A DNA stretch of 64,000 bases, from contig OZ076409.1 of the NCBI GenBank assembly GCA_964187785.1, positions 10,976,001 to 11,040,000 on the forward strand, read 5' to 3'. The DNA is from Amphiscolops sp. MND2022. Taxonomy: Eukaryota. The position numbers and the translations under genes were made by a program. How positions within the stretch are numbered: position 1 is the stretch's first letter; each line of letters begins with the position of its first letter. This document shows positions 1 through 64,000 of this stretch, piece after piece. The notes under the pieces were generated by a model that saw only the letters and a list, made by a program, of their open reading frames with translations, did not search any database and had not been told where the DNA came from.

Positions 1-3000
1 GATCAACAACAATGGACGAGCTGCCGTCAACACTATTTCCAGAGACGATTCTGTCGAGTTTGAGGTGAACTTCCTTCCTAGTGCAGATTTCTTAAAGTTT
101 TTACATGCTGCATGGAGACATGCAGGCTAATCTTTTACTCCAGTCAGAAAACTTTCGAAGCTCTTGATAAGAATCGTGCAATTTTGTAAACCCTTTGGCA
201 AGATACTTTTCAAGAGCGCCAAGAATATGTAAGATCTTGCAAGATCTTGCCAAGAAGTCATATGAAAAACTGACAAAAACTAACAAAAACTGACGCCAAC
301 TGCGGTTTGATCAGCAAACCATTTATGTCACAGCTATCGGCGCTACCAACCAAGCTATCACGATCTGAAATTCAATACTTTGTGTTGTCATATAGCTAAA
401 ATATCAAAGATTGATAGTGCAGCTGGTAGTGCGAACAATAGCCAAGTACTTGTGAACAAAATTGTTGTTTGTTTTACAACTTATTCATTTTCTTGACACT
501 CTTGATACGACTCTTACCAAGATTCCTATCAAGAATATCTAGAGGTTTGTGTGAAGCAAGAATAAACAAGATCTGATGAAGGCTTTCAAGAGTAAATGGG
601 AATATGTACGAATATGCGAGATCGTGGCAAAAATTTCAAGATATTTTGCACTGGGATGGTATGCGTCGAAAACAAAACCGGTCCTAAAGTAACTGTCGAA
701 TAATAATTGAGTGCAAACTCGTCAAATAATTACAGATTACCCACAGGGATTAGTCAGTGCTAACTATGAAATAATTTTCCTTAATTGATGCGTGAAATTT
801 TCAGGTTTGCGCAAAATTTCGCTTTTTTAGTTATGTAATTGCTTGCAATGTTTCATTTCTATAGTTTACAGTGTAATAATTCACTTTTAAAAAGTTTTGA
901 TAATAGTACGATCACAAAGTTAACACTACATCCGCCAGAGAACTTTCGACGAGTTGCTTTTCGAAGAGTTGTTTCCGACGAGTTGTTTTCGACGAGCTGT
1001 TTTCGACGAGCTGTTTTCCACGAGTTTTCCTAGATTCATCCTTTACAAAACTCAGGGAAAATTCAGGGAGAAACACTTCGTAGGTTACAAGACGCCCGCT
1101 AAGCACCGGGATATTTTCCGCTAACAGAATAGTCAAGTAATTAAAATAGTCAAGTAATTCTAGTGTTACTGGTCAAGTAAGGTGAAACTGGGAGGAGATT
1201 TGGCTGAATTTGGAAAAAAAACGCAAAACAGATAATGATTTTCCTCCCCATTTATGTGGGCGGAAAATAACAATGCATCATCCACAGTCCAAGCAGTTTC
1301 AACGTTTCAACCAGGGTTTCATTGTCAGAATTCAAAAAAGTCCAAAGGAGACTCCATTTGAACCCATCGAGAGGTATCGATGGACCCATTGCAGTGTTTT
1401 CCGATGGCTATCTATTGGATTTCAATTATCGCCAAGCGCGTTATGACCCCCTGGGAAGCATTTTGGGTCTACTTTTTCTGACCTGAATCTGCTTATCTAG
1501 CGTGAATGAGCTTTTTCGGGCCTAAACGTTACTCATCTTAATGTTTTGTCTCCAATATTGTCCTTTTTTTGTTTACCTCTCTGCAAAATAGTCTGCAAAG
1601 TAGCTTCAAAATCGTGGAATACCCAAGAATAAAGTTCATCGTCAGGGTATGTAGATTGCCATGCTAGGAAGTTACAGAGTATATTCGAACTGATCAGCAA
1701 CGGCTAATTCATGTGTTCAGGTCCTGTCGCAGGCTGCCGCCTGTGACGGAACTAGAATTTCAACAACAGCTGTTGGCCAAGATGTGGCTCCTGGGACCCT
1801 ACCTATTTATTAAAAGTAAACTGAAACTTTTCTTTAAACTTTTTCATTGTTTATGTATCTTGTTGCCTTGTTATTTTAAAAACTACCCGAAAGGGCCGTA
1901 CTGGGACATATTCCCTATTACCGAACCAAAAATGTGCTTGTTATTTATTTACAGACAACCTTAGTTTTGAATGTTAATTGTATATTAGTCCGTTAACATA
2001 GATTGTGTTGTGCTGTTGTTTTGTAAATGCAATGAAGTATTAATCGGAGATAATAGCAATCAACTTAGAGAAAGTACGGAAACGTGTTCAAATGGTCCTC
2101 TGTACTTTCTTGCTAGCGTCACTTGCGCTCACTCTATTAGCCAATCAGATGCCTTCATTTTGTACGCTTTATTCTCTTTTGCCGATTATGGCCTTTGTAC
2201 AATCTGGACGAGTGTGCTACTAATGCCGTTCAGGCAGACGGTCTAATCCGGCTATTTAGTCTACAATGAACATAGCACTTGTATTTAATGCTAATTCCAT
2301 GTAGTAATATTTTTTTAGTAGTAGGCTTTGTTGATCATGAAGTACCAATTTGAAGTGCTATTTAATGCTTTGTTGTGTTATTAACAAATAATTGCCCGAT
2401 TTTGCTCTAGTACAACCCTGTTGCATGAAATTTGATGTTATTGCCTTAACAGGCCTTTTGCCATTGTACCCATGAAAGGTATTTAGACTAAACATATTTG
2501 TTGTGCTGCCATGTGCTAAAGTATGTGCACTTACATCAACAAATACCTGTTCAATGAAAATATTTTGCCAAATATGTAAACGATGCTAACGGTTGAATGA
2601 TTGTTCCTTTGATGTATAATATTTGGAATGGATAGCGTTCATCCCGTGACCATCAGGAATGCAGTCATATGATATTGTCTTAGTCAAAGAATGTAAAGAA
2701 TGAGAGTGTCACTCTTTCGGGGGTTTAAATACCCGTGCCTTTGAGAGAGGAGACACTTCTTAATTTGCTCTCTTCTGAAAAGACTATCATATTAGTACAA
2801 ACGGTTTCACTGTTATTTTCGAGATATAATCTAATTCAATTTTATACTCGAAGTTTTCCTTATGCCTACTACGAGAAAACAAAAGAAGGCTAGAAAGTCC
2901 AGAGGACTAGAGATCCTTTCTGATATTGAAAATCTAGATATAATGTTAGGAGGCGATCGTTACAATGGAACTGAAAGAGAAAGGAGTTTAGACAGTAACT

Positions 3001-6000
3001 CCGTTAGAAGGAGAGAAAGTATCATGAGTAATAACTTAGACAACGAGGACGAAAGCCTGTTTTCAAATTGTAGAAATGATGAACCTAGGACAAGTGCCGA
3101 TCTTGGTCAAAACTCAGCTGAAGCAAACTCACTAGCTTAGATAAACAGGTTGTCAAGCGAATTAAACTCTAGGATATCCCGTGAGATGGATGAAATGATG
3201 AATAATGTTGGTACACAGATCCAGAGGGCCATCAATGAGGCTATTAACAGTCAAGTATTGCCTCAAATACAGAATGTCATAATGGCCGGATCAGGTCGAG
3301 AGACCAGAAGGGGATGGGAAGTCCCAGTTGAGAGATCGGAAGCAAATGCCGAGGAACAGCGGATTCAAAACGCCAAGGCTGACTGTAGAAATGAACAACA
3401 TGATGGATACCGTTCAGGTGGACCATCTACCCGTCATGTTCATGACATGGTGACAGGAGACAACGAATCTCCACTTCAAGTTCCCGAGTTTCTCACGGGA
3501 CGAGTCTCATCCAGAAACCATCTCGACAGGTCCTATGAGGATATTAACCTTGACACGACGATCCCAGCGCAAGAGAGAAATGCTCCGGCTGATCTAACTG
3601 ACCCTATTACTCGACTGGCAGATGTCTTGACAACGATGCAGAATAGGCCGACAGCCCAACAGCTCACTATACGCCCAGTCAATTCAAACACAATGACTTT
3701 TGATGGCAAGAGTGAAAAATTCGAGCTGTTTGAGGACCTGTTCCACACGATGATCAAGATGCAACCGGAAATGACGGAACAGATGAAAATAAATCACTTC
3801 CACTCACTGCTGAGGAAGAATGCTCTCCAAACCTTCCGGAACATCAGCTCGAGCAATAGACAGACTTTAGAGGACGTATTGGTAATATTCAGACGAAAAT
3901 ACGTCAAACCCGAATCACAGGCGACTGCCAAACATAAATGGAACCGTCTAGTCTGTGATCCCAACACGATGAAACTGCCAGATTTCCTTGAAGAATTAAA
4001 TCAAGGGGCAGAAAAAGCATTCGGGGATCACGCGCAGAAAATGATTGACAGTTTGCTCTACGCAAAACTGCCACCAAAACTGAAGCGGTCTGTAAACATG
4101 GCCAGACTCGAAAACGGCTCTTATGACGAAATAGTTGCTCATTTAGAGAGAGAGTTAGAACTAAATGCCCTTGAGGAATCAGACGACCTACCAATGGCCA
4201 CAATGACCTCCTCGACAACAAAATCCAAGACTCCTCTAACTACTGGGCAAATATCTGATATCACTTGCAACTATTGCAAGGAGAAGGGCCATATGGTCAA
4301 AGACTGTGAAAAATTGAAGAAGAAAAAGGAAAAAGATGCCCAACAAGGCAAACAGACTCAGAAAAAGACGTATCCGGAGTGTGGCACATGTGGTAAAAAG
4401 AACCACCCGGAGGAAAGATGTTGGCAAGGTGCTGGTGCTCATCTTAAACCCAAACGCACCAGACCAGAAGACGCTAATGACGGTAAACCCAATTCAAAGG
4501 CGCAGAAACCACAAAACAGGTCAACATCTTCCAACTCACAGGCCTCATCTTCCAATGATGAGTCAAAAAACTAACTTCGCCACGACTCCAATACAACGAA
4601 CTGATATCCGTCCGACAATACATCAGGTCGGATCCTCCAACGAAAAATTTTCATCAATATACACAACAATTGATGGGCTATCCCTCTGTTGTCTGGCAGC
4701 AACAGATGGACAAAGCAAAAACCATCACACATAACAACACACATTTGTTCCAAAAACCAATTCCTGTTTGGGACCCTGATTATACTACTACCTTCACTAC
4801 CCGATTCAGGCCCATTCCCCTGGTTGACAATTACAACCCTACCTACATAGATCCAGACTACGGCAGAGACCCCTATTGGGACACAGAAATCTACAACCAG
4901 GAACAACTACAATTCCAATATGTCTTAGACGATATCGAACACTATAATAGAACGGTCCACGAGAACCCTCCAATCACCCACAATAAAAAGACCAGAGCAC
5001 TAGTTGAAAACTGGCAAATGAATGATGGCACCAACCATCCAGTGTTCCCAAACCCATTGGGGACCGAGACCCATGAAGACGTTGCTCAACCCATACCACA
5101 ATCACTATTAGACGAGAAGCAATTCCAGAATGTCTTAATCACCAGGGACGGTGAACCAAACTGTGTACCATTGTCAACCAACATCAACCTCAAATGCAAA
5201 AAACGCATGTTGTACTTCCCCATGGACTTTGGGGAGTTGACCATAGATGGACTTATCGACACTGGAGCGCTGTCCAGTGCAATTCCTGAGATGGACCTCC
5301 GGAAAATTCGACTCCTATCTCCACAATCTGTTATCCGGGAAGGTCCGCCTCCAAATTTCCAAATCATGGTTGCTAATGGGCAATTGGAAACTCCTAAGAG
5401 TACCATAGAGCTCAAATTTGAAGTTGGTGACATTGAGTTTCATGAGATTTTTATAGTCATGGAACACCTGACAGGTCCGATTATCGGCCTAATGTTCCTT
5501 CAACGAAACCAAACAGTTCTGGACATGAGACAAGGAATACTGAATTTCCCGTTCTTCTCAATGCAGCTCAAAACAGCTGACCATAAATACTCAAATGTAT
5601 TAGAACCAATTCTCAATCCCATTGAGATAACAATTCCGCCAAATGATAGAGTCCTAATTAGGACCAATTCCCTACTGTACCCTGAGAATGCTGTCACTGG
5701 AATTTTGCAACCGAGCGACCTTCTACATGAATAAGGCGACATCACATTTTGCCCAGCTTTGGTCACTCTGAATGATGGCAACATATTGATACCAGTGAAC
5801 AACTTCACAGACCACCCCTATAAACTCAAAAAGGGACTTCATATTGCCAATTTCTCTGTTATGACGCCAGAACAAATGAAGTATCTCAAACCGGTAGACC
5901 CGGCATCAACCTGGCATCTTTTACAAAATGACCAAGAGCAGGCAGCCCACTATGTCAGCAGTCTCATCAAAACTAATAGAAATCCACAAAACTCCGAAAA

Positions 6001-9000
6001 ATACTGGTTCCCGACTCCAGAAAATCCTGGAAACCCTGAGGAACATACGCCCATACAAAAACGAATCCTCCAAGAATTACAGGCCTTACAGGTCCTGGAG
6101 ACACTTGACCCTACTAAAGATGACGAATCACGTGCAAAATTCCTAGAAAACTTTGACTGGAAGGATTCCACCCTTACTCCTGAAGAGAAGGAGAAAATTG
6201 AGGAATTGTTAGTGGAATTCCATGACAACTTTGCACGACACCGATTCGATATAGGCATGAACGAGGAATTCAAGGTGAAACTGACGCCTAAGGACGATTC
6301 CCCAGCCTATAGTCAAAGCCTCCCAGCTCCTATCAATTTGAAGGAGGACATCCTAGTCGAATTAGCCATGTTACACAAAGATGGCATAATAACTACACTG
6401 CCATTTTCGAAATACGCAAGTCCAATATTCGCACAAAAGAAACCGAATGGGAAACTCCGACTCTTGGTTGACTTGAGAAAAATCAACAACCTCATCTCGG
6501 ATGATTACATCAACAATAATCACCCCGTCAGTACACTAGTTGATGCTGCCCAACACTTGGCAGGCAAAAAACTGTTCTGTAAATTAGACTGCTCGCAGGC
6601 ATACCACTGCCTACCAATGTCTGACCAACGTTCAATCGAAATGTTGGCTTTCAATTTTGCCAGTCGCACATTCGCTTACAGACGATTGGCACAAGGCCTT
6701 AGTCGGTCACTATCCGCATTCTCGAGTTTTATGAGAGAATACCTTGACAAAGTAATTAAAGCGGATCAGTGTGCCCAGTATGTGGACGATATCGGCATCG
6801 CAGCCAATGATGTTGACCACCTCATGACGAACCTGAGAGCTACATTCAAATGCATTCAGGAAGCAGGCCTTAAGTTAACAATGCACAAATGTCATTTCGG
6901 TGCAAAACAAAATTGATTTCCTCGGACGGACTATTACCCCACAAGGCGTCAAACCCCAGAAACAGAACGTGCAAAACTTTCTGGAAAAGACCAAATTCCC
7001 GAAGTCGAAAAAGGCTTTACAACGATATTTGGGATTCCTAAACTACTACAGGAATTATGTCCCAAGACTCTCCGAACGCCTTGCTCCATTCTACAAGATG
7101 CTCAAACGAAAAGGTCCTAGTATCGAAAGAATTAGTCCAACAATTCGAAGAAATCAATAGAGCACTAGACAAATGTTGCGACCTGGCCCTACAACAACCC
7201 ATCCCGAACAAACAAATAGCACTAATGACGGACGCAAGTTTCGGTGCAGCTGGATACGCAGTATTAATAGAAGACGATCCGAACCAGAAATTTACTTCTC
7301 TTCGAAAATCCTATGCACCGGTGGCATATGGTTCAAAAACCTTCACCCCAGCTCAAATCAAGATGTCATTATATGCCAAGGAGATTTTGGCAATTTACTT
7401 TGCATTCAAAGAATTTGGGCATATATTCTGGGGTGCGCCCAAACCGGTCATAATCCTTACTGACAATAAGGCTGTAACAAGATTTTTCCAGACGCAAATT
7501 ATACCCCCAACACTCTGGAATGCGTGTGATTATGTGATACAGTTTAATTTTGTCATAGCGCATATCCCGGGGGCACAAAATACAGCCGCAGATTATCTGT
7601 CCCGATTGGAGGCAGACCCGAAGGACAAATTGGTCATGAAAATTCGGGAAGATGTGCAAACCTTACCAATAGAAATCAATGTCCAATCCTCAGGAGTATC
7701 CCAAGAGGAACAAATATTCTACACAAACGATGACGATGAGACAGAGGAACAGTACTGGGCAAGAAAAGAAGCAATCAGGACAAATCCAGTGATCGAATTG
7801 CCCACTGTCACAATACAAACTCTGTCTACAAATCTGGTAAAACAACAACCAGATATCCAAGTCCGTCTAAGGAAAACGAACCAGATCATTATCGAGCAGT
7901 CCAAAGATGCAGTATTGCAGCAGCTGAAGGCAAAGCTCCTTCATGAAGATTACTCAGAGAACATACTGCACCAGGACGTCCGATACAGACATTATGCAAA
8001 CAATATGGAACGACTTGCCCTAAAAGACGAAATCCTGACAAGGCAATATTTTGATGAGACAGGGAATGTGAAATACCATCAGATTTTACTCCCGCAACAC
8101 TTATTTATTCCGGGAATTGCTTCAATCCCTTCACGGGACAGCGCATAAACACCCCGGAATTTCAAAAATGCTGCAGGAAATCAGACAGAGATATTACTAC
8201 CCTAGCATGGCTAAACACGTCAAAAAGTGGGTAGAAGGGTGTGAACAATGTGCCACAGACAAGAGAGTCCCTAATGCAACGATCACACCTGAACTGCTCA
8301 ATTTGCCCGGATGGGACCTTGGACCTGAAGACGCCATGCAGATTGACTCACTGCCGAATCTTCCCCCAAGTGGAGGATACGAAAACGTCCTAACGGCAAT
8401 CGATGTATTTTCTAGATATTTGTTTGCTTACCCTCTTACGGACGCATCAGCGATCAATGTAGCAAAAGCGCTCATTGATATCATGACAAAACATGCGTAC
8501 TTGCCAACAACGCTTATCACTGATAAAGGTACCGCATTTACTTCCACAATTATCGCGGAGGTTACGCAAATTTTGGGAATTACACTCAAATGTGCGACGA
8601 CGAAACACCCGCAAACAATTGGGAAATTGGAGCGGACCCATGCCTCATTAAAGACAAATCTCAAAGTGGCATGTGGGGAATACCGCCGACAATGGCATAA
8701 ATACTTGCCATTAGCAGTACTGAATCATAATACAAGTTACCATGCCAGCATCAGCTGTGAACCAACGAGAGTATTCCATGGCCGAATTCCCTACAATATC
8801 CTAGATCATAAGCTTGGAAATAATCCAAACGAAAAGATCAGCCCTACAACCGAATTTGCTGAAGAAATCCAGAACAGGACGAAAACCCTAATAGACAAAA
8901 CGAAGCAAAATATTATGCAGTCATATATCAAATACAAGGAATATTATGACCGCAAAGCGAAAGCTGCTCCATTGAAGGAGAATGAATTCTGTTTTGTCTT

Positions 9001-12000
9001 ACAGCCGAAAGCGGACCATCAAGGATCGAAAATCCCATTCCGCGATTATCGTTGGGTTGGTCCATTCATAGTGCAAAAAGTCTTACCAAATGAGAATTAC
9101 ATTGTACGACGGCTTAATACAAACAAAACTCAAACATTGCATCGAATTCGCCTTAAAAAATTTGTCCCCAATCAACCGCTTGAGGACAATTTCCGAGAGC
9201 AACGCTTGCAGCCAGACGAAGAAATTGTTATTCCGCAGGACTTATACATCATAACGTGGGAAACCGACTTTGGCGAGCAGCTAACTACGCGAGACAACGA
9301 AGCTATTCCGACTAGCTTACCGAATGGCGAACAGCCGAGTACGGCACAAATTAACAATGACGCAAACGAGAGCGACGCGGATTATATAATCACGCGAGAA
9401 ACGAATAAAGACAATACGGCACACAGCCGGAATGACCGCTTAAGTGACAACGTCACAACGAGAAATGAAAATAATGATGCAAATAGAAATAAAGAATCTG
9501 ATTGGCCGAATCCGGCCGCTAGCCCAAACACTCAAGAAAAATCTTTACCGAGTACAGCAAATGCACCGGAAAATCATGAAATTTTGTCAGAAAGAAATTC
9601 GCTGAATGAAACGATGCACAATATTCTCCAAATAGGGGGGATGATATTATCGTGCCCGAAATATCTGAAAACGATGCTAGAAATGAAAGCCTGAGCCCTA
9701 GAGGAGGAAAATATAACCTCAGGCCTAACCCCAACCCGAACTACTCAGAAGACTATAGATACTAGAGAAAATTAAATTCGATTCAGGAAACTAGCCCTGA
9801 ATTGTTTTGCCTTTTTTCTCTTTTTATCTTTTATCTTTTAGTCCCAAGGCGAATCTTTTGAATAAATAATTGGGACAGCCAACAAAACCCCTTCAGAAGA
9901 ATAAATACGGGGCAAAAAAAAACAGAAATGAAAATTCAACAAAAGAAATAAACAAAGTTTACAGTTTGAGAGTACATATATACATATGTACATTTAGTTT
10001 TTAGAACTGCTAGCTGAAGATTCGTCGGCAACAGACGAAGCCCTAGAACGCGAAATGGCCCTCTCTATTCGTCTTCGCTTGCTATCACTGGGAAGTTTTA
10101 CTGCAGAGGCATCAGGGATAGATGAGGTATCTGCTATAGTGGGGCTACGAAATTGAAACTCTGACCCAGAAAGGATAGAACGGTAAGAAGTGACAAGGGT
10201 CTTGTAAATAGCAGTCCGGCCGAAACCGTCTACAAAAGGCCAAGGGTCATAATCGGCGGCGAAAGCGGATTGCCCGAAAGAAGAAGACAGCTGCTGGAAC
10301 TTCTCAAGTTGGGGCTCAGTGCAGCAGGCTAGCAGGGAATCAGGATCTGAAGTCAAATAACGTTGGCAGGGTAAGATCACGTCTACCAAACGGGACTGAA
10401 GCCCTGTTGTATCGATTCTCCCAAAGGAAACTGGGGGATATTCAGGATTGATAGTAGTTATGCAAAGACAGCTAAACTTAAACAAATAGCAAAGATGATC
10501 ATGGGACTGAAGGAATTCCAAATTCATGAAGAAATCGATGAGATCAGGAGGATCCTTGGCTGAACTAAATTCAGCGGAGTGATTGTTCCGGAGGTGGTCC
10601 AATAGGGCAACATACTCGTCTCGGCAAGCTGACTCGTTGAATTCCGAGACCCAGAAACGCAGCTGGAATGTGGAGTACAGGCAATCAAAATGGCGCAAAG
10701 CAACATCCACTGGTCGTTTGAATAGGATGTATGGGTCGAACGCTGCCAACCCTTTGATAAGTTCGAAACTAAGTTCAGTATGTTGGAGAACCTCCGACAA
10801 CAGGAACTTGATGTAATTCCTGGCGCTTGCTGCGAAATCCAATTTGGCCTGGTCGGCAGTCTTACTAATCGCTGCTTTACTGGACTTCATGTTGAAGTGG
10901 AGTCCAGCTGCTTTCAAGTTGCTTGCTGTAGTAACTTTGCCAGCGATCTTGAGATGCACCAGAAGGTTCTCGTCTCCCATGAATGTACCCTGGTTGAGCT
11001 GGAAATTCATCAATAAGAACCAGGCGTTCTCTAGTGGCACTGTATCCGGCTGGAAGATGCGGAAGCAAAGGCGGTTGATGTATTTGCACACTCCGCCACA
11101 GAGGAAGAAGGAGGCATCACGTCTCTGACTCAAATTGGTGACGAAGCTGGTGACATCTGAAATTCACAAATCAATGGTCCTTAAAAGGACAACAGACCAA
11201 AGGGATCTTAGTAGATTGAGAATACTCACAATCGCTGACCAAACGTTGAAAAAGCTCCAATTTGGCAGCAAAGAAGTTGTCCATGATGAGGGACCATTCG
11301 AAGCTCTGGACCTAGGAAAGAAGCAGTGTGAACACCTTGAGACTTACCCATCAACGATAATGCAAGGAAAGCAATTACTACGATTCCTTATGTAAAGAAA
11401 ATGCCACTTGAAGTTCATAACCTTATTGTGCACTCCTTGATTCTCTTGGCGAGATGAATGGGCTGTAAGATAGCGGAGGATTGTTTTCCACTTCTTCGAC
11501 AAGGTTCGGCAGAGTTCAGGAATTTTCTCCACTTCTAGTCTGCAGGTCGTGATTGCCTAAACAAAGTAATCCTCAGGATTGGAATTTCAACTGAAGTTGC
11601 TTACCACCCCCTACCAGTGTAATGTAAAAAACTAGACTCACTCGGACAAGTTCAGGTGACTCTGAAACCCAGTCTTCAGATAGGCATCCTCCGAGTGAGA
11701 CTAAGAGACTTTGGAGAACGGAAAACATGTCTATGTGCCCAAACACACTGTAGTTCCCCTTGTGCATCAAGGTACGCAAGTTGAGCAGTTCGAAGCGGAA
11801 GCAACTTTGAACCCCTCGCGGATAGGCTGGGTGATGGTCCACCGTCCTGATCAGGTCGACAGCGCAACCTGAGATCGCAACTATGTCAGGAGCAGTCGAT
11901 ACGACGGATAACAGTCGAGATAGGGAGCCCAGTTCCTCGGTGAGTCCAGCGCCGGTGAGGCCACTTCTGCAGATGAATAGGCGGCAGAGTTTCGCTCCTT

Positions 12001-15000
12001 TCCAGAACCGCAGGGACATAAAGCGATTAGCCCCTCTCTTCTCAAACTCAACTCCGAAATGCTGGGAGGCGCAGACCTGTTCAGCTATGTCCTCCATCAG
12101 GCAATTGAAGACGTGTTGGAAGATGGCCTGAAACGGAACAAAATTGGATGAATAACATGACGTCACTTTCCTGACCCTTCCCTACCACCTAGTTCAACTT
12201 TTTGGAAAACAACTGAGAGATCTTACCATGATGTGGTCCTCATTCCAATTGAAGTCCTGGAAAGCTGACTGAAACTCAGTGTAACTTCCAACTCTCGCCC
12301 ACAGTTTTCGAAGCAGTGCCAAATCTCCAGAACTTTGGATGAAGTCTCCCAAAAGACATATCTGTGTTCGTAACCGGGACTGTGGAGTGATGGGAGCGGA
12401 AGTGTGGCCTTGCAGATAATCCTCGTAGAATGGATTTCTTTCTCCAACGTCAACGAGCTCCGTGTGTATGAACCTGGGTAACTCATCAGCGAGTTCCTTC
12501 TTACTAAGAATTTTGCCATTCTTCCCCCTGACGCGATGCTGAACTTTCCCAGTCACAAGATCCACTGTTTTGAGGTGTTCATACCTCCACCTCTGGTCTC
12601 GGCGTAAATGTTTTTCGGTCCTGTGATGGCGCAGGATTTCAACGGTGCCCTTGGTTTTTATACTAAAATTCTTTTTACACATGTGGCACCATACCATGTG
12701 TGGATTGTGGAGGGGATCAGAGGGCCCAGAGATAAAAGATCTCGTCCACCCGATTTTGGAAAGAAACTCCTCCCTCATGGGTACGCCTCGTCTGGAAACC
12801 TTTTTCACTTTGGCTGATTTAGCAGTTGTGGTACTTTTTCGGGACCTCTGGGTAGGCGTCCTATTCTGGATCTCAGAGAGGGTAATGTCGAGGCTACCCT
12901 TTTCACCTGTCTCAGCTCCCTCCTCAGAAGAATCTTTTGGCTGCGCTGGCTGGGGCGTTTGAGGAGAACCCCTGGGATCTGAGAGTCTGGTTGATGAGAG
13001 CCATTTCAGTAGAACTGTCACTCTCGTTGGGATCAAGGAAATCACTGACGTTCTGGAGCAGACTCATGTCAGTTTGTGACTCATATCCTGACCCGAATTC
13101 AGTCAAAGTTCCTTCAGAACCGGATCTAGCAGGTAAATTGGGACCAGGAGTGGACGAGCGGGCCCGGATCTGAAACTTTTCTGTCCTCGAGGGGGCTGTT
13201 GCGGGTGTTCCTCTGACAGCTCCAATTACCATCCTTTCCATGGTCGAACAAGTCATGTTGATGGCCTCATCGGTTAAAACCCGGAGCAAGTGGTAAACTT
13301 GTGGCTCAGTAAATGCGACGACTCTTTGTCCGACCGGGAAGGTGTAAGGGTCCTCGGTCTCGAAGTACTGCTTCAAGGTGGCTCGACTTCGCCCTGACAA
13401 ATCTCGCAAGGTGTCGTTTTGACCTGATTGGCCAGATCTAGATGTGCCAGGTTGGCCCGGATCGTGAACTTCTGAGCCTGATTCACCTCCAGTTTCTGAT
13501 TGCTGTGTAGAGTCAAAAGGGTTCATAGCATATAATGGGGGGCACTCAGCTTGACTGATGTTTTCTGATGTTTGATTGGCATCACTGAACTCACCAATAT
13601 CTTCAACTTGGTCTTTCCTCCCAGGAAGTGGAGGAGGTTCTATGATAGAAGAGGAGGCATCCCCTTCAGACTGTAAGAATGGGACTTCAGACATCCCTTG
13701 TGTCTGATCTTGGAGGACTTGCAACTCGAGAAACCCTGTGCTCATCATCGGCGCCACTGAAAGCGAGGATTCAAGTTGGGTGAGACTATCTACTGAAGTC
13801 CCTGGCTGATTTGGTGGATTAGGTGTGCCAGATCGTACAAATTCAGCACCCTGGACTGCAATTTGGACTAATTGGCCTTGGGCCGTAATAGGACCCTCTT
13901 CAACGTTACTAGCAGAATCGGCTTCAGTAAGTCCTTGTATGGTCTCCATCCTCTGGGACTCCTGATTTGCATAGGCGGTGACATCGGCATTGCTCTCATT
14001 GTGGAAGGAAGAGTCTACAGTCATATGCTCGGTTTGTCCACGGGCAGCCCTGATTGGAGGGAAAGGAGGCGGTGAAGGATTAACTCCAGGAACATATCCA
14101 GACGTGAAAATGGGGACTGGGCGTTGAATAGCCCCGGCAGAATTGTCAGTTGTGTTGGTGGTTTGAACTTGAGGTTCATCAGGATTCTGGTTATCTAAAC
14201 AGAAAGAGATGAAATTTGGCGGTAAGCTTCCTTGAAAGAAATCCATTACGCCGCATTAGAAAACTTCCGGAAGTGTTTTGAAAATTTGAATGAAACGGTT
14301 TATCACGTGTTCATTAGTAGATACAGGAAGCGTTTTGTGAACAAATTCGACCTTGATCAAGTTGAACTAGTTCAAACTAGGAGAAAATCAAACCAACCTG
14401 TATTAGAAGACATTCTGTTGAAACGGCCCACTTGGATACAGTTCCGATTCGGACGTTGTTGAAAAGGGGGAATTAGAAGTGCTCGGGGATGAAGCAAGGG
14501 GAAAGAATCTGCGATGAAGCAGGACGTGGTCCGATGCAGGCACCGAGACGAAATTGACGATGAAGATGAAGATGAAGATTAAATTGCAAATGAAAGGATA
14601 AACGGAACAATAATTGGAATTAAATCAGGAATTGAATGAGTAAAAGAATTACTAAAAGTTGGAGTTCGTGGCTGAAGATTATTACCAGACTAATATTATG
14701 GGATTATCTACATATTTATTCTGTACATGGAGTCTGCCAGCGAAGTGTACAAAAACTTTGTTATTTACAGCTTACTTAGTTAGTGGCCTATTCCGGCCGT
14801 TTGACCAGTTGCACTTTATCGTTTCGTTCAGTTATCTTAGTTATTCTTAGTTAGAAAATCCGCCATTTTGAATTATTTTGATTTGTTATTTTCGCCATTT
14901 TTTTATTTAATTTTTCAATTATCAGAGCTTAACTCTGATTGGCTGAAGCCATGTTGGAAGTATTTAGCGACGCGTGCTGTTAATTGTTCTGAAGCAAGCC

Positions 15001-18000
15001 GTTAATTACCTACTAGAGGTGAAGATATTTGATATCAACAACTTAAGTGCTGCTTACACCTACTTTGATGATGGCTTTGATGAAGGACAAACATCAAACC
15101 AATCGGAGCCGCCAACCCCGTTTAGGAATTCCATTCAGAAAAGTTTACGATGAATCGGGGCAATCAACCTAAGATTCTCCCGCTAAATTGGAAACTTCGG
15201 GAAAAGTCCTAACTCGGAATTTGGGGAGGTGATAAGCTCATTCTGATTTCAAACCCGCTCACGACAAGTTGACTAGAAAACCTTCAAAATTGCAAAAAAA
15301 CTGATAATGGAGAAATTCAACAAAGCGAGAAAGCTCTTTGGTTCTCTTGACTTTAGCTCGGACTCATCAAATAACTCTGTAATCTATATCAGTAGCGACG
15401 AAGAAACATCCGAAGGATGGGACTCAGATTGGTCAACGGACACAGAGGAGCTGGTGAGGAGAGTTGAAACTCAAGTCCAAGCCCGGCCAATACCCATAGC
15501 AGGAAGAAAACTAACTATGGCAAGTGATGAGCCTGGCCCCAGTACTGTGCCGCCCAACATGCAGACCACGCCAAAGCTAGACAAGAAATACTTTGATGAG
15601 AAACTTTGCTATGCTCCAACTAGAGGCAACACAAAAAGGAGGATAGAACTGTGCAAGACGATTCTGCCAGTTCTAGAGTCTCCACTATCTCCCCCTGCCC
15701 ATGAGAGGGGGCCGTCAATGCACACGCCGCTATTACAGCCTGAAAACAGTGGATTTCACGCCTCTTTCCATATTCAGAATGCGCTTCCTTACACGGACAT
15801 CAGTACCCAGAGGTGTACGAGTTGCATGGTCTGTGGAAAGTCAGTAGACGAAATAAAGGCAATAAAAGTGACTCGCTATATGGAAGCTTCAACGCCTAGA
15901 AGCGAACCGGCGTACATAACAGCTCTCAGAAAGGAGGCTTACATCAACGGCCTCAATGCTGGCAGTCTTCTTTTCATCGCACCCGCTGTGTCGCAGGCTG
16001 CCGCCAGTGACGGAACTAGAATTTCAACAACAGCTGTTGGCCAAGATGTGGCTCCTGGGACCCTACCCATTTATTAAAAGTAAACTGAAACTTTTCTTTA
16101 AACTTTTTCATTGTTTATGTATCTTGTTGCCTTGTTATTTTAAAAACTACCCGAAAGGGCCGTACTGGGACATATTCCCTATTACCGAACCAAAAATGTG
16201 CTTGTTATTTATTTACAGACAACCTTAGTTTTGAATGTTAATTGTATATTAGTCCGTTAACATAGATTGTGTTGTGCTGTTGTTTTGTAAATGCAATAAA
16301 GTATTAATCGGAGATAATAGCAATCAACTTAGAGAAAGTACGGAAACGTGTTCAAATGGTCCTCTGTACTTTCTTGCTAGCGTCACTTGCGCTCACTCTA
16401 TTAGCCAATCAGATGCCTTCATTTTGTACGCTTTATTCTCTTTTACCGATTATGGCCTTTGTACAATCTGGACGAGTGTGCTACTAATGCCGTTCAGGCA
16501 GACGGTCTGATCCGGCTATTTAGTCTACAATGAACATAGCACTTGTATTTAATGGTAATTCCATGTAGTAATATTTATTTAGTAGTAGGCTTTGTTGATC
16601 ATGAAGTACCAATTTGAAGTGCTATTTAATGCTTTGTTGTGTTATTAACAAATAATTGCCCGATTTTGCTCTAGTACAACCCTGTTGCATGAAATTTGAT
16701 GTTTTTGCCTTAACAGGCCTTTTGCCATTGTACCCATGAAAGGTATTTAGACTAAACATATTTGTTGTGCTGCCATGTGCTAAAGTATGTGCACTTACAT
16801 CAACAAATACCTGTTCAATGAAAATATTTTGCCAAATATGTAAACGATGCTAACGGTTGAATGATTGTTCCTTTGATGTATAATATTTGGAATGGATAGC
16901 GTTCATCCCGTGCCCATCAGGAATGCAGTCATATGATATTGTCTTAGTCAAAGAATGTAAAGAATGAGAGTGTCACTCTTTCGGGGGTATATATACCCGT
17001 GCCTTTGAGAGAGGAGACACTTCTTAATTTGCTCTCTTCTGAAAAGACTATCATATTAGTACAAACGGTTTCACTGTTATTTTCGAGATATAATCTAATT
17101 CAATTTTATACTCGAAGTTTTCCTTATGCCTACTACGAGAAAACAAAAGAAGGCTAGAAAGTCCAGAGGACTAGAGATCCTTTCTGATATTGAAAATCTA
17201 GATATAATGTTAGGAGGCGATCGTTACAATGGAACTGAAAGAGAAAGGAGTTTAGACAGTAACTCCGTTAGAAGGAGAGAAAGTATCATGAGTAATAACT
17301 TAGACAACGAGGACGAAAGCCTGTTTTCAAATTGTAGAAATGATGAACCTAGGACAAGTGCCGATCTTGGTCAAAACTCAGCTGAAGCAAACTCACTAGC
17401 TGAGATAAACAGGTTGTCAAGCGAATTAAACTCTAGGATATCCCGTGAGATGGATGAAATGATGAATAATGTTGGTACACAGATCCAGAGGGCCATCAAT
17501 GAGGCTATTAACAGTCAAGTATTGCCTCAAATACAGAATGTCATAATGGCCGGATCAGGTCGAGAGACCAGAAGGGGATGGGAAGTCCCAGTTGAGAGAT
17601 CGGAAGCAAATGCCGAGGAACAGCGGATCCAAAACGCTAAAGCCGACTGTAGAAATGAACAACATGATGGATACCGTTCAGGTGGACCATCTACCCGTCA
17701 TGTTCATGACAGGTCCTATTCATTATTCCAGCCAATATTGATCTTATTCTATTTTCAAACTAAACCAGTTGGAACGATTTTTCTTCTTCAAATTCTTGAA
17801 ATCCATCGATGGGCTATCGATGGCTATCGCTGGGAATTTTGACCTTTAATGCCCATCGATGCTCTCCTATATTTTAATTTCATTATTGATGGTTCGAACC
17901 ATCAATAATGAAATCGAAACATCGAGAGCATCGATGGGCATTTGAGGTCGATGGGATTTCGATTGAAAAATGATATCAAAACCCTCAATTCGTTTGAGAA

Positions 18001-21000
18001 TTTCGAGATTTTGTATGAAAAACCCCATATTGATACTTGCGTTTTTGATCTGAAACAATCGTTATCATAAAACTTTTGTGAATGACATGTCGAATTTGAG
18101 ACATGAAATGTTTGTTTCAGTTCATCAGTCTACACCGGACAGAGTACCTGAGTTTCAACGTGACCTTCGTGTTCACAGAGGGCCACAGCTACTTCAAGGT
18201 AGCCCGGATTTACTTCACTTCCCTCCCCATGGAGTACTTCTATTCCCAATTCGGAAGAGATTCAGACGATGCCCGGGACGTCTCTCTTTACTCTCCAAAA
18301 ATCAGGACCGAACTCATTCAACTATACGTGCCCGGTAATTTACCTTTCCGGACCATATGTCTCACCCCCCCCCCCTCAAGTACACCTTGCTTCGAATTAA
18401 CTGCCACACCCCCAACACAAAAGCACATTTTGTTTTTTGATAAAAATATTTCACTAATAGGAGATTATATTAATGTAAATACTTGGAGAAGTGTCTTTGC
18501 AGCTATTTTGACACTTCCAGCAAAAAATAACCCTGTTTATTCAATACTATTGTCCAAAATAGCAAAAATTCACGCTTGGAACAAGCTAAAATCGTATAAA
18601 AAAGTCCCCATTTCAACGCAAATTTTCTCCGCGATAAAATCGAATGACCAACTTTTAACTGGCAGTCAATTTTTAAAAAGGATTATGTCGACATTAATTA
18701 TTTATTTATTGAACCAAAATTTTTACGCAAATGATGTCGACATAATGGAATTTGAACCTTGTGTCTTACTTCCCCACGCAACCGCTTGGGGGGATTGGGA
18801 ATAAGACACACGGTCAATCTTTCCTTCCTCAATTCTTGATGGTGTGCAAAGTTTCATTTGCAAGGAGGGTTTCGACATTGTTAATTGTTTTCGGTAATCT
18901 CGGTAATCCGCTAACTTTCAAATCGCTATTTCGCTGAAAAAGCATTTTCTAACCATTAAATGTTTGACTTCAAGTATATTTTAAAATTGAATGTTATCTC
19001 AAATTGGTTTTTGCAAGAATAAAAGAGTGCGTTTTTCAAGAGTGAAAATAGAAATTTTGCGGAAATCATTTTCAAACTCTGTTTATACTGAAAAAAAGTT
19101 TTAAAAATTGAAATTGGACATTCTATTGGTTGCTGCTAATTTGATTAGCTGATGAAATCGCTGAAAATTCCTGCGCGCCCGCTAATTCGCTAAATCGCTA
19201 TTTAGCGGCGTCAAAACTCTGTTCGGAAAACTTAATTTTAACTGAATAAGATTTCATAAACACGTGGATTTATTGTTCATCGATTACAAACTTCAAATAG
19301 AAACATTGGAATCTAAGTTTTTTGGGTCGGATTTTCACACTTTTTTGTTAGGATTTTTACAAAAGCTTGTTTCTTTACGAATTGATTTCAGATAACGAAA
19401 TCTGGTGGAAATATCCAAGCTCCTAAACTTTGAAACTGTTGTAGCACCATACTTTTCAACAATTAATAATTAGGAATTGATCCAAAGGTACAATCATCTA
19501 GAATTCAAAATGCCCAATACAATCATTTGAAAATACGCCGCGGGGGAAATAAGACACAAGGTTCAAAAACTATTATGTCGACATCGTTTGCCTTGAAATT
19601 TTGGTCCGATAAAATAATTGATGTCGACATAATCCTATCTTTTACATTGACTGCCAGTTAAAAATTCCTCATTAGCTTTTATCGCTTTTATCGAGAAAAT
19701 TTGCGTTGAAATAAGTGCCTTTTCATACTACTTTAGCTTGTTCCAAGTGTGAATTTTTGCTATTTTCCACTATAATATCAAAAATTAGGGTTGTTTTTTT
19801 GCTAGAAGTGTCAAAACAACTGTAAAGACAATCTGCTAAGTATTTACGTTCTCCTAATAGTGAAATACTTTTATTGAAGAACAAAATGTGTTTTCTTGTT
19901 GGGGGATTCGAAGCAAAGTTTACCTGGGGGTAAATAAGTAAATAAGGCATATGGTCCAATATATCTGCCAAAATTTCATCGAGAAGGAAGTTTTATGAAC
20001 TGTCCACGTGTTTGCCCAGTGTAAAAAATCTTGAAATTCTTGGCAAGGATCTTGCAAATTCCTGAAACCCGTGGTAAGAATCTTGGCAAGATTCTTGTAC
20101 GATCTTGCAAAATCTTGCCAAGAACTTCAAGAAAAATGCCTAATTTTTCGACTCAAAAAACGAAAACGCACAAAAAGCGTTTTGGTACAAGAAATCTTTC
20201 AGGCAAAACCAAGAATTTTGTCAAGAAGTCCAAGAAAATCCAAGAATCTTGCCAAGAAATCTGGGAAAACCCAAGAATAAGCGGGAAGGGCAAGATATTA
20301 TTGGATGATCATGAATGAAAATGCCTGAAAAAGCCTTATTTTGATAAAAGTAATGCTCGTAAGCACCACTAAAATAGAGAATTCGTGAACTGAAATTAGT
20401 ATACTGTATTAGTATGCTACAGTTCCACGTCTAAAAAAGACGATATGTCAATTGGTACCAAACTTTGTTTTCTATTATTACAACGTTATCAATCTGATTG
20501 AACAATTGGCTCCAAAATACTTTTGGAAAGTTTCCCTGATTACATCTTTGATATTTTTCCATATTTCCTCAGGAAAGTTTATTATAAACAAAATTCGTTC
20601 CATACGTTCGCTCCTGGTTGGTGTTTGATGAAATGCATAAATTATCACAGACTTGCTACATACAGTTTTCACCTCCCGGATTTCTTGACAAGAATCTTGC
20701 CAAGATTCTTGTCAAGAATTTCAAGATTTTTTAACGGTCCAAGATAATTCAAGATTTTATCAAGGGTTTCAAGAGGTAACGGGAATTTGTGGGAAAATCC
20801 AAGATCTTGGCAAGAGTTTCAAGATATTTTACACTGGGTAATCATTCGTGTAACTTTTTAAATCAAGCAAGTTGCCATCGCTTTTAGAGTCTTCATGCAG
20901 CAATTTGATTGACATCCACAATCTAACAGTGACCAACCCCTGTCAACTGACTGCTTCTTCCCACAAAGACAAGCTCACATACCCCACAACAGCCAGTAAC

Positions 21001-24000
21001 CTGTTCAACGAAAAAGGTACCGAGATCCCTTTCAATTCAAACATTATATATTATGTACATCATCAGATGAGCAGTTGAGAAAACAAAGTGTAAATACAAA
21101 GTGATCGTGTCGGTGATGATGTGGAATTTAGTTTCAAATTTAAATGCAGTAGTGGAAAATGCAGTGTAACTGTACATTATTTAACACCCAAAGTTCACTG
21201 AATTTACTAGGTTTTTTCAAAAAATTACCCCGCATGCAGGCCTGCAGCATTTAAAAAGTTCCTGCAGTTTTACCTAGGGTATACATTTGAATCGAAACCG
21301 CAGTAACTGCGATTATTCCATTCTAATGCTGCACTTTTGATTCCGCAATCAGATTCGATTACTACAGGGTTTGGATCTGAGTCTTCGAGTAGGAAAAAGA
21401 ATACTTCAGGAAAACCAGTTTGATGTATTAATGTACCAAAAAATTGATGGGGTAACAAACCTGAACGGAGAAACCATCACCTCAAACTTTTTGAAATTCT
21501 AAATTCAAACCATGAAAATTATTTATTTCGAAAAATATTTATTAGTGGCTTTTGTGTAGATTCTTCTTTATTGATTCTGATTTTTTTCTGAAAAACAGTA
21601 AGGCTGTTCAGCTTGCAAGGATTTTTCGTCTCTGCGGGTTAACTTCAACAGACTTAACCCTTCAAAGTCTCCGACCTAGCTACATTTTGGGATCGCAGAC
21701 TCCACATTGCGTCTGGCATTAAGGAAAGCCGAACAAACTTTCGATTGTCAATGAGTGTCAATTAAAGCAGACTGACATAATCAAAACCAAACCTATCCGG
21801 GAAACTCCCAAGAACTTTTGTAAATGAAATTCTGCTATAATTTCTTCACAAAAACTATTTAGCCTTAAACTAGCCTGTCAAGCTTTTAGAAAAGTTAACT
21901 ACTTCTGGGGTTAAGACTCAGCACTTGTTGGAACGAATTCTGAAACTCAGGCAGAGCTTGTGCGCATATCAAACGGTGTGTCATGGTTTAACAGTAAAAA
22001 GTGGTTTATAAGTCTTACTAAATCACGGCAATTTTCGCGTGTGACTGCCAAAACTGCCGCAACACCTGGATGCGTTTAATGAAACATAGGGAGAAATCCC
22101 TCCAGTTAATCTGGGAATCCACAAAACAACAACAACAACAACAACAACATAGCTGTTTGATCCTAAGTGTGTATTTTTAAAGCAGGACGCTTCACTAGAC
22201 AGTAAAAAGTTGTTTGCTGTATGATTTGTGGTAGTTTGTTTGCCGTAGCTTGACAAAACTAAATACTGAAACAAGCCGGGAACGGACCAAGTCGGCGCCC
22301 CGTTAAGGTTCAAAAAATTTAATGTTTTTTAAATATGTAAAAGGAGACTCTTGCTAAAATTCATCAATTTTACAGTGCCAAAAACTACTCGAAGAGATAC
22401 TCATTAGACTCGCGAAAATCACCTTTTCCCATCTGGAAACAGTGAAACACCCATCTCGCTCAACTGAAAACCTCTCAAAAAACGAAAGCTGGGATTTTTT
22501 TCGAAATTTCTTCACCTAAAATGTCTCCTATAAGTCGCATAGTGCCGAAAACCCTAAGAACGAGACCCTTTGGGGTTTTTTGACATCCATTCTGTTGCAA
22601 AATTTGAAGAAAAATTATTGAAGGGGGACGGTTTGGAGACATTAAAAAATTTTCGAAAAGAAGTCTCACAAAGCCGAAAAAGGGGAAAAGTCTCATAGTG
22701 GAAAATGAAAAAAAATGGAAAGGGAAGCCTTCTGCTTCAGAATGGTTTTGTATCTAACGCCAGAGGCTTTGGATGCGTCCAAAATGAAGTACTAAATACT
22801 TATAGTAAGAGTTCATAACGCACAAAAAGTGGACCAATCGCGTTGAATTGATGAAAAACAAAAACTGGCCACAGTAAGAGTCGTGTTTTTTCTTCGAAAA
22901 CGCCGACTAAAAAGGAGTGAAAGTTTGTCATGAAATGTCATCTGAAATGGGTATTCGCCCCCACAGGTTTCGTCTCGAGCAACTGGGGTGGCCAGTACGC
23001 GATTGGTCAGGTCTTCAGGGTAGCGCTTTTGGAAGACCACTTCGTGTCTCGGATCTACGTGTCCCTCAACACCAGTGTGAGCAAGTTCCGTCTGCGCTAT
23101 TCTCTGGATGACGAGGGCCAGTTCTGGAGACCTTACGAGGAACTGGAAGTCTGGAGAGAGGTTAGAGCTGGAAGCAAAGTTGTGGAGATAGTTTTGCTTC
23201 ACATAACAAACTTAACACTTCCCTAGTTGAAAAAATTCACACCTTTTGCAAAATTCGTACAAAAACTCTTGTAAGAAAATGCATTATTTGACTCTAACTC
23301 TCACAAGATTCTTGCGAATTTTGCGAATTTCAGCTAAAAATGGTACAAAAATGTATGAATTTTACAAGACTTTTACAAATTTTGCATCGTTGGACTTGAG
23401 GAAATACCGAAAAAAGTCATTACAACTTACAAATATCCAATGAAGCAATGCCTTTTCCTTTTTTAAAAGTAGATTTGCTGCCTGCTTTTGAGATCGTTAT
23501 TTTTTTCCGTTAATAGCTAAACCGCTGGTTTCGAAACCGTGGAACTTCGCTGAAAAACTTTTTCTTCAAATTATCAAAACTTTGACTTTAAGTAAGTTGT
23601 AAAATTGAATGAAAGTTTAGTTCAGTTTTTGTGAAAAAGCCTGAAATTTTTCGTATTGTGTCGTTTTTACGAAGGTAAGAGTCTGAATTTTTCCAAATTC
23701 ACTTTGAGCCTCCGTGCTTACTCAGATGAAATTTTGAACTGGGACAATCTGTTAATTGCCGCCAATTTGAATCGCTAATAGAACAGCTGAAAAAATTCCG
23801 AATGGGCGCTAATTCGCTGAATCGCTAGTTAGCGGTGTCAAATCTCTGATTTGATGACTCATGGCATGCAAAATCAATGCAAAATACGCTGACCTGGTTG
23901 TTTATATTTTCAACCTTAAAATCATATTGTTCCTTTTTTAGGGGTGTGCGATTAATTGATATTTCATTGAAAACCAATGAATTCATTAATTCATTGGTTT

Positions 24001-27000
24001 TATCAGCGCTGAAAAATTTCAGTCAATGAATCAATCTCAATTCTCGTTGGCTGTTTTTAGGAAGCTATGTAAAAAATCAGGTCCAATTTCTGGCACTTGC
24101 AAATTTAGCTCTCGAGTATTTATCTATACCCGGAACAGCCGTACCAAGTGAAAGAGAATGGAGTGACGGAGGTAACATCATTTCCAGTGGGAGGCAAAGT
24201 ATTTCTACAGCAGACTTCAGAATGTTGATTTTTCTCGAAGAAAATCTCATGAAATAATGATTCTTTAACCTTTTCTGAATTCATTGATTTTCACCGCCTT
24301 TTCAATTAATACGCTGTCATTGAGTGATCCTTGACAGAGTTCAAATTTTTCCTTAACCGCATACCCCTATCCTTTTTCCAACCTACGATATCGGCATAAC
24401 TTTCATTTTTGTGGATATCGGCTGTCACAACTTTTGTTTCTGCGAGGTGAAAGTATTGTTGACAATCAATTAGAAAGAAAGCAAAGAGAAATCATTCATT
24501 TGCGTGTTTTGGAAATTTGAATGGAATATTCTAGAGTATTCGATGACCGCAAAAAATCGAGAATTTTCTAGAAAATATTCGAATATTCGAATACGAAAAA
24601 GGTCTTGCTACGAAATTTTGTTTGCAAATATTTACCACTCTGATGCTACTCTTAATGTTTATTTGATTATTGACAAAAATTATATTGATCTTTTTGATGT
24701 TTCATTTGTATTATTCGAAGGTTTTGAAAAACATAGAGCTGTTGTATTTGATTTATATCAGTGGTAAACATAAAATGAAAAACTCTTTGTTTTAAAAACG
24801 AGCTATAGCGATGAAACTTATAGACTTTATAATTATGTCAAAGTGATTGATTTTTGAAAGCCCACGCTTCCAGATCAAACTAGCGTTGAAACATTTTAAA
24901 TTGAAACAAATGGAATTTCTCAAGCGTTTGACATCTTGAAATTCTTAGCAAGAACGTGAAACTTTCCCGCAAGCTTTGACAATCCGGAATTATCCCGATT
25001 AGTCCTGAAACCTTGCCAAGATTCCCGGTGTCTTAGATTTCTTAGCAAAAATCCACAAGCCTGGATTTCTTGACAAGATCTTGAAATTTATTGTTTCTCT
25101 ACAGCGGCTATTCCATCGGACATCGAACGCAATGAATACTATGACACAGACGAGGAGATTCCGACACAAAAAATTGTATCTACTAAGATATAGCCCGCCA
25201 AAGCTTGGAACCTTGGGAAGATTCCCACTGAATCTTGGCAAACTTCCCACATTTTGATTCCGCATAATCCTGTCAAGATCTTGCTAAGAATTCCCAGTTG
25301 TGAGACGCTGTGTCAGGTTTATATTTAGACACTACATTTGTGGAAACTACATTCTAGAAAAAAACATTTAGAAACTACATTCTACCAAAAAAATGATAAA
25401 TGAGAAACGTTAATGGGAAACAATGAAAAAAGAATCAAAAATTTTGTTCCAAAGAAACGAAGATCAAATAGACTGACCACATGAAATTAAATGAATAAAA
25501 TGTTGGAGTGTTTACCGTTCTACATGATACGTCCCCATAATCGTCCCTTTAAACCCTTGAATTCACTTTCATTGTATACACTTCCTCTTGAAATAGAAAT
25601 GTATTTTCATTTTATCACTATTTTAAGAAGGAAATGCAAGGTTTTTATTCGGCGCTTTTTGTGACGACAAAATGCCCAACTCTTACTTTGGCCGTTTTTT
25701 TCTCTTTTCTCTCCAGGCCACAAACCTCACACTGAAATGTCCATTTTTCACAGAATTTCTCTAGGCCTTGCTACCTTACTAGAAAGCAATCTCGGGTGCT
25801 TCCAAAGTGTGCCATAATTATTTTAAAAAATCGTTTGGAAGCTTTGATTTCACTGTTTTTCTCTGGCATTGTGAGTCTTTTACCCAAAATTTTTTGTTGT
25901 CGTCGCAGGATCCTCTCTTTGAATATTTTGATTTTCTGCACCCAACTGGAAGATAAAAGAGCCCAAAGGGTCCTTTTATTCTCCAGTTTTCCCTTTTGCC
26001 TTTTTCGGCACTATGAGACTGTTTCAAATTTCGTGAATTTTTAATAGAAAAACACATTTCATATTTCTAAGCATACTTCAAAAACTGCGCTTTTTGAGCC
26101 TTAGGTATAGCGCCGACTTTAGACGTTCCCGTCTTGTTTTTACGTTTTCCGCTTTAGTTCTCCATGGGCGACAGTTACCCCTCAGCCGAGCCTGCCCACT
26201 TGGCCAAGATGGAGGAGACGGGTCTCAGAGCGGGCTACTTCGACTTGAGGGTGCTGCAGAAGATGAAGTGGGTCGAGTTCTTCTTCACAGAACTGGAAAA
26301 CGAGGACTCTGGAATCAAGTGGCGCTTTGAGCTGTCTGGATGTCAGCCAGACAATGTCGCTCCAGGAAACTATATCAGTATGTGACGTCATCGAAACACA
26401 ATCGTTTCGGAATATCAACTTCAACTAATTTCATCAGTATCTTTTAAATATTTTCTGAATCTTCTAAAGAGTGAAACTCCGATAGTAATTGTTTCCAAAG
26501 TGCACAAAGTCGCAAAGTCATTATCAAGACAGGTGAGTTACAAGAATTTTTTGATCTTGTAAAAAATTTCGTGTCTTCAAACGCCTTTACCAAATTTTAT
26601 TTTGAGAAACAAGCTTCGAAATGTTTTGACAATGATGAAAAACCTCGTTTTATAATGCATGCAGGCTGATTAGGGCAAACTGAATGTGATGATGGGATAA
26701 GATGTGAATTTAATTTCTCCCAATATTTTTTCAGGAGCCTGTGGTCTTGAAATGAACTCAGCGAAGAGGCCGGAATCTTACAAGAGAGGTTTCATCGCAG
26801 ATCCCGACGGCAAAGCTGTTTACGTCTGTGAAGAGAATTTGTTCAAGTAGGTATTAGGGTCAGAAACGTTTCACTTGGATACCAAATTGCGATCTCTACT
26901 GAATCATGACTCCTTTCAGAAACAACGTGATGGAATGCTTCAGAATGCTGATCAAGAATAACAAATACTTGTGGACAAGTGAGCACAGAATATTCAAAAT

Positions 27001-28986
27001 ATTAAAAATCATCTGCTTCTTGGCGTCTTGATACAAATTGGTGACAAGAATACTATGTATTTTTCATCAAACAAGTTTTCGATTAAAAACAACAAGTTCC
27101 ACTGAAGTAAATTTGTCATTGCCGGCATAGTGTGAAGAAAACTTCGGATTTCTGGCCAAGCTGATCATAACGTGCACCATAGATGGTACCATTCAAATAA
27201 AGCAAAATGTATTTCTCTTCTGATATCAGTCCAATAAAGTAGGAGTCAATACGGCCTAAGTTTTGTCTGTTTTTCCACTCCAAGATAACTTTTCTACCAT
27301 ATACATGAAAGAACAAAATATAGTTAAGCTGGAATCATACTGTGTTTATCAGCCTGGTTTTGTAGGGAATGAACACCCGGGAAACGTTATAAGGCTTGCT
27401 TCTATTTTTTTGCTTTTTCCTCTAAAAACAAAATGTATTGTGGTGGGTATCGTGCACAGACAAAAGCGCCCCAGACAAAAGCGCCCCAGTCAAAAGCTCG
27501 CCAATAAAAGCGCTAGCTAAATTTTGAGCTGAGTTCATCTCCTCGAATTAAATATAATTGAAGGTGTTCAAACAAGATAACATTTCATTGGTAATACGTT
27601 GTTTTACATTTTCACACCCAACCAATTCCAATTGAAAACGACCTAAATTGTTAATTATTTAAACGACCTAAATTAATTTCTTTAATAGCAATTTAGTCAA
27701 ATTTTCGCATTTCTGCCAATTAATTTCTTTAGAATCAATTAGTCAAAGCAGAGTTTTAAAATGAAAATCTCAATTATTTAAATGGAGTGAGAAACCTAAA
27801 GTTGTAGCGTTTGATTGGGGCGCTTTTGTCTGATAACCGGATAAAGTTTGTTTGTGCTTCAGAAATGCATGGAAACGTGGCTTCCATTGTGGGGTACCTA
27901 GTCAAGCCGGAGTACCAGCTGTTCGCCGTGGGGCAGAGCCAGAGGACGTATCTGGCATCGAGTGACGTTGGTGATAACTGGATCTCCATACCCACAAGGG
28001 TGGGTAATCACTCCGTGTTCTGCTCTTATGAAGATGATCTTGTACATTTTCAGGGACCATGTGCCTTATTCCCCCGAGCCGTCGCAGGCTGAGGGGGATC
28101 GTGGACGAAAGAAACAAAGTACAAACACCATCATGTCGACATCGCTTGAAATTTTGGACAAATTAAATAAATGATGTCGACATAATCCAATCTTTTACAC
28201 TGATTGACAAATAGGAAATTTCCTATACAATTTTAAATTTTGAGATGTAAATTTTTGCTTTTTTGTCAGAAAAATATCAAAAAATTTGGATAATTTTTAC
28301 TTCAAGTGTCGAATTAACTATAGAGATTATCTTCTAAATATTTATAGCCGTGTCAATTTCTTTCATCTGCCTAGAAGTTTTTCAGGCATAGAAGTTGCTT
28401 TTGTGTAGGGAGAAAGGGAGAAATAAGAAGCAAGGTGTACCTGGGGGAATAGGACATATGGTGCTTTTTCAGTTTTTAAGATCGTAATTAGATTATCAGA
28501 ACAAAAATGTCGAACAGAATGTAAGGTATAGTATACACCAACTCATTTTGCAAATCTTAAAAATTTGCCAAATCCAAATAGATTGAGAATCTGCTGACAA
28601 TTTGTGAATTTTAGCAGGTTATATCTTACAAGTTAGACCATTTTTTATGTCTTTTTATTGTTTTTATAATTTATTCTATTCATGCGCTTAATTGAGCACG
28701 ATCTTTTCGGCTTTTCGGAACTTTTAGGCCCGAAAATCCCGAAAATTATTTATTGGATGTGGCATCAAAATTTTGTTTTCACCAGGACTGGTGGTCCGCC
28801 CGTGCACAGAGTTCATTGAAGTTCAAAGCGGCCAAAAGGATGCCGAATGTGCTGCCGCTGAAACATTTGGACGACGAGTCCTATGATTGGTCGAAGTTGC
28901 AAGACTCTTGGTACAACGCTGACACTTTCAGAGGTTACTATCATGAACAAACTTCACTTACCGACAGTGAATTAGGTCGCTTGTAA
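1..28986 (+). CDS. Multi-exon host gene (5' part outside window) encoding a discoidin/F5-8 type C-like domain protein. Exons: <1-64, 18121-18334, 22967-23160, 26158-26377, 26735-26846, 26920-26978, 27863-27999, 28786-28986 (3' end uncertain; alternative donor after 28933)
   Basis: All introns are GT-AG and the phases chain consistently (0,1,0,1,2,1,0). Translation contains SKFRLRYSLDDEGQFWRPY and WRFELSGC (F5/8C-like motifs) and SSDVGDNW (Asp-box-like SxDxGxxW). Confidence 0.75.
945..1030. repeat. Short degenerate tandem repeat, unit ~14 bp (ttttcgacgagctg)
   Basis: About six imperfect copies visible directly. Confidence 0.7.
1087..1270 (+). mobile_element. Non-autonomous HINE/Helentron-like element, family A
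   Basis: Starts acaagacgcccgctaagcaccggg; subterminal inverted repeats tattttccgc / gcggaaaata; internal atagtcaagtaa repeats; small 3' hairpin. Related copies at ~33390, ~38310, ~45205, ~49268, ~54187, ~57625. Confidence 0.6.
1725..3447 (+). repeat. 5' LTR (1,723 bp)
   Basis: About 99% identical to 15989-17711 (about 16 substitutions by manual comparison); TG...CA ends. Confidence 0.97.
3448..3459 (+). promoter_or_regulatory. Primer-binding site, probably tRNA-Leu
   Basis: TGGTGACAGGAG immediately after the LTR end; one mismatch to the typical tRNA-Leu PBS TGGTGTCAGGAG. tRNA identity is an inference. Confidence 0.7.
4565..4571 (+). promoter_or_regulatory. -1 ribosomal frameshift slippery site A AAA AAC (gag-pol)
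   Basis: X XXY YYZ heptamer directly before the gag TAA; the -1 frame is open from here into the protease ORF (KLTSPRLQYNELISVRQ...LMGYP). Confidence 0.75.
4572..9765 (+). pseudogene. pol: pol polyprotein (protease, RT, RNase H, integrase) with a stop at 5732-5734 and frameshifts near 6905, 7105, 8110 and 9610
   Basis: LIDTGA protease; LDCSQAY and YVDD RT; TDAS, TDNKA, ADYLSR RNase H; H..H..CEQC zinc-binding domain, D/TDKG/LER catalytic triad and WVGPF (GPY/F) in integrase; C-terminus KYNLRPNPNPNYSEDYRY* ends at 9765. Confidence 0.95.
9994..14246 (-). CDS. Antisense spliced accessory gene of the retrotransposon: ~1,300-aa BED-type zinc finger / hAT-transposase-like protein. Exons 14246-12227 (one frameshift near 12980), 12127-11642, 11556-11422, 11311-11230, 11156-9994
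   Basis: Four GT-AG introns of 99, 85, 110 and 73 bp join five ORF segments in frame (phases 0,0,0,1). WCHMC-x15-HHRTEKH finger. The exon 3 donor (GTTATG) is the least certain junction. Confidence 0.8.
14247..15306. promoter_or_regulatory. Putative bidirectional internal promoter region
   Basis: Non-coding gap between divergent ATGs at 14246 (-) and 15307 (+); CCAAT-type boxes ctgattggc (~14935) and ccaatc (~15099). Inference only. Confidence 0.4.
15307..16077 (+). CDS. Uncharacterised 256-aa accessory ORF with an acidic N-terminus and CxxCxxC motif; last 89 bp lie inside the 3' LTR
   Basis: Intact ATG-TAA ORF; SSDEETSEGWDSDWSTDTEE and RCTSCMVCG; no signal peptide or transmembrane segment apparent. 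Confidence 0.7.
   Translation: MEKFNKARKLFGSLDFSSDSSNNSVIYISSDEETSEGWDSDWSTDTEELVRRVETQVQARPIPIAGRKLTMASDEPGPSTVPPNMQTTPKLDKKYFDEKLCYAPTRGNTKRRIELCKTILPVLESPLSPPAHERGPSMHTPLLQPENSGFHASFHIQNALPYTDISTQRCTSCMVCGKSVDEIKAIKVTRYMEASTPRSEPAYITALRKEAYINGLNAGSLLFIAPAVSQAAASDGTRISTTAVGQDVAPGTLPIY
15989..17711 (+). repeat. 3' LTR (1,723 bp)
   Basis: Direct repeat of 1725-3447; TATATATA at 16988-16995; AATAAA at 16295-16300; intact copy of the gag N-terminus from 17126. Confidence 0.97.
18349..18814. mobile_element. MITE family with GGACC...GGTCC termini and internal tgtcgaca motifs
   Basis: Homologous copies at ~19540-19958, ~28053-28460, ~45598-46000 and 50547-50992; the last has clear TIRs ggaccatgacatctat / atagatgacatggtcc. 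Confidence 0.6.
20015..20838. mobile_element. MITE with CCCAGTGTAAAA terminal inverted repeats and caagaatcttg-rich arms
   Basis: cccagtgtaaaaaatcttgaaa... pairs with ...ttcaagatattttacactggg; related copies at ~52690-53010 and an end at ~630-654. Confidence 0.7.
22270..22912 (+). mobile_element. Non-autonomous HINE/Helitron-like element, family B
   Basis: Begins aacaagccggga..., ends ...cgccgactaaaaa after an agtcg/cgact hairpin; copies at ~40117-40610 (+), ~25620-26137, ~44480-44824 and ~49990-50240 (-). Confidence 0.6.
23939..24369 (+). mobile_element. Internally deleted hAT DNA transposon
   Basis: 17-bp TIRs taggggtgtgcgattaa / ttaaccgcataccccta; 8-bp TSD tccttttt (23931-23938, 24370-24377); residual frame LALEYLSIPGTAVPSEREWSDGGNII...MLIFLEENLMK* matches the hAT C-terminal dimerisation domain. 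Confidence 0.9.
27451..27839. mobile_element. MITE-like element with cagacaaaagcgcccc terminal repeats
   Basis: 16-bp units at the left end, inverted unit at the right end; relatives at ~30913, 39706-40704 and ~56727. Confidence 0.6.
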
Positions 28987-31900
28987 GCGAAAGTGACGTA
29001 TTATGCAAACAAGCGCCGACAGCGAAAGCGACAACTGAAATTTGCGCTTTCTGATTTGTCTAGTTTTAGCTATTTTAGTGACAAAAAGGCACCCACTCTT
29101 AACAGTGGCCAGTTTTTTTGTTTCACCTTTCTTTTCTCTTTTGTGGTGGTAGTTTGATGACAAAAGGTAGTAAGAAATCAAGTTCGAAATTTTGTCAAGA
29201 AATTGCAGCTTCCCATGTTGAACACTCCCTGCGAATCTGTACAGATCTGCACAGATCCTGACAGATATTCCAGGATTGTTCGAAAATTGAATAGTCATAA
29301 ATTCAGTTTTCGAAAAAAAAATTAGTTGGTTAAAAAGTGCTCTACGAAGAAAAACACACCTCTTATTTGAAGTTTCAAAAAAGTTTCTGTGCGAATCTGT
29401 ACAGATCTGTACAGATCCTTGTAGATATTCCAGGATTTGTTAAAAATTAACCATACCAATAAATTACCATAACGTATTCCGAGTTTCCAGCAATTACTAA
29501 AACTATTCCACCAAATTATGTTTCCGAAATATTACAACCACAGCACTCTATCAACACCTCTACCAACCCAGAAGGTTGTCACATGTCAAATTTCATCCAT
29601 CAAAACGAAGTCAATATGGCAAACGAGCCTCTCAAAGTTGAAAAACCACTTCTGGAAAGTTCAAGTGAAATGGATAAATTACAGTGTATAACCAACACCG
29701 AACATTCCCCAGACACCAAATTTACCGTGATGGGGACAAGATATCCTGCTCAAGAATTTTGAGTGATGGAGTGTTTCAACTGACTGAGCCTTGGTCAGCA
29801 AAAATATATACTGAAGAAGCTAAAAAATGAAATTCATAGTTTCACTAGAAAAAATTTCCTGAGAAATATGTACAGAAAATCTTTGAACATCTGTAAAGAT
29901 CCTTGCAGATCTGCAGTTGTCCTTACGTAGCAGTGGCACGATCTTTACAGATCCTCAAGGAAAATTGGCTCACAGATCTTTACAGATTCTCAAGGAAAGC
30001 TCAACATGGGTTCTGAAACTTCATTTCACTGTGCCGAAATTTTCTTCCAAAAAGCGCCGCTTGAACGTAAGTGGGCCAGTCACAAGCGAACAAGCGGCAA
30101 AACCTAAATCGCTGCTTACCGATCTTTTTTCGATGCATCAACAAAAGCAAACACTGCTCACATTTTTTTCTCTTGCTTCTTTTTTATTATGATTTCAAGT
30201 ATTTTTCAAAAAATGCCAAATTGTTCACATCAGATGAAAAAAGCTACTTTTCACATGTGAATTGTTATTACCTACTCTGACTCTTTTCCAGGAACGTTTT
30301 AAGCTTTCAGACTTCTGACGTCATGCATAATTTAGACCGATGCTTATGAAAATACTTTGAGTGTTTAACTCGAAATTTCCATAAACCAAATTAGTTCAAA
30401 AAAGCCTGAAAACTTTGCAGAATCCTGAACATTGAAGCACTTTACGAAAACAGTGGTTTTCCAGCGCAGAACCAGAAGCGAACTTTTTTCATTTGACCAA
30501 AGTTGGCATGTTTCAGCAAACCACACGGGCATATACCATAAGGTTGATTCCGCGGCTCCTTGGATCCTGGTTTACAATTGGGGAAAAATTTGCTGCTCAC
30601 AGTGAAAATCTTCCAAACATTCCCGAAATTGCGTTAAAATTAGTGTGCCTGTTTGAGAGAATGTTACAATTAAAGTTTGCAAACAAAAATAAGAGTGATT
30701 CGTACTATATTTTTGTGAATATTAAACGAATCTGTATATGCGATTTGAGAATCAAATATTTTTTTTGTAATTTCACAGTGTCTACGTCTTGAAAGTACCT
30801 AGGCCTAGTTTGAGAAAATGTTTCTTCTTTGCAAGGATTCTGCAAGACCTAGCAAAGTAATGCATGTTCGTTCAAAAACATGGAAGAATCTTCGATAATC
30901 TTTGCATAAAATCGTGTACAGACAAAAGGGCCCCAGTCAAAAGCTCCCCAATGCAAAACGTCGCACTAATTTTTGAGTTGATTTCTGATCCTCTAATAAA
31001 ACTTTATTGAAGGTGTTCAAAGACAAGGTTAACCCTCTGGTAATGCCAGATTTGACATTTTCACACCTAACAAATCTCAATTGAAAACTGCTAATTTTGG
31101 CATTTCTGAACGAACGATATCAATTTGTCAATATGTGCTCAAAACGTTTTGATGTAAGAGGACTCGGAATGAAGAAGAATTCCGAAAAAAGAATGGGGCT
31201 TACCTTGAAATGAACAGATGAACAGATGTGATTTGAATTTCCTGATCTCGTCAGCTCGATTGTAAAATTAAAAATTGGTTCCTTTTCGTGGAACTATTTT
31301 CTGGAAATCTGGTAAAATTCAACTGTAAAACATTTTTAATGCCAAAAACCAACCTGGCAAACTTCTGGATTGAGATGTTTTAAAAATCAGCTCAAGTATC
31401 ATTTTATGACCGCTAGAGGGCCATTGCAACAATAATTCTCGCTTAAATTAACACAGTGCAGTGCTATCTCGTCAAATGTGAAGATACGGGGTCTCACACG
31501 TTCGAAATTATAAAAGTTGCGCAAGTTGAAAGTTCAAATGACATGGGAATGATTTCGACAGCTAGCCAAACAGTTTCATACTTCCTTTGCACAACTTAAA
31601 CGATTAAAAACGGCCTGGATGATCTCAATGAGTTTAATTCAGTCTCAAACTACCGACACTCCATAACTTTTCTTTGCCAGCTGCACCTGCAGGCCAAGAG
31701 AATTGAACCAATTGTTGAAGTATTATTTTAATTTTAAATTGTTCTGATAGTCTTGTAACCACATGGCCAGACTTGCCCACAACATTTGCTGCAAGACAAT
31801 CTGTTGACTGTAGAACTCCACTTCACGTATGAGTCCAAATCGGCGCGATTGAATCAAGTCGGCTGACATCCTGACAGTTGCGTTTGAATGCACCTAAATG

Positions 31901-32080
31901 TAATAATGTAAAGACGAGCATTATCCCATCATACTGTTGGAGAAGTAATTTAACCGACACAGTTTTTGAAATGAGCTTTTTGCTCCTCCGAAAAATCGAG
32001 ATTGCAAAACGTATTGGTACCGACTCATAATTATATGGAGGTCATGTTTTCCATGCCTAGAGCTGCATTTGGGAGTTCCA

Positions 32081-33046
32081 GCCCGGGTTGACTCTCTTAC
32101 TAGCATCTTGGCTGTCTTGGCAAGATCTTACCAAATTCTTACTACATCTTGGCAACCATGGAACCCATGGCAAGATTTTTATTAAGATCTTACTAAAATA
32201 ATACATTATTCCAAGATCGTATCTTGTCACGAGGGACAAAATTCTAAAATTATAAAACACTATACCTTCGGTACAAGCAGCCAAGACTCTATCTAAAGGC
32301 TAATTTCACCCAACAACGACTATTCCTTCTCGATTTCATAATCAAAATGCTTCAATCCGCTGAAATAAATTTGCATGCGAAAATGTGAGAGAAATTACGA
32401 TAACGTGTTCTGGCTTCCAATATTCTGACGAGAATCCTAATAACTCCTCACCTGTTTAAAACTGGAAAATGCGAATGTACCAAATGGAAGCTCATTTCAG
32501 GGACTTTTGTAAACTTGTAACGTATCACTCCTGTCGATTCCAGATACAGAGACTAATGCTCTTAAACGTCCAGAGCCACTATCGGAAAGTTACACGGGGA
32601 ATTATTAGAAATCCGGAAGTTTTTCAAATTCATATCCCCAGCCTTCTTTGAGCCTGTTTCAGCAGTCCTATTACTACTCGAAACGGCGGTCATTGCCCCC
32701 TTTTGGGAAGGATTCAGCTCGAGGCTTTTCTGATGCCGCTATTGGCGACGGTTTTGCTATTGATAGAACAACTTAATCAGTGTCTCCCTAAATATACAGC
32801 ATAAGCACTCTTCAATTAACTTTTAAACCTTGCTAACAGAAAATTGTCAAAACTAACAACGTAAATCTGCATAGATGTATGTTTTTGTTGACTTTGTTTC
32901 AGATCTTTCCTGCTCAAATAGGATTTTACAATAAAATTTTTCTTGCGAACATGGCTCTCTTGATAAGATCTTACCATGACATCTTGCAATTCTTGGCAAT
33001 ATCTTGCCAAGATCTTACCAAGATATCCATGGAGGGTCGACCCGGG
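32081..33046. mobile_element. ~1-kb non-autonomous TIR element
   Basis: Termini cccgggttgac / gtcgacccggg; second copy in opposite orientation at ~47184-48030. Confidence 0.7.
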
Positions 33047-34735
33047 AGGTTGATAGCGGTTTTCCATGATACACTTTCGACATTCCTTTCCCACGGGGGC
33101 ATTTCTGTTTTCTGGACGTCAATGTCCCTTTTATCACAGAGATGGATCATTTTCGGATTACAAATCAGATGACTTGCGATCATCTTGTAAAATCGCTTTC
33201 GCTTTGCAACAGTTTCTTCTTGCCGATCAGTCTTTTTTGGCTGTCGATTGTTTCATCACCAGTCCGGATGCATTCTATTAAATTCGTAAGTCGTTCCGCC
33301 AATTCTCTGTTTCTCCCAGGAAAGTCTCGATATCGAAGGGGCAGACATTTTTCGCTGTCCACGATTTGTTAGTTACGGAGTACACAAAAAACAAGACAAC
33401 CGCTAAGCAGCGGAATATTTTTCGCGGCTCTTCTGGCAAAAAAAAAGTTTGCCAAAGGAGAGGATCGAACCCACGACCTCTGACCTACTGGCTGGGAAAC
33501 ACGAAAAAATTTCAAGCACCAGCCCGGGTTCGAACCCACGACCTACTGGCTGGGAAAGCAATAAGTGAAGTGCACTTCACTCGATGGAGTGGAGATAAAG
33601 TGGAGTTTTGTCAGAATTTGTAAAAAAAACGCGTCACAGATCATGACTTGCCTCCCCCATTTATGTGGGCGCAAAATAATAATTTGACTGAAACAAGATA
33701 CGGAAAATAAACGACATATTCCTCTCTCCTCTTCGTTCTCCCATTTAACTGCAATCTTGAGTTCATCATTCATTTATGAAACACAGTTGTACTTTAAAAC
33801 CCGACTTAAGTTTAGGAACTTAAAAACCCGTAAAATAAATTGAGGCATTTGGAGTCATTTGTGCTTTAAAGACCCAACTATAAACTAGGTAAATGTAATC
33901 ACAGACAAAAGAAAGCCTTGGATAGAAATATACAGCCTCAAGTTCAATCTTTCAGACATCGAATACTCATCCCGCCAAGAGAACATATTTGTAGCGCTTT
34001 GTTAGGTAAACCGAAATTCATGTGCTGTCAGTTAACAATACGTAATTACGTAATTTTGTTGATCTTGAAAAACCGTCCAATCACGTGCTGCGACGCGACT
34101 CTACTATGCGGCGAGTCATCATTCAATAGTCTTCGTACATCGATTCTACGCTAAGAAATATATAATCCCAAATGACTGGTATTGTAAAAGCCCAATAATT
34201 CAAATACACTTAAACAATTCAAATACGCTCTAGGCTGAAATTCAAGTCGAAGTTTTTTGCTCTAAAACTTGACGCTCTTTCTGAGTTTGCACTTACGTTC
34301 TGCGACACATATCGGAAAAAATCGTAACTTCGAATGACGGTGCTCCAGGGAAACCTATGAAACTAGATCAAGGAAGAAAGCTAAAACACTAATAAAAAAT
34401 AACGAGATGCAGTGGCGCTGCGAAAAGTTTGGGTTCTTTTTCAGGAGGTCATTAGGAATAATTACAAAACTTACAAAACTAATTTCTTCGAAAACTAAAA
34501 GACACGGGATAGTCTCATACTTGATCAGCTCATCCTTTTTTCCTTCAAATGACCTAAGTTGAGAAAAGTATGAAAACATGTTTTACAATAACCAATTTTC
34601 CAAACGATCAAAGGTTGGAAAACGAATGAAATACCTAGTTTACTCTTTTCAAGATAAAATAAAATGAATAAAAAAACGTTAACAATTTGAACATTGTGTT
34701 TTTTTCATCGATATGAAAATCCGAATTCGTTCCAT

Positions 34736-35209
34736 CGGTTCTAGGACAATACGCCCAAAGACATTACGCCCAAGGACATTACGCCCAAGGACATTACGCC
34801 CAAGAAAATTACGCCCAAACGGAAATTACGCACAATGAAATTAAGCTATTCGAAGCGAATAACAGCAATTTTTTTCAGGTTATTATTTGAAGAGGTTTAA
34901 AAATTTGTTGTATGGCTCGGTCGCTTCGCTCCCTTCGCCAAGTAGCAACATTGAGGCATGGCCATATGGCACGTCGCTCCGCTTCGCTTCGCTCCTGCAT
35001 TTAGGGCACTAGAAGTATGTGAGCATAGCTGATTACATTATCGTAATTTCCTTGGGCGTAATTTACGTTTGGGCGTAATGTCCGCTTTGAGCATAATGTC
35101 CTTGGGCGTAATGTCCTTGGGCGTAATGTCCTTGGGCGTAATGTCCTTGGGCGTAATGTCCTTGGGCGTAATGTCCTTGGGCGTAATGTCCTTGGGCGTA
35201 ATGACACCG
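34736..35209. mobile_element. Foldback-like MITE whose arms are 15-bp tandem arrays (ggacattacgcccaa)n / (ttgggcgtaatgtcc)n
   Basis: CGGT...ACCG termini; 6-bp TSD ttccat at 34730-34735 and 35210-35215. Confidence 0.85.
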
Positions 35210-38200
35210 TTCCATCATAGTGAAACTTGAAAAGTTACAGAACATCAACACTGTCTTTGTTGTGAATTCTCGAGCTCGAAACTATATGGTGAGAAACAAA
35301 AAATGAGACTTTTCAGTACAAAAAGGACTGACTTTTTTGAAACAACCGAACGTGCGCTACTTTCATTAAACTCAAATGAAAGTCGCGCACACTCGGTGAG
35401 GTTTTGAGTTGAACAATGTCGCACTCTGTCAACATTAACTAAGCGATTGTTGTTTTAGGCTTAGAAAACGGATTTTTTTGACCAAAAATATGAAAGAAAC
35501 GACTAGCGAATCTTTAGAGAAAGAAATTTTGTTAAAATGTTGCACAGAACCAAAAGCTCTACGTGTATTTCTTATGTGAAAACATTCCTTGAAGAAATTC
35601 TCATCAGTCTCGCAAAACAAGAAAAATACCGAGTAGTTCCCTTTCAGACCCGAGAAACAGTTTTTCCTCAACGCAACAGCCTCCTCCAAAAAATGCATAC
35701 ACATAGCTTTCTCTCCTATGCTCAAAATCTAAACATTCAAAAAAGTCACAGAATTCCGAAAAAAACTCCGAAAGTTACCTTTATAAGTATAGAATATGTT
35801 TCTCTTGCGCGTACTCGAACCGGTACTCTTGCTTACTTGTCCCCCTCAAGTCCCAGAAACTTCCTTTAACCCTTATGCATGTGGAGAGTATTTTCTATCT
35901 TTTCTCGGTCGTCTGATAGCTATTGCCCTAGTTGAGACTGTGGGAACTTTTTAAATGCTGCAAGCCTGCACGCAGGGTAATTTTTTATAAAACCTAAAAA
36001 ATTCAGTAAGGTTCTGTGGGTAAATCTTGTAGATTTACACTGCATTTTCCACTACTGCAATTAACTTTTTAAATATTTCACCCTTCTTCACGGATACGAT
36101 CACGTTGTATTCACACACTGAATTCTCAACTACCCATCTGATTTAATCACCGCCTCTCAAATAGGACGCTGAAGATGAAGCTAGTTTGTTGTTCACATTG
36201 TGATTGAAGTTAATTTGCATTAAAATGGCGGCAAAATTGTTGACGTCTCAGCTGCATTTAAAATTAGAACTGACGCATAACAAAACTTGCAGAACTTCAC
36301 GCCAAAACTTTGATGACACTTTCAAGCAGCTTGATAAAAGTTGATGACAACAGGGAAATAAAAACGTATTAACGTTTCCCTAGGAGTTTTAAAAAATCAT
36401 TTAAAAAATGGCTGGCAAAGAACATGTAAAAAGTTCAAGCATGTTCAACAAGGGTGGCAAAGAGTGGTGGAGGGAAAGAATGGAAAAAATTCGTGATGAA
36501 ACAGATTTTTGTGCTGCCATAAACGAAAAAAAATTAAATAGCAAAAGCAAACTTTTCAAACGTCAAAGGATTCAACATATTGTTCGAACCGTGTCAACTT
36601 GGAGAAAAACTTTTCCAGTTCAGTTTGTTCTCCATGATATTGCCCAGTATCGTATCAATTCAGTAACACAGAATAAATTTGTTGCTTGAGTTTACAGATG
36701 TTTATTCTGTCAAATACCAACTACTATACGGACCAATCAATATCTACTTACCTAAAAATTTATTGCAATGAAAGCGAACAGAACGTCTCAAACAGCGTCA
36801 TAGATACAGAAGCATGACCTATGCAAGGCAAGGAAACCCAAAATACTAATATCAAAACCAACACCTGAAGTGAAACGTCTAACACAAGCTTAGTAATCAT
36901 ATTGCACCGAGTTCGAAAAAAAGTGCACCGAAAATTTGACGTAACCCCCAAGAGATCTACAGGCAAAGAAACATCGAAATTCCAGGTGATGACTTCAGGT
37001 CCAAAACAAAAACCGGAGTTCTTCACATCGTTCATCAGACAGATGCAATTGTACAGCGTTCAACTGAACTGTTAGTCCCTCAACTGAAGCCTTGAAGCCT
37101 TGATGACACAGTAATTGTAACGAAACGCGTATGAGGAAGTGTTATCAAATCAAAGGCCACACTTGATGACGAAAACAGACACTTAGCAGAGGGTCATTTG
37201 AATTAACTGATTTTTTACTTCTTGATGAAGCTTGTTAATTTGCAATGTTTTTTGTTCAATGTAAGAATTGTGATGAACACCACCTCTTAGCAACGTCCAT
37301 GATAGAAGAATACATTTCATTGTAACGTATTACAATCGAAGAATTAGCTCTAGTGAGTATCCCGACCTGACGAGAAACAAACCCGGTTGCTTGCGCTAAA
37401 CAAAAAGCGTTCAAGTAACGTAACTTGCGAAACCATCAAAAAAAACGTTTACAATTTTCATCAAAACGTAGCTTGTAGTGTTTTTTGGAGCTCCTTTGTT
37501 TGGATATTCACTTGCAACTATGATCTCGCTGAACGTCTGCAGATCTCAGAGTCACTTCAGCAGGCCCCTTGGATCAAATGAGAATGCGTATCTTAAAGCC
37601 GAAGTCGACCCCATTTCGTCGTTAATTTATGCATTTCAGTGGATTGTTGAGAATTCCAAATATATAGCGCAGTGATTAAGTGGTAATCCTATTCTCATAC
37701 GTGCGAAACATGTAAAACCAAGTTAGCGAAGGAGACGCGGCGTTCGCCTCGATGTCAAAAAATCTTCAATGATCCCGGTTGTTGAAGCATATATATCAAA
37801 ATCAAGCCAACAAACTTCATGCAATAGACACAGACTACAGTAAAGAATGTTCACATGAAGTTAAGCCAACTAGGTCATATGTTAACGAAACGGAGGATCA
37901 TCACAAGGAATGTTAGCAATGGAATGGAAATGTAAGCGAAGGCAAACACACAATTTAATTAACCGTGAAACTTTTTCGAAGTTTAGAGCGATTTCATGGT
38001 AGATATCATATCATGGTAGATATCATCACATGATGTTTTTGTATTTATACGCCTAATACGCACGGGTGTCTGGCAGAACCTTGTCAGTAAAGCCGGTTGC
38101 AAGAACATAGATGATATTGGGAAGTTGAACGCAAGGAAAAAGTTGCATATAAGACATCATTCAAACCGTGTTGCATCGGTCTTGAGGTTGCGCCCTCAGT

Positions 38201-38429
38201 TGTCAGTTGTGCAATGTTTTTAGATTCCGAAGCATTAGGGAATATTGAATTTTCAATGTATGTCATTTATAGAGGGATATTGTGTTTTTTAATATTTTCC
38301 GCTTACATACAATGGGGGAGGAAAATCATAATCTGTGTTGCGTTTGTTCCAAATTCTGCCAAACCTCCACGATTGAGTGGATGGAGACTTCACTTGACTA
38401 TTTTAGTTCCTTGACTATTTTAGTTACTT

Positions 38430-38500
38430 GGTAGCGCGGTTGGTAGTGCGTCTGTCTGGCAGACACGAGGTCGTGGGTTCGAAACCGTGCTGATGCGTTA
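38430..38500 (+). other. tRNA-derived (pseudo-tRNA/SINE-head) segment inside a family A element
   Basis: A-box-like tagcgcggttggta and B-box ggttcgaaacc; acceptor and anticodon stems imperfect. Confidence 0.55.
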
Positions 38501-39235
38501 CATTTTCAGCGGAAAACTTCCCGGTGCTTAGTCTCTTAAAAACCCTTTCTATAGAGTTCTGCAAAATTGGTTTTAAACTATTAACCTTGATAAATTTTTA
38601 CATTTAACTTGCCAATTGGAAGTGTCAGATAGTGTCATTGAATTATTCAAAATATGAATCCAACAAAAATACTACTCTGTAGGACATATTTCACATAAAA
38701 AGCGACATGATTGATAAACTTGGTACTGCTGACAAACTGTAGTGCTGGAACATTTAGTGGCATGGAAGACATTCTGAAAAAATAATCAACTGACTCTTCG
38801 TACACACTTTTTGTACGTAATGGTATCAAAAAACGCGTTTTTACAAATATTTTTGTCCTGTACCTCTTCACCTTCTTTCAGTTTGCTATCACTGCTGTAA
38901 ATTGAAATGTGTATCTAAAATAGGGCGTTACCCCGAATGCTATGTACTTTAATAAAAAGGTTAAAAGTTTGCTACTATCAATTTTTCATTGAATTTTCAG
39001 GTGATGTTTTGGGTGTTAGTTTTTTTCGTTTGGTTGTAACGTTCATAGGACAAGTTTTTTGTATTTATCGGGCAACTAAGTTTATTTTTCAAGAACTTGG
39101 TTAGAAAAAAGTCGCTACCAAGGATAAACTGAAAACAACCAATATTTGATTATGAAAACATTAATTGCAAAACTTGTCAATTTTTACACTGATTTGAAAA
39201 CATTAATTAGTGTTTAAAACTCAACAAAAATCAAT

Positions 39236-42200
39236 TTAGTTCAACGAGGTTTTAGCCATTCCTACTGATCTGTTGGAGCGAAACTTCCTGGTGTAAGTTC
39301 CCACTTCCGCTTTGTTGACACCATCGGATTGTCCGACTGCGTCAAGGTTATTGTCATTGGATGAAATCGTCAAAGTAGTGTCGGATTTGTTCGTCTCGGC
39401 TTCGGAGTTCGGCAGACCAATCAGAGGTGTTGCCGGTTGAGTCCGAGTTGCAGTGTATGCTGGTTCTTCAAAGAAGCGGTCTCGGGCTTGTTTCATTGAA
39501 TGACGACAACAGCTGAGACTGCGAGGAGTGTGATGACTTCGTTTGATGCTGACCCGAGTGACGTCACCGCTCGGTTTCCTCTCGGAAGACGGCTTCGGTG
39601 ACGTCATTGACGTTGCTCCATCTGCTAGTTTCCTACATCACAAAAACTGTCTGGTAAAAAATTATATATGTAAGTTAGCTAGGCTCTCTGGATTAATAGT
39701 GCTTCGATAATCAGACAAAAGCGCCCCAGACAAAAACGCTCCAGACAAAAGCGCCCCAGACAAAAGCGCCCCAGACAAAAGCGCCCCAGACAAAAGCGCC
39801 CCAGTCATAAGATACATGGGGTTTGCTGACTTTTTTCCGCCATCAACTTTAAGTTCCTCAATGCAATTTAATAAGTATGAGTTTTTCTTTTTAAAACAGT
39901 GTATTGATAAATTGATTCTTTAATAAATTAAAATTTTGTTGACAGAAACTTCAAAATTAATAATTTAAGTCTTTAATAATAAAAGTTTCCAATTAGAATT
40001 TGTTAGGTGTGAAAATGTCAAACCTGTGAATTTTTGTATTTTGTGAGTTTTTGTATTACCCGTATTTGGTTAGAACGCCTTCAATTAGATTTGAATAGAG
40101 GCGATGAAATCAGCTAACAAGCCGGGACCGGCCCAAATCGGCGCCATATCTAAGGCTCAAAAATAGCAAAAGGACTTCAATATGTCAAAGTATTGGTGAG
40201 TTGGGGACCCTTTTATGAAAAAAAATTTTTGGAAAAAAAGTCTCACAATGCCAAAAAAAACTGAAAGGGTGGACCCTTTGGGGGTTTTCAACATCCATTT
40301 TGTCGCAAAACATCAAAAAATTGAAGGGGGACCCTTTGGGGAAAAATTTTTCCTGAAAGAAAGTCTCACAATGCCGAAAAAACTGAAAGGGGGGACCCTT
40401 TGCTCTCGCCCGGTATGGTATGTTACGCGGGAAAACAGGAAAAACCTTTTTGGTTCAGTTCGCTAGGCCAAATGGTGCACTTTGGTGCAATAATATTTTG
40501 TAGAACTTTTGTAAAACTATTTTGGTCAGTTCAGGTGGTCTTAAAAAAACACTGACGAAAAGCCATGACTATAGTCGACTCTTTTCTAAAGAAAAGCGCC
40601 GACTGAAAAATAAGCGAGGCGCTTTGTATTGAGGTGTTTTTACTGGGGCGCTTATGACTGTGTAAAATAGGCGCTTTTGACTGGGTTGCTTTTGTCTGTA
40701 CACGAGCTTTTTCACAGTTCTCAACGAATCAAACTACTCAACTGGCGAGTTCAATATCCGACAAATTCAATCGGAATAAAAAAGCCAAGAATTGACCTTT
40801 TGGCGTTGCTGAAAGATCAAGGTTCTTCAAAACATCTCAATCTTATTGAGAAAAATGGCACTGAGCCCGTTGTCTTTTTTGTCACTTTCAGCCCGATTTT
40901 GGGAAAAAGACTCAAATTAGCCGGAAAAATTCGGCAATCATTCGGCTCATTTAACTGAAGAGCAAACTATCTTTCTATATATAGCCAAGTTGAAGATCCA
41001 CGTTCACAAATGAACACATCATTTCCAAGAACAAAGATTGAAAAAATTCACTCTGAAATTCTCAGTGGACCGAGAATGGAAAGCATGAACAAAAAAGCGC
41101 TCAGATCAACTTGACTTGGAATGTTGCTATTCCGGCATCGTCTACTGAGGTTCAATGAATTCACAACTTTGCGTAATCAATAAACGAAATTGCCGGTCCG
41201 GTCGACCAACTTTATCTTCTACACTCACTATTGTGAACAAAAGAGAATCCAAGATCTTTTTAGTTAATGAAAAACAGGGGAAAGACACTTGATAAAAAAT
41301 TGGCGGAATTGTTCGATTCCTAAAGTAACACAACGAAGAATCGTTTGAAGTAACAAAACTCGAATTTTAGATATATCTGATCTGTGAAATGAAATGTAAC
41401 GACATTGCCACCATACTGTTTTTTGCATTCGATTTTCAATGGATAATAAGATTTTTGATGTATTAAAATGGAAGCGAAGCCCCTTGTTAGCAGATCATGG
41501 CTTTTCATGCATAATTCATCCATGATTCATAAGTACGCCATGCCGAGAATCATTCCATGGTCATGGAAAGATATTAATGGTTCATGTATAAAAGCCCATA
41601 AATTTAACCATGATAATTTCTGAACTAGAAAATTGGTAAACTGAAATTAAATGTTCCACGACGAAAAGTGCAAGACGATATGTTAGTTCGTTTCAAATTT
41701 TGCTTTATATAAATACGTTATGATTCAACAAGTAATTTACCGAACTGAAAGTTTTCTAGATTATATTTTCTGTTATTTTCAGATACTGTTGTTTTTGCAG
41801 TTAACATTCCTCTACACAAAAGTTGTTTCAATCAAAGACTTCTTATTGGTTTTCGCTGAAATGCGTAAATTATTACAGAACTGCCCAAAAGCTTCCACGG
41901 TTAACAAAACATGGTGCTTTTGGTAATGGATCTTCGTGGATGAGACATGAGTTCTTGTCATAGCTATGATCATGAATGATTAGCCAAGACTCCCAAGATT
42001 CGAATGTAATGCAAATCACCATGTAGTATTGATACTAAGCTAAAAAGCCTAAAAAAGAATGAATGAAAGTCAATGCATGCAAATTCTTCTATATACCATT
42101 CGGTTACATTATCGAGTGCCTAATATCACGGCTACCTTATTTTCAATTGATGACGTAACAATGACGTAATGACAAGAGAAGACGTGCATGCAATACCGAC

Positions 42201-45200
42201 CCGTAGCGCTGATATATGATGAAGTCTGTGGCCTCGGGGTTGGTCTCCTGGATGATCTGGAGCACCTTGCTGGTGGTTGTGCCGTCCAGCTGGAACAGCT
42301 CCTGGTGACACAGGATCAGAGTCTGGGTGATGTACACTATTGGGGTGTAGTCCTCTATGTACTCCATCTTCTCCACTGTGATGTCGCTGTGACTCGCCGT
42401 CTTGCTAGAGGGCGGCTTCAGAAGCGTGGGTCCGAACACAGTCGCCAGGTTCGCCGCGTTCATCTTGCTCCCACTCATCTGCAAGAAGAGCGACCACATA
42501 TGTACCATATATCTACGCATTTGCTACCATGGAACTTTTTTCAAGAACATGGTAAACCTTGGAATCCTTGTCAAGATCATGGTAAACCTTGGAACCCTTG
42601 TCAAGATCATGGTAAACCTTGGAACCCTTGTCAAGATCATGGTAAACCTTGGAATCCTTGTCAAGATCATATTAAACCTTGGAATCCTTGTCAAGAAAAT
42701 GGTAAAACTTCGAACCCTTGCCAAGATCATGGTAAACCTTGGAACCCTTGTCAAGATCATGGTAAACCTTGGAATCCTTGTCAAGATCATGGTAAACCTT
42801 GGAACCCTTGTCAAGATCATGGTAAACGTTGGAAGCCTTGCCTAGATCATGGTTAACCATGGTTAGCCTTTGCACGATCTTCCATGGTCATGGTATCCTT
42901 GCCAAGATCATTGCAAGATTATAGCGATATATTGGCAAGTTTCTTTTCTTGCAGGGGCAATAGAGGCTTTTCTGCAGAATTCAAGCAGCAAAAATGAAGT
43001 TCGTAGCATATGTACTGCTGAAGATGTTCAATTTCTCTTGAAAAAAGTGCCTAAAATGCTTCAAAAAGTGGCAAAAACCCCAAAACAAAAATTTTCAGAT
43101 TTCTGCAGTTAGACAATTTTAGTGAAATTTTGAATTTTTCCGTTGGAATAAATGTCCACAGTATAACACTCGACACTGACAGGGCTACCAACGAGCAGGT
43201 GCATAAAAAAGCCCCATTCTCAATAATACATCAAATGATTGAGCAGCACAAAAACGTATGCTCAGTGGAATTTGATTCAAATTATTCACGTGTGCAGCCA
43301 GTGGAGAGTAGCTAAAAGGAGTTTTCAAACACAATTTCGAACACATTAGGGGGTGGCTACCTCTGGGCTAGCATTTGGTCCCTGTTCGGCGGTGGTGGCC
43401 TGGTGGATTTCGGACAGGAAGGACACGATGCAATGGAGGGTGTCTCTATTCGCCCTCGGCAGCAGACACAGCAGGTACTTCAGACACTTCAACTGCAACT
43501 TGTGATCGTCCAGCTCTGAAAAAAACAGAATTTTTTTCTCCCGACCTTTTCATGAAAATTTCAAAGTTCTCAAAAACTGTTCATACGATTTTCATAAAAT
43601 TTTGCAATCATTTTACACCCAAAGGGGCCCCTGCGTGTTCAAAGCAATAAAATCGTATGACTGGAATGTGAGAAACATAGCCAAAATTAGCCCAAAAACA
43701 GCCATTTTTCGACTTTTTTCGATTTTCTCAAAAACTGTCCATACGATTCGAACGAAATTTTCTCCAGTCATTCTACACCATATTAGAGTCCTATATGTGC
43801 AATGGCATCAAAATCGTATGGCTGGGATGTGAGAAACATAGCCCAAATTAGCCCAAAAATGGCCAAAGTCAATCATTTTTCAATTTTTTTTCTTCGATTT
43901 TCTCAAAAACTGTCCAATTTTCTCAAAAACTGTACGATTCGAACAAAAATTTCTAGTCATTCTACACCATATTATGGTCCTTTATGTGCAATTTCATTAA
44001 ATTCGTATAGCTGGGATGTGAGAAACCTATCCAAAATTAACCCAAAAACGGCCAAAAACAGCCGTTTTCGACTTTTTTTGATTTTCGCAAAAACTGTCCT
44101 TACGATTCGAACGAAATTTTGTACAGTCCTTCTACACGATATTATCGTCCTTTGTGTGTAATTTCATCAAATTTGTACTACTGGGAAGTGAGAAACATAG
44201 CCAATATTAACCCAAAAATGGTAAAAAAACAGCCATTTTTCGACTATTTTTGATTTTTGCAAAAACTGTACATACGATTCGAACGAAAATTTCTAGTCAT
44301 TTTCTTCACCATAGTATGGTCTATGTGTGCAATTTCAATAATTTCATATAACTGGGATTGCAGCGAGTCAGAAGGAAAAAGACCTAAGCCGACTCCTTTA
44401 CAGCATATGCGGCTCTGGTTTTATACACCTGAAGTGACCAAAAAAGTTCTACTAAAAATTCTACAAAATTTTAAATTGTACCTGTTGGCCCAAGGAACTG
44501 AACCACAAAGGTTTTCCCTTTTTTTCCGCGTATCATATAATACCGGGCGAGACTAGTGTCCCCCTTTCAGTTTTTTCGGCATTGTGCGACTTTTTTTTCG
44601 GCATTGTACGGAAGGGTGAAAATTTCCTTCAATTGTTTTTGAGTTTTGCGACAGAATGGATGATGAAAAATCCCGAAGGATTCCCCCTTTCAGTTTTTTC
44701 CGCAATCGTGAGACTTTTCAAACATTTTTTCGGGTGCTCTAGAAGAGAATACTTGACACTTTGAACTCCTTTTGCTATTTTTGAGCCTTAGATATGGCGC
44801 CCACTTGGGCCGGTCCCGGCTTGTTTCTCAATCTTTAACTAAAGCATGAGGAAGTATCACAGACCTTGGAAAATAATGGTTGCCATTCTAATATTACTGG
44901 AAAAATAAGGTATTTTTTTACGATTTTCGTCTCCGAAAAAAATATTGCAATATTTGCAATAATAACTTTTCAATTTAAAAAAAAAACATTGTTTCCAAGA
45001 TTGGGTTCAACTTCGAATCGTAATAATTATGGAAAAACAGTCTCTCGCGACAAGATTTTCTCCACAGTTGAAAAGGTCAAGAGATTTTGATTGAATTTTG
45101 GAAACAAATTAGAAAACATGCTGCAGCGAAAGAAATTATCATATTTATTTTGTGTCAATTATTGGGAAATAATTCGTCAACGCCATATTTTGTTTCAATT

Positions 45201-48200
45201 ATTCTTTTCCGCCCACATATAATGATATAATTTTTTTCCAAATTCTGCCAAATCTCCATCGTGACGATCTCCATCCACTTGCCTATTTTACATCCACTTG
45301 ATTATTTTACATCCACTTGACTATTTTAGTTACTAGTAACTAAAACAGTCAAGTAACTAAAATAGCTATGGATTAGTTGAAGCGGAAAATATCCCGGTGC
45401 TCAGCGGGCGTCTTGTTGGAAAACAATTCGTCAATGCCAATAGACATTAGCTATTGACGCCAAAAAGTCATCAATTCAGAAACTTGCAGTTATTTTTCAC
45501 TTAATTGTTTATTACCAAGGTCTGAATTATCAACTTTGCCGATGTTTTAGCAACTAAATATTGGTAATGGTTTCATTTTTGAGCAAAAATGACGTTGGAC
45601 TGTGTGTCTTATCCCCCAATCAGTCGCTGGGGAAAGAGAAACAAGGTTTAGATATCAATATGACGACATTGATGGCGCTGAATTTTTGGACAAATTGAAT
45701 CATTGATGTCGACACAAGCCTATCTTTTACAATAAATCACAGTTGAAGGTGCTCATTTTAATTTATGGCAGAGAAAATTTGCGTTAAAATAGGGGCTTTC
45801 CTATACAGTTTTAGCTTGTTCCAGAGGTGAATTTTTGCTTTAAAGTCAGAAAAAGATCAAAGAGACAATAATTTTTTGCTTCAAGTGTTGAAACAGCTCG
45901 AGAAAAAATCCTCCGAGTATTCATAGTCATATCAATTTCTTTCATTCGCCGAAGACGTTTTTCAAGCATAAAAGTTGCTTTTGTGCGTGTGGGGGGGTGG
46001 TTGTTTGTTCTACGATCTAAAGGGAATAAATCACAAAATTTTAGATCTTATTCTTTAGATCCTATTTTCCCTCCCAAAATAGCTATGGCTCAGTTGGTGA
46101 AGGCGAACTGGGCGTAAAATATCCCGGTGCTTAGCGGGCGTCTTGTTTGGAAGTAAGACACGAAGTCATCGACCTTTTTTGACCCGTTATATTCATATTG
46201 TCATACGTCGGCAGAACGCCTCTACAATTGTTTTAAATTAGAAAGGAACAATTAACGAGGGATGCTTAGTTCCTCAATTCAATTCTCCTACATTTTCAGA
46301 GTGAGGGATTTTTCACCCCTCGGCTCCAGATTAGGGAGGATATATCAAGCAAATAGGTCAGACGTTATAAGCATCTATGTCGATACAAAGTTCATAATCT
46401 TCGATCGATGGATGTATTTGATGAATGGAAGCAAAAATTCATCTTCCCACGAACAATGCCAAAAATCTGTATCATTAGGGGACTATTTCCAGCATTGTGA
46501 AGGTTTTTCAAATTATTGTCTTTGCTCCGAGGAAAATACTTTTGTTTCCATCCCGTTGACCTGTAAGAATTCACATGGGTATTAATACTCAAAGGTATAT
46601 ACCTTTGAGTATTAATACCCATGTGAATTCTTACAGGTCAACGGGATGGAAACAAAAGTACTTTCCTCGGAGCAAAGACAATAATTTGAAAAACCGGGGA
46701 ATGATTTCTTAATCGCAGTACCGTATCGCGAAGGGAAAATGTATGAAAGAATTTTTATCTCCAATATTGGAGATAAAAATTCTTTCATACATTTTCCCTT
46801 CGCGATACGGTACTGCGATTAAGAAATCATTCCCCGGTCGATTTCCTCGCAATCGATTAAAAAATTTGAAAAACATCAGAAAAAATTCTTAGAATTTCAT
46901 AGAACTTCATGCAGTTTACATGAGTATTTTATCAAAAGTTCTGAGATAAAATTGAAAAAGTTACAAATAGCTCACTTTGATCGAAATTGGGACTTTTTTT
47001 CCGTTTTTCCAGTTTTTGACTGCTTTATCCATTTTTTGGCATGTTTTATGCTCAATTAACTGCCACAAATCTACTTCAAGTTAAGCAATGGATAAAGTTT
47101 GATTTCAAAAATGATCAAGCGTTTTCGAATAATCAGGCTCAGAAGTTAAAATTTGTTCAATTTACCTCAATTTCACTTGATGCGGGTTGACCCTCCGTGG
47201 ACATCTTAGTAAGTTCTTGGAACAACCTTGGCTGAGATCTTGACAAAAAAATGCCATGGTATTCATTTTCCCATGGCAACATCTTATCAAGAGACCCATG
47301 TTCCCAAGAAAAATTTAATTGTAGAATCCGTTTCGGTCAGACAAAATCTGAAAAGAAGTCAACAAAAATCAACCTCTATCCAGATTAACATTGATAGGCA
47401 GAAAGTTACCAAGGTATAAAACTTGATTGAAGAGTCCTTATGCTCTTTATTTAGGGATGATTGAATTATTCTATCAATTGCAAAACCGTCGCCAACAACG
47501 GCGTCAGAAAAGCCTCGAGCTGAATCATTACCCAAACCGTGGAAACGACCGCCGTTACCAGCAGTAATAGGGGTGTTGAAACAGGCTCTAAAAATCTGGA
47601 GATATGAATTGACAAAATCACAGCCGATATTCTTAGTGTTCCCTGAGTAACTTTCCTTTAGTGGCTTTGGACGTATGAGAGCATTTATCCTCGTCTTTGA
47701 AATCGACAGGAGTGATGTGTTACAAGTTTTCAAAAACCCTTGAAATGATATTCGATTTGGTACATTCGCAATGTAAATTTGTTTCAGAAGTTTGAAGCAT
47801 TTTGATAATGAAACCGAGTAGAAATAGTCGTTGTTGGGTGGAATGAGCCTTTAGATTGAGTCTCAGCAGTTTGTACCGAAGAAATAGTGTTTTTTATAAT
47901 CTTAGAATTTTGTCCACCGTGATAAGATACGATCTTGAAATAATGTATTATCTTAGTAAGGTCTTAATAAGAATCTTGCCATGGGATCCATAGTTGCCAA
48001 GATGTAGTAAGAATTTGGTAAGATCGTGCCAAAACAGCAAAATGGGGAAGTGAGAGCAAATGGGTAAATGCATTTTTTGAAAACGACGCTCAGCGCATAG
48101 CGGGACGATTTAATAATCACCGTATTGTATAAGTGTGAGTATACCCCCAAGAGGTATGAAACTTTTTCTTGAGGATAACGAAGCTTGAGAGTACGGAATT

Positions 48201-49162
48201 TGAAGTGAAAAACTTCCGTAACTATAAGATATAAAATATCCGAAAATTCCATTAATTTGAGATCCCGATGATTCTACATCTGAGAGTTCTTTCTATATAG
48301 GTTTCCGAGAAGGAAGGGTTGATCCTTTAGAATAACTAAGCTTTAATATAGGGCAATTATATCATTTTTTGAGTCAGATGGCTTTTTTTGCAGGCGTCAA
48401 ATTTTTTTCGAGGCAGAAAATGCAAGTTTTGAAAGAAGTTTTTAAGATTTATGCAATTTTTGTAACATTCTGATTTTTGCAAGAGCTAGATTCTAAACAT
48501 GGATTTTTTTACAAGATCTTACAAGAATTCTTGTAAGAATTTAGCCAGAGTTGTGATGTTTGTTAGTATGGGGAACTCACTGGTGGTATCAATGAGAGGT
48601 TGATAAAGCTCTTTGGATAGGAGGCCGTCGGGCAGCTCGCGGAGGAAGCACTTCATAAGGGCGGCCACGTCGTGAACAGTCGCACTTGATTGGCTCACCC
48701 AGTCTATGTCCCCGTACGTGTCAAACTCCTCTCTCAGCTGCCACAAAAACATCATTCATCTCACTACCAATGGAAGGATGGAGGAAAGAAGAGGAAAGTT
48801 TATTTGAAAGGATATATACAAAACAAGTATCAAGAGTCTATTAAGGTAATAAAATAATTATCCAACGGATCCAAATTCATGTCGCTTCCATGAAATGTAA
48901 CTGAAAATCGCAGCGGCAAAGTTTGAATCAAGCAGCTGTATTATTTCGATCAAGCACAATAACTAAACGAGCTGAACAAGACTACATAATATCGTAATAC
49001 AAAGCTTGCATGAGAAGTCAACACGGCTTCCTTCCCCCAAGACGGAGTCCACATGTAAGGCGGTGTGATCATCAAGTTACACTAGCTTACTACTGCGATT
49101 TTTATTGGTACAATAAAATTTAACAAAAACGTTTTTTAAAAAGAGGAAAGTTTAAAATGTTT

Positions 49163-49211
<49 letters not shown>

Positions 49212-52200
49212 CAAGTAACAAGAGTTTATTAAATTAATGATTAATATAATAAACTCTTGTTACTTGTTATTTTCCGCCCACATATAATGGGGGAGAAAAA
49301 TCATGATTTGTGTTGCGTTTTATTTTTCCAAATTCTGCCAAATCTCCACGATCTTCATACACTAATTGACTATTTTATATCTATATAAAATAGCCAAGTG
49401 GTGGATGGAGATGATAAATTAATTATGATAAATTAATTATCCAACGGATCCAAATGTATGTCGCTTCCATGCAATTACTCTCATGCAACCTTATGATCAA
49501 CCTTATGATTCCATTCGATTCCATACATGTGACCATGACTTCCCTGCTTTCCAGGCATGGAATCACAGGAACATTGTTCTATCTATCAGTGTTTGACCTT
49601 GCTTTTTTTCGCAAATCGCTAAATCGCTAATTTCAAGTTCGCTATTTTGCTGAAAAAAGTTTTTTCCATTCAACTTTTATATAGTTGATTTCCATTATAT
49701 TTTAAAATTGAATGATAACTGAATTCAGTATTTTTTCCGAAAAAAACGGAATATTTTGGACTGTTTGGTTTTTACCAAGGTAAGAGTTTTAATTTTTGAA
49801 ATTCATTTCGAAACCCTATATTTCTTCCAAAAAAATTGGCTTTCGATGTTCTATTATTTGCCGCTAATTTGAATCGCTGAAAATTCATGCGCGGCCGCTA
49901 ATTCTCCAAAACGCTAATTAGCGGTGTCAAAACTCTGCTACTTATACACAGTAGCTATGATAACGTACTCGGAAACTGCACCATTGTCATTTTTAGTTGG
50001 CGCTTCATGAAGTGAAACGCGACTATTATGGTGACTCTTTTTTCAATCCACACGAACTGACCAAAATAGTTCTTTAAAGTTCTACGAAACTTTATGGTCA
50101 CAAATTGAATCATTTGGCCTAGCGAACTGAACCAAAAAGGTTTTTTCTCTTTTTCCGCGTAACACACAATACCGGGAGAGACTAAAAGGTTTCCCCTTTC
50201 AGTTTTTTTTGGCATTCACCGATTTATGCCCGTCTTGTTTTCTTTTCTTGTGGAAACTAACGAATCCTTATTGTCGAATTACATTGTCAAAAATTATATG
50301 TTAAGTAGTTTTTATCGGGCTATTTTTCACAAGAAAAAATCAGTACAATCAGTTCAGGTTTGTTCGGCTCCATTATATGTTCAATCATCTTCTGGGAACG
50401 CGCGTTCAGCTCTTGATTCCATAACACAGTTTTCGTGCAATTCGAAATCAAAGCCGAAAACTCCAAATTACAACCGAAATCAATTGTGAATTGGTACTTC
50501 AAGACCAAGTAGAAAGCCTTGGAAATCCGTATGATTGAATAATTGGACCATGACATCTATTCCCCCCCCCCAAACTGCGGCCCCCCAAATAAGACAGAAG
50601 GTTCAAATACCATTATGTCGACATCGTTTGCGTTGAAATTTTGGACCAAAAAATAATTGATGTCGACATAATCCTATCAATTACATTGACTGTCAGTTAA
50701 AAGTTGCTCATTAGATTTTAGAGCGGACAAAATTTGCGCCAAATAGGGGCCTTTTTATACGATTTTAGCTTATTGCAAACGTGAATTTCTGCTATTTTGG
50801 ACAATAATATCAAAAAACTATGTAATTTTTTTGCCTGAAGTGTCCAAACAGTTGTGGAGACAATACTCTAAGTATTCACATTCATATAATATTCTCTTAT
50901 TAGCGAAATATTTTTATTCAAGAGCAAAATGTGCTTTCGTGTTGGGGGATATTCCTAACAAGGTGTACCTGGGGGGATAGATGACATGGTCCGAATAATT
51001 ATTTAGATCTTTATCACTATAGGGTCACTTGAGCACCGAGACAAATTTTTTCAATCGAATGTTTTAGCAGCAACGACCACCAATTGAAGGACCAGTTGAA
51101 AGAAATACATTTTTGCAAAATTCTCACAAATAATTTCGTAAGGTCTTGTTGGAAATGCATTATTTGACACTAACTCTTACAAGATTCCTGTAAGATTAGC
51201 CAAGTTCAGCTGAGAATGATACTAAAAATGCATATATTTTACAAAACTCTTACAAAATTCGCATCGTTCGACTCACTGAAATATTGAAAGTCGGTGAAAG
51301 CCTAATCAGATTTTTTTTCGAATTTTCATCGATCAAAAATTATAATTTTTTTATAATTATAAAATTAACATTTCTTTCAAGGTTCTGATATGCATCTATT
51401 CTTATGAAATTCTCACAAAAAATGCGTTGGGTATACCCAACGCATTTTTTGTGAGAATTTCATAAGAATAGATGCATATCAGAACCTTGAAAGAAATGTT
51501 CGACATTGTACCAAACTTGCAAACGTGGCGATTCTTGCACAAACTTCGTATGAAATGCTAATTGACAAGAATTTTGACTGAAGTTTGCAAAATTTGTGAT
51601 TTCCAAAAACTAGGGACATATTTCTAACTGCATTTTTCAAGTACAGCCAACACGTTTATCAGTACTTCTGCTCTTATATACGTAGTATTGTGGAAGGTTA
51701 TAAATTTGATGCCTATAATTGTGCTATAAAAAAGTAATTTCGAAATAAATTTCCATAATTTTCAATAAAAAAATAATATTTTTTTTAATTTCCATAATTT
51801 TCAATAGTTTTAATTAAAGTTTTAACTATATATAGTGACAGGTTTTTTATAGAAACCATTAGTGTTTTTCTTAACAAATATACTGCATTTGGTTCAGAAA
51901 TGTCTTATGTCGTTATTTTCAGTAACCAATTAAAGGGATCCTGTCGGTATTTTCACTAATTGACCGCCGCCACGCGTTTGAAGGCTCAGAAATGTCACTG
52001 AATATTTGAATACAAAGTGCGTTTATTTTTGTATTTGGTCTAAATTAAGAATACCCAAATCTTTTAAGAATTCAGCCGCATCTGCATATAGAATAATTTC
52101 AATGAAAGGTTTTCAAGGTCGTTTGGAGCTTTTCATTTTCAATGTTACCATATTCGTTCAGGAGAGCGTTTTTTCAACAATCCATGACTTTTCTTCAAAA

Positions 52201-55200
52201 AATTATGTTGTTTAGTTATTGAGGAGAACTAACGTTTTTTTGTAATGTCTAGAAAAGTGGTATTCATGAGTATTATAGATAAAAACAAGACAGAAGGCAG
52301 CTTGGGGCTCAAAAAGAGCAAAGTCTAAAAAATATTCTACTCAACTGATTATACTTTCCTATTTAAAAGAAAATTGGTTAAACTGGCGAAATTCGTGTCT
52401 CCCCGTGTTTACGGGGGACTTTCTTACCGATTTGATTCGTTTCTGGGAACCCGCAATTCTGAATATGCCAACGGTGTGTAACCCTGAAACACATGAAACT
52501 TCAAAGGCTTTTTCAAACTTCAAATCACAATTTCACAATCAGTTCAATTTCACACAGGCTCAATTTCACAATCATTGTCGAATTACTTTTTCCGGGTCAT
52601 TTCACATTTTTCAAGGTGTCTGTGCAATAAGAATATCAACAAAATGTTCCACAAAACTGTCAGGTCGCAACACAAAGATTCCAAATCTACCCAGTGTAAA
52701 ATATCTTGAAATTCTTGTCAAGATTCTTGTCAAGATTCCTATCAAAGGAATTCAAGAGGTGAAAAATTCGAATTCGTCGTTCGGGTATTTGCATATTCAT
52801 CCGTAGTTTTCCTGAGAGGTTTTTTGTACCAAAAACCTTTTTTTGTGTAGTTTCAGTCGAAAAAAATGACATTTTTCTTGAAGTTCCTGGCAAGATATTG
52901 CAAGATCGTACATATTCTTGGCACTCTTGGTAAGAATCTTGTAAAGATACTTACCAAGGGTTTCAGGAAACAGTAAGATTCTTGGCAAGAGTTTCAAGAT
53001 ATTTTACGGGTCATAATACGAGACAATCGAAATGGCTGCCAGCGTTGTAATACCAGTGAAGTGATCATTGTTGTATTCTAAAACTAAAATATTATCAAAA
53101 GAGAGTTTTGCTACTGGAATGAATTTCTTCAGCCGTTATGATCAACCGTTATTCAACACAGAATGATTGACTATGAGATACATCATTCGGTAGCCATTCG
53201 CATAACAGAACGAGCGTTAAGAATATCGAATATTTGTCAAATCTGATTGGACGACGAAATATGCTAACTCCCACATTGACTTTCACTTACTCTGACCTGT
53301 GTCAATGTTACATAATAGTTTCTTACTTCAAAATCTATTATCGAAACGAGCGAGCAATCGCAACTTATGCTATAAATGTATTCTGCATTCTTACTGTTGG
53401 GCTGTTCAACCTACCACCTTAACATTCTAGCATGTATTCTAATGTTTGTGTACAAAATTCTGGTAAGTCTCATGTCCTAAACTCGACAGAGGTTAGATCA
53501 AGAAGCAAATCCGATGAAGTTGAGCAATCTTTTAAATAGGGTGATTTTCTGCTGTTCTAGATCATGACCTCTGATAATTTAATCAGTAGTAAATTGGCTT
53601 TCCTAATTTGCAATGTACTTCACTTATATGAGAATTTTGTGATTATTTTGTCATTCCCGGATTTTTGGTAAAGTTTTCTGAGTAATTGAAGCCTTGATTA
53701 GACAAACAACGCATACGAATCGAAGTTCAACTGAAAATCCAAAATTATGGTGTCTTTTTTAAAAACTTTTTTTCATTTTATTAGTGATGCCATCAGGTTA
53801 AAATCTAAGTTAAAATCTCAAGTTACAATTTCCTTGGTTGAAATCTTCATGCGCAAATCTTCAAGATCTAAATCTCTCAAATTATATAATCGTGATTAGC
53901 CACGTTTAAATACCGATAATGCGCTAAATGCAGGAGCGCAGCGATATCCCATCAATAGTCCAGCTGCTGGTTTTGGCGAACTTCTACATGGACGGTCGCG
54001 AAGTCAAAGAACCAACCTATCGATTTCAATTTTTGGTAAGAGATTTCAACTTGGAAGATTTTGGCGAAAAAGATTTTGACATAAGATATTTTGACATATA
54101 ACCATTTGTAATTATTTGATCAAGAGCGACAGCTCCTGACGTTCAGAAATTAAACCCCGCGTTCGATGGGGAACAAAGTAGTTTAAACAAGACGCCCGCT
54201 AAGCACCGGGACATCTTCCACCACAAAACTTACAGGCTAGTCAGGATTCGAACCCGCGACCTCCTGTATGTCAGGCGGACGCACTACCAACTGGGCCACA
54301 GTGGCAACAATATTTACATACTAAACGGAGTATTAAATTCGAGATTTGGCAGAATTTGGAAAAACTGGTACAGAGATTGCGATTTTCCTTCCTTTACACG
54401 AATAAATTTGTAGGGCGGAAGATTAAAAAATACGTTCAATCAGCTTCGAGGCCCTTACCATTATGGTTGCGTATGAACTCTATGCAGGATTTGACGAAAG
54501 GTGGCACGCAGGGCTCAGTTGGAACTGAATATTTGGCACTTTCCAACTCGGCTGAGCTGCTCTTGTTGCTACTGATGACGTCACTCTGCTGGTCACTCGT
54601 CTCGGAGGAGAGGGTGAGGGCGTCCACGAGCGATGTTGCACTGCGGGCCAGGATGGAGTAGATGGAGCTGAACGAGGGTCCCCGAGCCCGGAATTCTGTG
54701 TTGGGCGAGTCCAGCGCCATTTGAGACAACTGAAAAAAAAACATTTTCTCACATTTTTTCATTTTTTCTTTCATTTTCCAACTTTTTTTCATTCTCTAAC
54801 TTTTTTTCATTTGAAACTTTTTTTCTTTTTCTAACTTTATTTCTTTTGTGACTTTTTTTCATTTTCCAACTTTTTTTTTCATTTTCCAACTTTTTTTTCA
54901 TTTTCCAATTTTTTTAAATAATATTTTTTTAGAGAAGACTGACCGGTGAAAAATTGTTCGAAGAACTAAAACCTCGCCTACCCGAAAGTTCGGTTGAAAG
55001 TGGATAAATTTTCTGCTCTCTAGTTTTCCATCAAAGATAACAGACCTCTTAAATAGCTGAGCTACTAAAGAGAGACCTTGCGACTGTACTTTTAGGTTAG
55101 ATGCATTACTTTCCGTCAAAAAACAAAAAACGAATGAAAAACAGTTTTTTAATTTTATAATACTGCAATTCGTACTTTGCGTTCTGAAACATTCAAATTT

Positions 55201-58200
55201 AGGCAGTTCGGACAGTTCGGCAAAAATACAAGAAACACAGATTGCGTTGTCGTTTTTAGATTACTTTTGCTTTAATACTTGTCAATTCCGCAGCCTATTT
55301 GATTCCTATTGGTTTGATACTGTACAAAATCCATGAAATACATCTGCTTTAAAATATACAGCTAATATGTATGGTAATTTCTGTTGGGTATTACATATTA
55401 CATGGTATCTTATCGACCTACTTCAAGTTAGACTTGAAACTAGTACATTTTTTCTTGCCCCCCCCACTACAAAAAGGGAGTCAAATGCATATACAAAGAT
55501 GTGCAGTACATTATTGCGCATATAATTATAAACACATGCGTTTTTCTCTCCCTTCTTTCCTGATTCTCTGGTACTTTTTTGCCTCAACCAATATTTGAAT
55601 ACCCCAACGAGGCGATATTGCGACATTGCCTAGAATTTAAGACATTGCCATCTGAGAGTACATTTCAGAAGCGGCCGATGCCACACACAAAACAGAAACA
55701 GTCGCCAAGTAGGACACACATTGCATCCTGTCTCCTCTACCATTTCCATACATCCCCTTGCTAATTGTGTCGATTAATCGACACAATTAGCAAGGGGATT
55801 ACACACTGTAACCCAAATTAACTTAACCCAATCTTACCTAACCCAATCTAACCTAACCCAATCTTACACTGTAACCCAAATTACATACATAAAAACAACC
55901 AAGCGCCATTTCTTTGTCTTTGACGTCCATTTTTCATACTCTTTTACTGGTACAGCAGCTTTTCGGTAGCAGGGGCCCCAAGGAAAAGAAGGAGTTGAGA
56001 GGGAAAACTGGGATATTTGGGGGAAAATGCGGGAAAATGTTGGCGCAGTCTCGTGCTGCTGCTAATTAGCAGCAGCACGAGACTGCGCCAACATTTTCCC
56101 GCATTTTCCCCCAAATATCCCAGTTTTCCCTCTCAACTCCTTCTTTTCCTTGGGGCCCCTGCTACCGAAAAGCTGCTGTACCAGTAAAAGAGTATGAAAA
56201 ATGGACGTCAAAGACAAAGAAATGGCGCTTGGTTGTTTTTATGTATGTAATTTGGGTTACAGTGTAAGAAGTATAGGATGTTGCTTATACAAGATGGCCG
56301 CCTGGTGATTATAAGATGGTATTAGTTACCTTGCGGAATCCCGTGGTCGTTGAGGAGGTTACCAAATCCCCATAAGAGGAGCTTAACAGGGAGGCACTGC
56401 TTAGAGCTTCGAAATGTTCTTCCTCCACAAGCAAGTAATTCTTCAATTTCGCGAAATTCTCCCCCTCGTTCGGGTTGATTGCGTCAGCGCCCGTTCTCCT
56501 CCGGGCAGCCTTCTTCTTGTGGTCCGGACTGCGGGAATGCCCCCCGCTGGGGGAGGGTTGCCGGTCGCCGTCGCAGCCAGCAGCATCTAGAGCACCATTA
56601 GATTGAAGAACTGGAAAATTCTCCTTGTTCTGGTTCCGAACCAGACTTCCGAGAGGCACCCCAAACACACGGTTGCCCACGTCTTTGGAGTCCGGGGCTG
56701 AAAGAAACAGAGTGGAATGCGTACACCGTGTACAGACAAAAGCGCCCATTTTACACAGCCATAAGCGCCCCAGTCAAAAACGCTTCAATACGAAGCGCGT
56801 CGCTTATTTTTGAGCTGATTTTTCCGCCTCTAATTGAAGTTGTTCAAACAAAATTCAACATTTTCACACCTCTAACAATCGGAATATTATTTTTTCAAGA
56901 CTTGAATTGCGACATGAGAGAAATGACTTGAAAATGAAGTATGGCTCACTTTTTGATCCAGACAACTTCCGGATTTGGTTCCATCGAGAATAGTGACCAG
57001 TCTTGCAGCCGGAGCTTTGATTAGGATACTCTGAAAAAAACTGAATGTGAATGAAATATATTTGATTGGTCTGTATTCAGGAAATTTAAACCCAGGTATA
57101 ACTTTTTTAGAACGGAAGGAAAAATCATCCATTGGAACCACTAACAACAGGCGCATTGGCACTATTTTCGTATTTTCTGTTAATTTGCTTTTGGAGAGAA
57201 ATCAGACATCTTCCGACCTCAATTTTTTGACAAAAAAAGTACAGTACCTATTGGCAGAAAGTGGTGGAAAAAGTGAAAAAAAAACTCCCGTGCTAAAATT
57301 TTTTGAAATGTTAATTTCGGGAATGAAAACCAAAAATCATTGATCATAGACATTACTTGGCAATTTTTCAAAAGTTGATTACAGATTCAAAAGAAAAAAG
57401 AGTGTAAATTTTTCCACTTTTTATTTTGATTCCTTGAAAATTTTTGATATGAAATCCAGGACCAATCAACGTTTAATGGCAATGAATTGAACGTGGATAT
57501 TTGGTATACCCAAAAAATTAAAACTTTCAATACTAACGCAACAAAGTACAGTTGAAAATTGAAAGGAATTGCTACGTAAAACCGACTCTGTTGTAACTGA
57601 ATACTTTATTCAGTCCAATGTTTTATTATTTTCCGCCCATATTTCATATGGGAAAGGAAAATATTTAAATCAAACGGGTTTTTTTTACAAAATTTGCCAA
57701 GAATTATTGTTTACGTAATATGAAGAAGTACATTCACAGAATTCAACTGACATAAATTTAGTTCCATGCGATATGTATTTGTAAAGATTTTTGGACTTAA
57801 AACGATTTTGTTGCTCAAATGATTTGGGGCGGAAAATATCCCGCTGGTCCGCGGGCGTCTTGTTCCAAATCCGATTTTTTTAAAGTGCTGTTATTATTAT
57901 TCAGTTCGAATATATTCATTAGAGTTTAATTATAAGTAACTTTTTCTTGACCTCCAATTTTGAGAAAAATTGGTGTTTTATCCTATCTGATGTCAATGAT
58001 TTAAATCCACGCAACACTCACTATTGAACCCAACAATGAAGGTTCCAAAAAGTATTATTTGCAATGATCTTTACAACTTAATTGATGCTTCTGGCCAATT
58101 CTGACACATTCTGACACGTTCTGACAAGTTCTGACACGTTCTGACACATTGTGACACGTTCTGACACGTTCTGACCAATTCTGACAGATTCTGTCACATT

Positions 58201-58479
58201 CAGGCAAGTTTGGCTGATCTAACCTCTGGGTATGATGATGCTGCAGTTGAAGTTGACTGAGCGCAGACAGATGACAGCCAGCTTCTGCAGAGTTATGATC
58301 TCTGCCTCAGTGAGCGAGAAGAGCGGCGTTTTCGGAATGTTCAGACTCAAGGTTCCGTCCTTGTGCACCCACAGACAATTACTTGCCCCGCCCCCCGATT
58401 GCTCCCCTGAACCTCCCCCGCAAGGGCTGAGGTCATTGGGTTGGTTGGGTTTCTCCACGCTCAAGCCATCAACGTTTTC
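39236..58479 (-). CDS. Rho GTPase-activating protein, ARHGAP6/ARHGAP36-like (5' exons outside window). Exons 58479-58224, 56697-56330, 54729-54459, 52483-52428, 48737-48581, 43515-43361, 42478-42201, 39632-39236
   Basis: GT-AG introns with matching phases (1,0,1,0,1,0,2). RhoGAP motifs VPPFVKSC, GLHTVGIFRIAGS (arginine finger), HDVAALMKCFLRELPDGL, LLPRANRDTL, KMNAANLATVFGPTL. The upstream LFSLTEAEIITLQKLA...IIIP segment resembles ARHGAP6. Confidence 0.9.
39706..40704. mobile_element. cagacaaaagcgcccc-family element with a nested family B element
   Basis: About six 16-bp units at 39712-39804, inverted degenerate units at 40618-40704; family B copy nested at ~40117-40610. Confidence 0.65.
42542..42851. 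repeat. 30-bp minisatellite (caagatcatggtaaaccttggaacccttgt) x ~10
   Basis: Direct tandem repeat in a RhoGAP intron. Confidence 0.95.
43524..44420. repeat. Element built of ~5 diverged 160-185-bp tandem units
   Basis: Recurrent ttctcaaaaactgt..atacgattcgaacgaaa and gatgtgagaaacatagcc motifs. Confidence 0.75.
46502..46695. repeat. Spacer-less palindrome, 97-bp arms, 1 mismatch
   Basis: Centre aaaggtat|ataccttt at 46598/46599. Confidence 0.95.
46693..46838. repeat. Spacer-less perfect palindrome, 73-bp arms
   Basis: Centre ccaat|attgg at 46765/46766. Confidence 0.95.
49166..49210. repeat. (TA)n microsatellite
   Basis: About 22 TA units. Confidence 0.95.
51367..51500. repeat. Spacer-less perfect palindrome, 67-bp arms
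   Basis: Centre gggta|taccc at 51433/51434. Confidence 0.95.
54187..54425 (+). mobile_element. Family A HINE-like element carrying an antisense tRNA-like segment (~54235-54305)
   Basis: Minus strand reads gtggcccagttggtagtgcgtccgcctgacatacaggaggtcgcgggttcgaatcc (A box, GAC loop, B box). Confidence 0.6.
55752..55799. repeat. Spacer-less perfect palindrome, 24-bp arms
   Basis: Centre cgatt|aatcg at 55775/55776. Confidence 0.9.
55862..56269. repeat. Spacer-less perfect palindrome, 204-bp arms
   Basis: Centre gctaa|ttagc at 56065/56066. Confidence 0.95.
58099..58200. repeat. 10-bp tandem repeat (ttctgacacg) x ~10
   Basis: Directly visible. Confidence 0.9.
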
Positions 58480-59996
58480 CTAAATAAACAAAAGGTAACA
58501 GTGGCTACGACCGTCGAAGACCATCCCGTACTGAGATTCTATTCAATCCCATCGATGGGCCCATCGCAGCCCATCGATGGTCCATCGATGGCATCACAAC
58601 TTTTTCCGATTACCATCGATGGAGCATCGATGGGCATCGATGGAATTTCAAATGAGGCCCAACGCGTTGTGGCCCATTGGGAGCCTGTTAAAGTTGCAAA
58701 TTTCCAATTTAACCAACTGACATTCCCTTTTCAGGCTCTTTTCTGTTTTCCCCTCCACCACCAAAATGTTTGGAAGTATATTTCCTTAAAAACGTTAGAC
58801 TAGCCTAATTAAAAGTAAAACCTTCTTTCATAATGGTAAGTTAACGTCTATTGGAATAGTGTTTTGCTTGAACAAACTGTTTTGCTTTTTGACTATAGTT
58901 ATAATCGTATCAAGTGTTTATTGATGGAAGCTGTTGATTTCTTCATCAAAAATGCGTGACTGCATATTGAAAAAGTGTGAACAAAATTTGTATCTGAATC
59001 CTAAACTGTCACACTAAGAATGAATGTAAATTTGAAGCTTTCTGGTTTGTATTCAAGTCTTTTTGTTCTACGATTTTCACTAATTTTCCAAAAAAAATTG
59101 GTGGTGGGGGGGTATGAGAAACAGAAAAGAGCCCCTTTTCAGCCTATCTAAGCTTTATCGCGCCTGAAAATCACTCATTTCGATTTTTTTGCTTAAAAAT
59201 TAGTTCTTTTTTATTGGTTGTTGCTCAACTAGTAGCAGTGGTATAGATAGACTGAGGGGTATATACCACTTAGCTACGGATGGTTCATTCGGCCTGTACC
59301 GGGGCGGCATCAGGTTCGAATCTCTCTCACCTCGCCATTGTTTGGCCTTCAGCAAGGCAAGTCCTTCATCCCTAGCTTAGTGGTGTGGTCAGTGACAAAA
59401 AATCACGCATTTGGTGGAGAAAAGCATAAATAAAGAGAACAACGGTGAGCAGTCAGACCTTTGTGACCTTGAGCAAGTCACTTTGAAACCACAGCTTCAA
59501 GCCAACCATTACTTGGCCATTTGGCCGCAAATATGGTGCTATCTGCTATGGAGAGATAGTATCCGAAAAGGCACCAACTCAGAAAAGCAGATATACTTTA
59601 TTGGGAGTTCGCCCTGTGATATTGGGGAAATTAATTTCCTTTCTTCATTTTGCATGTTTTTCAACCATAATCTTGCGGTAACTTTGTATGAAAGCTTCAA
59701 TAATGGTAACACATGGTTTTAGTGAGGTTCTCAAAAATCGAAGTAACGTTAAGGGGACATCTGTCCTTGATATTTGTTCTGTTTTTGAATGATGATCAAA
59801 TCGGCAGAAATTCGAATCGAATTATCAACAAACTTCAGGAGAATACAGATCATTTACATTCAAAAAATTTTGTATGATTTATATTCTTCTGCCTAATTGT
59901 TGTGATAAACTTATTAAATAGAAATATTTGATAAGTTTATCACGTGTTTTTTTAGAGAATTTGTTCCAATCTGAAGTGTACACGAATACTGGATCC

Positions 59997-60662
59997 ATGG
60001 TATATGTGATAGGTGCAAGCTCTTTGAGGAACGCAGTGAGTGCATTACATTACAAGTCCAAAAAAGAATACGAGAAACGTGTAACAGCTATCTCTGGTCT
60101 CAGTCTCAACCCATTATCGAGTAACCCCCTCAAAAACTTGCAGAATCTCCTACGAAAGGGATCTTTGGCAAAACAACAAAATCTGATAATTTGGCACGAC
60201 ATCATTAATAACTCCCTATCAGTACATTGGAAAACTCGAACGCCGGCCCTCACACCGGAAGAACTTGTCAAATTACTAGTTCACTATCGAGATCGAATCA
60301 GTGCTGTTGTTTATTGTCGCAGATTTGGGACCCCCGATGTTTACAAGGAATTGAAAACAAGTGGTATTCCCATCATAAGTGTAAGAAAAAACTTGGTGTC
60401 AAAACGAAAACAGCGAGACAGTGATTTGCAAATAAAATTATCTGCGGTGCATCAGCAACATCATCTGGAATTGAAATCGCTGAGTATTGTTTTCAAAAAC
60501 AGTCACAATCTGAACGCACTGACGAAGAATAACCACTCGAAAAAGAACCGACCATCTCAGAAGAAGCGGCGAAGGAAACGGAACTTCGGGTTAAAGGTTA
60601 GTTTCATTTGGGCATCTTTTCTTTTGTGGTTGGCCTTCGGAGATTCTTTTCTTGCTGGCTAG
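59997..60662 (+). CDS. LINE ORF0: putative SGNH/GDSL-esterase-like protein with a basic C-terminal stretch
   Basis: MVYVIGASSLRN resembles SGNH block I (GDS); also AISGL, LIIWHDIINN and KKRRRKR. Fold assignment is an inference. Confidence 0.55.
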   Translation: MVYVIGASSLRNAVSALHYKSKKEYEKRVTAISGLSLNPLSSNPLKNLQNLLRKGSLAKQQNLIIWHDIINNSLSVHWKTRTPALTPEELVKLLVHYRDRISAVVYCRRFGTPDVYKELKTSGIPIISVRKNLVSKRKQRDSDLQIKLSAVHQQHHLELKSLSIVFKNSHNLNALTKNNHSKKNRPSQKKRRRKRNFGLKVSFIWASFLLWLAFGDSFLAG

Positions 60663-60684
60663 CTACTTTAGTTGAGTGCCTAAA

Positions 60685-61794
60685 ATGATGTTGCGATCCC
60701 AGAGTCAACCAGTTTCAAGTAAAGCATCGCCGAAAACTTCAATTTCCTCGCAGCAAATGTCGCCAACAAGTAGGGCAAACAGTAGTGTAAACAAAAATAT
60801 CGATGTGACTGAGCTGGCGAACACCCTCCTCCCTTTGTTAAGCCAAGCAATCCAAGAAAGTGTAGCAGCCAACATAAACGCAGAATTCAGAAAAGTTAAC
60901 GACTGTATTACTGAAAACCTTAGTCAAATCAACGAAAAGCTTAATATTATCGGCGCAACACACGAGAGAATCGAAACAGAATTAGCTGGAGTTGTCAACT
61001 CAGTCGCCCTCCTGAGATCCAACCACGAAGAACTTACACAGAAGGTAATTAACCTCGAAGACACACTCGACAAAAACAGTGAAGAAGTTGCAGTAGCCCA
61101 ATCATCCATTACCAGTCTATTGCAAGAACACAAAATTTTGGAACATGATCTGGACAACCTCAAGAAAACCTGTGTTACTCAGACTAATCTGGAAGAACGT
61201 GTGGTCGAGAAAGTATCACAAATGCTACAAACACAGCAACAAAACCATCTTCCATGTACCGTGAATGAATTACCGTTACGTGAGATTAGTTTTGATGTCG
61301 AAACTGAATGTAGACTGGAGGCTATGGAGCAATATAGTAGAAGAGACTGTTTACTGTTCTTTGGACTATACGAAATGGAGTTCGAGGACTGCACTGAGCA
61401 AATAGTCCAAACTGCCCATGCTATGGGGGTCAATATTACTGCTGCCGACGTCTCAATCAGCCACCGCCTACAAATCAGAACCCGCCGAAGAGACGAGCCG
61501 AGGCCAATTTTTGCCAAATTTACTCGCAGAAGTGTAAAAAACGAAGTTTTTGAATCGAAACACCGGCTTAAAGAATCGCTGAATCATTACGATGTCTATG
61601 TACAAGAACAACTGACAAAAGCGAGGTCGAGAGCCATTTACCGTATGAAAGAAGCAGGAATCAGAGTCAGCACTTTTGAGTCCCGACTACTATACACCCA
61701 CGATGGGAAGCATGGAGTGATCAACTCTCTGGCTGAACTTCCCTCGAAAATGGGATGGGATCGTGCCAAAATGAAAGAAATCTTTGCAAAATAG
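60685..61794 (+). CDS. LINE ORF1p (coiled coil plus RRM-like domain)
   Basis: Heptad-rich middle region; EQYSRRDCLLFFGL, ISHRL, PRPIFAKF and VYVQEQLT are typical of L1-like ORF1 RRM/CTD regions. Confidence 0.85.
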   Translation: MMLRSQSQPVSSKASPKTSISSQQMSPTSRANSSVNKNIDVTELANTLLPLLSQAIQESVAANINAEFRKVNDCITENLSQINEKLNIIGATHERIETELAGVVNSVALLRSNHEELTQKVINLEDTLDKNSEEVAVAQSSITSLLQEHKILEHDLDNLKKTCVTQTNLEERVVEKVSQMLQTQQQNHLPCTVNELPLREISFDVETECRLEAMEQYSRRDCLLFFGLYEMEFEDCTEQIVQTAHAMGVNITAADVSISHRLQIRTRRRDEPRPIFAKFTRRSVKNEVFESKHRLKESLNHYDVYVQEQLTKARSRAIYRMKEAGIRVSTFESRLLYTHDGKHGVINSLAELPSKMGWDRAKMKEIFAK

Positions 61795-64000
61795 CAATCA
61801 ACAACGCGATTTTGTCCCAATGGCTCTAAAGATAACATCTCAATTTGTCTTTTGAATGTGAGGGGGCTAAATAGCAAAATGAATTTGAAAGAAATCCAAC
61901 GAGTAGTCAGTGCGAATGACATTGCTGGACTTACAGAAACGCTATCTAATGTTTTTGACGCTGAAGAATTCAATGAGTATGAAACTTTCACTGGAACTGA
62001 TAAGTCGAAACTGAAAGGCTTCCGGGGCCTTGTTCTTCTAATACGTAAGAGCCTGAAATATCACTTTACTGAAAGCAATCTTGGACTATGGCTGGATGTA
62101 AATTTTAACTGCGTTGACTACTCGATTGGACTTTACTATATACCGTGTGAAAGCTCGAGACATTGGGATGGCAATTATTTTGATGAAATCCAAGAAGACA
62201 TACTTAAGTTTCAAAATCCGTCGCGTAATATTTTATTATTGGGTGATTTCAATGCCCGAACTGGAAACCTAGATGACTGTCTTCTACTATACGGTGAGAT
62301 AAATAATATAGAATCTAGAGCAAATAGAGATACAAAGATCAACTCAAATGGTAGGCTGCGAGTTGATCTATGTAAAACAACAGAAATTGCAATTCTCAAT
62401 GGTAGAATCGGCGAAGACAAGCATATCGGCGAATACACGTGCGTAACACATAATGGAAAAAGTAGTGTTGATTACTTTCTCGCGGAGCACTATTGCTTCG
62501 ACTCAATTCTAAACCTCTCTGTAAAAAATTTCGATCCATCTCTATCCGATGTTCATTGCTGTCTAGTACTCGAACATGGATGCAGCAAAGTATCCCCAAA
62601 GATCGAATCTCCTCAAAATGCAACTCAAATGAAACGCATTTGGAACGAAGCCAAGAAAAAAGACTTTTTGAACCACTTAAGTACAAAGGATTTTTCGGAA
62701 ATTCAAGCTTTTTTCGAGGCTGAAATGCAAGTAAGTACAGTAAGAAAGATACAGTAGTGAATAAAGGTAATGCCCTTCTGAAAGAATTATTACTCGATAG
62801 TGCCAAGTCAGTTGGCGCTTTAGAACATAAACGTAAACCCGAATTTGTACCATGCAATGACTGGGTCAATAATGACTGCTAAATCCGACGGCGCATATAC
62901 CGCAGAAAGTTACGGGATGCAAATAAAACATCCAATCATTGCGAGAGGAAAGCAGCGGCTAAAGAATACAAGTTGTTTTTGCTGCAAAAGAAAAGTAAAT
63001 GGGATTCTGACATTAATCAGCTACTACGCCAGAAAAAATTTACAACCCGAAAGAATATTGGTCTTTTTTCAAAAGACTCTCAAGAGAACTAAACAATATC
63101 CCCATTGAGAAATCTAAATTATACGATCACTTTAAGTACCTGAACAATGCTCCGCAAGTTTTTGTTAATATAAATGATGTCAATGATGATTTGAATGTAC
63201 CCATTACTGAGAGTGAAGTACGTTCCTGTATGAAAAAGATTAAAAATGGGAAATCAGCTGGTCTCGATGATATCTACCCTGAATTTATAAAGTATGTTCC
63301 CGATGAACTTGTTCTCATGATAACAACATTTTTCAATAAAATACTTGATATAGGGATAGTGCCCGATGACTGGGCGACCTCAATATACCAGCCCATTTTC
63401 AAAAAAGGGGACAAAATGGACCCCAACAACTACCGGGGTATATCTCTAGCCAGCTGTGTCTGTAAGCTCTTCACCTCGGTGCTCACTGAAAGAATCCAAA
63501 ACGACCTAGAGAAACGAGATGTGTTAGGATTGGAACAAGCAGATTTTAGAAAAAATACTGGATGCGTTGATCATGTTTTCATTATATCATCAATCATGAG
63601 CACATACCTTGCACAAAAGAAAAAACTTTTTGTTACATTCATCGACTATGAAAAAGCCTTCGATAAGGTAGACCATGGATTACTTTGGCAAAAACTAGGA
63701 CAAGCTAAAATAACGGGAAAAATTTTACGTGTCATCCAAAGCCTCTATCAGAAAATCAAAGCACGTGTTCGAGTTAAAGGAGAACTAACTGATGTCTTTA
63801 ATTGCAATATAGGTGTACGTCAAGGTGACAATTTATCGCCACTTCTTTTCATATTTTTTCTCAATGATTTCAATAACTTGATACGAACGGAATCTGAAGG
63901 TATTTGTCCGAATGCAGAGCGAAGTGAAGAGCTTACCACTTTTTTGAAGATGTACTGACTTCTATATGCAGATGATACGCTTCTGCTTAGTGAAACTGAG
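61795..64000 (+). pseudogene. LINE ORF2p (AP endonuclease + reverse transcriptase), disrupted by frameshifts at ~62750-63100 and a TGA at 63956-63958
   Basis: LNVRGL, GLTET, LLGDFNAR, SSVDY, SDVH (EN); KSAGLDDI, NYRGISL, FIDYEKAFD, GVRQGDNLSPLLF, LYADD (RT). Confidence 0.93.

Follow-up and report, generated by a model that had tools for sequence, protein, structure and literature searches.

A Recently Active 16-kb Gypsy-Type LTR Element with a Fourth Gene and a Predicted Spliced Antisense Gene of Probable hAT Origin

The window, a 64,000-nt stretch of contig OZ076409.1 from Amphiscolops sp. MND2022, contains an LTR element of about 16 kb (1725..17711). Its LTRs (5′, 1725..3447; 3′, 15989..17711; plus strand) are each 1,723 bp long and 99.1% identical (16 mismatches), have the ends TGTC...GACA, and are flanked by a 5-bp target duplication, GGTCC (1720..1724 and 17712..17716); a 5-bp duplication was also found in 25 of 27 other two-LTR copies. 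A TATA-like box (2724..2731, plus strand), 138 nt upstream of the gag ATG, is the predicted LTR promoter, and a match of this kind lies 121–144 nt upstream of that ATG in 27/29 copies. The gag gene (2862..4574, plus strand), which encodes a CCHC knuckle, begins inside the LTR: its ATG is 586 nt before the end of the 5′ LTR, its first 195 codons are LTR sequence, and its frame runs across the boundary at 3447. The primer-binding site TGGTGACAGGAG (3448..3459, plus strand), 12 nt that are complementary to a host tRNA-Leu's 3′ end plus CCA, therefore falls within gag.

The pol gene (4571..9765, plus strand; about 1,730 codons) lies in the −1 frame relative to gag. It is probably translated through a −1 ribosomal frameshift at an A AAA AAC heptamer (4565..4571, plus strand) immediately upstream of the gag stop, which is kept in 27 of 28 elements and deleted in the remaining one. 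In this copy gag is interrupted by a stop (3138-3140), pol is broken by another (5732-5734) and by frameshifts near 6900, 7100, 8090, and 9600, and the first exon of the antisense gene is frameshifted near 12980. Among 28 elements, gag has an intact reading frame in 15, pol is open in eight, and antisense exon 1 in 12.

The accessory region between the pol stop and the 3′ LTR measures 6,223 nt (9766-15988). A sequence-only reading had proposed about 6.2 kb of accessory sequence here, within a four-gene, two-strand layout with a spliced BED gene, coding sequence across both internal LTR boundaries, and no env-like ORF. Our analysis supports each of these proposals: gag crosses 3447 and ORF4 crosses 15989, the BED gene has five predicted exons with continuous phases and conserved GT/AG, and no 19-residue hydrophobic stretch scored above 1.72 in any window ORF. 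The region opens with a spacer between converging stops (9766..9993) that holds plus-strand AATAAA in 30/30 copies (mean 2.7 per copy vs 0.58 in shuffled sequence), either a candidate 3′-end signal or the U-rich 3′ UTR of the antisense gene.

The antisense gene (minus strand) has a predicted product of about 1,300 aa. Exon 1 (12227..14246) encodes a long acidic S/T/P-rich region, a basic patch, and a putative BED-type finger (about 12608-12688), whose CxxC..H..H pattern with upstream aromatics is present in 30/30 copies. Exon 2 (11642..12127; 486 nt in 23/30) encodes a likely degenerate RNase H-like core, judged from motifs by eye; it is followed by exon 3 (11422..11556; 135 nt, kept in 29/30), exon 4 (11230..11311; 82 nt), and exon 5 (9994..11156), which encodes a helical domain like the C-terminal third of hAT transposases. 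In the predicted phases the frame is stop-free from the BED part to the end.

Splice sites were compared over 30 diverged copies, with one skipped. Intron 1 (12128..12226; 99 nt) has GT and AG in 30/30; introns 2 (11557..11641; 85 nt) and 4 (11157..11229; 73 nt) each have GT in 30/30 and AG in 28/30. Intron 3 (11312..11421; 110 nt) is precisely absent in one subfamily (4/30) and has GT in 24/26 and AG in 26/26 of the rest. The introns differ greatly in length among copies, whereas exons 2-4 are constant in length, and alignment gaps sit in the introns; database proteins read through from exon 3 to exon 4 (P0054) and from exon 4 to exon 5 (P0246 and P0316). A donor for intron 2 at 11604 was rejected on phase and conservation, and 11641 was adopted. 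A retroelement can retain introns that are oriented opposite to its genomic RNA, and the exact loss of intron 3 suggests occasional recombination with spliced cDNA.

Between the two accessory genes lies a non-coding interval (14247..15306) in which no conserved fifth ORF was found. Blocks within it, including one near 14660-14760, are up to 90% conserved, though nearby synonymous sites are saturated between copies. It carries an ETS-like motif (14263-14274), two YY1-like motifs (14861 and 14893), and a CCAAT box (14936); of 28 copies, 25 have the YY1-like motif, 26 the ETS-like motif, and 27 the CCAAT motif (vs 0.006, 0.027, and 0.148 per shuffled copy), and in the distant clade B the first is found in 5/6 and the second in 4/6. 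Such motifs are typical of bidirectional promoters, and their conservation where no ORF is conserved fits the divergent promoter that had been suggested for this interval and that we also predict. AATAAA/TTTATT-rich blocks are present both here and after pol. RNA structure in the conserved blocks lay only 1–4 SD below column shuffles and is not claimed.

ORF4 (15307..16077, plus strand) encodes 256 aa and has its last 89 nt within the 3′ LTR. The protein is S/P-rich with an acidic N-terminus and a SIM-like VIYISSDEE; VIYISS followed by acids recurs in 37/37 homologues, and DSDIE(V/I)I is found in 6/6 clade B proteins. Both resemble SUMO-interaction motifs. No family was found for ORF4, and AATAAA occurs downstream of it in only 5/30 copies, so that no 3′-end signal is claimed there.

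This architecture is almost certainly real and fixed across the lineage. Thirty of the 39 other listed matches to the BED region were fetched, and 27 of these loci are two-LTR elements of about 16.0 kb with a median LTR identity of 99.5%; the other three, without two full LTRs in the stretch, were dropped. It had been considered that the accessory region might be absent from other copies; instead, both accessory genes occur in the same order in 20/20 copies of a sample chosen by RT DNA only, to avoid bias (20 of 36 new matches fetched). Of 10 loci chosen through a 47%-identical last exon, nine have the entire layout and the remaining one is interrupted ahead of ORF4. Clade B, in which RT is about 81% (amino acids) and the last exon about 26% identical, has the same layout in 9/9 loci and shares gag in the LTR, the primer site (missing in one locus), five exons, and ORF4. 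Each of the 49 loci selected through the antisense gene adjoins pol.

Exact copies of the LTR-primer junction number 3,430 in the genome, vs one for a control, and the matches are distributed along C1; at 16 kb each, the family would make up very roughly 5% of the assembly. The element lineage is high-copy and recently active. The homologue P0316 finds a best match of only 31% in this genome, so the element lineage probably exists in another genome.

The Pfam matches in pol follow the gypsy order of protease, RT, RNase H, and integrase (gag-asp_proteas, RVT_1, RT_RNaseH, Integrase_H2C2, and rve), the first scoring 27.1 bits, just under its cut-off of 28.2; gag matched DUF1759 (E 6e-6) and, weakly, zf-CCHC. 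TG...CA ends, a target duplication within the 4–6 bp range, and a tRNA primer-binding site downstream of the 5′ LTR are also as in Ty3/gypsy elements. In the clade to which this copy belongs (clade A), no canonical polypurine tract was found: the final 15 nt before the 3′ LTR have a maximum purine run of two in 28/30 copies, and clade B carries a run of 7–8 nt there. BEL/Pao elements have the Pao-type families DUF1758 and Peptidase_A17; Pao-type protease and RNase H families (Belpaoviridae) were absent from the Pfam scan, with only DUF1759 matched, in gag. Hydropathy revealed no third ORF with a signal peptide and membrane anchor as in env-carrying (errantivirus-like) gypsy elements, and Pfam no chromodomain in the integrase tail. 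As in Retand, an antisense ORF lies between pol and the 3′ LTR, and the TRP28 domain (PF04195) of that group had no match in Pfam scans. A PDB search with RT returned only weak foamy-virus and HIV RT matches. We file the element as gypsy-type, without placing it formally in Metaviridae.

Both accessory genes are under purifying selection. For variants common to at least three copies, among 28 elements, omega is 0.26 and 0.08 in exon 1, 0.08 in exon 2, 0.06 in exon 5, and 0.05 in ORF4 (0.03 inside the LTR), similar to gag-pol (0.02–0.16; gag 0.16 within its LTR part and 0.07 beyond it). Private variants give 0.36–0.90 and shifted frames mostly values above 1, and the plus-strand frames across exons 1 and 5 contain 12–32 stops.

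The antisense gene was probably derived from a catalytically dead hAT transposase, as suggested by the putative BED finger, Atlas matches, and a weak collinear structural match between an exon 5 model and residues 372-606 of Hermes (PDB 8edg); in both, a BED-type finger, putative in the antisense gene, lies upstream. HMM tests for hAT were negative, Pfam zf-BED was matched by 1/18 at E 0.2, and no Pfam match in the accessory ORFs was above cut-off. Foldseek gave no match at E 0.001 with either exon 5 model; a wide structural search with the first, low-confidence model yielded nothing useful, and profiles found nothing among PDB sequences. A search for longer homologues found none (weak evidence), and PF14291 was not found in the genome. 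Judged by eye, the antisense protein appears to differ from Hermes in its catalytic residues: at the likely first position E replaces D in 33/33, at the likely second S/T/A does so, and neither the CxxH histidine nor a conserved third, C-terminal E is seen. It also has about 470 extra N-terminal residues, and its gene has no TIRs. hAT elements occur in the genome; the terminal inverted repeats and 8-bp duplication of a hAT element were not found around this gene, nor TIRs at the module ends.

Divergence is distributed unevenly along the element. At fourfold sites (55 pairs from 11 elements; 45 pairs for ORF4), copies differ by 0.27–0.39 across gag-pol, by 0.49 where gag lies within the LTR, and by 0.66–0.70 over the accessory genes. 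Gag-pol is nearly uniform, and the accessory genes and LTRs are deeply diverged. Among 14 elements, module tree lengths are 0.8–1.1 vs 3.8–5.0, well-supported groups disagree among the antisense gene, ORF4, and LTR trees, and AU tests reject cross-module topologies, exons 5 and 2 being concordant (p 0.18); AU tests reject easily, and the fourfold-site contrast is independent of them. This contrast and the discordant trees point to template switching, and the reassortment of modules argues against a strict pairing of each BED protein with its own LTR. The clade A 3′ junction is almost always CCCGCAG followed by the TGTC of the LTR (CAG in 29/30); in clade B it is AGGGGAG. Clade A copies are young despite having no purine tract, which suggests second-strand priming by a non-canonical primer.

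We propose that the products of the accessory genes are nuclear regulators through which transcription of the element is maintained, and give this explanation as a whole a probability of roughly 0.55; a self-regulatory function of the two genes, taken by itself, is likewise somewhat favored. The LTR TATA box would direct synthesis of the genomic and gag-pol RNA, for which tRNA-Leu would serve as primer and from which pol would be translated by the −1 frameshift. From the internal divergent promoter, transcription would run to the left through the antisense gene and to the right through ORF4. The antisense introns would persist because they lie opposite to the genomic RNA and would not be spliced before reverse transcription. 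The BED protein may bind a site common to many family members, and ORF4 may act on SUMO-dependent silencing or recruit activators, the two jointly helping the element to switch on against host silencing; when genomes are packaged together, template switching would carry the best gag-pol into old accessory and LTR lineages. More tentatively, the lineage may have taken over an entire hAT transposase gene, introns included, to serve as its transcription factor, together with a SUMO-pathway antagonist. It would then be one recombining population, with a single gag-pol engine serving dozens of ancient regulator/LTR alleles and a second strand primed without a purine tract, and would for these reasons have reached about 5% of the genome.

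The accessory proteins could instead act on RNA in the manner of Rev or CERV, by letting transcription pass internal 3′-end signals or by helping the 14-kb genomic RNA to be exported. AATAAA just downstream of pol in all 30 copies would shorten the genomic RNA unless bypassed, but it can also be read, on the opposite strand, as the U-rich 3′ UTR of the antisense gene; moreover, BED fingers are generally known to bind DNA, and no RNA-binding family was found. Even with CERV in Cer1 as a precedent (PMC10309623), we consider this unlikely. Less probable again is that the transposase-derived protein steers integration by anchoring the integrase complex at particular DNA or chromatin. A transposase-like scaffold with a DNA-binding finger, in an element whose integrase tail shows no chromodomain, would suit that role, but the target duplications have no obvious common motif (by eye) and the junctions spread along C1.

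ORF4 occupies the position of env or nef, and it or the antisense protein might replace env in cell-to-cell spread; yet hydrophobic segments above 1.9 were found in 0/37 ORF4, 0/18 exon 2, 0/18 BED-part, and 2/31 exon 5 homologues, and such a role seems very improbable. Given the hAT elements present in the genome, the accessory region might instead be cargo, such as a nested DNA transposon that is copied along passively. Purifying selection on variants common to several copies, and the finding that clade B has the same exons with 26% identity, refute this unless free-standing TIR copies explain the selection; the module ends without TIRs and the 49/49 antisense-gene loci next to pol also speak against cargo, to which we give the slightest chance of all.

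The element has parallels in several known systems. In yeast Ty1, gag begins in the LTR and the primer site lies within gag, and HIV nef is an accessory ORF overlapping the 3′ LTR. HTLV-1 HBZ is a spliced antisense regulator (PMC11963269); all three features are combined in this element, which has no env, with no homology shown. Plant gypsy elements of the Retand, Grande1, and RIRE2 types have conserved antisense ORFs in a 3–6.5 kb region between pol and the 3′ LTR (PMC11963269, PMC7264820). The Grande antisense ORF is described as having its own promoter and a nuclear protein, and some plant antisense ORFs as containing TRP28, a domain that resembles transposases and for which DNA binding has been proposed (PMC11963269; PMC7264820). 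The present element resembles these in its antisense gene between pol and the 3′ LTR but differs in its apparent animal host, its lack of a TRP28 match and of tandem arrays, its four predicted introns, BED finger, and likely whole hAT transposase span, its fourth sense gene, and its gag inside the LTR. The PMD domain, common to plant gypsy elements and MULE DNA transposons (PMC9289625), is a different domain, whereas here the source is likely hAT with intron structure retained.

VANC (VANDAL) and TnpA (Spm) are element-encoded anti-silencing factors, the latter transposase-derived (bioRxiv 10.64898/2026.08.24.746577), and DNA transposons are known to have self-regulators that derive from a transposase (bioRxiv 10.64898/2026.08.24.746577; PMC13547354); the word "retrotransposon" does not occur in the available text of the former source. 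Our proposal likewise involves element-encoded accessory regulators, but VANC and TnpA belong to DNA transposons, whereas here the antisense gene reassorts freely against the LTR. Among animal gypsy elements with extra coding capacity, planarian Burro has its extras fused in one sense polyprotein with env homology (PMC6431247), and C. elegans Cer1 makes CERV from a spliced Cer1 mRNA (PMC10309623); an antisense transposase-derived gene appears in neither description, as far as the available portions extend. The accessible part of an acoel genome paper (PMC9911081) gives a bulk LTR share without a family description. Our literature search found no LTR element that combines an antisense gene of hAT origin with introns and a fourth gene in the LTR, although a bare repeat-catalogue entry is possible. 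As far as paper searches reach, the antisense gene of probable hAT origin with its predicted introns and ORF4 set this element apart as a new variant among complex gypsy-type elements, and the sequence-only description of the lineage as undescribed holds to the same extent.

Reviews state that it is unknown where the antisense accessory ORFs of LTR retrotransposons come from and what they do, and that no similarity to other transposons supports nested insertion as their source (PMC7264820). In this family a likely donor can be recognized, namely the enzyme gene of a DNA transposon together with its introns, and selection maintains it in thousands of copies. The lack of a purine tract and a population with a uniform core and diverse regulators each pose a testable question. 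If our reading is true, one mobile element has domesticated another, and the family would offer a testable animal counterpart to the anti-silencing of plant VANC and TnpA.

The primer site of the element, located within gag (3448-3459, plus strand), matches the 3' end of the tRNA-Leu(CAA) genes of host contig G000:C8. These intron-containing genes form a tandem array from about 35.587 Mb (loci L125 and L126), with a repeat unit of 235-296 bp for most units; ARAGORN predicts 23 genes within a 10-kb stretch. The tRNA-Leu 3'-end pattern has 980 matches across the genome; among the matches listed, most lie in this array. At the other end of the element, the junction directly 5' of the 3' LTR (15974-15988) has no purine tract and resembles a splice acceptor, with pyrimidines, TAAC, and CAG; the CAG is kept in 29 of 30 copies.

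Element copies also occur in tandem at a spacing of about 14.3-14.4 kb (loci L019 and L020; G000:C1:79174073 and 79188394; G000:C12:39856977-39886739), with neighbors apparently having one LTR in common.

Elsewhere in the window, a 233-aa ORF just beyond the element (18103-18804) has no match in Pfam. Three perfect or near-perfect spacerless palindromes with arms of 67-204 nt (55862-56269, 46502-46838, and 51367-51500) could be genuine or artefacts of assembly. Dispersed 15-bp minisatellite families are also present (27442-27518, 30904-30965, 39697-39818, and 56741-56802; 34743-35218), one pair in inverted orientation resembling MITE ends.

Among the hAT families with long open frames in the host genome (L152-L171), Ac-type ones are numerous and the Tip-type is represented by at least one; no close relative of the element's antisense gene (9994-14246, minus strand) was found among them. 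Immediately 5' of the ORF4 ATG, conservation is codon-like (15277-15306), and some ORF4 homologs start 13 residues further upstream; the N-terminus of ORF4 may therefore extend further, or an exon may lie upstream of it.

Follow-up and report, generated by a model that had tools for sequence, protein, structure and literature searches.

The gag reading frame of a 16-kb Ty3/Gypsy element (positions 1725-17711 of the window, the 64-kb stretch of DNA that was analysed) begins 586 bp inside the long terminal repeat (LTR) and crosses the integrase attachment (att) site and the primer binding site (PBS), and it likely specifies, at a rough probability of 0.8, a single Gag of 570 residues, with the first 195 encoded by the LTR. 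Features are on the forward strand unless noted. The 5′ LTR (1725-3447; 1723 bp, ends TGTC...GACA) was 99.07% identical by blastn to the 3′ LTR (15989-17711), with 16 differences over 1723 bp. A 5-bp target-site duplication, GGTCC, flanks the element on the left (1720-1724) and the right (17712-17716); the direct LTR pair, the TG...CA termini and a duplication within the 4-6 bp of the class are thus all present. The pol region (4562-9694) has the order PR-RT-RH-IN, with Pfam gag-asp_proteas, RVT_1, RT_RNaseH, Integrase_H2C2, rve and Integrase_p58_C following one another as in Gypsy-type elements. BEL/Pao was considered and rejected: Peptidase_A17, DUF1758 and DUF5641 did not occur together in one ORF, all three Pfam families being absent, and gag and pol lie in different frames, against a BEL/Pao assignment; a DUF1759 match in gag was marginal (25.5 bits versus the Pfam cut-off of 25.4). 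This Gypsy family is large and very abundant, and the window copy is decayed, pol being broken by a stop at 5732-5734 and by frame changes near 6910, 7100 and 8100.

As the sequence-only reading had claimed, the ATG at 2862 (LTR position 1138) lies in frame with gag and 586 bp upstream of the LTR end, a distance of 195 codons and one base, or 34.0% of the LTR. The junction between LTR and internal region translates as HD/MVTG, codon 196 being composed of the last LTR base, A, and the TG of the PBS, and the ATG at 3447 straddles the junction without a spacer before the PBS TGG. The gag frame thus takes in the final third of the LTR together with the right att site and the short PBS (the latter two at 3441-3459); whether it also takes in U5, as claimed earlier, would depend on the position of the R/U5 border. 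The LTR-coded frame claimed earlier is uninterrupted in the 3′ LTR copy, which is open over all 195 codons (17126-17710), and the claim is supported for the family as a whole; the 5′ copy cited for it has an in-frame stop at codon 93 (3138-3140) that had been missed, and the window copy is therefore unable to make the long Gag. The open frame is not a product of chance: shuffling its 585 bases 20,000 times never gave a stop-free sequence, and none of the remaining five frames in the 3′ LTR stays open for more than 75 codons. Over the full length of the LTR, the best change point in composition is 2871, 9 bases from the ATG at 2862, and AT skew shifts there from -0.13 to +0.26, the skew of gag being 0.29. 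Four of the five LTR-LTR differences within the coding segment (2862-3447) are synonymous and, because they are clustered within 16 bp, probably represent one event.

The same layout was found among relatives, which were drawn from predicted ORFs of 313-998 residues and ordered by score; those with the extension are all ENA proteins and may derive from one host. The same starting methionine was present in 107 of the 120 best relatives, under a ranking that favours long open frames, and none of 325 proteins started at the junction methionine, under a ranking that hides forms starting at 196. In all 106 relatives beginning MPT the distance from this methionine to the junction was 189, 195, 197 or 198 residues, and no stop interrupted the frame in either variable linker or in the PBS. 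The LTR-coded part was 50-79% identical among 14 representatives, which are related to one another, and full-length representatives head clusters of 281, 138, 89, 60 and 56 members. A survey of the junction in 205 cluster members and 50%-level matches gave 180 anchored sequences, 98 of which had HD or YD at the expected place; the PBS-coded word follows in 46 of these, and the other 52, as LTR read-outs, run on into unrelated sequence. The next residue fits a codon beginning with A in 49 of the 52 read-outs (31 strictly), versus a background of 42.7% (p = 3e-15), and the LTR therefore ends at the first base of codon 196 across the family. The possibility, raised in the sequence-only reading, that the upstream frame is not conserved failed in the relatives, and its proposal that att site and PBS are protein-coding is supported at the family level by the relatives' start, the junction phase and the conserved blocks. 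Querying metagenome and viral contigs with gag identified no locus; an RT query identified 15 loci, each of at most 4 kb, one of which (L010) reaches an LTR.

Transcription would likely start from a TATA-like site (2724-2731) about 135 bp upstream of the ATG at 2862. Capped ends would be expected near 2750-2765, a strong-stop cDNA of about 690 nt is predicted, and AATAAA at LTR position 307 and ATTAAA at LTR position 1437 are candidate poly(A) signals. The TATA box previously placed at this site exists as TATATATA only in the 3′ LTR (16988-16995), the 5′ LTR having TTTAAATA. No ATG occurs between this site and 2862, and translation would likely begin at that first AUG to give one 570-residue Gag. 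A competing but improbable explanation is that the particle-forming Gag begins at an inner methionine (codon 109, 112, 113 or 196) by way of a second promoter or spliced RNA, the LTR-coded part being mainly a separate short CERV-like accessory protein. In-frame ATGs at codons 28, 55, 109, 112, 113, 141 and 196 and an ATTAAA at 3161, inside the frame, are consistent with this, and two published elements show comparable arrangements: BARE, which also has a long LTR, employs a pair of TATA boxes and keeps its RNA in separate pools (PMC3735527), and the CERV of Cer1 is spliced, with exons common to gag (PMC10309623). However, linkers and PBS kept open in every MPT relative would be needless for a separate short protein, and 21 ATGs lie upstream of 3447.

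Two blocks of the LTR-coded part are conserved. The tip (codons 1-30, 2862-2951; 86% identity, 67 distant matches) contains a basic, NLS-like stretch and a leucine-rich, NES-like pattern, found in 98 and 93 of 106 relatives, respectively; both patterns are short, and a strict NES pattern arises in 2.9% of shuffles. The second block (codons 93-141; 78% identity, 67 distant matches) falls within a 57-residue helix predicted by AlphaFold2 over codons 86-142 (3117-3287), with pLDDT of 70-85 over 91-140 and hydrophobic periodicity. BLOSUM-positive substitutions reached 65% in these blocks, versus 30-38% and 35-44% in neutral simulations that lacked indels, the block limits having been set after identity was known; in the linkers (31-92 and 142-190) 24-30% of substitutions were conservative, a neutral-like change. 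Protein-like conservation of the two LTR-coded blocks is thereby shown at the level of sequence. An untranslated frame, left open as a remnant in young copies and containing blocks conserved as promoter, poly(A) or packaging signals in DNA or RNA, would fit the neutral-like linkers, the location of the segment where R/U5 signals are expected and the selection of open frames in predicted-ORF libraries. This is nevertheless very unlikely given the excess of conservative substitutions in both blocks, the predicted helix with its hydrophobic periodicity, and the presence of full-length representatives in large clusters when 9% of neutral lineages stayed stop-free at the observed divergence and 1.5% at linker-level divergence.

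The LTR-coded part of the 570-residue Gag is predicted to form an extension in the matrix position, consisting of the basic and leucine-rich tip, the long helix and two near-neutral linkers, ahead of capsid and knuckles. It had no useful Pfam match (YpjP was below the cut-off), no PDB sequence match and one Atlas match, with a score of 0.78; a complex prediction with two copies of residues 82-148 scored 0.02, evidence neither way on self-association. The rest of gag (3448-4574, stop at 4572-4574) is predicted to encode a helical capsid-like domain (approximately codons 285-439) and zinc knuckles, as judged from the model and from Pfam DUF1759 and zf-CCHC. The zf-CCHC match was below the Pfam cut-off, and PDB sequence matches to retroviral NC had an E of 0.001. 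In Foldseek the gag model, with a mean pLDDT of 49.9, gave retro-type capsids as top rows, weakly (E of at least 0.11 in PDB), and three viral rows at E ≤ 0.001. The C-terminal ESKN of gag recurs in 109 of 120 relatives, and an A AAA AAC heptamer (4565-4571) before the gag stop is a candidate -1 frameshift site from which Gag-Pol would arise. The PBS, which may match tRNA-Leu, begins TGG and shares 11 of its first 12 bases with that of L010, later bases being different. RNA folds did not clearly beat shuffles for the PBS (z 0.19), leader (-1.77), slippery site (-0.92) or left junction (-0.97).

Judged from its sequence, the other LTR end is coding too, by way of a conserved 256-codon ORF (15307-16077; 150 relatives) that has its last 29 codons in the 3′ LTR and spans the left att site and the place of the polypurine tract. 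The distance from the junction word to the stop was 29 residues in 76 of the 90 relatives having that word and, assuming the same LTR edge, 83 of these have P at position -2 and 88 have A at position -1 relative to the LTR. HIV nef, MMTV sag and foamy virus bel are accessory ORFs that similarly run into U3, and there the polypurine tract is kept inside the ORF, whereas in the present element no such tract can arise from the codons that precede the LTR. No polypurine tract was found directly before the 3′ LTR in the window copy; a pyrimidine-rich stretch (15969-15988) occupies the expected place, and the nearest purine run of at least 9 is at 15928-15937. Inspection of this flank by eye revealed no inverted mimic of the PBS. 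Since class membership rests on pol, a polypurine tract is only a usual feature of Ty3/Gypsy. Its lack before 15989 would be odd for a true LTR edge. A shorter true LTR, with 2862-3447 as internal sequence that became duplicated at the 3′ end of the window copy, is nevertheless largely refuted already and barely credible: the target duplication directly borders both 1725 and 17711, the LTR ends read TGTC/GACA, position 3447 is followed by a TGG primer site, and this is the base at which 49 of 52 independent read-outs stop.

The brevity that had been stated for the gag/LTR overlap of Ty1 was confirmed, at about 40 nt, from two reports that place the 5′ UTR at 53 nt (PMC5454406) and the PBS from nt 94, with GAG starting in the LTR-derived leader and the PBS inside GAG (PMC4974528). 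Both elements thus have the Gag AUG inside the LTR and a short PBS (10 nt in Ty1, about 12 here) within gag; they differ in that the overlap here is 586 nt, about fifteenfold longer, with two conserved blocks, that Ty1 belongs to the Ty1/copia superfamily and this element, with IN last, to Gypsy, and that the left LTR end is also coding here. In Cer1 of C. elegans, itself Ty3/Gypsy, CA is preceded by a long Gag extension for which a lengthy coiled coil is predicted, and CERV/Gag contains NLS- and NES-like motifs (PMC10309623), a likeness by description rather than by sequence. That report lists positions 957 and 1175 of Cer1 as 5′ UTR, beyond the 492-bp LTR, and the extension is therefore not LTR-coded; Cer1 also makes a spliced CERV, whereas the window element is known here from DNA, and its likeness to CERV/Rev-like export factors lies in sequence patterns and a predicted helix. 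In barley BARE1 (Ty1/copia), RNA pools for translation and packaging are separate (PMC3735527), a possible answer to the PBS conflict that is hypothetical in the window element; the available text claims no gag start inside the LTR for BARE1. The Gypsy element L010, with an RT 66% identical, shares the zero-spacer CA/TGG junction and nearly identical first 12 PBS bases but has the usual layout, its 347 LTR bases being interrupted by 8, 4 and 11 stops in the respective reading frames, with a ACCACCATGG start 80 bp after the LTR, in one decayed copy. In full-text literature searches no Gypsy element with gag starting deep in the LTR was found, Repbase, GyDB, subscription papers and supplements lying outside that scope; such a start may already be described in Repbase, GyDB or subscription papers.

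By analogy with what has been proposed for the Cer1 Gag coiled-coil extension, the LTR-coded part may serve Gag trafficking (nuclear entry and exit) and self-association. Translation of this frame requires ribosomes to traverse the PBS, and the RNAs that are translated would therefore form a pool or state distinct from those primed by tRNA, as in Ty1. Location in the LTR means that the AUG and its 195 codons recur, open to the flanking sequence, in every 3′ LTR and solo LTR (the 3′ copy, 17126-17711, reads out to 17842), and LTR exchange at strand transfer would swap the coding module with the promoter. In recombination painting the two highest values among 38 bins (16.8 and 15.1) formed a modest peak at 181-210. 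Of 1187 pairs whose post-LTR parts are nearly identical, 350 diverge by more than 20% in the LTR part; among 300 control pairs, 151 likewise had their break at 190-199, so that rate change alone places many change points there. These comparisons are suggestive of a module swap at the LTR junction, a signal confounded with rate change.

An antisense accessory gene lies in pieces on the reverse strand (9994-14246; 179 relatives), with donor-like words at the piece ends and a hAT-transposase-like lead. Atlas feature matches with Dimer_Tnp_hAT scored 0.92-0.93, a recognition below the mark; no hAT Pfam family was found in 42 members, PDB and fold searches were blank or without clear match (fold Z ≤ 5.7), and inverted repeats in 9691-15310 amounted to a single 11-bp match with arms over 3 kb apart. 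It is a tentative, somewhat doubtful proposal that the LTR codes at both ends, pairing the promoter with a 195-codon cassette for a shuttling, self-associating, Rev/CERV-like Gag head. On this view lineages would exchange the head during strand transfer, and solo LTRs would express it, possibly as a brake on copy number; the second gene would overwrite the polypurine tract, forcing non-standard plus-strand priming, and an intron-bearing antisense gene would come from a hAT transposon.

Both annotation and LTR-divergence dating assume that LTRs do not code for protein; here, contrary to that assumption, a third of the LTR appears to be under protein constraint. If family-wide, the missing polypurine tract turns plus-strand priming into a testable question. 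The element would provide a natural test of one RNA being both translated across its PBS and tRNA-primed, far beyond the 40 nt of Ty1. Each solo LTR would amount to a promoter, a start codon and a helix open to host sequence, a possible route to fusion genes or to restriction by truncated Gag.

An element of about 16 kb at 1725-17711 is bounded by a direct repeat of 1723 bp (1725-3447 and 15989-17711; 99.07% identity, no gaps), whose termini are TGTC...GACA and whose outer sides are both flanked by GGTCC. Between these LTRs, gag and pol are followed by an antisense region and then by an ORF of 256 codons; pol has the PR-RT-RH-IN order of Pfam domains, and the element belongs to Ty3/Gypsy. The window copy is decayed, with one stop and three frame changes in pol. 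A heptamer, A AAA AAC, stands at 4565-4571 directly before the gag stop, and pol is in the -1 frame. Elsewhere in the window are a LINE-like element on the forward strand (59997-63958; endonuclease and RT Pfam matches at 61879-63958, two unassigned ORFs upstream) and a tandem array of 30-bp period (42472-42922) inside a 222-codon ORF (42188-42856).

The sequence-only reading held that gag begins within the LTR and runs on through the att site and PBS. The final 586 bp of the LTR (34.0% of its length) do open with an ATG, at 2862, in the gag frame, and the ATG at 3447 (codon 196) spans the junction, its A closing the LTR and its TG opening the PBS. That reading had overlooked a stop at 3138-3140 (codon 93), and its continuous frame in the 5′ LTR does not hold. 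All 195 codons are open in the 3′ LTR copy, an outcome seen in 0 of 20,000 shuffles, and none of the remaining frames there is longer than 75 codons. Of the 16 differences between the LTRs, five fall in this LTR-coded segment: the stop, and four synonymous changes within 16 bp that are probably one tract. The differences cluster at 2725-2728 and 3365-3380, which suggests that the window copy is recombinant, and the 0.93% LTR divergence may overstate its age.

A family search using the gag frame, with the stop read through as X, gave 2850 relatives among 8000 scored candidates; these are predicted ORFs in score order, biased to long open frames, and one host may be the source of all. The best 120 are unnamed ENA proteins, mostly of 563-573 residues, of which 107 begin with the same Met and 109 end in ESKN. 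From this Met to the LTR/PBS junction, the 106 relatives starting with MPT have 195 (86), 189 (14), 197 (5) or 198 (1) residues. The LTR segment alone gave 528 matches at E <= 0.001 against 50%-level representatives. The LTR edge was examined in 205 proteins predicted on 3′ or solo LTRs, where the frame runs out into the flank: 180 could be anchored by the conserved block, and [HY]D stood where expected in 98, followed by the PBS-coded word in 46 and by unrelated sequence in 52. In 49 of these 52 the next residue is compatible with an A-first codon (31 strictly, 18 as Ser or Arg); positions further on give 42.7% (p = 3e-15). An LTR ending in ...GAC A would have this effect. Taken together, the read-outs, shared Met and junction distances make the start, phase and LTR end family traits, and the in-LTR gag frame is genuine and family-wide.

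Identity among 67 distant matches is 86% over codons 1-30, 41% over 31-92, 78% over 93-141, 41% over 142-195 and 76-97% past the junction. In the two conserved blocks (1-30 and 93-141), 65% of substitutions among 14 representatives are BLOSUM-positive, compared with 30-38% and 35-44% in neutral simulation, the representatives being akin to one another, the block limits picked once identity was known, and the test not a formal dN/dS. The linkers are neutral-like in the same 14 (24% and 30%), and 9% of neutral lineages stay stop-free at the overall divergence. These patterns argue strongly for selection on the segment at the protein level. Base composition points the same way, the best change point anywhere in the LTR falling at 2871, where AT skew passes from -0.13 to +0.26 (gag, 0.29).

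A TATA-like word at 2724-2731 reads TATATATA in the 3′ LTR and TTTAAATA in the 5′ LTR. There are 30 ATGs in the 1137 bases of LTR upstream of 2862 and 21 ahead of 3447. Since none lies between the TATA-like word and 2862, ribosomes scanning an RNA begun near 2755 would take the AUG at 2862, and translation from the LTR-coded start is given a probability of roughly 0.8. Ribosomes would then cross the att site and PBS as in Ty1, whose PBS lies within GAG (PMC4974528); separate RNA pools, as noted for BARE (PMC3735527), are one way out of the conflict between translation and priming. Mapping of U3/R/U5 borders requires RNA, as remarked in PMC3601003. Candidate signals are ATTAAA at LTR position 1437 and, in the 3′ LTR only, AATAAA at LTR position 307 (window 2031 / 16295), 218 bp past the stop of the 256-codon ORF; were genomic RNA to use the latter, R would be moved far upstream.

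The AlphaFold2 model of an intact relative (mean pLDDT 49.9) has disorder, a single predicted helix at 86-142 (pLDDT 70-85), disorder again and, at 285-439, a predicted bundle of helices; the best structural neighbours of the bundle are retro-type capsids, as weak matches. With patterns as defined in the S1 legend of PMC10309623, K[KR]x[KR] was found at the tip (codons 1-30) of 98 of 106 relatives and a strict NES pattern in 93. The LTR-coded segment may occupy the matrix position and serve Gag trafficking and self-association, much as the extension of Cer1 Gag, a coiled coil, does in PMC10309623.

At L010, a locus with a related Gypsy element (RT 66% identical), positions 346-430 have the usual layout, an 18-base tRNA-like PBS with a strong-context ATG downstream. 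Both elements have a zero-spacer LTR/PBS junction, but the LTR part of L010 is interrupted in its three frames by 8, 4 and 11 stops, and the ATG there stands 80 bp past the LTR. This one decayed copy suggests that the in-LTR start is peculiar to the present family. The two PBSs share 11 of their first 12 bases and none of the six that follow, so that ours looks shortened. Just past the PBS core, at 3456-3472, is a T-arm-sized stem of five pairs with a 7-nt loop; the region folds no better than shuffles (z 0.19).

The 256-codon ORF (15307-16077, +) is conserved (150 relatives), has a CxxCxxC motif and crosses the left att site, its last 29 codons lying in the 3′ LTR. The junction word occurs in 90 of the 120 relatives listed, with the stop 29 residues later in 76 of the 90. 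No polypurine tract precedes the 3′ LTR, 15969-15988 being pyrimidine-rich; the nearest purine run, AGAAAGGAGG at 15928-15937, is 51 bases upstream, within conserved codons. Before the LTR edge the 90 relatives have F (86), P (83) and A (88), which a purine tract cannot encode if the LTR edge is the same in these relatives, and its absence there is apparently family-wide. PMC3383448 describes errantiviruses as having their PBS and PPT next to the LTRs.

An antisense multi-copy gene in pieces (9994-14246, -; 179 relatives) has donor-like words at piece ends 12226, 11604, 11347 and 11229 and a C2H2-like finger near 12540-12710. Introns in this orientation would survive reverse transcription. Sixteen source-sequence sizes are common to its match list and that of the 256-codon ORF (120 listed each). 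An Atlas lead to hAT transposases found no confirmation in Pfam, PDB or fold search on the region. The gap at 14250-15300, from which this gene and the ORF diverge, is a candidate internal two-way promoter.

In Ty1, a 53-nt UTR (as given in PMC5454406) and a PBS from nt 94 put ~40 nt of GAG ahead of the PBS, versus 586 in this element. Searches of the full-text literature, Repbase, GyDB, subscription papers and supplements aside, yielded no Gypsy case of a gag start deep in the LTR. Strand transfer would fuse the LTR-coded head from one RNA to the capsid of another. Heads differ by >20% in 350 of 1187 pairs with near-identical post-LTR parts, with change points all at 190-219, and four distinct heads occur with one group of such parts; in the control, 151 of 300 pairs break at 190-199 through rate change alone, and recombination painting gave a modest peak only. 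These comparisons are no more than suggestive of head swapping. As seen in the read-outs, every 3′ and solo LTR holds an AUG and 195 codons open to the flank.

Follow-up and report, generated by a model that had tools for sequence, protein, structure and literature searches.

Antisense accessory genes of LTR retrotransposons have so far been described from plants and from a fungus. The plant examples are the aORFs-3R of Ty3/Gypsy elements, such as gene23 of maize Grande and those of rice RIRE2 and of Silene and other Retand elements (PMC7264820; PMC11963269), which these reports place on the antisense strand, in the interval from pol to the 3′ LTR, in most of a family's copies, within a long pol-to-3′LTR region and with a suspected nuclear or DNA-binding regulatory role. 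The aORF-3R of Retand carries a TRP28 (Transposase_28) domain, and so is a 'transposase' by name, in the descriptions given there (PMC7264820; PMC11963269). The fungal example is brtn, an additional antisense gene carried by Boty-like Ty3/Gypsy elements in Botrytis cinerea (Zhao et al. 2011, Virology 417:248, as cited in PMC7264820), while the HTLV antisense genes cited in PMC11963269 encode minus-strand regulatory proteins near the 3′ end of a retroelement. Among the plant, fungal and cited retroviral cases in the literature searched, no Ty3/Gypsy element from an animal carried a gene of this kind, and no antisense accessory gene was linked to hAT or BED.

The gene analysed here is carried by a 16-kb Ty3/Gypsy LTR retrotransposon of Amphiscolops sp. 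MND2022, contained in a 64,000-nucleotide stretch of contig OZ076409.1 (the window, to which all positions refer). The element has TG...CA LTRs, a 5′ copy of 1727 bp (1725..3451, + strand) and a 3′ copy (15989..17714, +), which are 99.0% identical over 1727 bp and flanked by the short target-site duplication GGTCC (1720..1724 and 17715..17719), and protease, reverse transcriptase, RNase H and integrase follow one another in this order within 4562-9694, the arrangement of Metaviridae-type elements. The gag-pol region (3141..9694, +), delimited by ORFs and Pfam matches, is split into five ORFs in the window copy: gag with a zinc knuckle (3141-4574), protease (4562-5734; gag-asp_proteas, 7.6e-6), reverse transcriptase (5735-6916; RVT_1, 9.7e-21), RNase H (7042-8148; RT_RNaseH, 8.8e-16) and integrase (8072-9694; Integrase_H2C2, 2.5e-15, and rve, 9.1e-11), all on the + strand. 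An extra sense ORF of 266 aa (15277..16077, +) extends into the 3′ LTR and shows diversities of 0.052/0.031/0.151 at codon positions 1/2/3 over 15277-15750. GC content is 0.47-0.49 at 10-14 kb and 0.41-0.44 in the remainder of the element, and an Rfam scan of the window gave no match.

The antisense gene runs from 14246 to 9994 on the minus strand, between the end of integrase (9694) and the 3′ LTR (15989), in a pol-to-3′LTR interval of 6.3 kb (9695-15988), and is divided into five exons by four short introns of GT-AG type; its intact frame encodes a protein of 1297 aa. Exon 1 (12227..14246; ATG at 14246-14244) encodes the N-terminus, acidic and of low complexity, together with a conserved block and the zinc finger, and is followed by intron 1 (12128..12226; 99 nt, GTAAGA...TTTCAG) and by exon 2 (11642..12127; 162 codons), in which the segments HFGVEFE, RFMSLRFW and LCRLFICRS mark a candidate RNase H-like β1-β3/α1 region whose strands and helix are low-confidence predictions. 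Intron 2 (11557..11641) measures 85 nt in the window copy, where a private 10-bp deletion has shortened it from the 95 nt that most copies have, and precedes exon 3 (11422..11556; 45 codons), which is supported by the sequence, by the other copies and by a second repeat family. Intron 3 (11312..11421; 110 nt, GTTATG...TCCTAG), exon 4 (11230..11311; 27 codons plus 1 nt, VQSFEWSLIMDNFFAAKLELFQRLVSD) and intron 4 (11157..11229; 73 nt, GTGAGT...TTTCAG) were, like intron 1, defined from the sequence and the comparison of copies, and exon 5 (9994..11156; 2 nt, 386 codons and a stop) encodes a predicted all-α domain and then a basic serine-rich tail. The initial annotation had placed all four introns exactly, each GT..AG with a polypyrimidine tract before the AG, and the 27-codon exon that it claimed is present. 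The introns persist through retrotransposition because the genomic RNA is their complement, is never spliced at them and is copied at each round. Directly upstream of the ATG lies the best-conserved non-coding block (14250..14399, −), a candidate 5′ UTR or regulatory region with a diversity of 0.013-0.024 in 50-bp bins against 0.04-0.09 farther upstream.

With the plant aORFs-3R the gene has in common its antisense orientation, its place between pol and the 3′ LTR in a long interval, and its presence throughout the family (29/29 other copies, 11/29 of them open). It differs in its animal host, whose genome has 37 matches to the nuclear-receptor zf-C4 family, in the much larger size of its product, which contains neither TRP28 nor any other Pfam domain, and in its four spliceosomal introns, whereas the word 'intron' does not occur in the main text of PMC7264820 or PMC11963269. 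The gene brtn is likewise an antisense accessory gene of a non-plant Ty3/Gypsy family, but of a fungal host. The HTLV genes resemble ours in position and in the regulatory role we suppose for it, but encode unrelated proteins and belong to vertebrate exogenous retroviruses rather than to a Metaviridae-type element.

The window copy was compared with 29 other fetched genomic copies, every one of which carries the gene in the same 7.25-kb context, co-linear from integrase to the sense ORF and 90-98% identical. In 22/29 of them exon 1 is 2028 nt (676 codons) long. The window's own copy of the gene is dead: an 8-bp deletion near 12981 in exon 1, found in this copy alone (1/30), shifts the reading frame, which is why two ORFs of the window, 14255-12924 and 13063-12194, do not share a frame, a change on which the initial annotation was silent, and the spliced frame therefore stops after 440 codons. 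The single spliced protein of about 1,300 aa proposed there is thus found in other copies rather than in the window: the spliced frame is open at 1297 aa in 10/29, an eleventh open copy (L029) encodes 1270 aa after an in-frame 81-bp deletion, and the other 18/29 contain stops or frameshifts. One intact copy, L002, served for the Pfam and composition analyses. A genome search returned 2128 and 7533 first-look candidates for the retrotransposon-borne gene, pointing to thousands of copies.

Four parts make up the protein: an acidic N-terminus of about 450 aa (residues 1-450 of L002 have a pI of 4.13 and consist to 50% of S/T/P/G/Q/N), a basic finger segment (pI 9.9), a structured remainder, and the last 330 aa, modelled as an all-α domain with a basic KRRR/serine tail behind it. 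Both the acidic N-terminus and the finger had been recognized initially. The finger, WCHMC...HHRTEKH (12608..12688, −), has the pattern C-x2-C-x16-H(H)-x5-H with BED-like spacing, and the sequence GWTRSF stands 20 residues upstream of it. In a low-confidence model of the part comprising the finger and exon 2 (mean pLDDT 47) the finger region is β-β-α and exon 2 forms a three-strand meander and then a helix, positions that suit a BED finger and RNase H β1-β3/α1, while the AlphaFold model of exon 5 is all-α with a pLDDT >90 for most of residues 10-230. Among the exon-2 ORFs listed, residue E27 is nearly invariant and E29 invariant, and no conserved D-D-E was identified. The earlier proposal that HFGVEFE and IVAISGC stand in the place of the first two catalytic Asp motifs depends on the pLDDT 47 model, in which the meander and helix do lie there.

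hAT elements have terminal inverted repeats and generate an 8-bp target-site duplication; their transposases combine an RNase H-like DDE core, interrupted by an all-α insertion, with the C-terminal dimerisation domain PF05699, and the zf-BED finger (PF02892) is recognized by Cx2C...Hx3-5H ligands, a β-β-α fold and an upstream aromatic motif. Pfam found no zf-BED or hAT match in the L002 exons or among family members (0/30 and 0/35); PF05699 did not match exon 5 at E≤1 or any of 35 homologues at E≤0.5, and zf-BED matched neither exon 1 of L002 nor any of 14 exon-1 sequences (13 of full length and the fragment P0252), while the hAT controls, five genuine ORFs from the same genome, matched PF05699 in 5/5 and zf-BED in 2/5 cases. 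The structural and profile comparisons with hAT and zf-BED called for by the initial annotation went against it: with sets of 5 and of 12 hAT ORFs from this genome as targets, hhalign gave a probability of 0.1-0.2% with shallow profiles (Neff 2.0-4.2; hAT profile 3.1), and the best Foldseek hit of the exon-5 model in the PDB had E 0.77. PDB profile searches returned Taq polymerase (E 0.36) and RESC4 (E 0.54), both taken as chance.

The resemblance to hAT comes from other comparisons. Of 30 ESM-Atlas look-alikes of the C-terminal exon 5, 22 fall in Dimer_Tnp_hAT clusters (score 0.93), accompanied by FAM200/GTF2IRD2-like clusters, a lead that is weak by the tool's own mark (recognition 2037, below 2300). 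For the finger and exon 2 the look-alikes are DUF659, DUF4371/FAM200-ZBED5_RNase-like and ZBED1_RNase-like plus zf-BED clusters at 0.78-0.83, scores labelled by the tool 'a lead only', with the BED-bearing clusters at 0.79-0.80. Each half of the protein may therefore resemble the matching half of hAT proteins, as a lead only. Hermes (PDB 8edg chain A) gave by far the longest structural alignment with the exon-5 model, co-linear although weak as a match, and shows no sequence similarity; its DDE triad is not recognisable in our protein, and its TIRs are lacking here. The succession of finger, β-meander and long helical part, as modelled, fits hAT, and with the suggested order of BED-like finger, RNase H-like part and helical C-terminus and the apparent loss of catalytic acids the protein recalls the domesticated hAT proteins (ZBED1/4/5, GTF2IRD2, FAM200), which it may also resemble in binding DNA as a factor instead of acting as a nuclease. 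Those, however, are single-copy host genes that match Pfam, whereas this protein matches none of its families and is borne by a retrotransposon with thousands of copies. The idea that the protein is a hAT transposase, disarmed and equipped with a BED finger, has the look-alikes of both halves in its favour and the Pfam, hhalign, Foldseek and PDB profile searches against it.

In our view the most probable ancestor of the protein is a DNA transposase of the hAT type whose catalytic carboxylates have since been lost, and on balance we lean towards a fixed, hAT-derived accessory gene of a high-copy animal Ty3/Gypsy element, encoding a probable DNA-binding factor. Such a protein would be nuclear and would most likely serve the element by binding specific DNA sequences. 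The mechanism we prefer is that of a transactivator or regulator acting on the LTR or leader of the element itself, in which the acidic N-terminus would be the activation domain; alternatively it might be a tether that guides integration. As a large zinc-finger protein, perhaps a disarmed transposase, it would make the element seem to bring its own DNA-binding helper. Tandem repeats that might form arrays of binding sites are confined to four tiny arrays in the element and one immediately beyond the 3′ LTR. The fuller scenario, in which an animal retrotransposon lineage captured a hAT enzyme, complete with BED finger, helical C-terminus and an RNase H-like core that is no longer catalytic, and keeps it as an antisense gene with introns for use as a sequence-specific transactivator or tether, is put forward tentatively. 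If it is correct, a transposon enzyme was domesticated by another transposon and not by the host, in thousands of copies and many subfamilies; and a hAT link, if true, would mean that retrotransposons can recruit the DNA-binding modules of DNA transposases and would account for some of the 'ORFan' content that stands unannotated in invertebrate genomes.

A serious competitor, to which we give appreciable credence though less than an even chance, keeps the same accessory role with a non-hAT origin: the protein would represent a separate family, with a single C2H2-type finger and a new α/β and helical domain, that arose in the retrotransposon lineage or was anciently captured by it. Against it stand the matching hAT/ZBED halves found as language-model look-alikes for two separate parts of the protein, the long co-linear alignment with Hermes and, as far as the model goes, the order of the parts.

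Under either origin the gene appears to be maintained for its protein. GT-AG is retained in 119/120 intron copies; diversity at codon positions 1/2/3 is 0.029/0.023/0.072, third positions being about three times more variable, against 0.046 in introns; and dN/dS is 0.125-0.153 in 21 pairs of intact copies with dS > 0.1, falling to 0.06-0.11 within the structured parts and rising to 0.22-0.28 for the N-terminus. Frame, splice sites and codons are conserved far above chance, so that chance ORFs are rejected, and the pattern demonstrates purifying selection on the antisense gene. The initial claim of an accessory antisense gene kept by the retrotransposon together with its introns, for which conserved splice sites and dN/dS below 1 among copies had been predicted, is strongly supported by these values, by the shared context, by the exon borders and by the lack of TIRs or a target-site duplication. 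Antisense regulation of the kind discussed for aORFs-3R in PMC7264820 could suggest that the transcript matters and the protein is incidental, the RNA pairing with genomic RNA and feeding small-RNA control of the element; we hold this to be very improbable in view of the codon-level constraint, the conserved splice sites and a protein conserved down to 25-40% identity across 438 representatives. A nested DNA-transposon insertion or a recently transduced host gene, accidental in the window copy, has only the raised GC content at 10-14 kb on its side and is ruled out, to our minds almost completely, by the context shared among all copies, by selection within the family and by the absence of convincing inverted repeats or an 8-bp duplication flanking the gene (best pair 15 nt at 87%, flanks unlike).

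The 438 representatives are relatives of exon 5 at E≤1e-3, 94 of them at E≤1e-30. These diverged relatives lie in public assemblies, and none was named or annotated in the searches made; a search of metagenome contigs with a 7-row alignment gave none, and no longer proteins containing exon 5 were found, a negative that the search tool itself rates as weak evidence. Programs that find genes or annotate TEs but are blind to spliced antisense genes will overlook such proteins. Being large, interrupted by four introns, strongly selected and accompanied by hundreds of diverged relatives, the gene offers a good system for asking what antisense accessory genes do. A second repeat family of the same genome, with exon 5 39% and exon 2 49% identical, keeps exons 2, 4 and 5 in 6/6 loci and exon 3 in 5/6, and gave no integrase match and no pol within 1.5 kb downstream of exon 5. 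In the exon-2 ORFs listed, ...PFQ|AIFQH opens every one that reaches the border and ...PEL.R|V.. (usually VS) closes those that reach the end; the two represent the splice acceptor and donor in translated form and persist down to 48% identity. Single introns are missing from some relatives: exons 4 and 5 are contiguous in P0008 and P0080, which are without intron 4, exons 3 and 4 are contiguous in P0045, without intron 3, and P0252 reads through an in-frame intron of its own at the position of intron 1.

The antisense gene (minus strand, 14246-9994; five exons) is carried by an element of 15,990 bp that is identified as an LTR retrotransposon by its terminal direct repeats of 1727 bp (1725-3451 and 15989-17714, 99.0% identity), both of which begin with TG and finish with CA, and by the sequence GGTCC at both outer flanks, a 5-bp target-site duplication. 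Plus-strand ORFs match in order the Pfam families for a zinc knuckle/gag, an aspartic protease, RVT_1 (E = 9.7e-21), RT_RNaseH (8.8e-16), Integrase_H2C2 (2.5e-15) and rve (9.1e-11), and this order of gag and pol domains is the Ty3/Gypsy arrangement; gag-pol of the window copy is broken into five ORFs. The gag frame begins within the LTR (2835-3451 and 17099-17842), the 3' LTR copy being open from 17099 (MPTTRKQKK...) and carrying on into the residues that the 5' copy encodes from 3141. A TGG directly after the 5' LTR, which sits within the gag frame, is a candidate primer-binding site.

The gene was compared among the window copy and 29 others from the same 1.07 Gb genome; these 30 ranked highest of the 35 that were scored out of 2128 first-look candidates, with 92-98% identity. 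The host is an animal, since its genome contains 37 matches above the Pfam cut-off to zf-C4, the nuclear-receptor domain that occurs in animals alone. All 29 align with the window from the integrase through the antisense gene to the downstream sense ORF, 27 of them in a single alignment of at least 7.27 kb, while for loci L022 and L029 one shorter HSP each was kept. No inverted repeats were found to bracket the gene, the best bridging pair being 15 nt at 87% with unlike flanks. The possibility that the gene is a nested insertion into one copy is ruled out by this shared context in 29 of 29 copies together with the absence of a bracketing inverted repeat.

The initial annotation had joined the minus-strand ORFs of this region into one protein through four introns, and these (12226-12128, 11641-11557, 11421-11312 and 11229-11157) proved exact, each reading GT...AG with a pyrimidine tract on the minus strand. 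Conservation of the splice sites, which it had anticipated, is likewise evident, GT-AG being kept in 119 of 120 introns across the copies. The single spliced protein is encoded by some of the other copies but not by the window copy, which meets a stop after 440 codons: its first two ORFs (14255-12924 and 13063-12194) lie in different frames, a point that had been overlooked. Alignment with the other 29 copies shows two losses that are unique to the window copy, of 8 bases near 12981 and of 10 bases in intron 2. With the introns removed, 10 of the 29 other copies present a single frame of 1297 codons and an eleventh, which has lost 81 bp in frame, is open over 1270 codons; the remaining 18 contain stops or frameshifts.

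The expectation of a dN/dS below 1 among copies is also borne out. In pairwise comparisons of the 30 copies, mean diversity is lowest at the second codon position (0.023), slightly higher at the first (0.029) and highest at the third (0.072), with an intron value of 0.046. For the 21 pairs of intact copies with dS above 0.1 the Nei-Gojobori dN/dS is 0.125-0.153. Across all 45 intact-copy pairs the median is 0.21, and noise from near-identical pairs stretches the range to 1.85. Broken down by region, dN/dS for the N-terminal 450 residues (0.22-0.28) exceeds that for the finger segment, exons 2-4 and exon 5 (0.06-0.11). In the same copies (8500-15750) third positions of the antisense gene (0.072) vary about half as much as those of the integrase (0.135) and of the sense ORF (0.151), which could stem from an extra constraint on the DNA or RNA or from recombination between copies.

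The exon structure can be traced into distant relatives among predicted proteins in public assemblies. Exon 5 of L002, an intact 1297-aa genomic copy, gives 438 matches to representative proteins at E<=1e-3, 94 of them at E<=1e-30; the best 150 are all of 418 aa or less and are single-exon ORF calls. In the relatives P0008 and P0080 exon 4 joins exon 5 directly, with no intron between, while in P0045 exon 3 joins exon 4 directly and an in-frame intron 4 is then read through. Exon 2 retrieves 135 proteins at E<=1e-3; in the 35 that were aligned, those that reach the borders read ...PFQ before AIFQH at the start and ...PEL.R then V. (usually VS) at the end, and diverge completely outside them. 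These PFQ and V./VS edges are the translated splice acceptor and donor. A further relative, P0252 (844 aa), consists of exon 1, a 25-residue in-frame intron and exon 2.

A homologue is also carried by a second repeat family of the same genome, a young one whose six loci (L049-L054) are mutually 97-99.9% identical over 4.1 kb. Its identity to the gene is 39% in exon 5 and 49% in exon 2, with exons 2, 4 and 5 retained in all six loci and exon 3 in five; the borders of exon 2 are unchanged and intron 4 is of about 490 bp. No integrase match was found within 1.5 kb downstream of its exon 5.

The encoded protein comprises an acidic segment (residues 1-450, pI 4.13) of which S, T, P, G, Q and N make up 50%, a basic segment (residues 451-676, pI 9.9) that contains WCHMC-x16-HHRTEKH, and a basic final stretch of 56 residues with 27% serine and a KRRR motif. 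An AlphaFold2 model of exon 5 from a 35-row alignment is all-alpha and confident (mean pLDDT 76.7), the 10-residue blocks of residues 11-190 averaging 85-97. A second model, of the finger and exon 2 of P0252 with the read-through intron included, is poor (pLDDT 47); here the finger is predicted to be beta-beta-alpha, and a long helix precedes three consecutive strands and a helix that cover CFGLEFE, RFMSVRFW and LSRVIICRS.

The proposal that this protein is a disarmed hAT transposase with a BED finger draws a divided response. Pfam matched no family at E<=1 for any exon, nor any among further family members (30 and 35 scanned), whereas five full-length hAT ORFs of the same genome, used as controls, gave Dimer_Tnp_hAT in five, DUF659 in three and zf-BED in two. 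Comparison of the exon-2 and exon-5 alignments by hhalign with these controls and with 12 hAT ORFs gave probabilities of 0.1-0.2%, profile searches of the PDB returned chance-level matches only, and Foldseek found nothing in the PDB for the exon 5 model (best E 0.77). On the other side, 22 of the 30 ESM Atlas clusters nearest to exon 5 belong to a Dimer_Tnp_hAT-carrying set (score 0.93; in the two clusters displayed, 60% and 53% of members carry the domain), other near clusters being FAM200/GTF2IRD2-like. Among named clusters, those closest to the finger with exon 2 are DUF659, DUF4371/FAM200-ZBED5_RNase-like and ZBED1_RNase-like with zf-BED (0.78-0.83). Both Atlas results are weak by the tool's own marks; the weight lies in the fact that each half of the protein points to the corresponding half of one superfamily, hAT. 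By eye, VEFE, IVA(C/I)SG and SCFRFxxLNL of exon 2 are spaced in a manner similar to SDxWT, TDNAxN and CxAHxLxL of the control hATs, a likeness we infer from the sequence, and exon 2 is without the acidic residue of the second hAT motif. We regard descent from a hAT transposase as having slightly better than an even chance. Genuine hAT genes are numerous in this genome (150 scored Dimer_Tnp_hAT matches of 2215 candidates, several open over 597-697 aa), so that the host offers an ample pool of possible donors for a hAT-like gene.

In the portions of the literature available to us, additional antisense ORFs located between pol and the 3' LTR have been reported in plants, from the Ty3/Gypsy elements Grande (gene23), RIRE2, Retand (with a TRP28 domain) and PvRetro13, and in fungi, from Boty of Botrytis (brtn); a nuclear, regulatory role has been proposed, with function unproven (PMC7264820, PMC11963269). 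The gene described here is likewise antisense and its position matches that of the plant cases. Our literature search returned no animal Ty3/Gypsy case and none tied to hAT, although supplements may list more such families; the accessible text of an annelid paper mentions such ORFs in its introduction only.

An extra plus-strand ORF of 266 aa (15277-16077) lies in the interval that separates the antisense gene from the 3' LTR, into which it extends by 89 bp; Pfam gave nothing better than E = 0.24 for it. Purifying selection acts on this ORF among copies, with diversity of 0.052, 0.031 and 0.151 at the three codon positions over 15277-15750. On either side of the antisense gene stand the two non-coding blocks that vary least in this region, one just upstream of its ATG (14250-14399, diversity 0.013-0.024) and the other about 100-140 bp beyond its stop (9850-9899, diversity 0.013), the latter containing on the plus strand an AATAAA that follows the integrase stop by about 200 bp; both might serve as UTRs or as signals for processing. 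Inspection by eye of the minus strand at 14870-14950, some 650 bp upstream of the antisense start codon, revealed a CCAAT-box-like CAGCCAATCAG and, twice, AAAATGGCG, making this stretch a candidate internal promoter. At a distance, the element is bracketed by a 156-nt direct repeat (500-655 and 20683-20838, 76-77% identity) that is probably an older dispersed repeat, and four successive long plus-strand ORFs of 246, 372, 320 and 313 aa (59922-63958) are likely to represent another retroelement.

Follow-up and report, generated by a model that had tools for sequence, protein, structure and literature searches.

A Ty3/gypsy LTR retrotransposon family without a polypurine tract before its 3′ LTR, and a terminal hairpin as a candidate mark of its plus-strand priming site

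All LTR elements and retroviruses are taken to have a polypurine tract (PPT). Retroviral ORFs that enter the 3′ LTR, namely HIV nef, MMTV sag, and foamy virus bel/bet, keep the PPT inside the ORF, and foamy viruses use an internal promoter. Plus-strand DNA starts at an RNA spared by RNase H just before U3 and thereby sets the left end of the LTR (PMC5371799, PMC3185511; here and below, papers are cited from excerpts of their texts). No common consensus exists on how RNase H spares and cuts the PPT precisely (PMC3185511). In Ty1, Tf1, and retroviruses, U- or T-boxes lying upstream contribute to primer definition (PMC10085805). In HIV-1 without 3′ PPT priming, 1-LTR circles are formed and integration is not detectable, and LTR ends extended past CA are poorly processed by integrase in vitro (PMC13332604).

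The window, that is, the whole 64-kb stretch of DNA that was analyzed, contains a single LTR element, located at 1725–17711, with Ty3/gypsy domain order. Similar to nef, sag, and bel/bet, an accessory ORF of this element, designated P0001, runs over the priming site into U3, but the PPT retained in the retroviruses is gone here. In contrast to retroviruses, the element has no env-like ORF, and no transmembrane segment was found in the two accessory families tested. As in Ty3/gypsy elements (Metaviridae), TG...CA LTRs, a 5-bp duplication, a putative TGG-type primer-binding site (PBS), a zinc-knuckle gag, and the order protease, RT, RNase H, and integrase were observed. Unlike Ty3, the element has an ORF over the priming site, a hairpin that opens the LTR, a gag gene starting inside the LTR, and antisense genes; Ty3 has a 12-nt all-purine tract just before U3 (PMC5371799), whereas the run at this position is 1–2 nt in the close clade of the present family. 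In the fungal copia element GalEa, a primer signal is likewise absent and a Conserved Hairpin Site, proposed to be essential, lies at the LTR junction; however, the GalEa hairpin replaces the PBS of the minus strand and lies outside the LTR (PMC5445492), whereas here the PPT of a gypsy element is concerned and the hairpin forms the first 24 nt of the LTR. Oikopleura Tor elements also carry a third ORF after pol, and an internal promoter was shown for env in some of them, but their third ORF encodes a membrane glycoprotein, which P0001 is not (PMC4402516). The ORF3 of rotifer LTR elements is of the env, esterase, or exonuclease type (PMC5408684), and P0001 is none of these. The term "PPT" is absent from the main text of both the Tor and the rotifer papers. 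HIV-1 mutants replicate without a working 3′ PPT by way of 1-LTR circles (PMC13332604), whereas the present family shows integration with exact ends and target duplications.

The features that define the element are as follows.
1720–1724, + strand: left target-site duplication, GGTCC, 5 bp
1725–3447, + strand: 5′ LTR, TGTC...GACA, 1,723 bp
2724–2760, + strand: TATA-like box and initiator-like site, a putative LTR promoter predicted from sequence
2862–4574, + strand: gag with zinc knuckle, starting within the LTR and reading across the LTR end and the PBS
3448–3461, + strand: putative PBS, beginning with TGG immediately after the CA of the LTR
4562–9694, + strand: pol in four frame-shifted pieces, encoding protease, RT (YVDD), RNase H, and integrase (H2C2, D-D35-E)
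15989–17711, + strand: 3′ LTR, with the terminal hairpin at 15989–16012 carrying one stem mismatch
17712–17716, + strand: right target-site duplication, GGTCC, 5 bp

The two LTRs start with TGTC, end with GACA, and differ by 16 substitutions. The LTR boundary, which the sequence-only reading had judged secure, is indeed fixed by the TGTC start, the 5-bp duplication GGTCC, and the equal LTR lengths of 1,723 bp; exact ends with target duplications are those of an integrase-type insertion. Pfam models for the gag zinc knuckle, protease, RT, RNase H (RT_RNaseH), and integrase (Integrase_H2C2) matched in Ty3/gypsy order, and by its structure and domain order the element is a Ty3/gypsy LTR retrotransposon. 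The Pfam search gave no match to the BEL/Pao signature Peptidase_A17; a marginal DUF1759 match occurred in gag only, and the gypsy-type protease and RNase H models matched. The matches of the RT in the Atlas and PDB were to RVT_1 only, and its best sequence matches among solved structures were the foamy virus RTs 7kse and 7ksf (E 2e-14). No Pfam match to env was obtained, and the maximum 19-residue hydropathy was 0.9–1.5 in six proteins of the ORF family and one antisense protein, indicating no transmembrane segment in them. The four acidic motif positions of RNase H are all present in this copy and are uninformative on its specificity. The copy is decayed: pol is distributed over four frames, gag has a premature stop (3138–3140), and an antisense gene is frame-shifted.

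The gag gene starts about 590 nt inside the LTR (2862–3447; the LTR counterpart is 17126–17711) and continues past the LTR end and beyond the PBS, so that both priming sites lie within coding sequence. All 15 gag-head peptides listed, from a cluster of 20 that includes the window's own, break after HVHD, and the next codon can start with A; thus, the right LTR boundary is fixed as well. The sites at 2724–2760 resemble the TATA and initiator consensus and presumably represent the LTR promoter; the sequence of the TATA-like box is not identical in the two LTRs. An 11-nt purine run (2743–2753 and 17007–17017), much like the Ty3 PPT quoted in PMC5371799, has the TATA-like box on one side and the putative start site on the other. 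As a primer this run was rejected, since a copy primed there would have no left U3.

The region around the start of the 3′ LTR contains the following features, together with the hairpin that opens each LTR.
1725–1748, + strand: terminal LTR hairpin, 9–10-bp stem and 4-nt loop, −16.9 kcal/mol
15307–16077, + strand: 256-aa accessory ORF P0001, running into the 3′ LTR
15928–15937, + strand: 10-nt purine run about 50 nt upstream of the LTR, a rival primer
15966–15974, + strand: U-rich box encoding S-L-L-F, ending at −15
15975–15988, + strand: C/G-rich 14-mer at the PPT position, the candidate plus-strand primer

As read earlier from the letters of the window, the bases before the 3′ LTR are not a purine tract, and an ORF of 256 aa (15307–16077) encodes GSLLFIAPAV up to the LTR and stops at LTR position 89. 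Of the last 14 nt, 5 are purines, and the purine run that abuts the LTR is 1 nt long; across the last 30 nt, the purine share is 30%. Within 600 nt upstream of the 3′ LTR, the 12-mers richest in purines lie 50 nt and 341–480 nt away. In composition, the stretch is ordinary (12% of the internal 15-mers are equally purine-poor), and the oddity is its position. The ORF crosses the start of the 3′ LTR at codon 228.

Searches with P0001 yielded 150 homologues among 561 candidates; at least 61 of the 120 listed were full-length at 54–98% identity. These 61 clusters comprise about 1,500 member sequences by hand sum, a figure that includes fragments and possibly redundant haplotypes. A profile search returned 397 cluster representatives, including full-length relatives at about 26–34% identity; further relatives were at 23–34%. 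The ORF is therefore conserved across the family, and the check on its conservation did not refute the earlier reading. Among 356 family proteins, 219 carried the junction motif in frame, and the remainder were fragments or frame-shifted. The residue preceding S229 in these 219 was V in 210 and L in 9, as expected if the codon ends in the TG of the LTR. Setting aside two flank-read proteins (P0206 and P0210), in 196 of the other 217 the encoded residues permit a purine run of at most 2 nt before TG under any codon choice, assuming the same LTR boundary in every family. The other 21 are all distant: 10 permit up to 8 nt, 4 permit 5–6 nt, and 7 must have a pyrimidine at −1. Distant relatives may thus keep a purine remnant of 4–8 nt, and the loss of the PPT may be graded, not all-or-none.

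Boundaries in other insertions were consistent with that in the window. The two proteins set aside from the 219 (P0206 and P0210) consist of unrelated sequence until L|SQAAACDG, which corresponds to flanking DNA read into an LTR, and this break indicates that the boundary is fixed in other insertions. Two DNA loci, L001 and L002, were the only others obtained; they were found with a hairpin pattern in contigs of an independent metagenome assembly. The pattern gave no locus in viral and prokaryote genome contigs, and protein-based locus scans of metagenome and viral contigs gave none. L001 is a junction between a host flank and an LTR, with the break at TGTC; its minus strand carries an 807-aa LINE-type endonuclease-RT frame at 614–3037 (motifs read by eye), and the presence of this frame beside a related LTR indicates that the flank is host DNA and not element interior. 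The homology of P0206, P0210, and L001 ends exactly at TGTC. L002 carries an intact 244-aa homologue, 37% identical over residues 171–247; directly before its TGTC stands a run of 5 purines, itself preceded by a run of C. A standard PPT in other copies is thus incompatible with the encoded residues, the L002 DNA showing a purine run of 5 only, and this second check did not refute the earlier reading either. The absence of the PPT is family-wide.

A defect of this single copy, in which the PPT was deleted or the boundary misplaced and the ORF enters the LTR by chance, might be suggested by its decay (frameshifts in pol and the antisense gene, and the stop in gag). However, at least 61 clusters span the full ORF including its LTR-encoded tail, three other sequences lose homology exactly at TGTC, and the GC content drops from 52% to 31% immediately past the ORF stop. 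ORF conservation, the boundaries of other copies, and the residues that exclude a PPT elsewhere refute this explanation, to which we assign next to no probability.

The terminal hairpin occupies LTR positions 1–24, and the base of its stem coincides with the LTR start. Its energy of −16.9 kcal/mol was reached by 2 of the 15,960 27-nt windows of the element, both of which are this hairpin. On 30 nt, its z-score was −4.55, and none of 200 shuffles was as stable. The columns S229–G236, which the hairpin encodes, were 0.92–0.96 conserved in 25 sequences, most at 23–34% identity, with far lower values in adjacent columns, and the structure model of the protein has low confidence precisely at this stretch. 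The DNA of L002 and the window was identical at 25 of 25 positions from +1 to +25 (neighboring stretches: 14/30, 6/16, 8/14, and 11/30), a figure biased, as for L001, by the search pattern, which fixed 22 of the 25 hairpin bases. Six frame-shifted copies, identified by protein homology (49–87% identical) and decoded by hand, are free of this bias, but they are few and related; four third-codon stem bases were kept in all six, two loop positions changed once each, and one stem base alternated between two pairing bases. No two-sided compensatory change was present among the copies compared, in which the stem is almost invariant. No known ribozyme or RNA family was matched in Rfam at E 1.

Several observations bear on whether the hairpin is an RNA signal. 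Windows like APAVSQAAA scored equally well under random synonymous coding, as alanine runs are self-complementary, and protein constraint alone could give part of the stem. With 40 upstream bases, the 3′-LTR copy of the window took an alternative fold (z +0.39), and the hairpin of L002 persisted in context. The mismatch in the 3′-LTR hairpin, which the 5′ LTR does not have, falls in a codon that encodes Cys in 174 of 179 junction-bearing proteins. The minus-strand complement also folds (z −2.12), with the kept G-U pair becoming an A-C mismatch there. Both LTR ends (1725–1749 and 3430–3447) read TGTC...TGACGG inward and are foldable; the U5-end hairpin is weak, as 3,360 of 15,960 windows are equally stable. 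The terminal palindrome could equally be an integrase site.

The last base of the U-rich box is at −15 in the window and at −14 in L002, leaving 13–14 nt of about 70% G+C before the LTR, and F223, within the encoded S-L-L-F, was invariant in 40 of 40 sequences. Our preferred reading, to which we give slightly less than an even chance, is that the plus strand is primed by a C/G-rich RNA of 13–14 nt, left by RNase H between the U-box and the hairpin base. When RT passes the start of U3, the RNA hairpin would refold out of the RNA/DNA hybrid. RNase H would then cut at the LTR boundary, where the stem has its base, and within the U-box, and the GC-rich fragment between the cuts would stay annealed and prime DNA synthesis at TG. 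The G-U pair kept in the stem would favor the sense strand as the folding strand. With a structure marking the site, the purine tract would be free to decay under the coding needs of the ORF, to at most 4–8 purines in distant families and 1–2 in the close clade. The protein encoded by the ORF probably takes no part in priming. Given the exact ends with which the family integrates, a start at TG or immediately beside it is the economical interpretation. C-rich RNA is not expected to withstand RNase H, which counts against the 14-mer as primer.

The sequence-only reading had proposed a non-canonical plus-strand primer or altered RNase H specificity. The former would follow from the established logic of reverse transcription; the latter is still among the two main options. 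Overlooked in that reading were the terminal hairpin and the U-rich box, and they point to position and structure, over sequence, as the signal. In the option based on sequence, which we regard as possible, though less likely than not, a co-evolved RT/RNase H reads the C/G-rich 14-mer by its bases, and the 25-mer at the LTR start is kept for integrase attachment or for the peptide SQAAACDG. The RTs of Ty3 and HIV-1 correctly cut only their own PPT (PMC3185511, PMC5371799), in the close clade P-A-V before the boundary hardly varies, the 14-mer matches L002 at 8 of 14 bases, and the inward reading TGTC...TGACGG of both LTR ends might suit a paired integrase site. On the other hand, the 14-mer differs among families (PAV, PGV, RGL, TGL, and WGV) while the hairpin is constant, and the weakness of the U5-end hairpin means that the two LTR ends are not equivalent structures.

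Priming from an upstream purine run, such as 15928–15937, with integrase trimming the end to CA beside the palindrome, appears improbable. A run of 9–10 nt about 50 nt upstream was present in the window and in all five readable frame-shifted copies of the close clade (hand decoding), but R/K-E codons alone produce such a run, and distant families differ there (RLA, RGA, RNA, and IDA). Moreover, ends extended past CA lower integrase processing in vitro (PMC13332604), yet the family is highly amplified.

Very improbable, in our estimate, is an origin without any primer made by RNase H, in which RT, or else a protein (the ORF product, for instance), initiates de novo or by protein priming at a hairpin of the minus-strand DNA. 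The boundary does coincide with the stem base, the complementary strand folds too (z −2.12), and the ORF is tied to the site in every family seen. Nevertheless, on the minus strand an A-C mismatch takes the place of the G-U pair, the ORF protein has no enzyme-like fold, and the spacing of the U-box fits an ordinary RNA primer. The wider proposal that the superfamily abandoned PPT priming, with the LTR hairpin as the plus-strand origin without an RNase-H-resistant RNA primer and the ORF product possibly involved, likewise has, in our estimate, little chance of being right; if true, initiation at a hairpin origin would be a new way to complete LTR reverse transcription.

Four further candidates were rejected. 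Before the 3′ LTR, no match of at least 11/14 to an inverted PBS or a tRNA-end mimic was present. A second copy of the 14-mer as the source of a translocated primer was represented by a single 11/14 match, at 6796. For protection by RNA-RNA pairing with a distant partner, the best value was −21.7, within controls of −16.7 to −28.6. A reversed orientation of the element gave no purine run at the opposite junction.

Hairpin-marked, PPT-less priming, as preferred here, would be an undescribed way of copying an element. In the literature covered, mainly openly accessible papers, no PPT-less gypsy clade and no account of this family or its ORF protein was found. An amplified, exactly integrating family without a purine tract allows the role of sequence to be told apart from that of structure and position, and annotation tools that score the PPT would under-call such families.

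The accessory protein P0001 contains two conserved features.
15379–15405, + strand: SIM-like motif V-I-Y-I-S-S plus acidic residues (residues 25–33)
15823–15834, + strand: conserved CxxC (C173–C176), followed by two confidently predicted helices

P0001 had been described as having no recognizable family and a CxxCxxC motif. In line with the former, Pfam, profile, and structure searches gave no match; of the latter, C173-x-x-C176 is conserved and the C170 column is variable. In Pfam, no match was obtained for P0001 at E 0.1, and two of five homologues gave sub-threshold matches only. The best score in the Atlas was 0.76, not a match, and the PDB profile search returned one match at E 0.96. The full-length structure model was poor (pLDDT 51), with low confidence in the N-terminal two-thirds, which are likely disordered in view of this model. 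The C-terminal model (pLDDT 73.5) consisted, at residues ~173–217, of the CxxC and then two helices at pLDDT 81–97. Foldseek searches of PDB and BFVD with it were without a match at E 0.001, and the best VIA Z was 4.5, for a small two-helix model from which fold novelty does not follow.

Of 124 full-length homologues, 112 carried the SIM-like pattern within their first 70 residues (shuffles: mean 0.58, maximum 4), as against none of 120 antisense control proteins; the pattern was written after the alignment had been viewed, following a motif definition from PMC12751080, and the sequences are related. The L002 homologue carries it as well. A [ST]-P-x-S-P-P motif at residues 124–130 is retained at 25–34% identity and is possibly a phosphorylation site or degron. 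The SIM of DAXX is required for ERV silencing (bioRxiv 10.64898/2026.03.21.713205), to which P0001 may be linked. P0001 may tentatively be regarded as a regulator in the nucleus, working either against SUMO-dependent silencing or as an activator of the element, although we rate this somewhat below even. As a conserved, unnamed family with a SUMO-interaction-like motif, it is a candidate anti-silencing factor of an LTR element. It likely combines a putative SUMO-binding motif with a small CxxC-helical domain and is made from an internal promoter.

The region between pol and P0001 contains this putative promoter and the antisense genes.
9994–12181, − strand: further antisense ORFs of 202 aa (matched by longer homologues) and 388 aa, neither assigned to a family
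12200–14246, − strand: antisense gene of 686 aa in intact relatives, with one frameshift here and a C-terminal C2H2-like finger
14703–14944, + strand: putative internal promoter, 16-nt element (14703–14718) and reverse CCAAT box (14936–14944), common to L002

The segment 14255–15306, between the antisense gene and the ORF, is likely an internal, perhaps bidirectional, promoter, as suggested by the 16-nt exact element shared with L002 (E 1e-4) and by the reverse CCAAT box at similar spacing in the window and L002 (−369 and −344). The 686-aa antisense gene had 144 matches, and its C2H2 finger is one that we take to resemble a BED finger. Neither Pfam nor PDB gave a match for the antisense proteins. 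Near 12228, a site like a GT splice donor hints that the antisense transcript is spliced. Several matches of the antisense gene lie on contigs equal in length to those of P0001 homologues, which suggests that the two genes are linked in relatives.

LINEs and satellites in the window point to a eukaryotic host. Outside the element, a 222-aa ORF without a Pfam match (42188–42922) lies over a 30-nt tandem array. Long, perfect or near-perfect, spacerless palindromes occur at 46–56 kb (55862–56269, 46502–46838, and 51367–51500), with arms of 204, 97, 77, and 67 nt; they are either biological or an assembly artefact. A LINE-like element at 59997–63958 comprises endonuclease and RT pieces, with two unassigned ORFs upstream.
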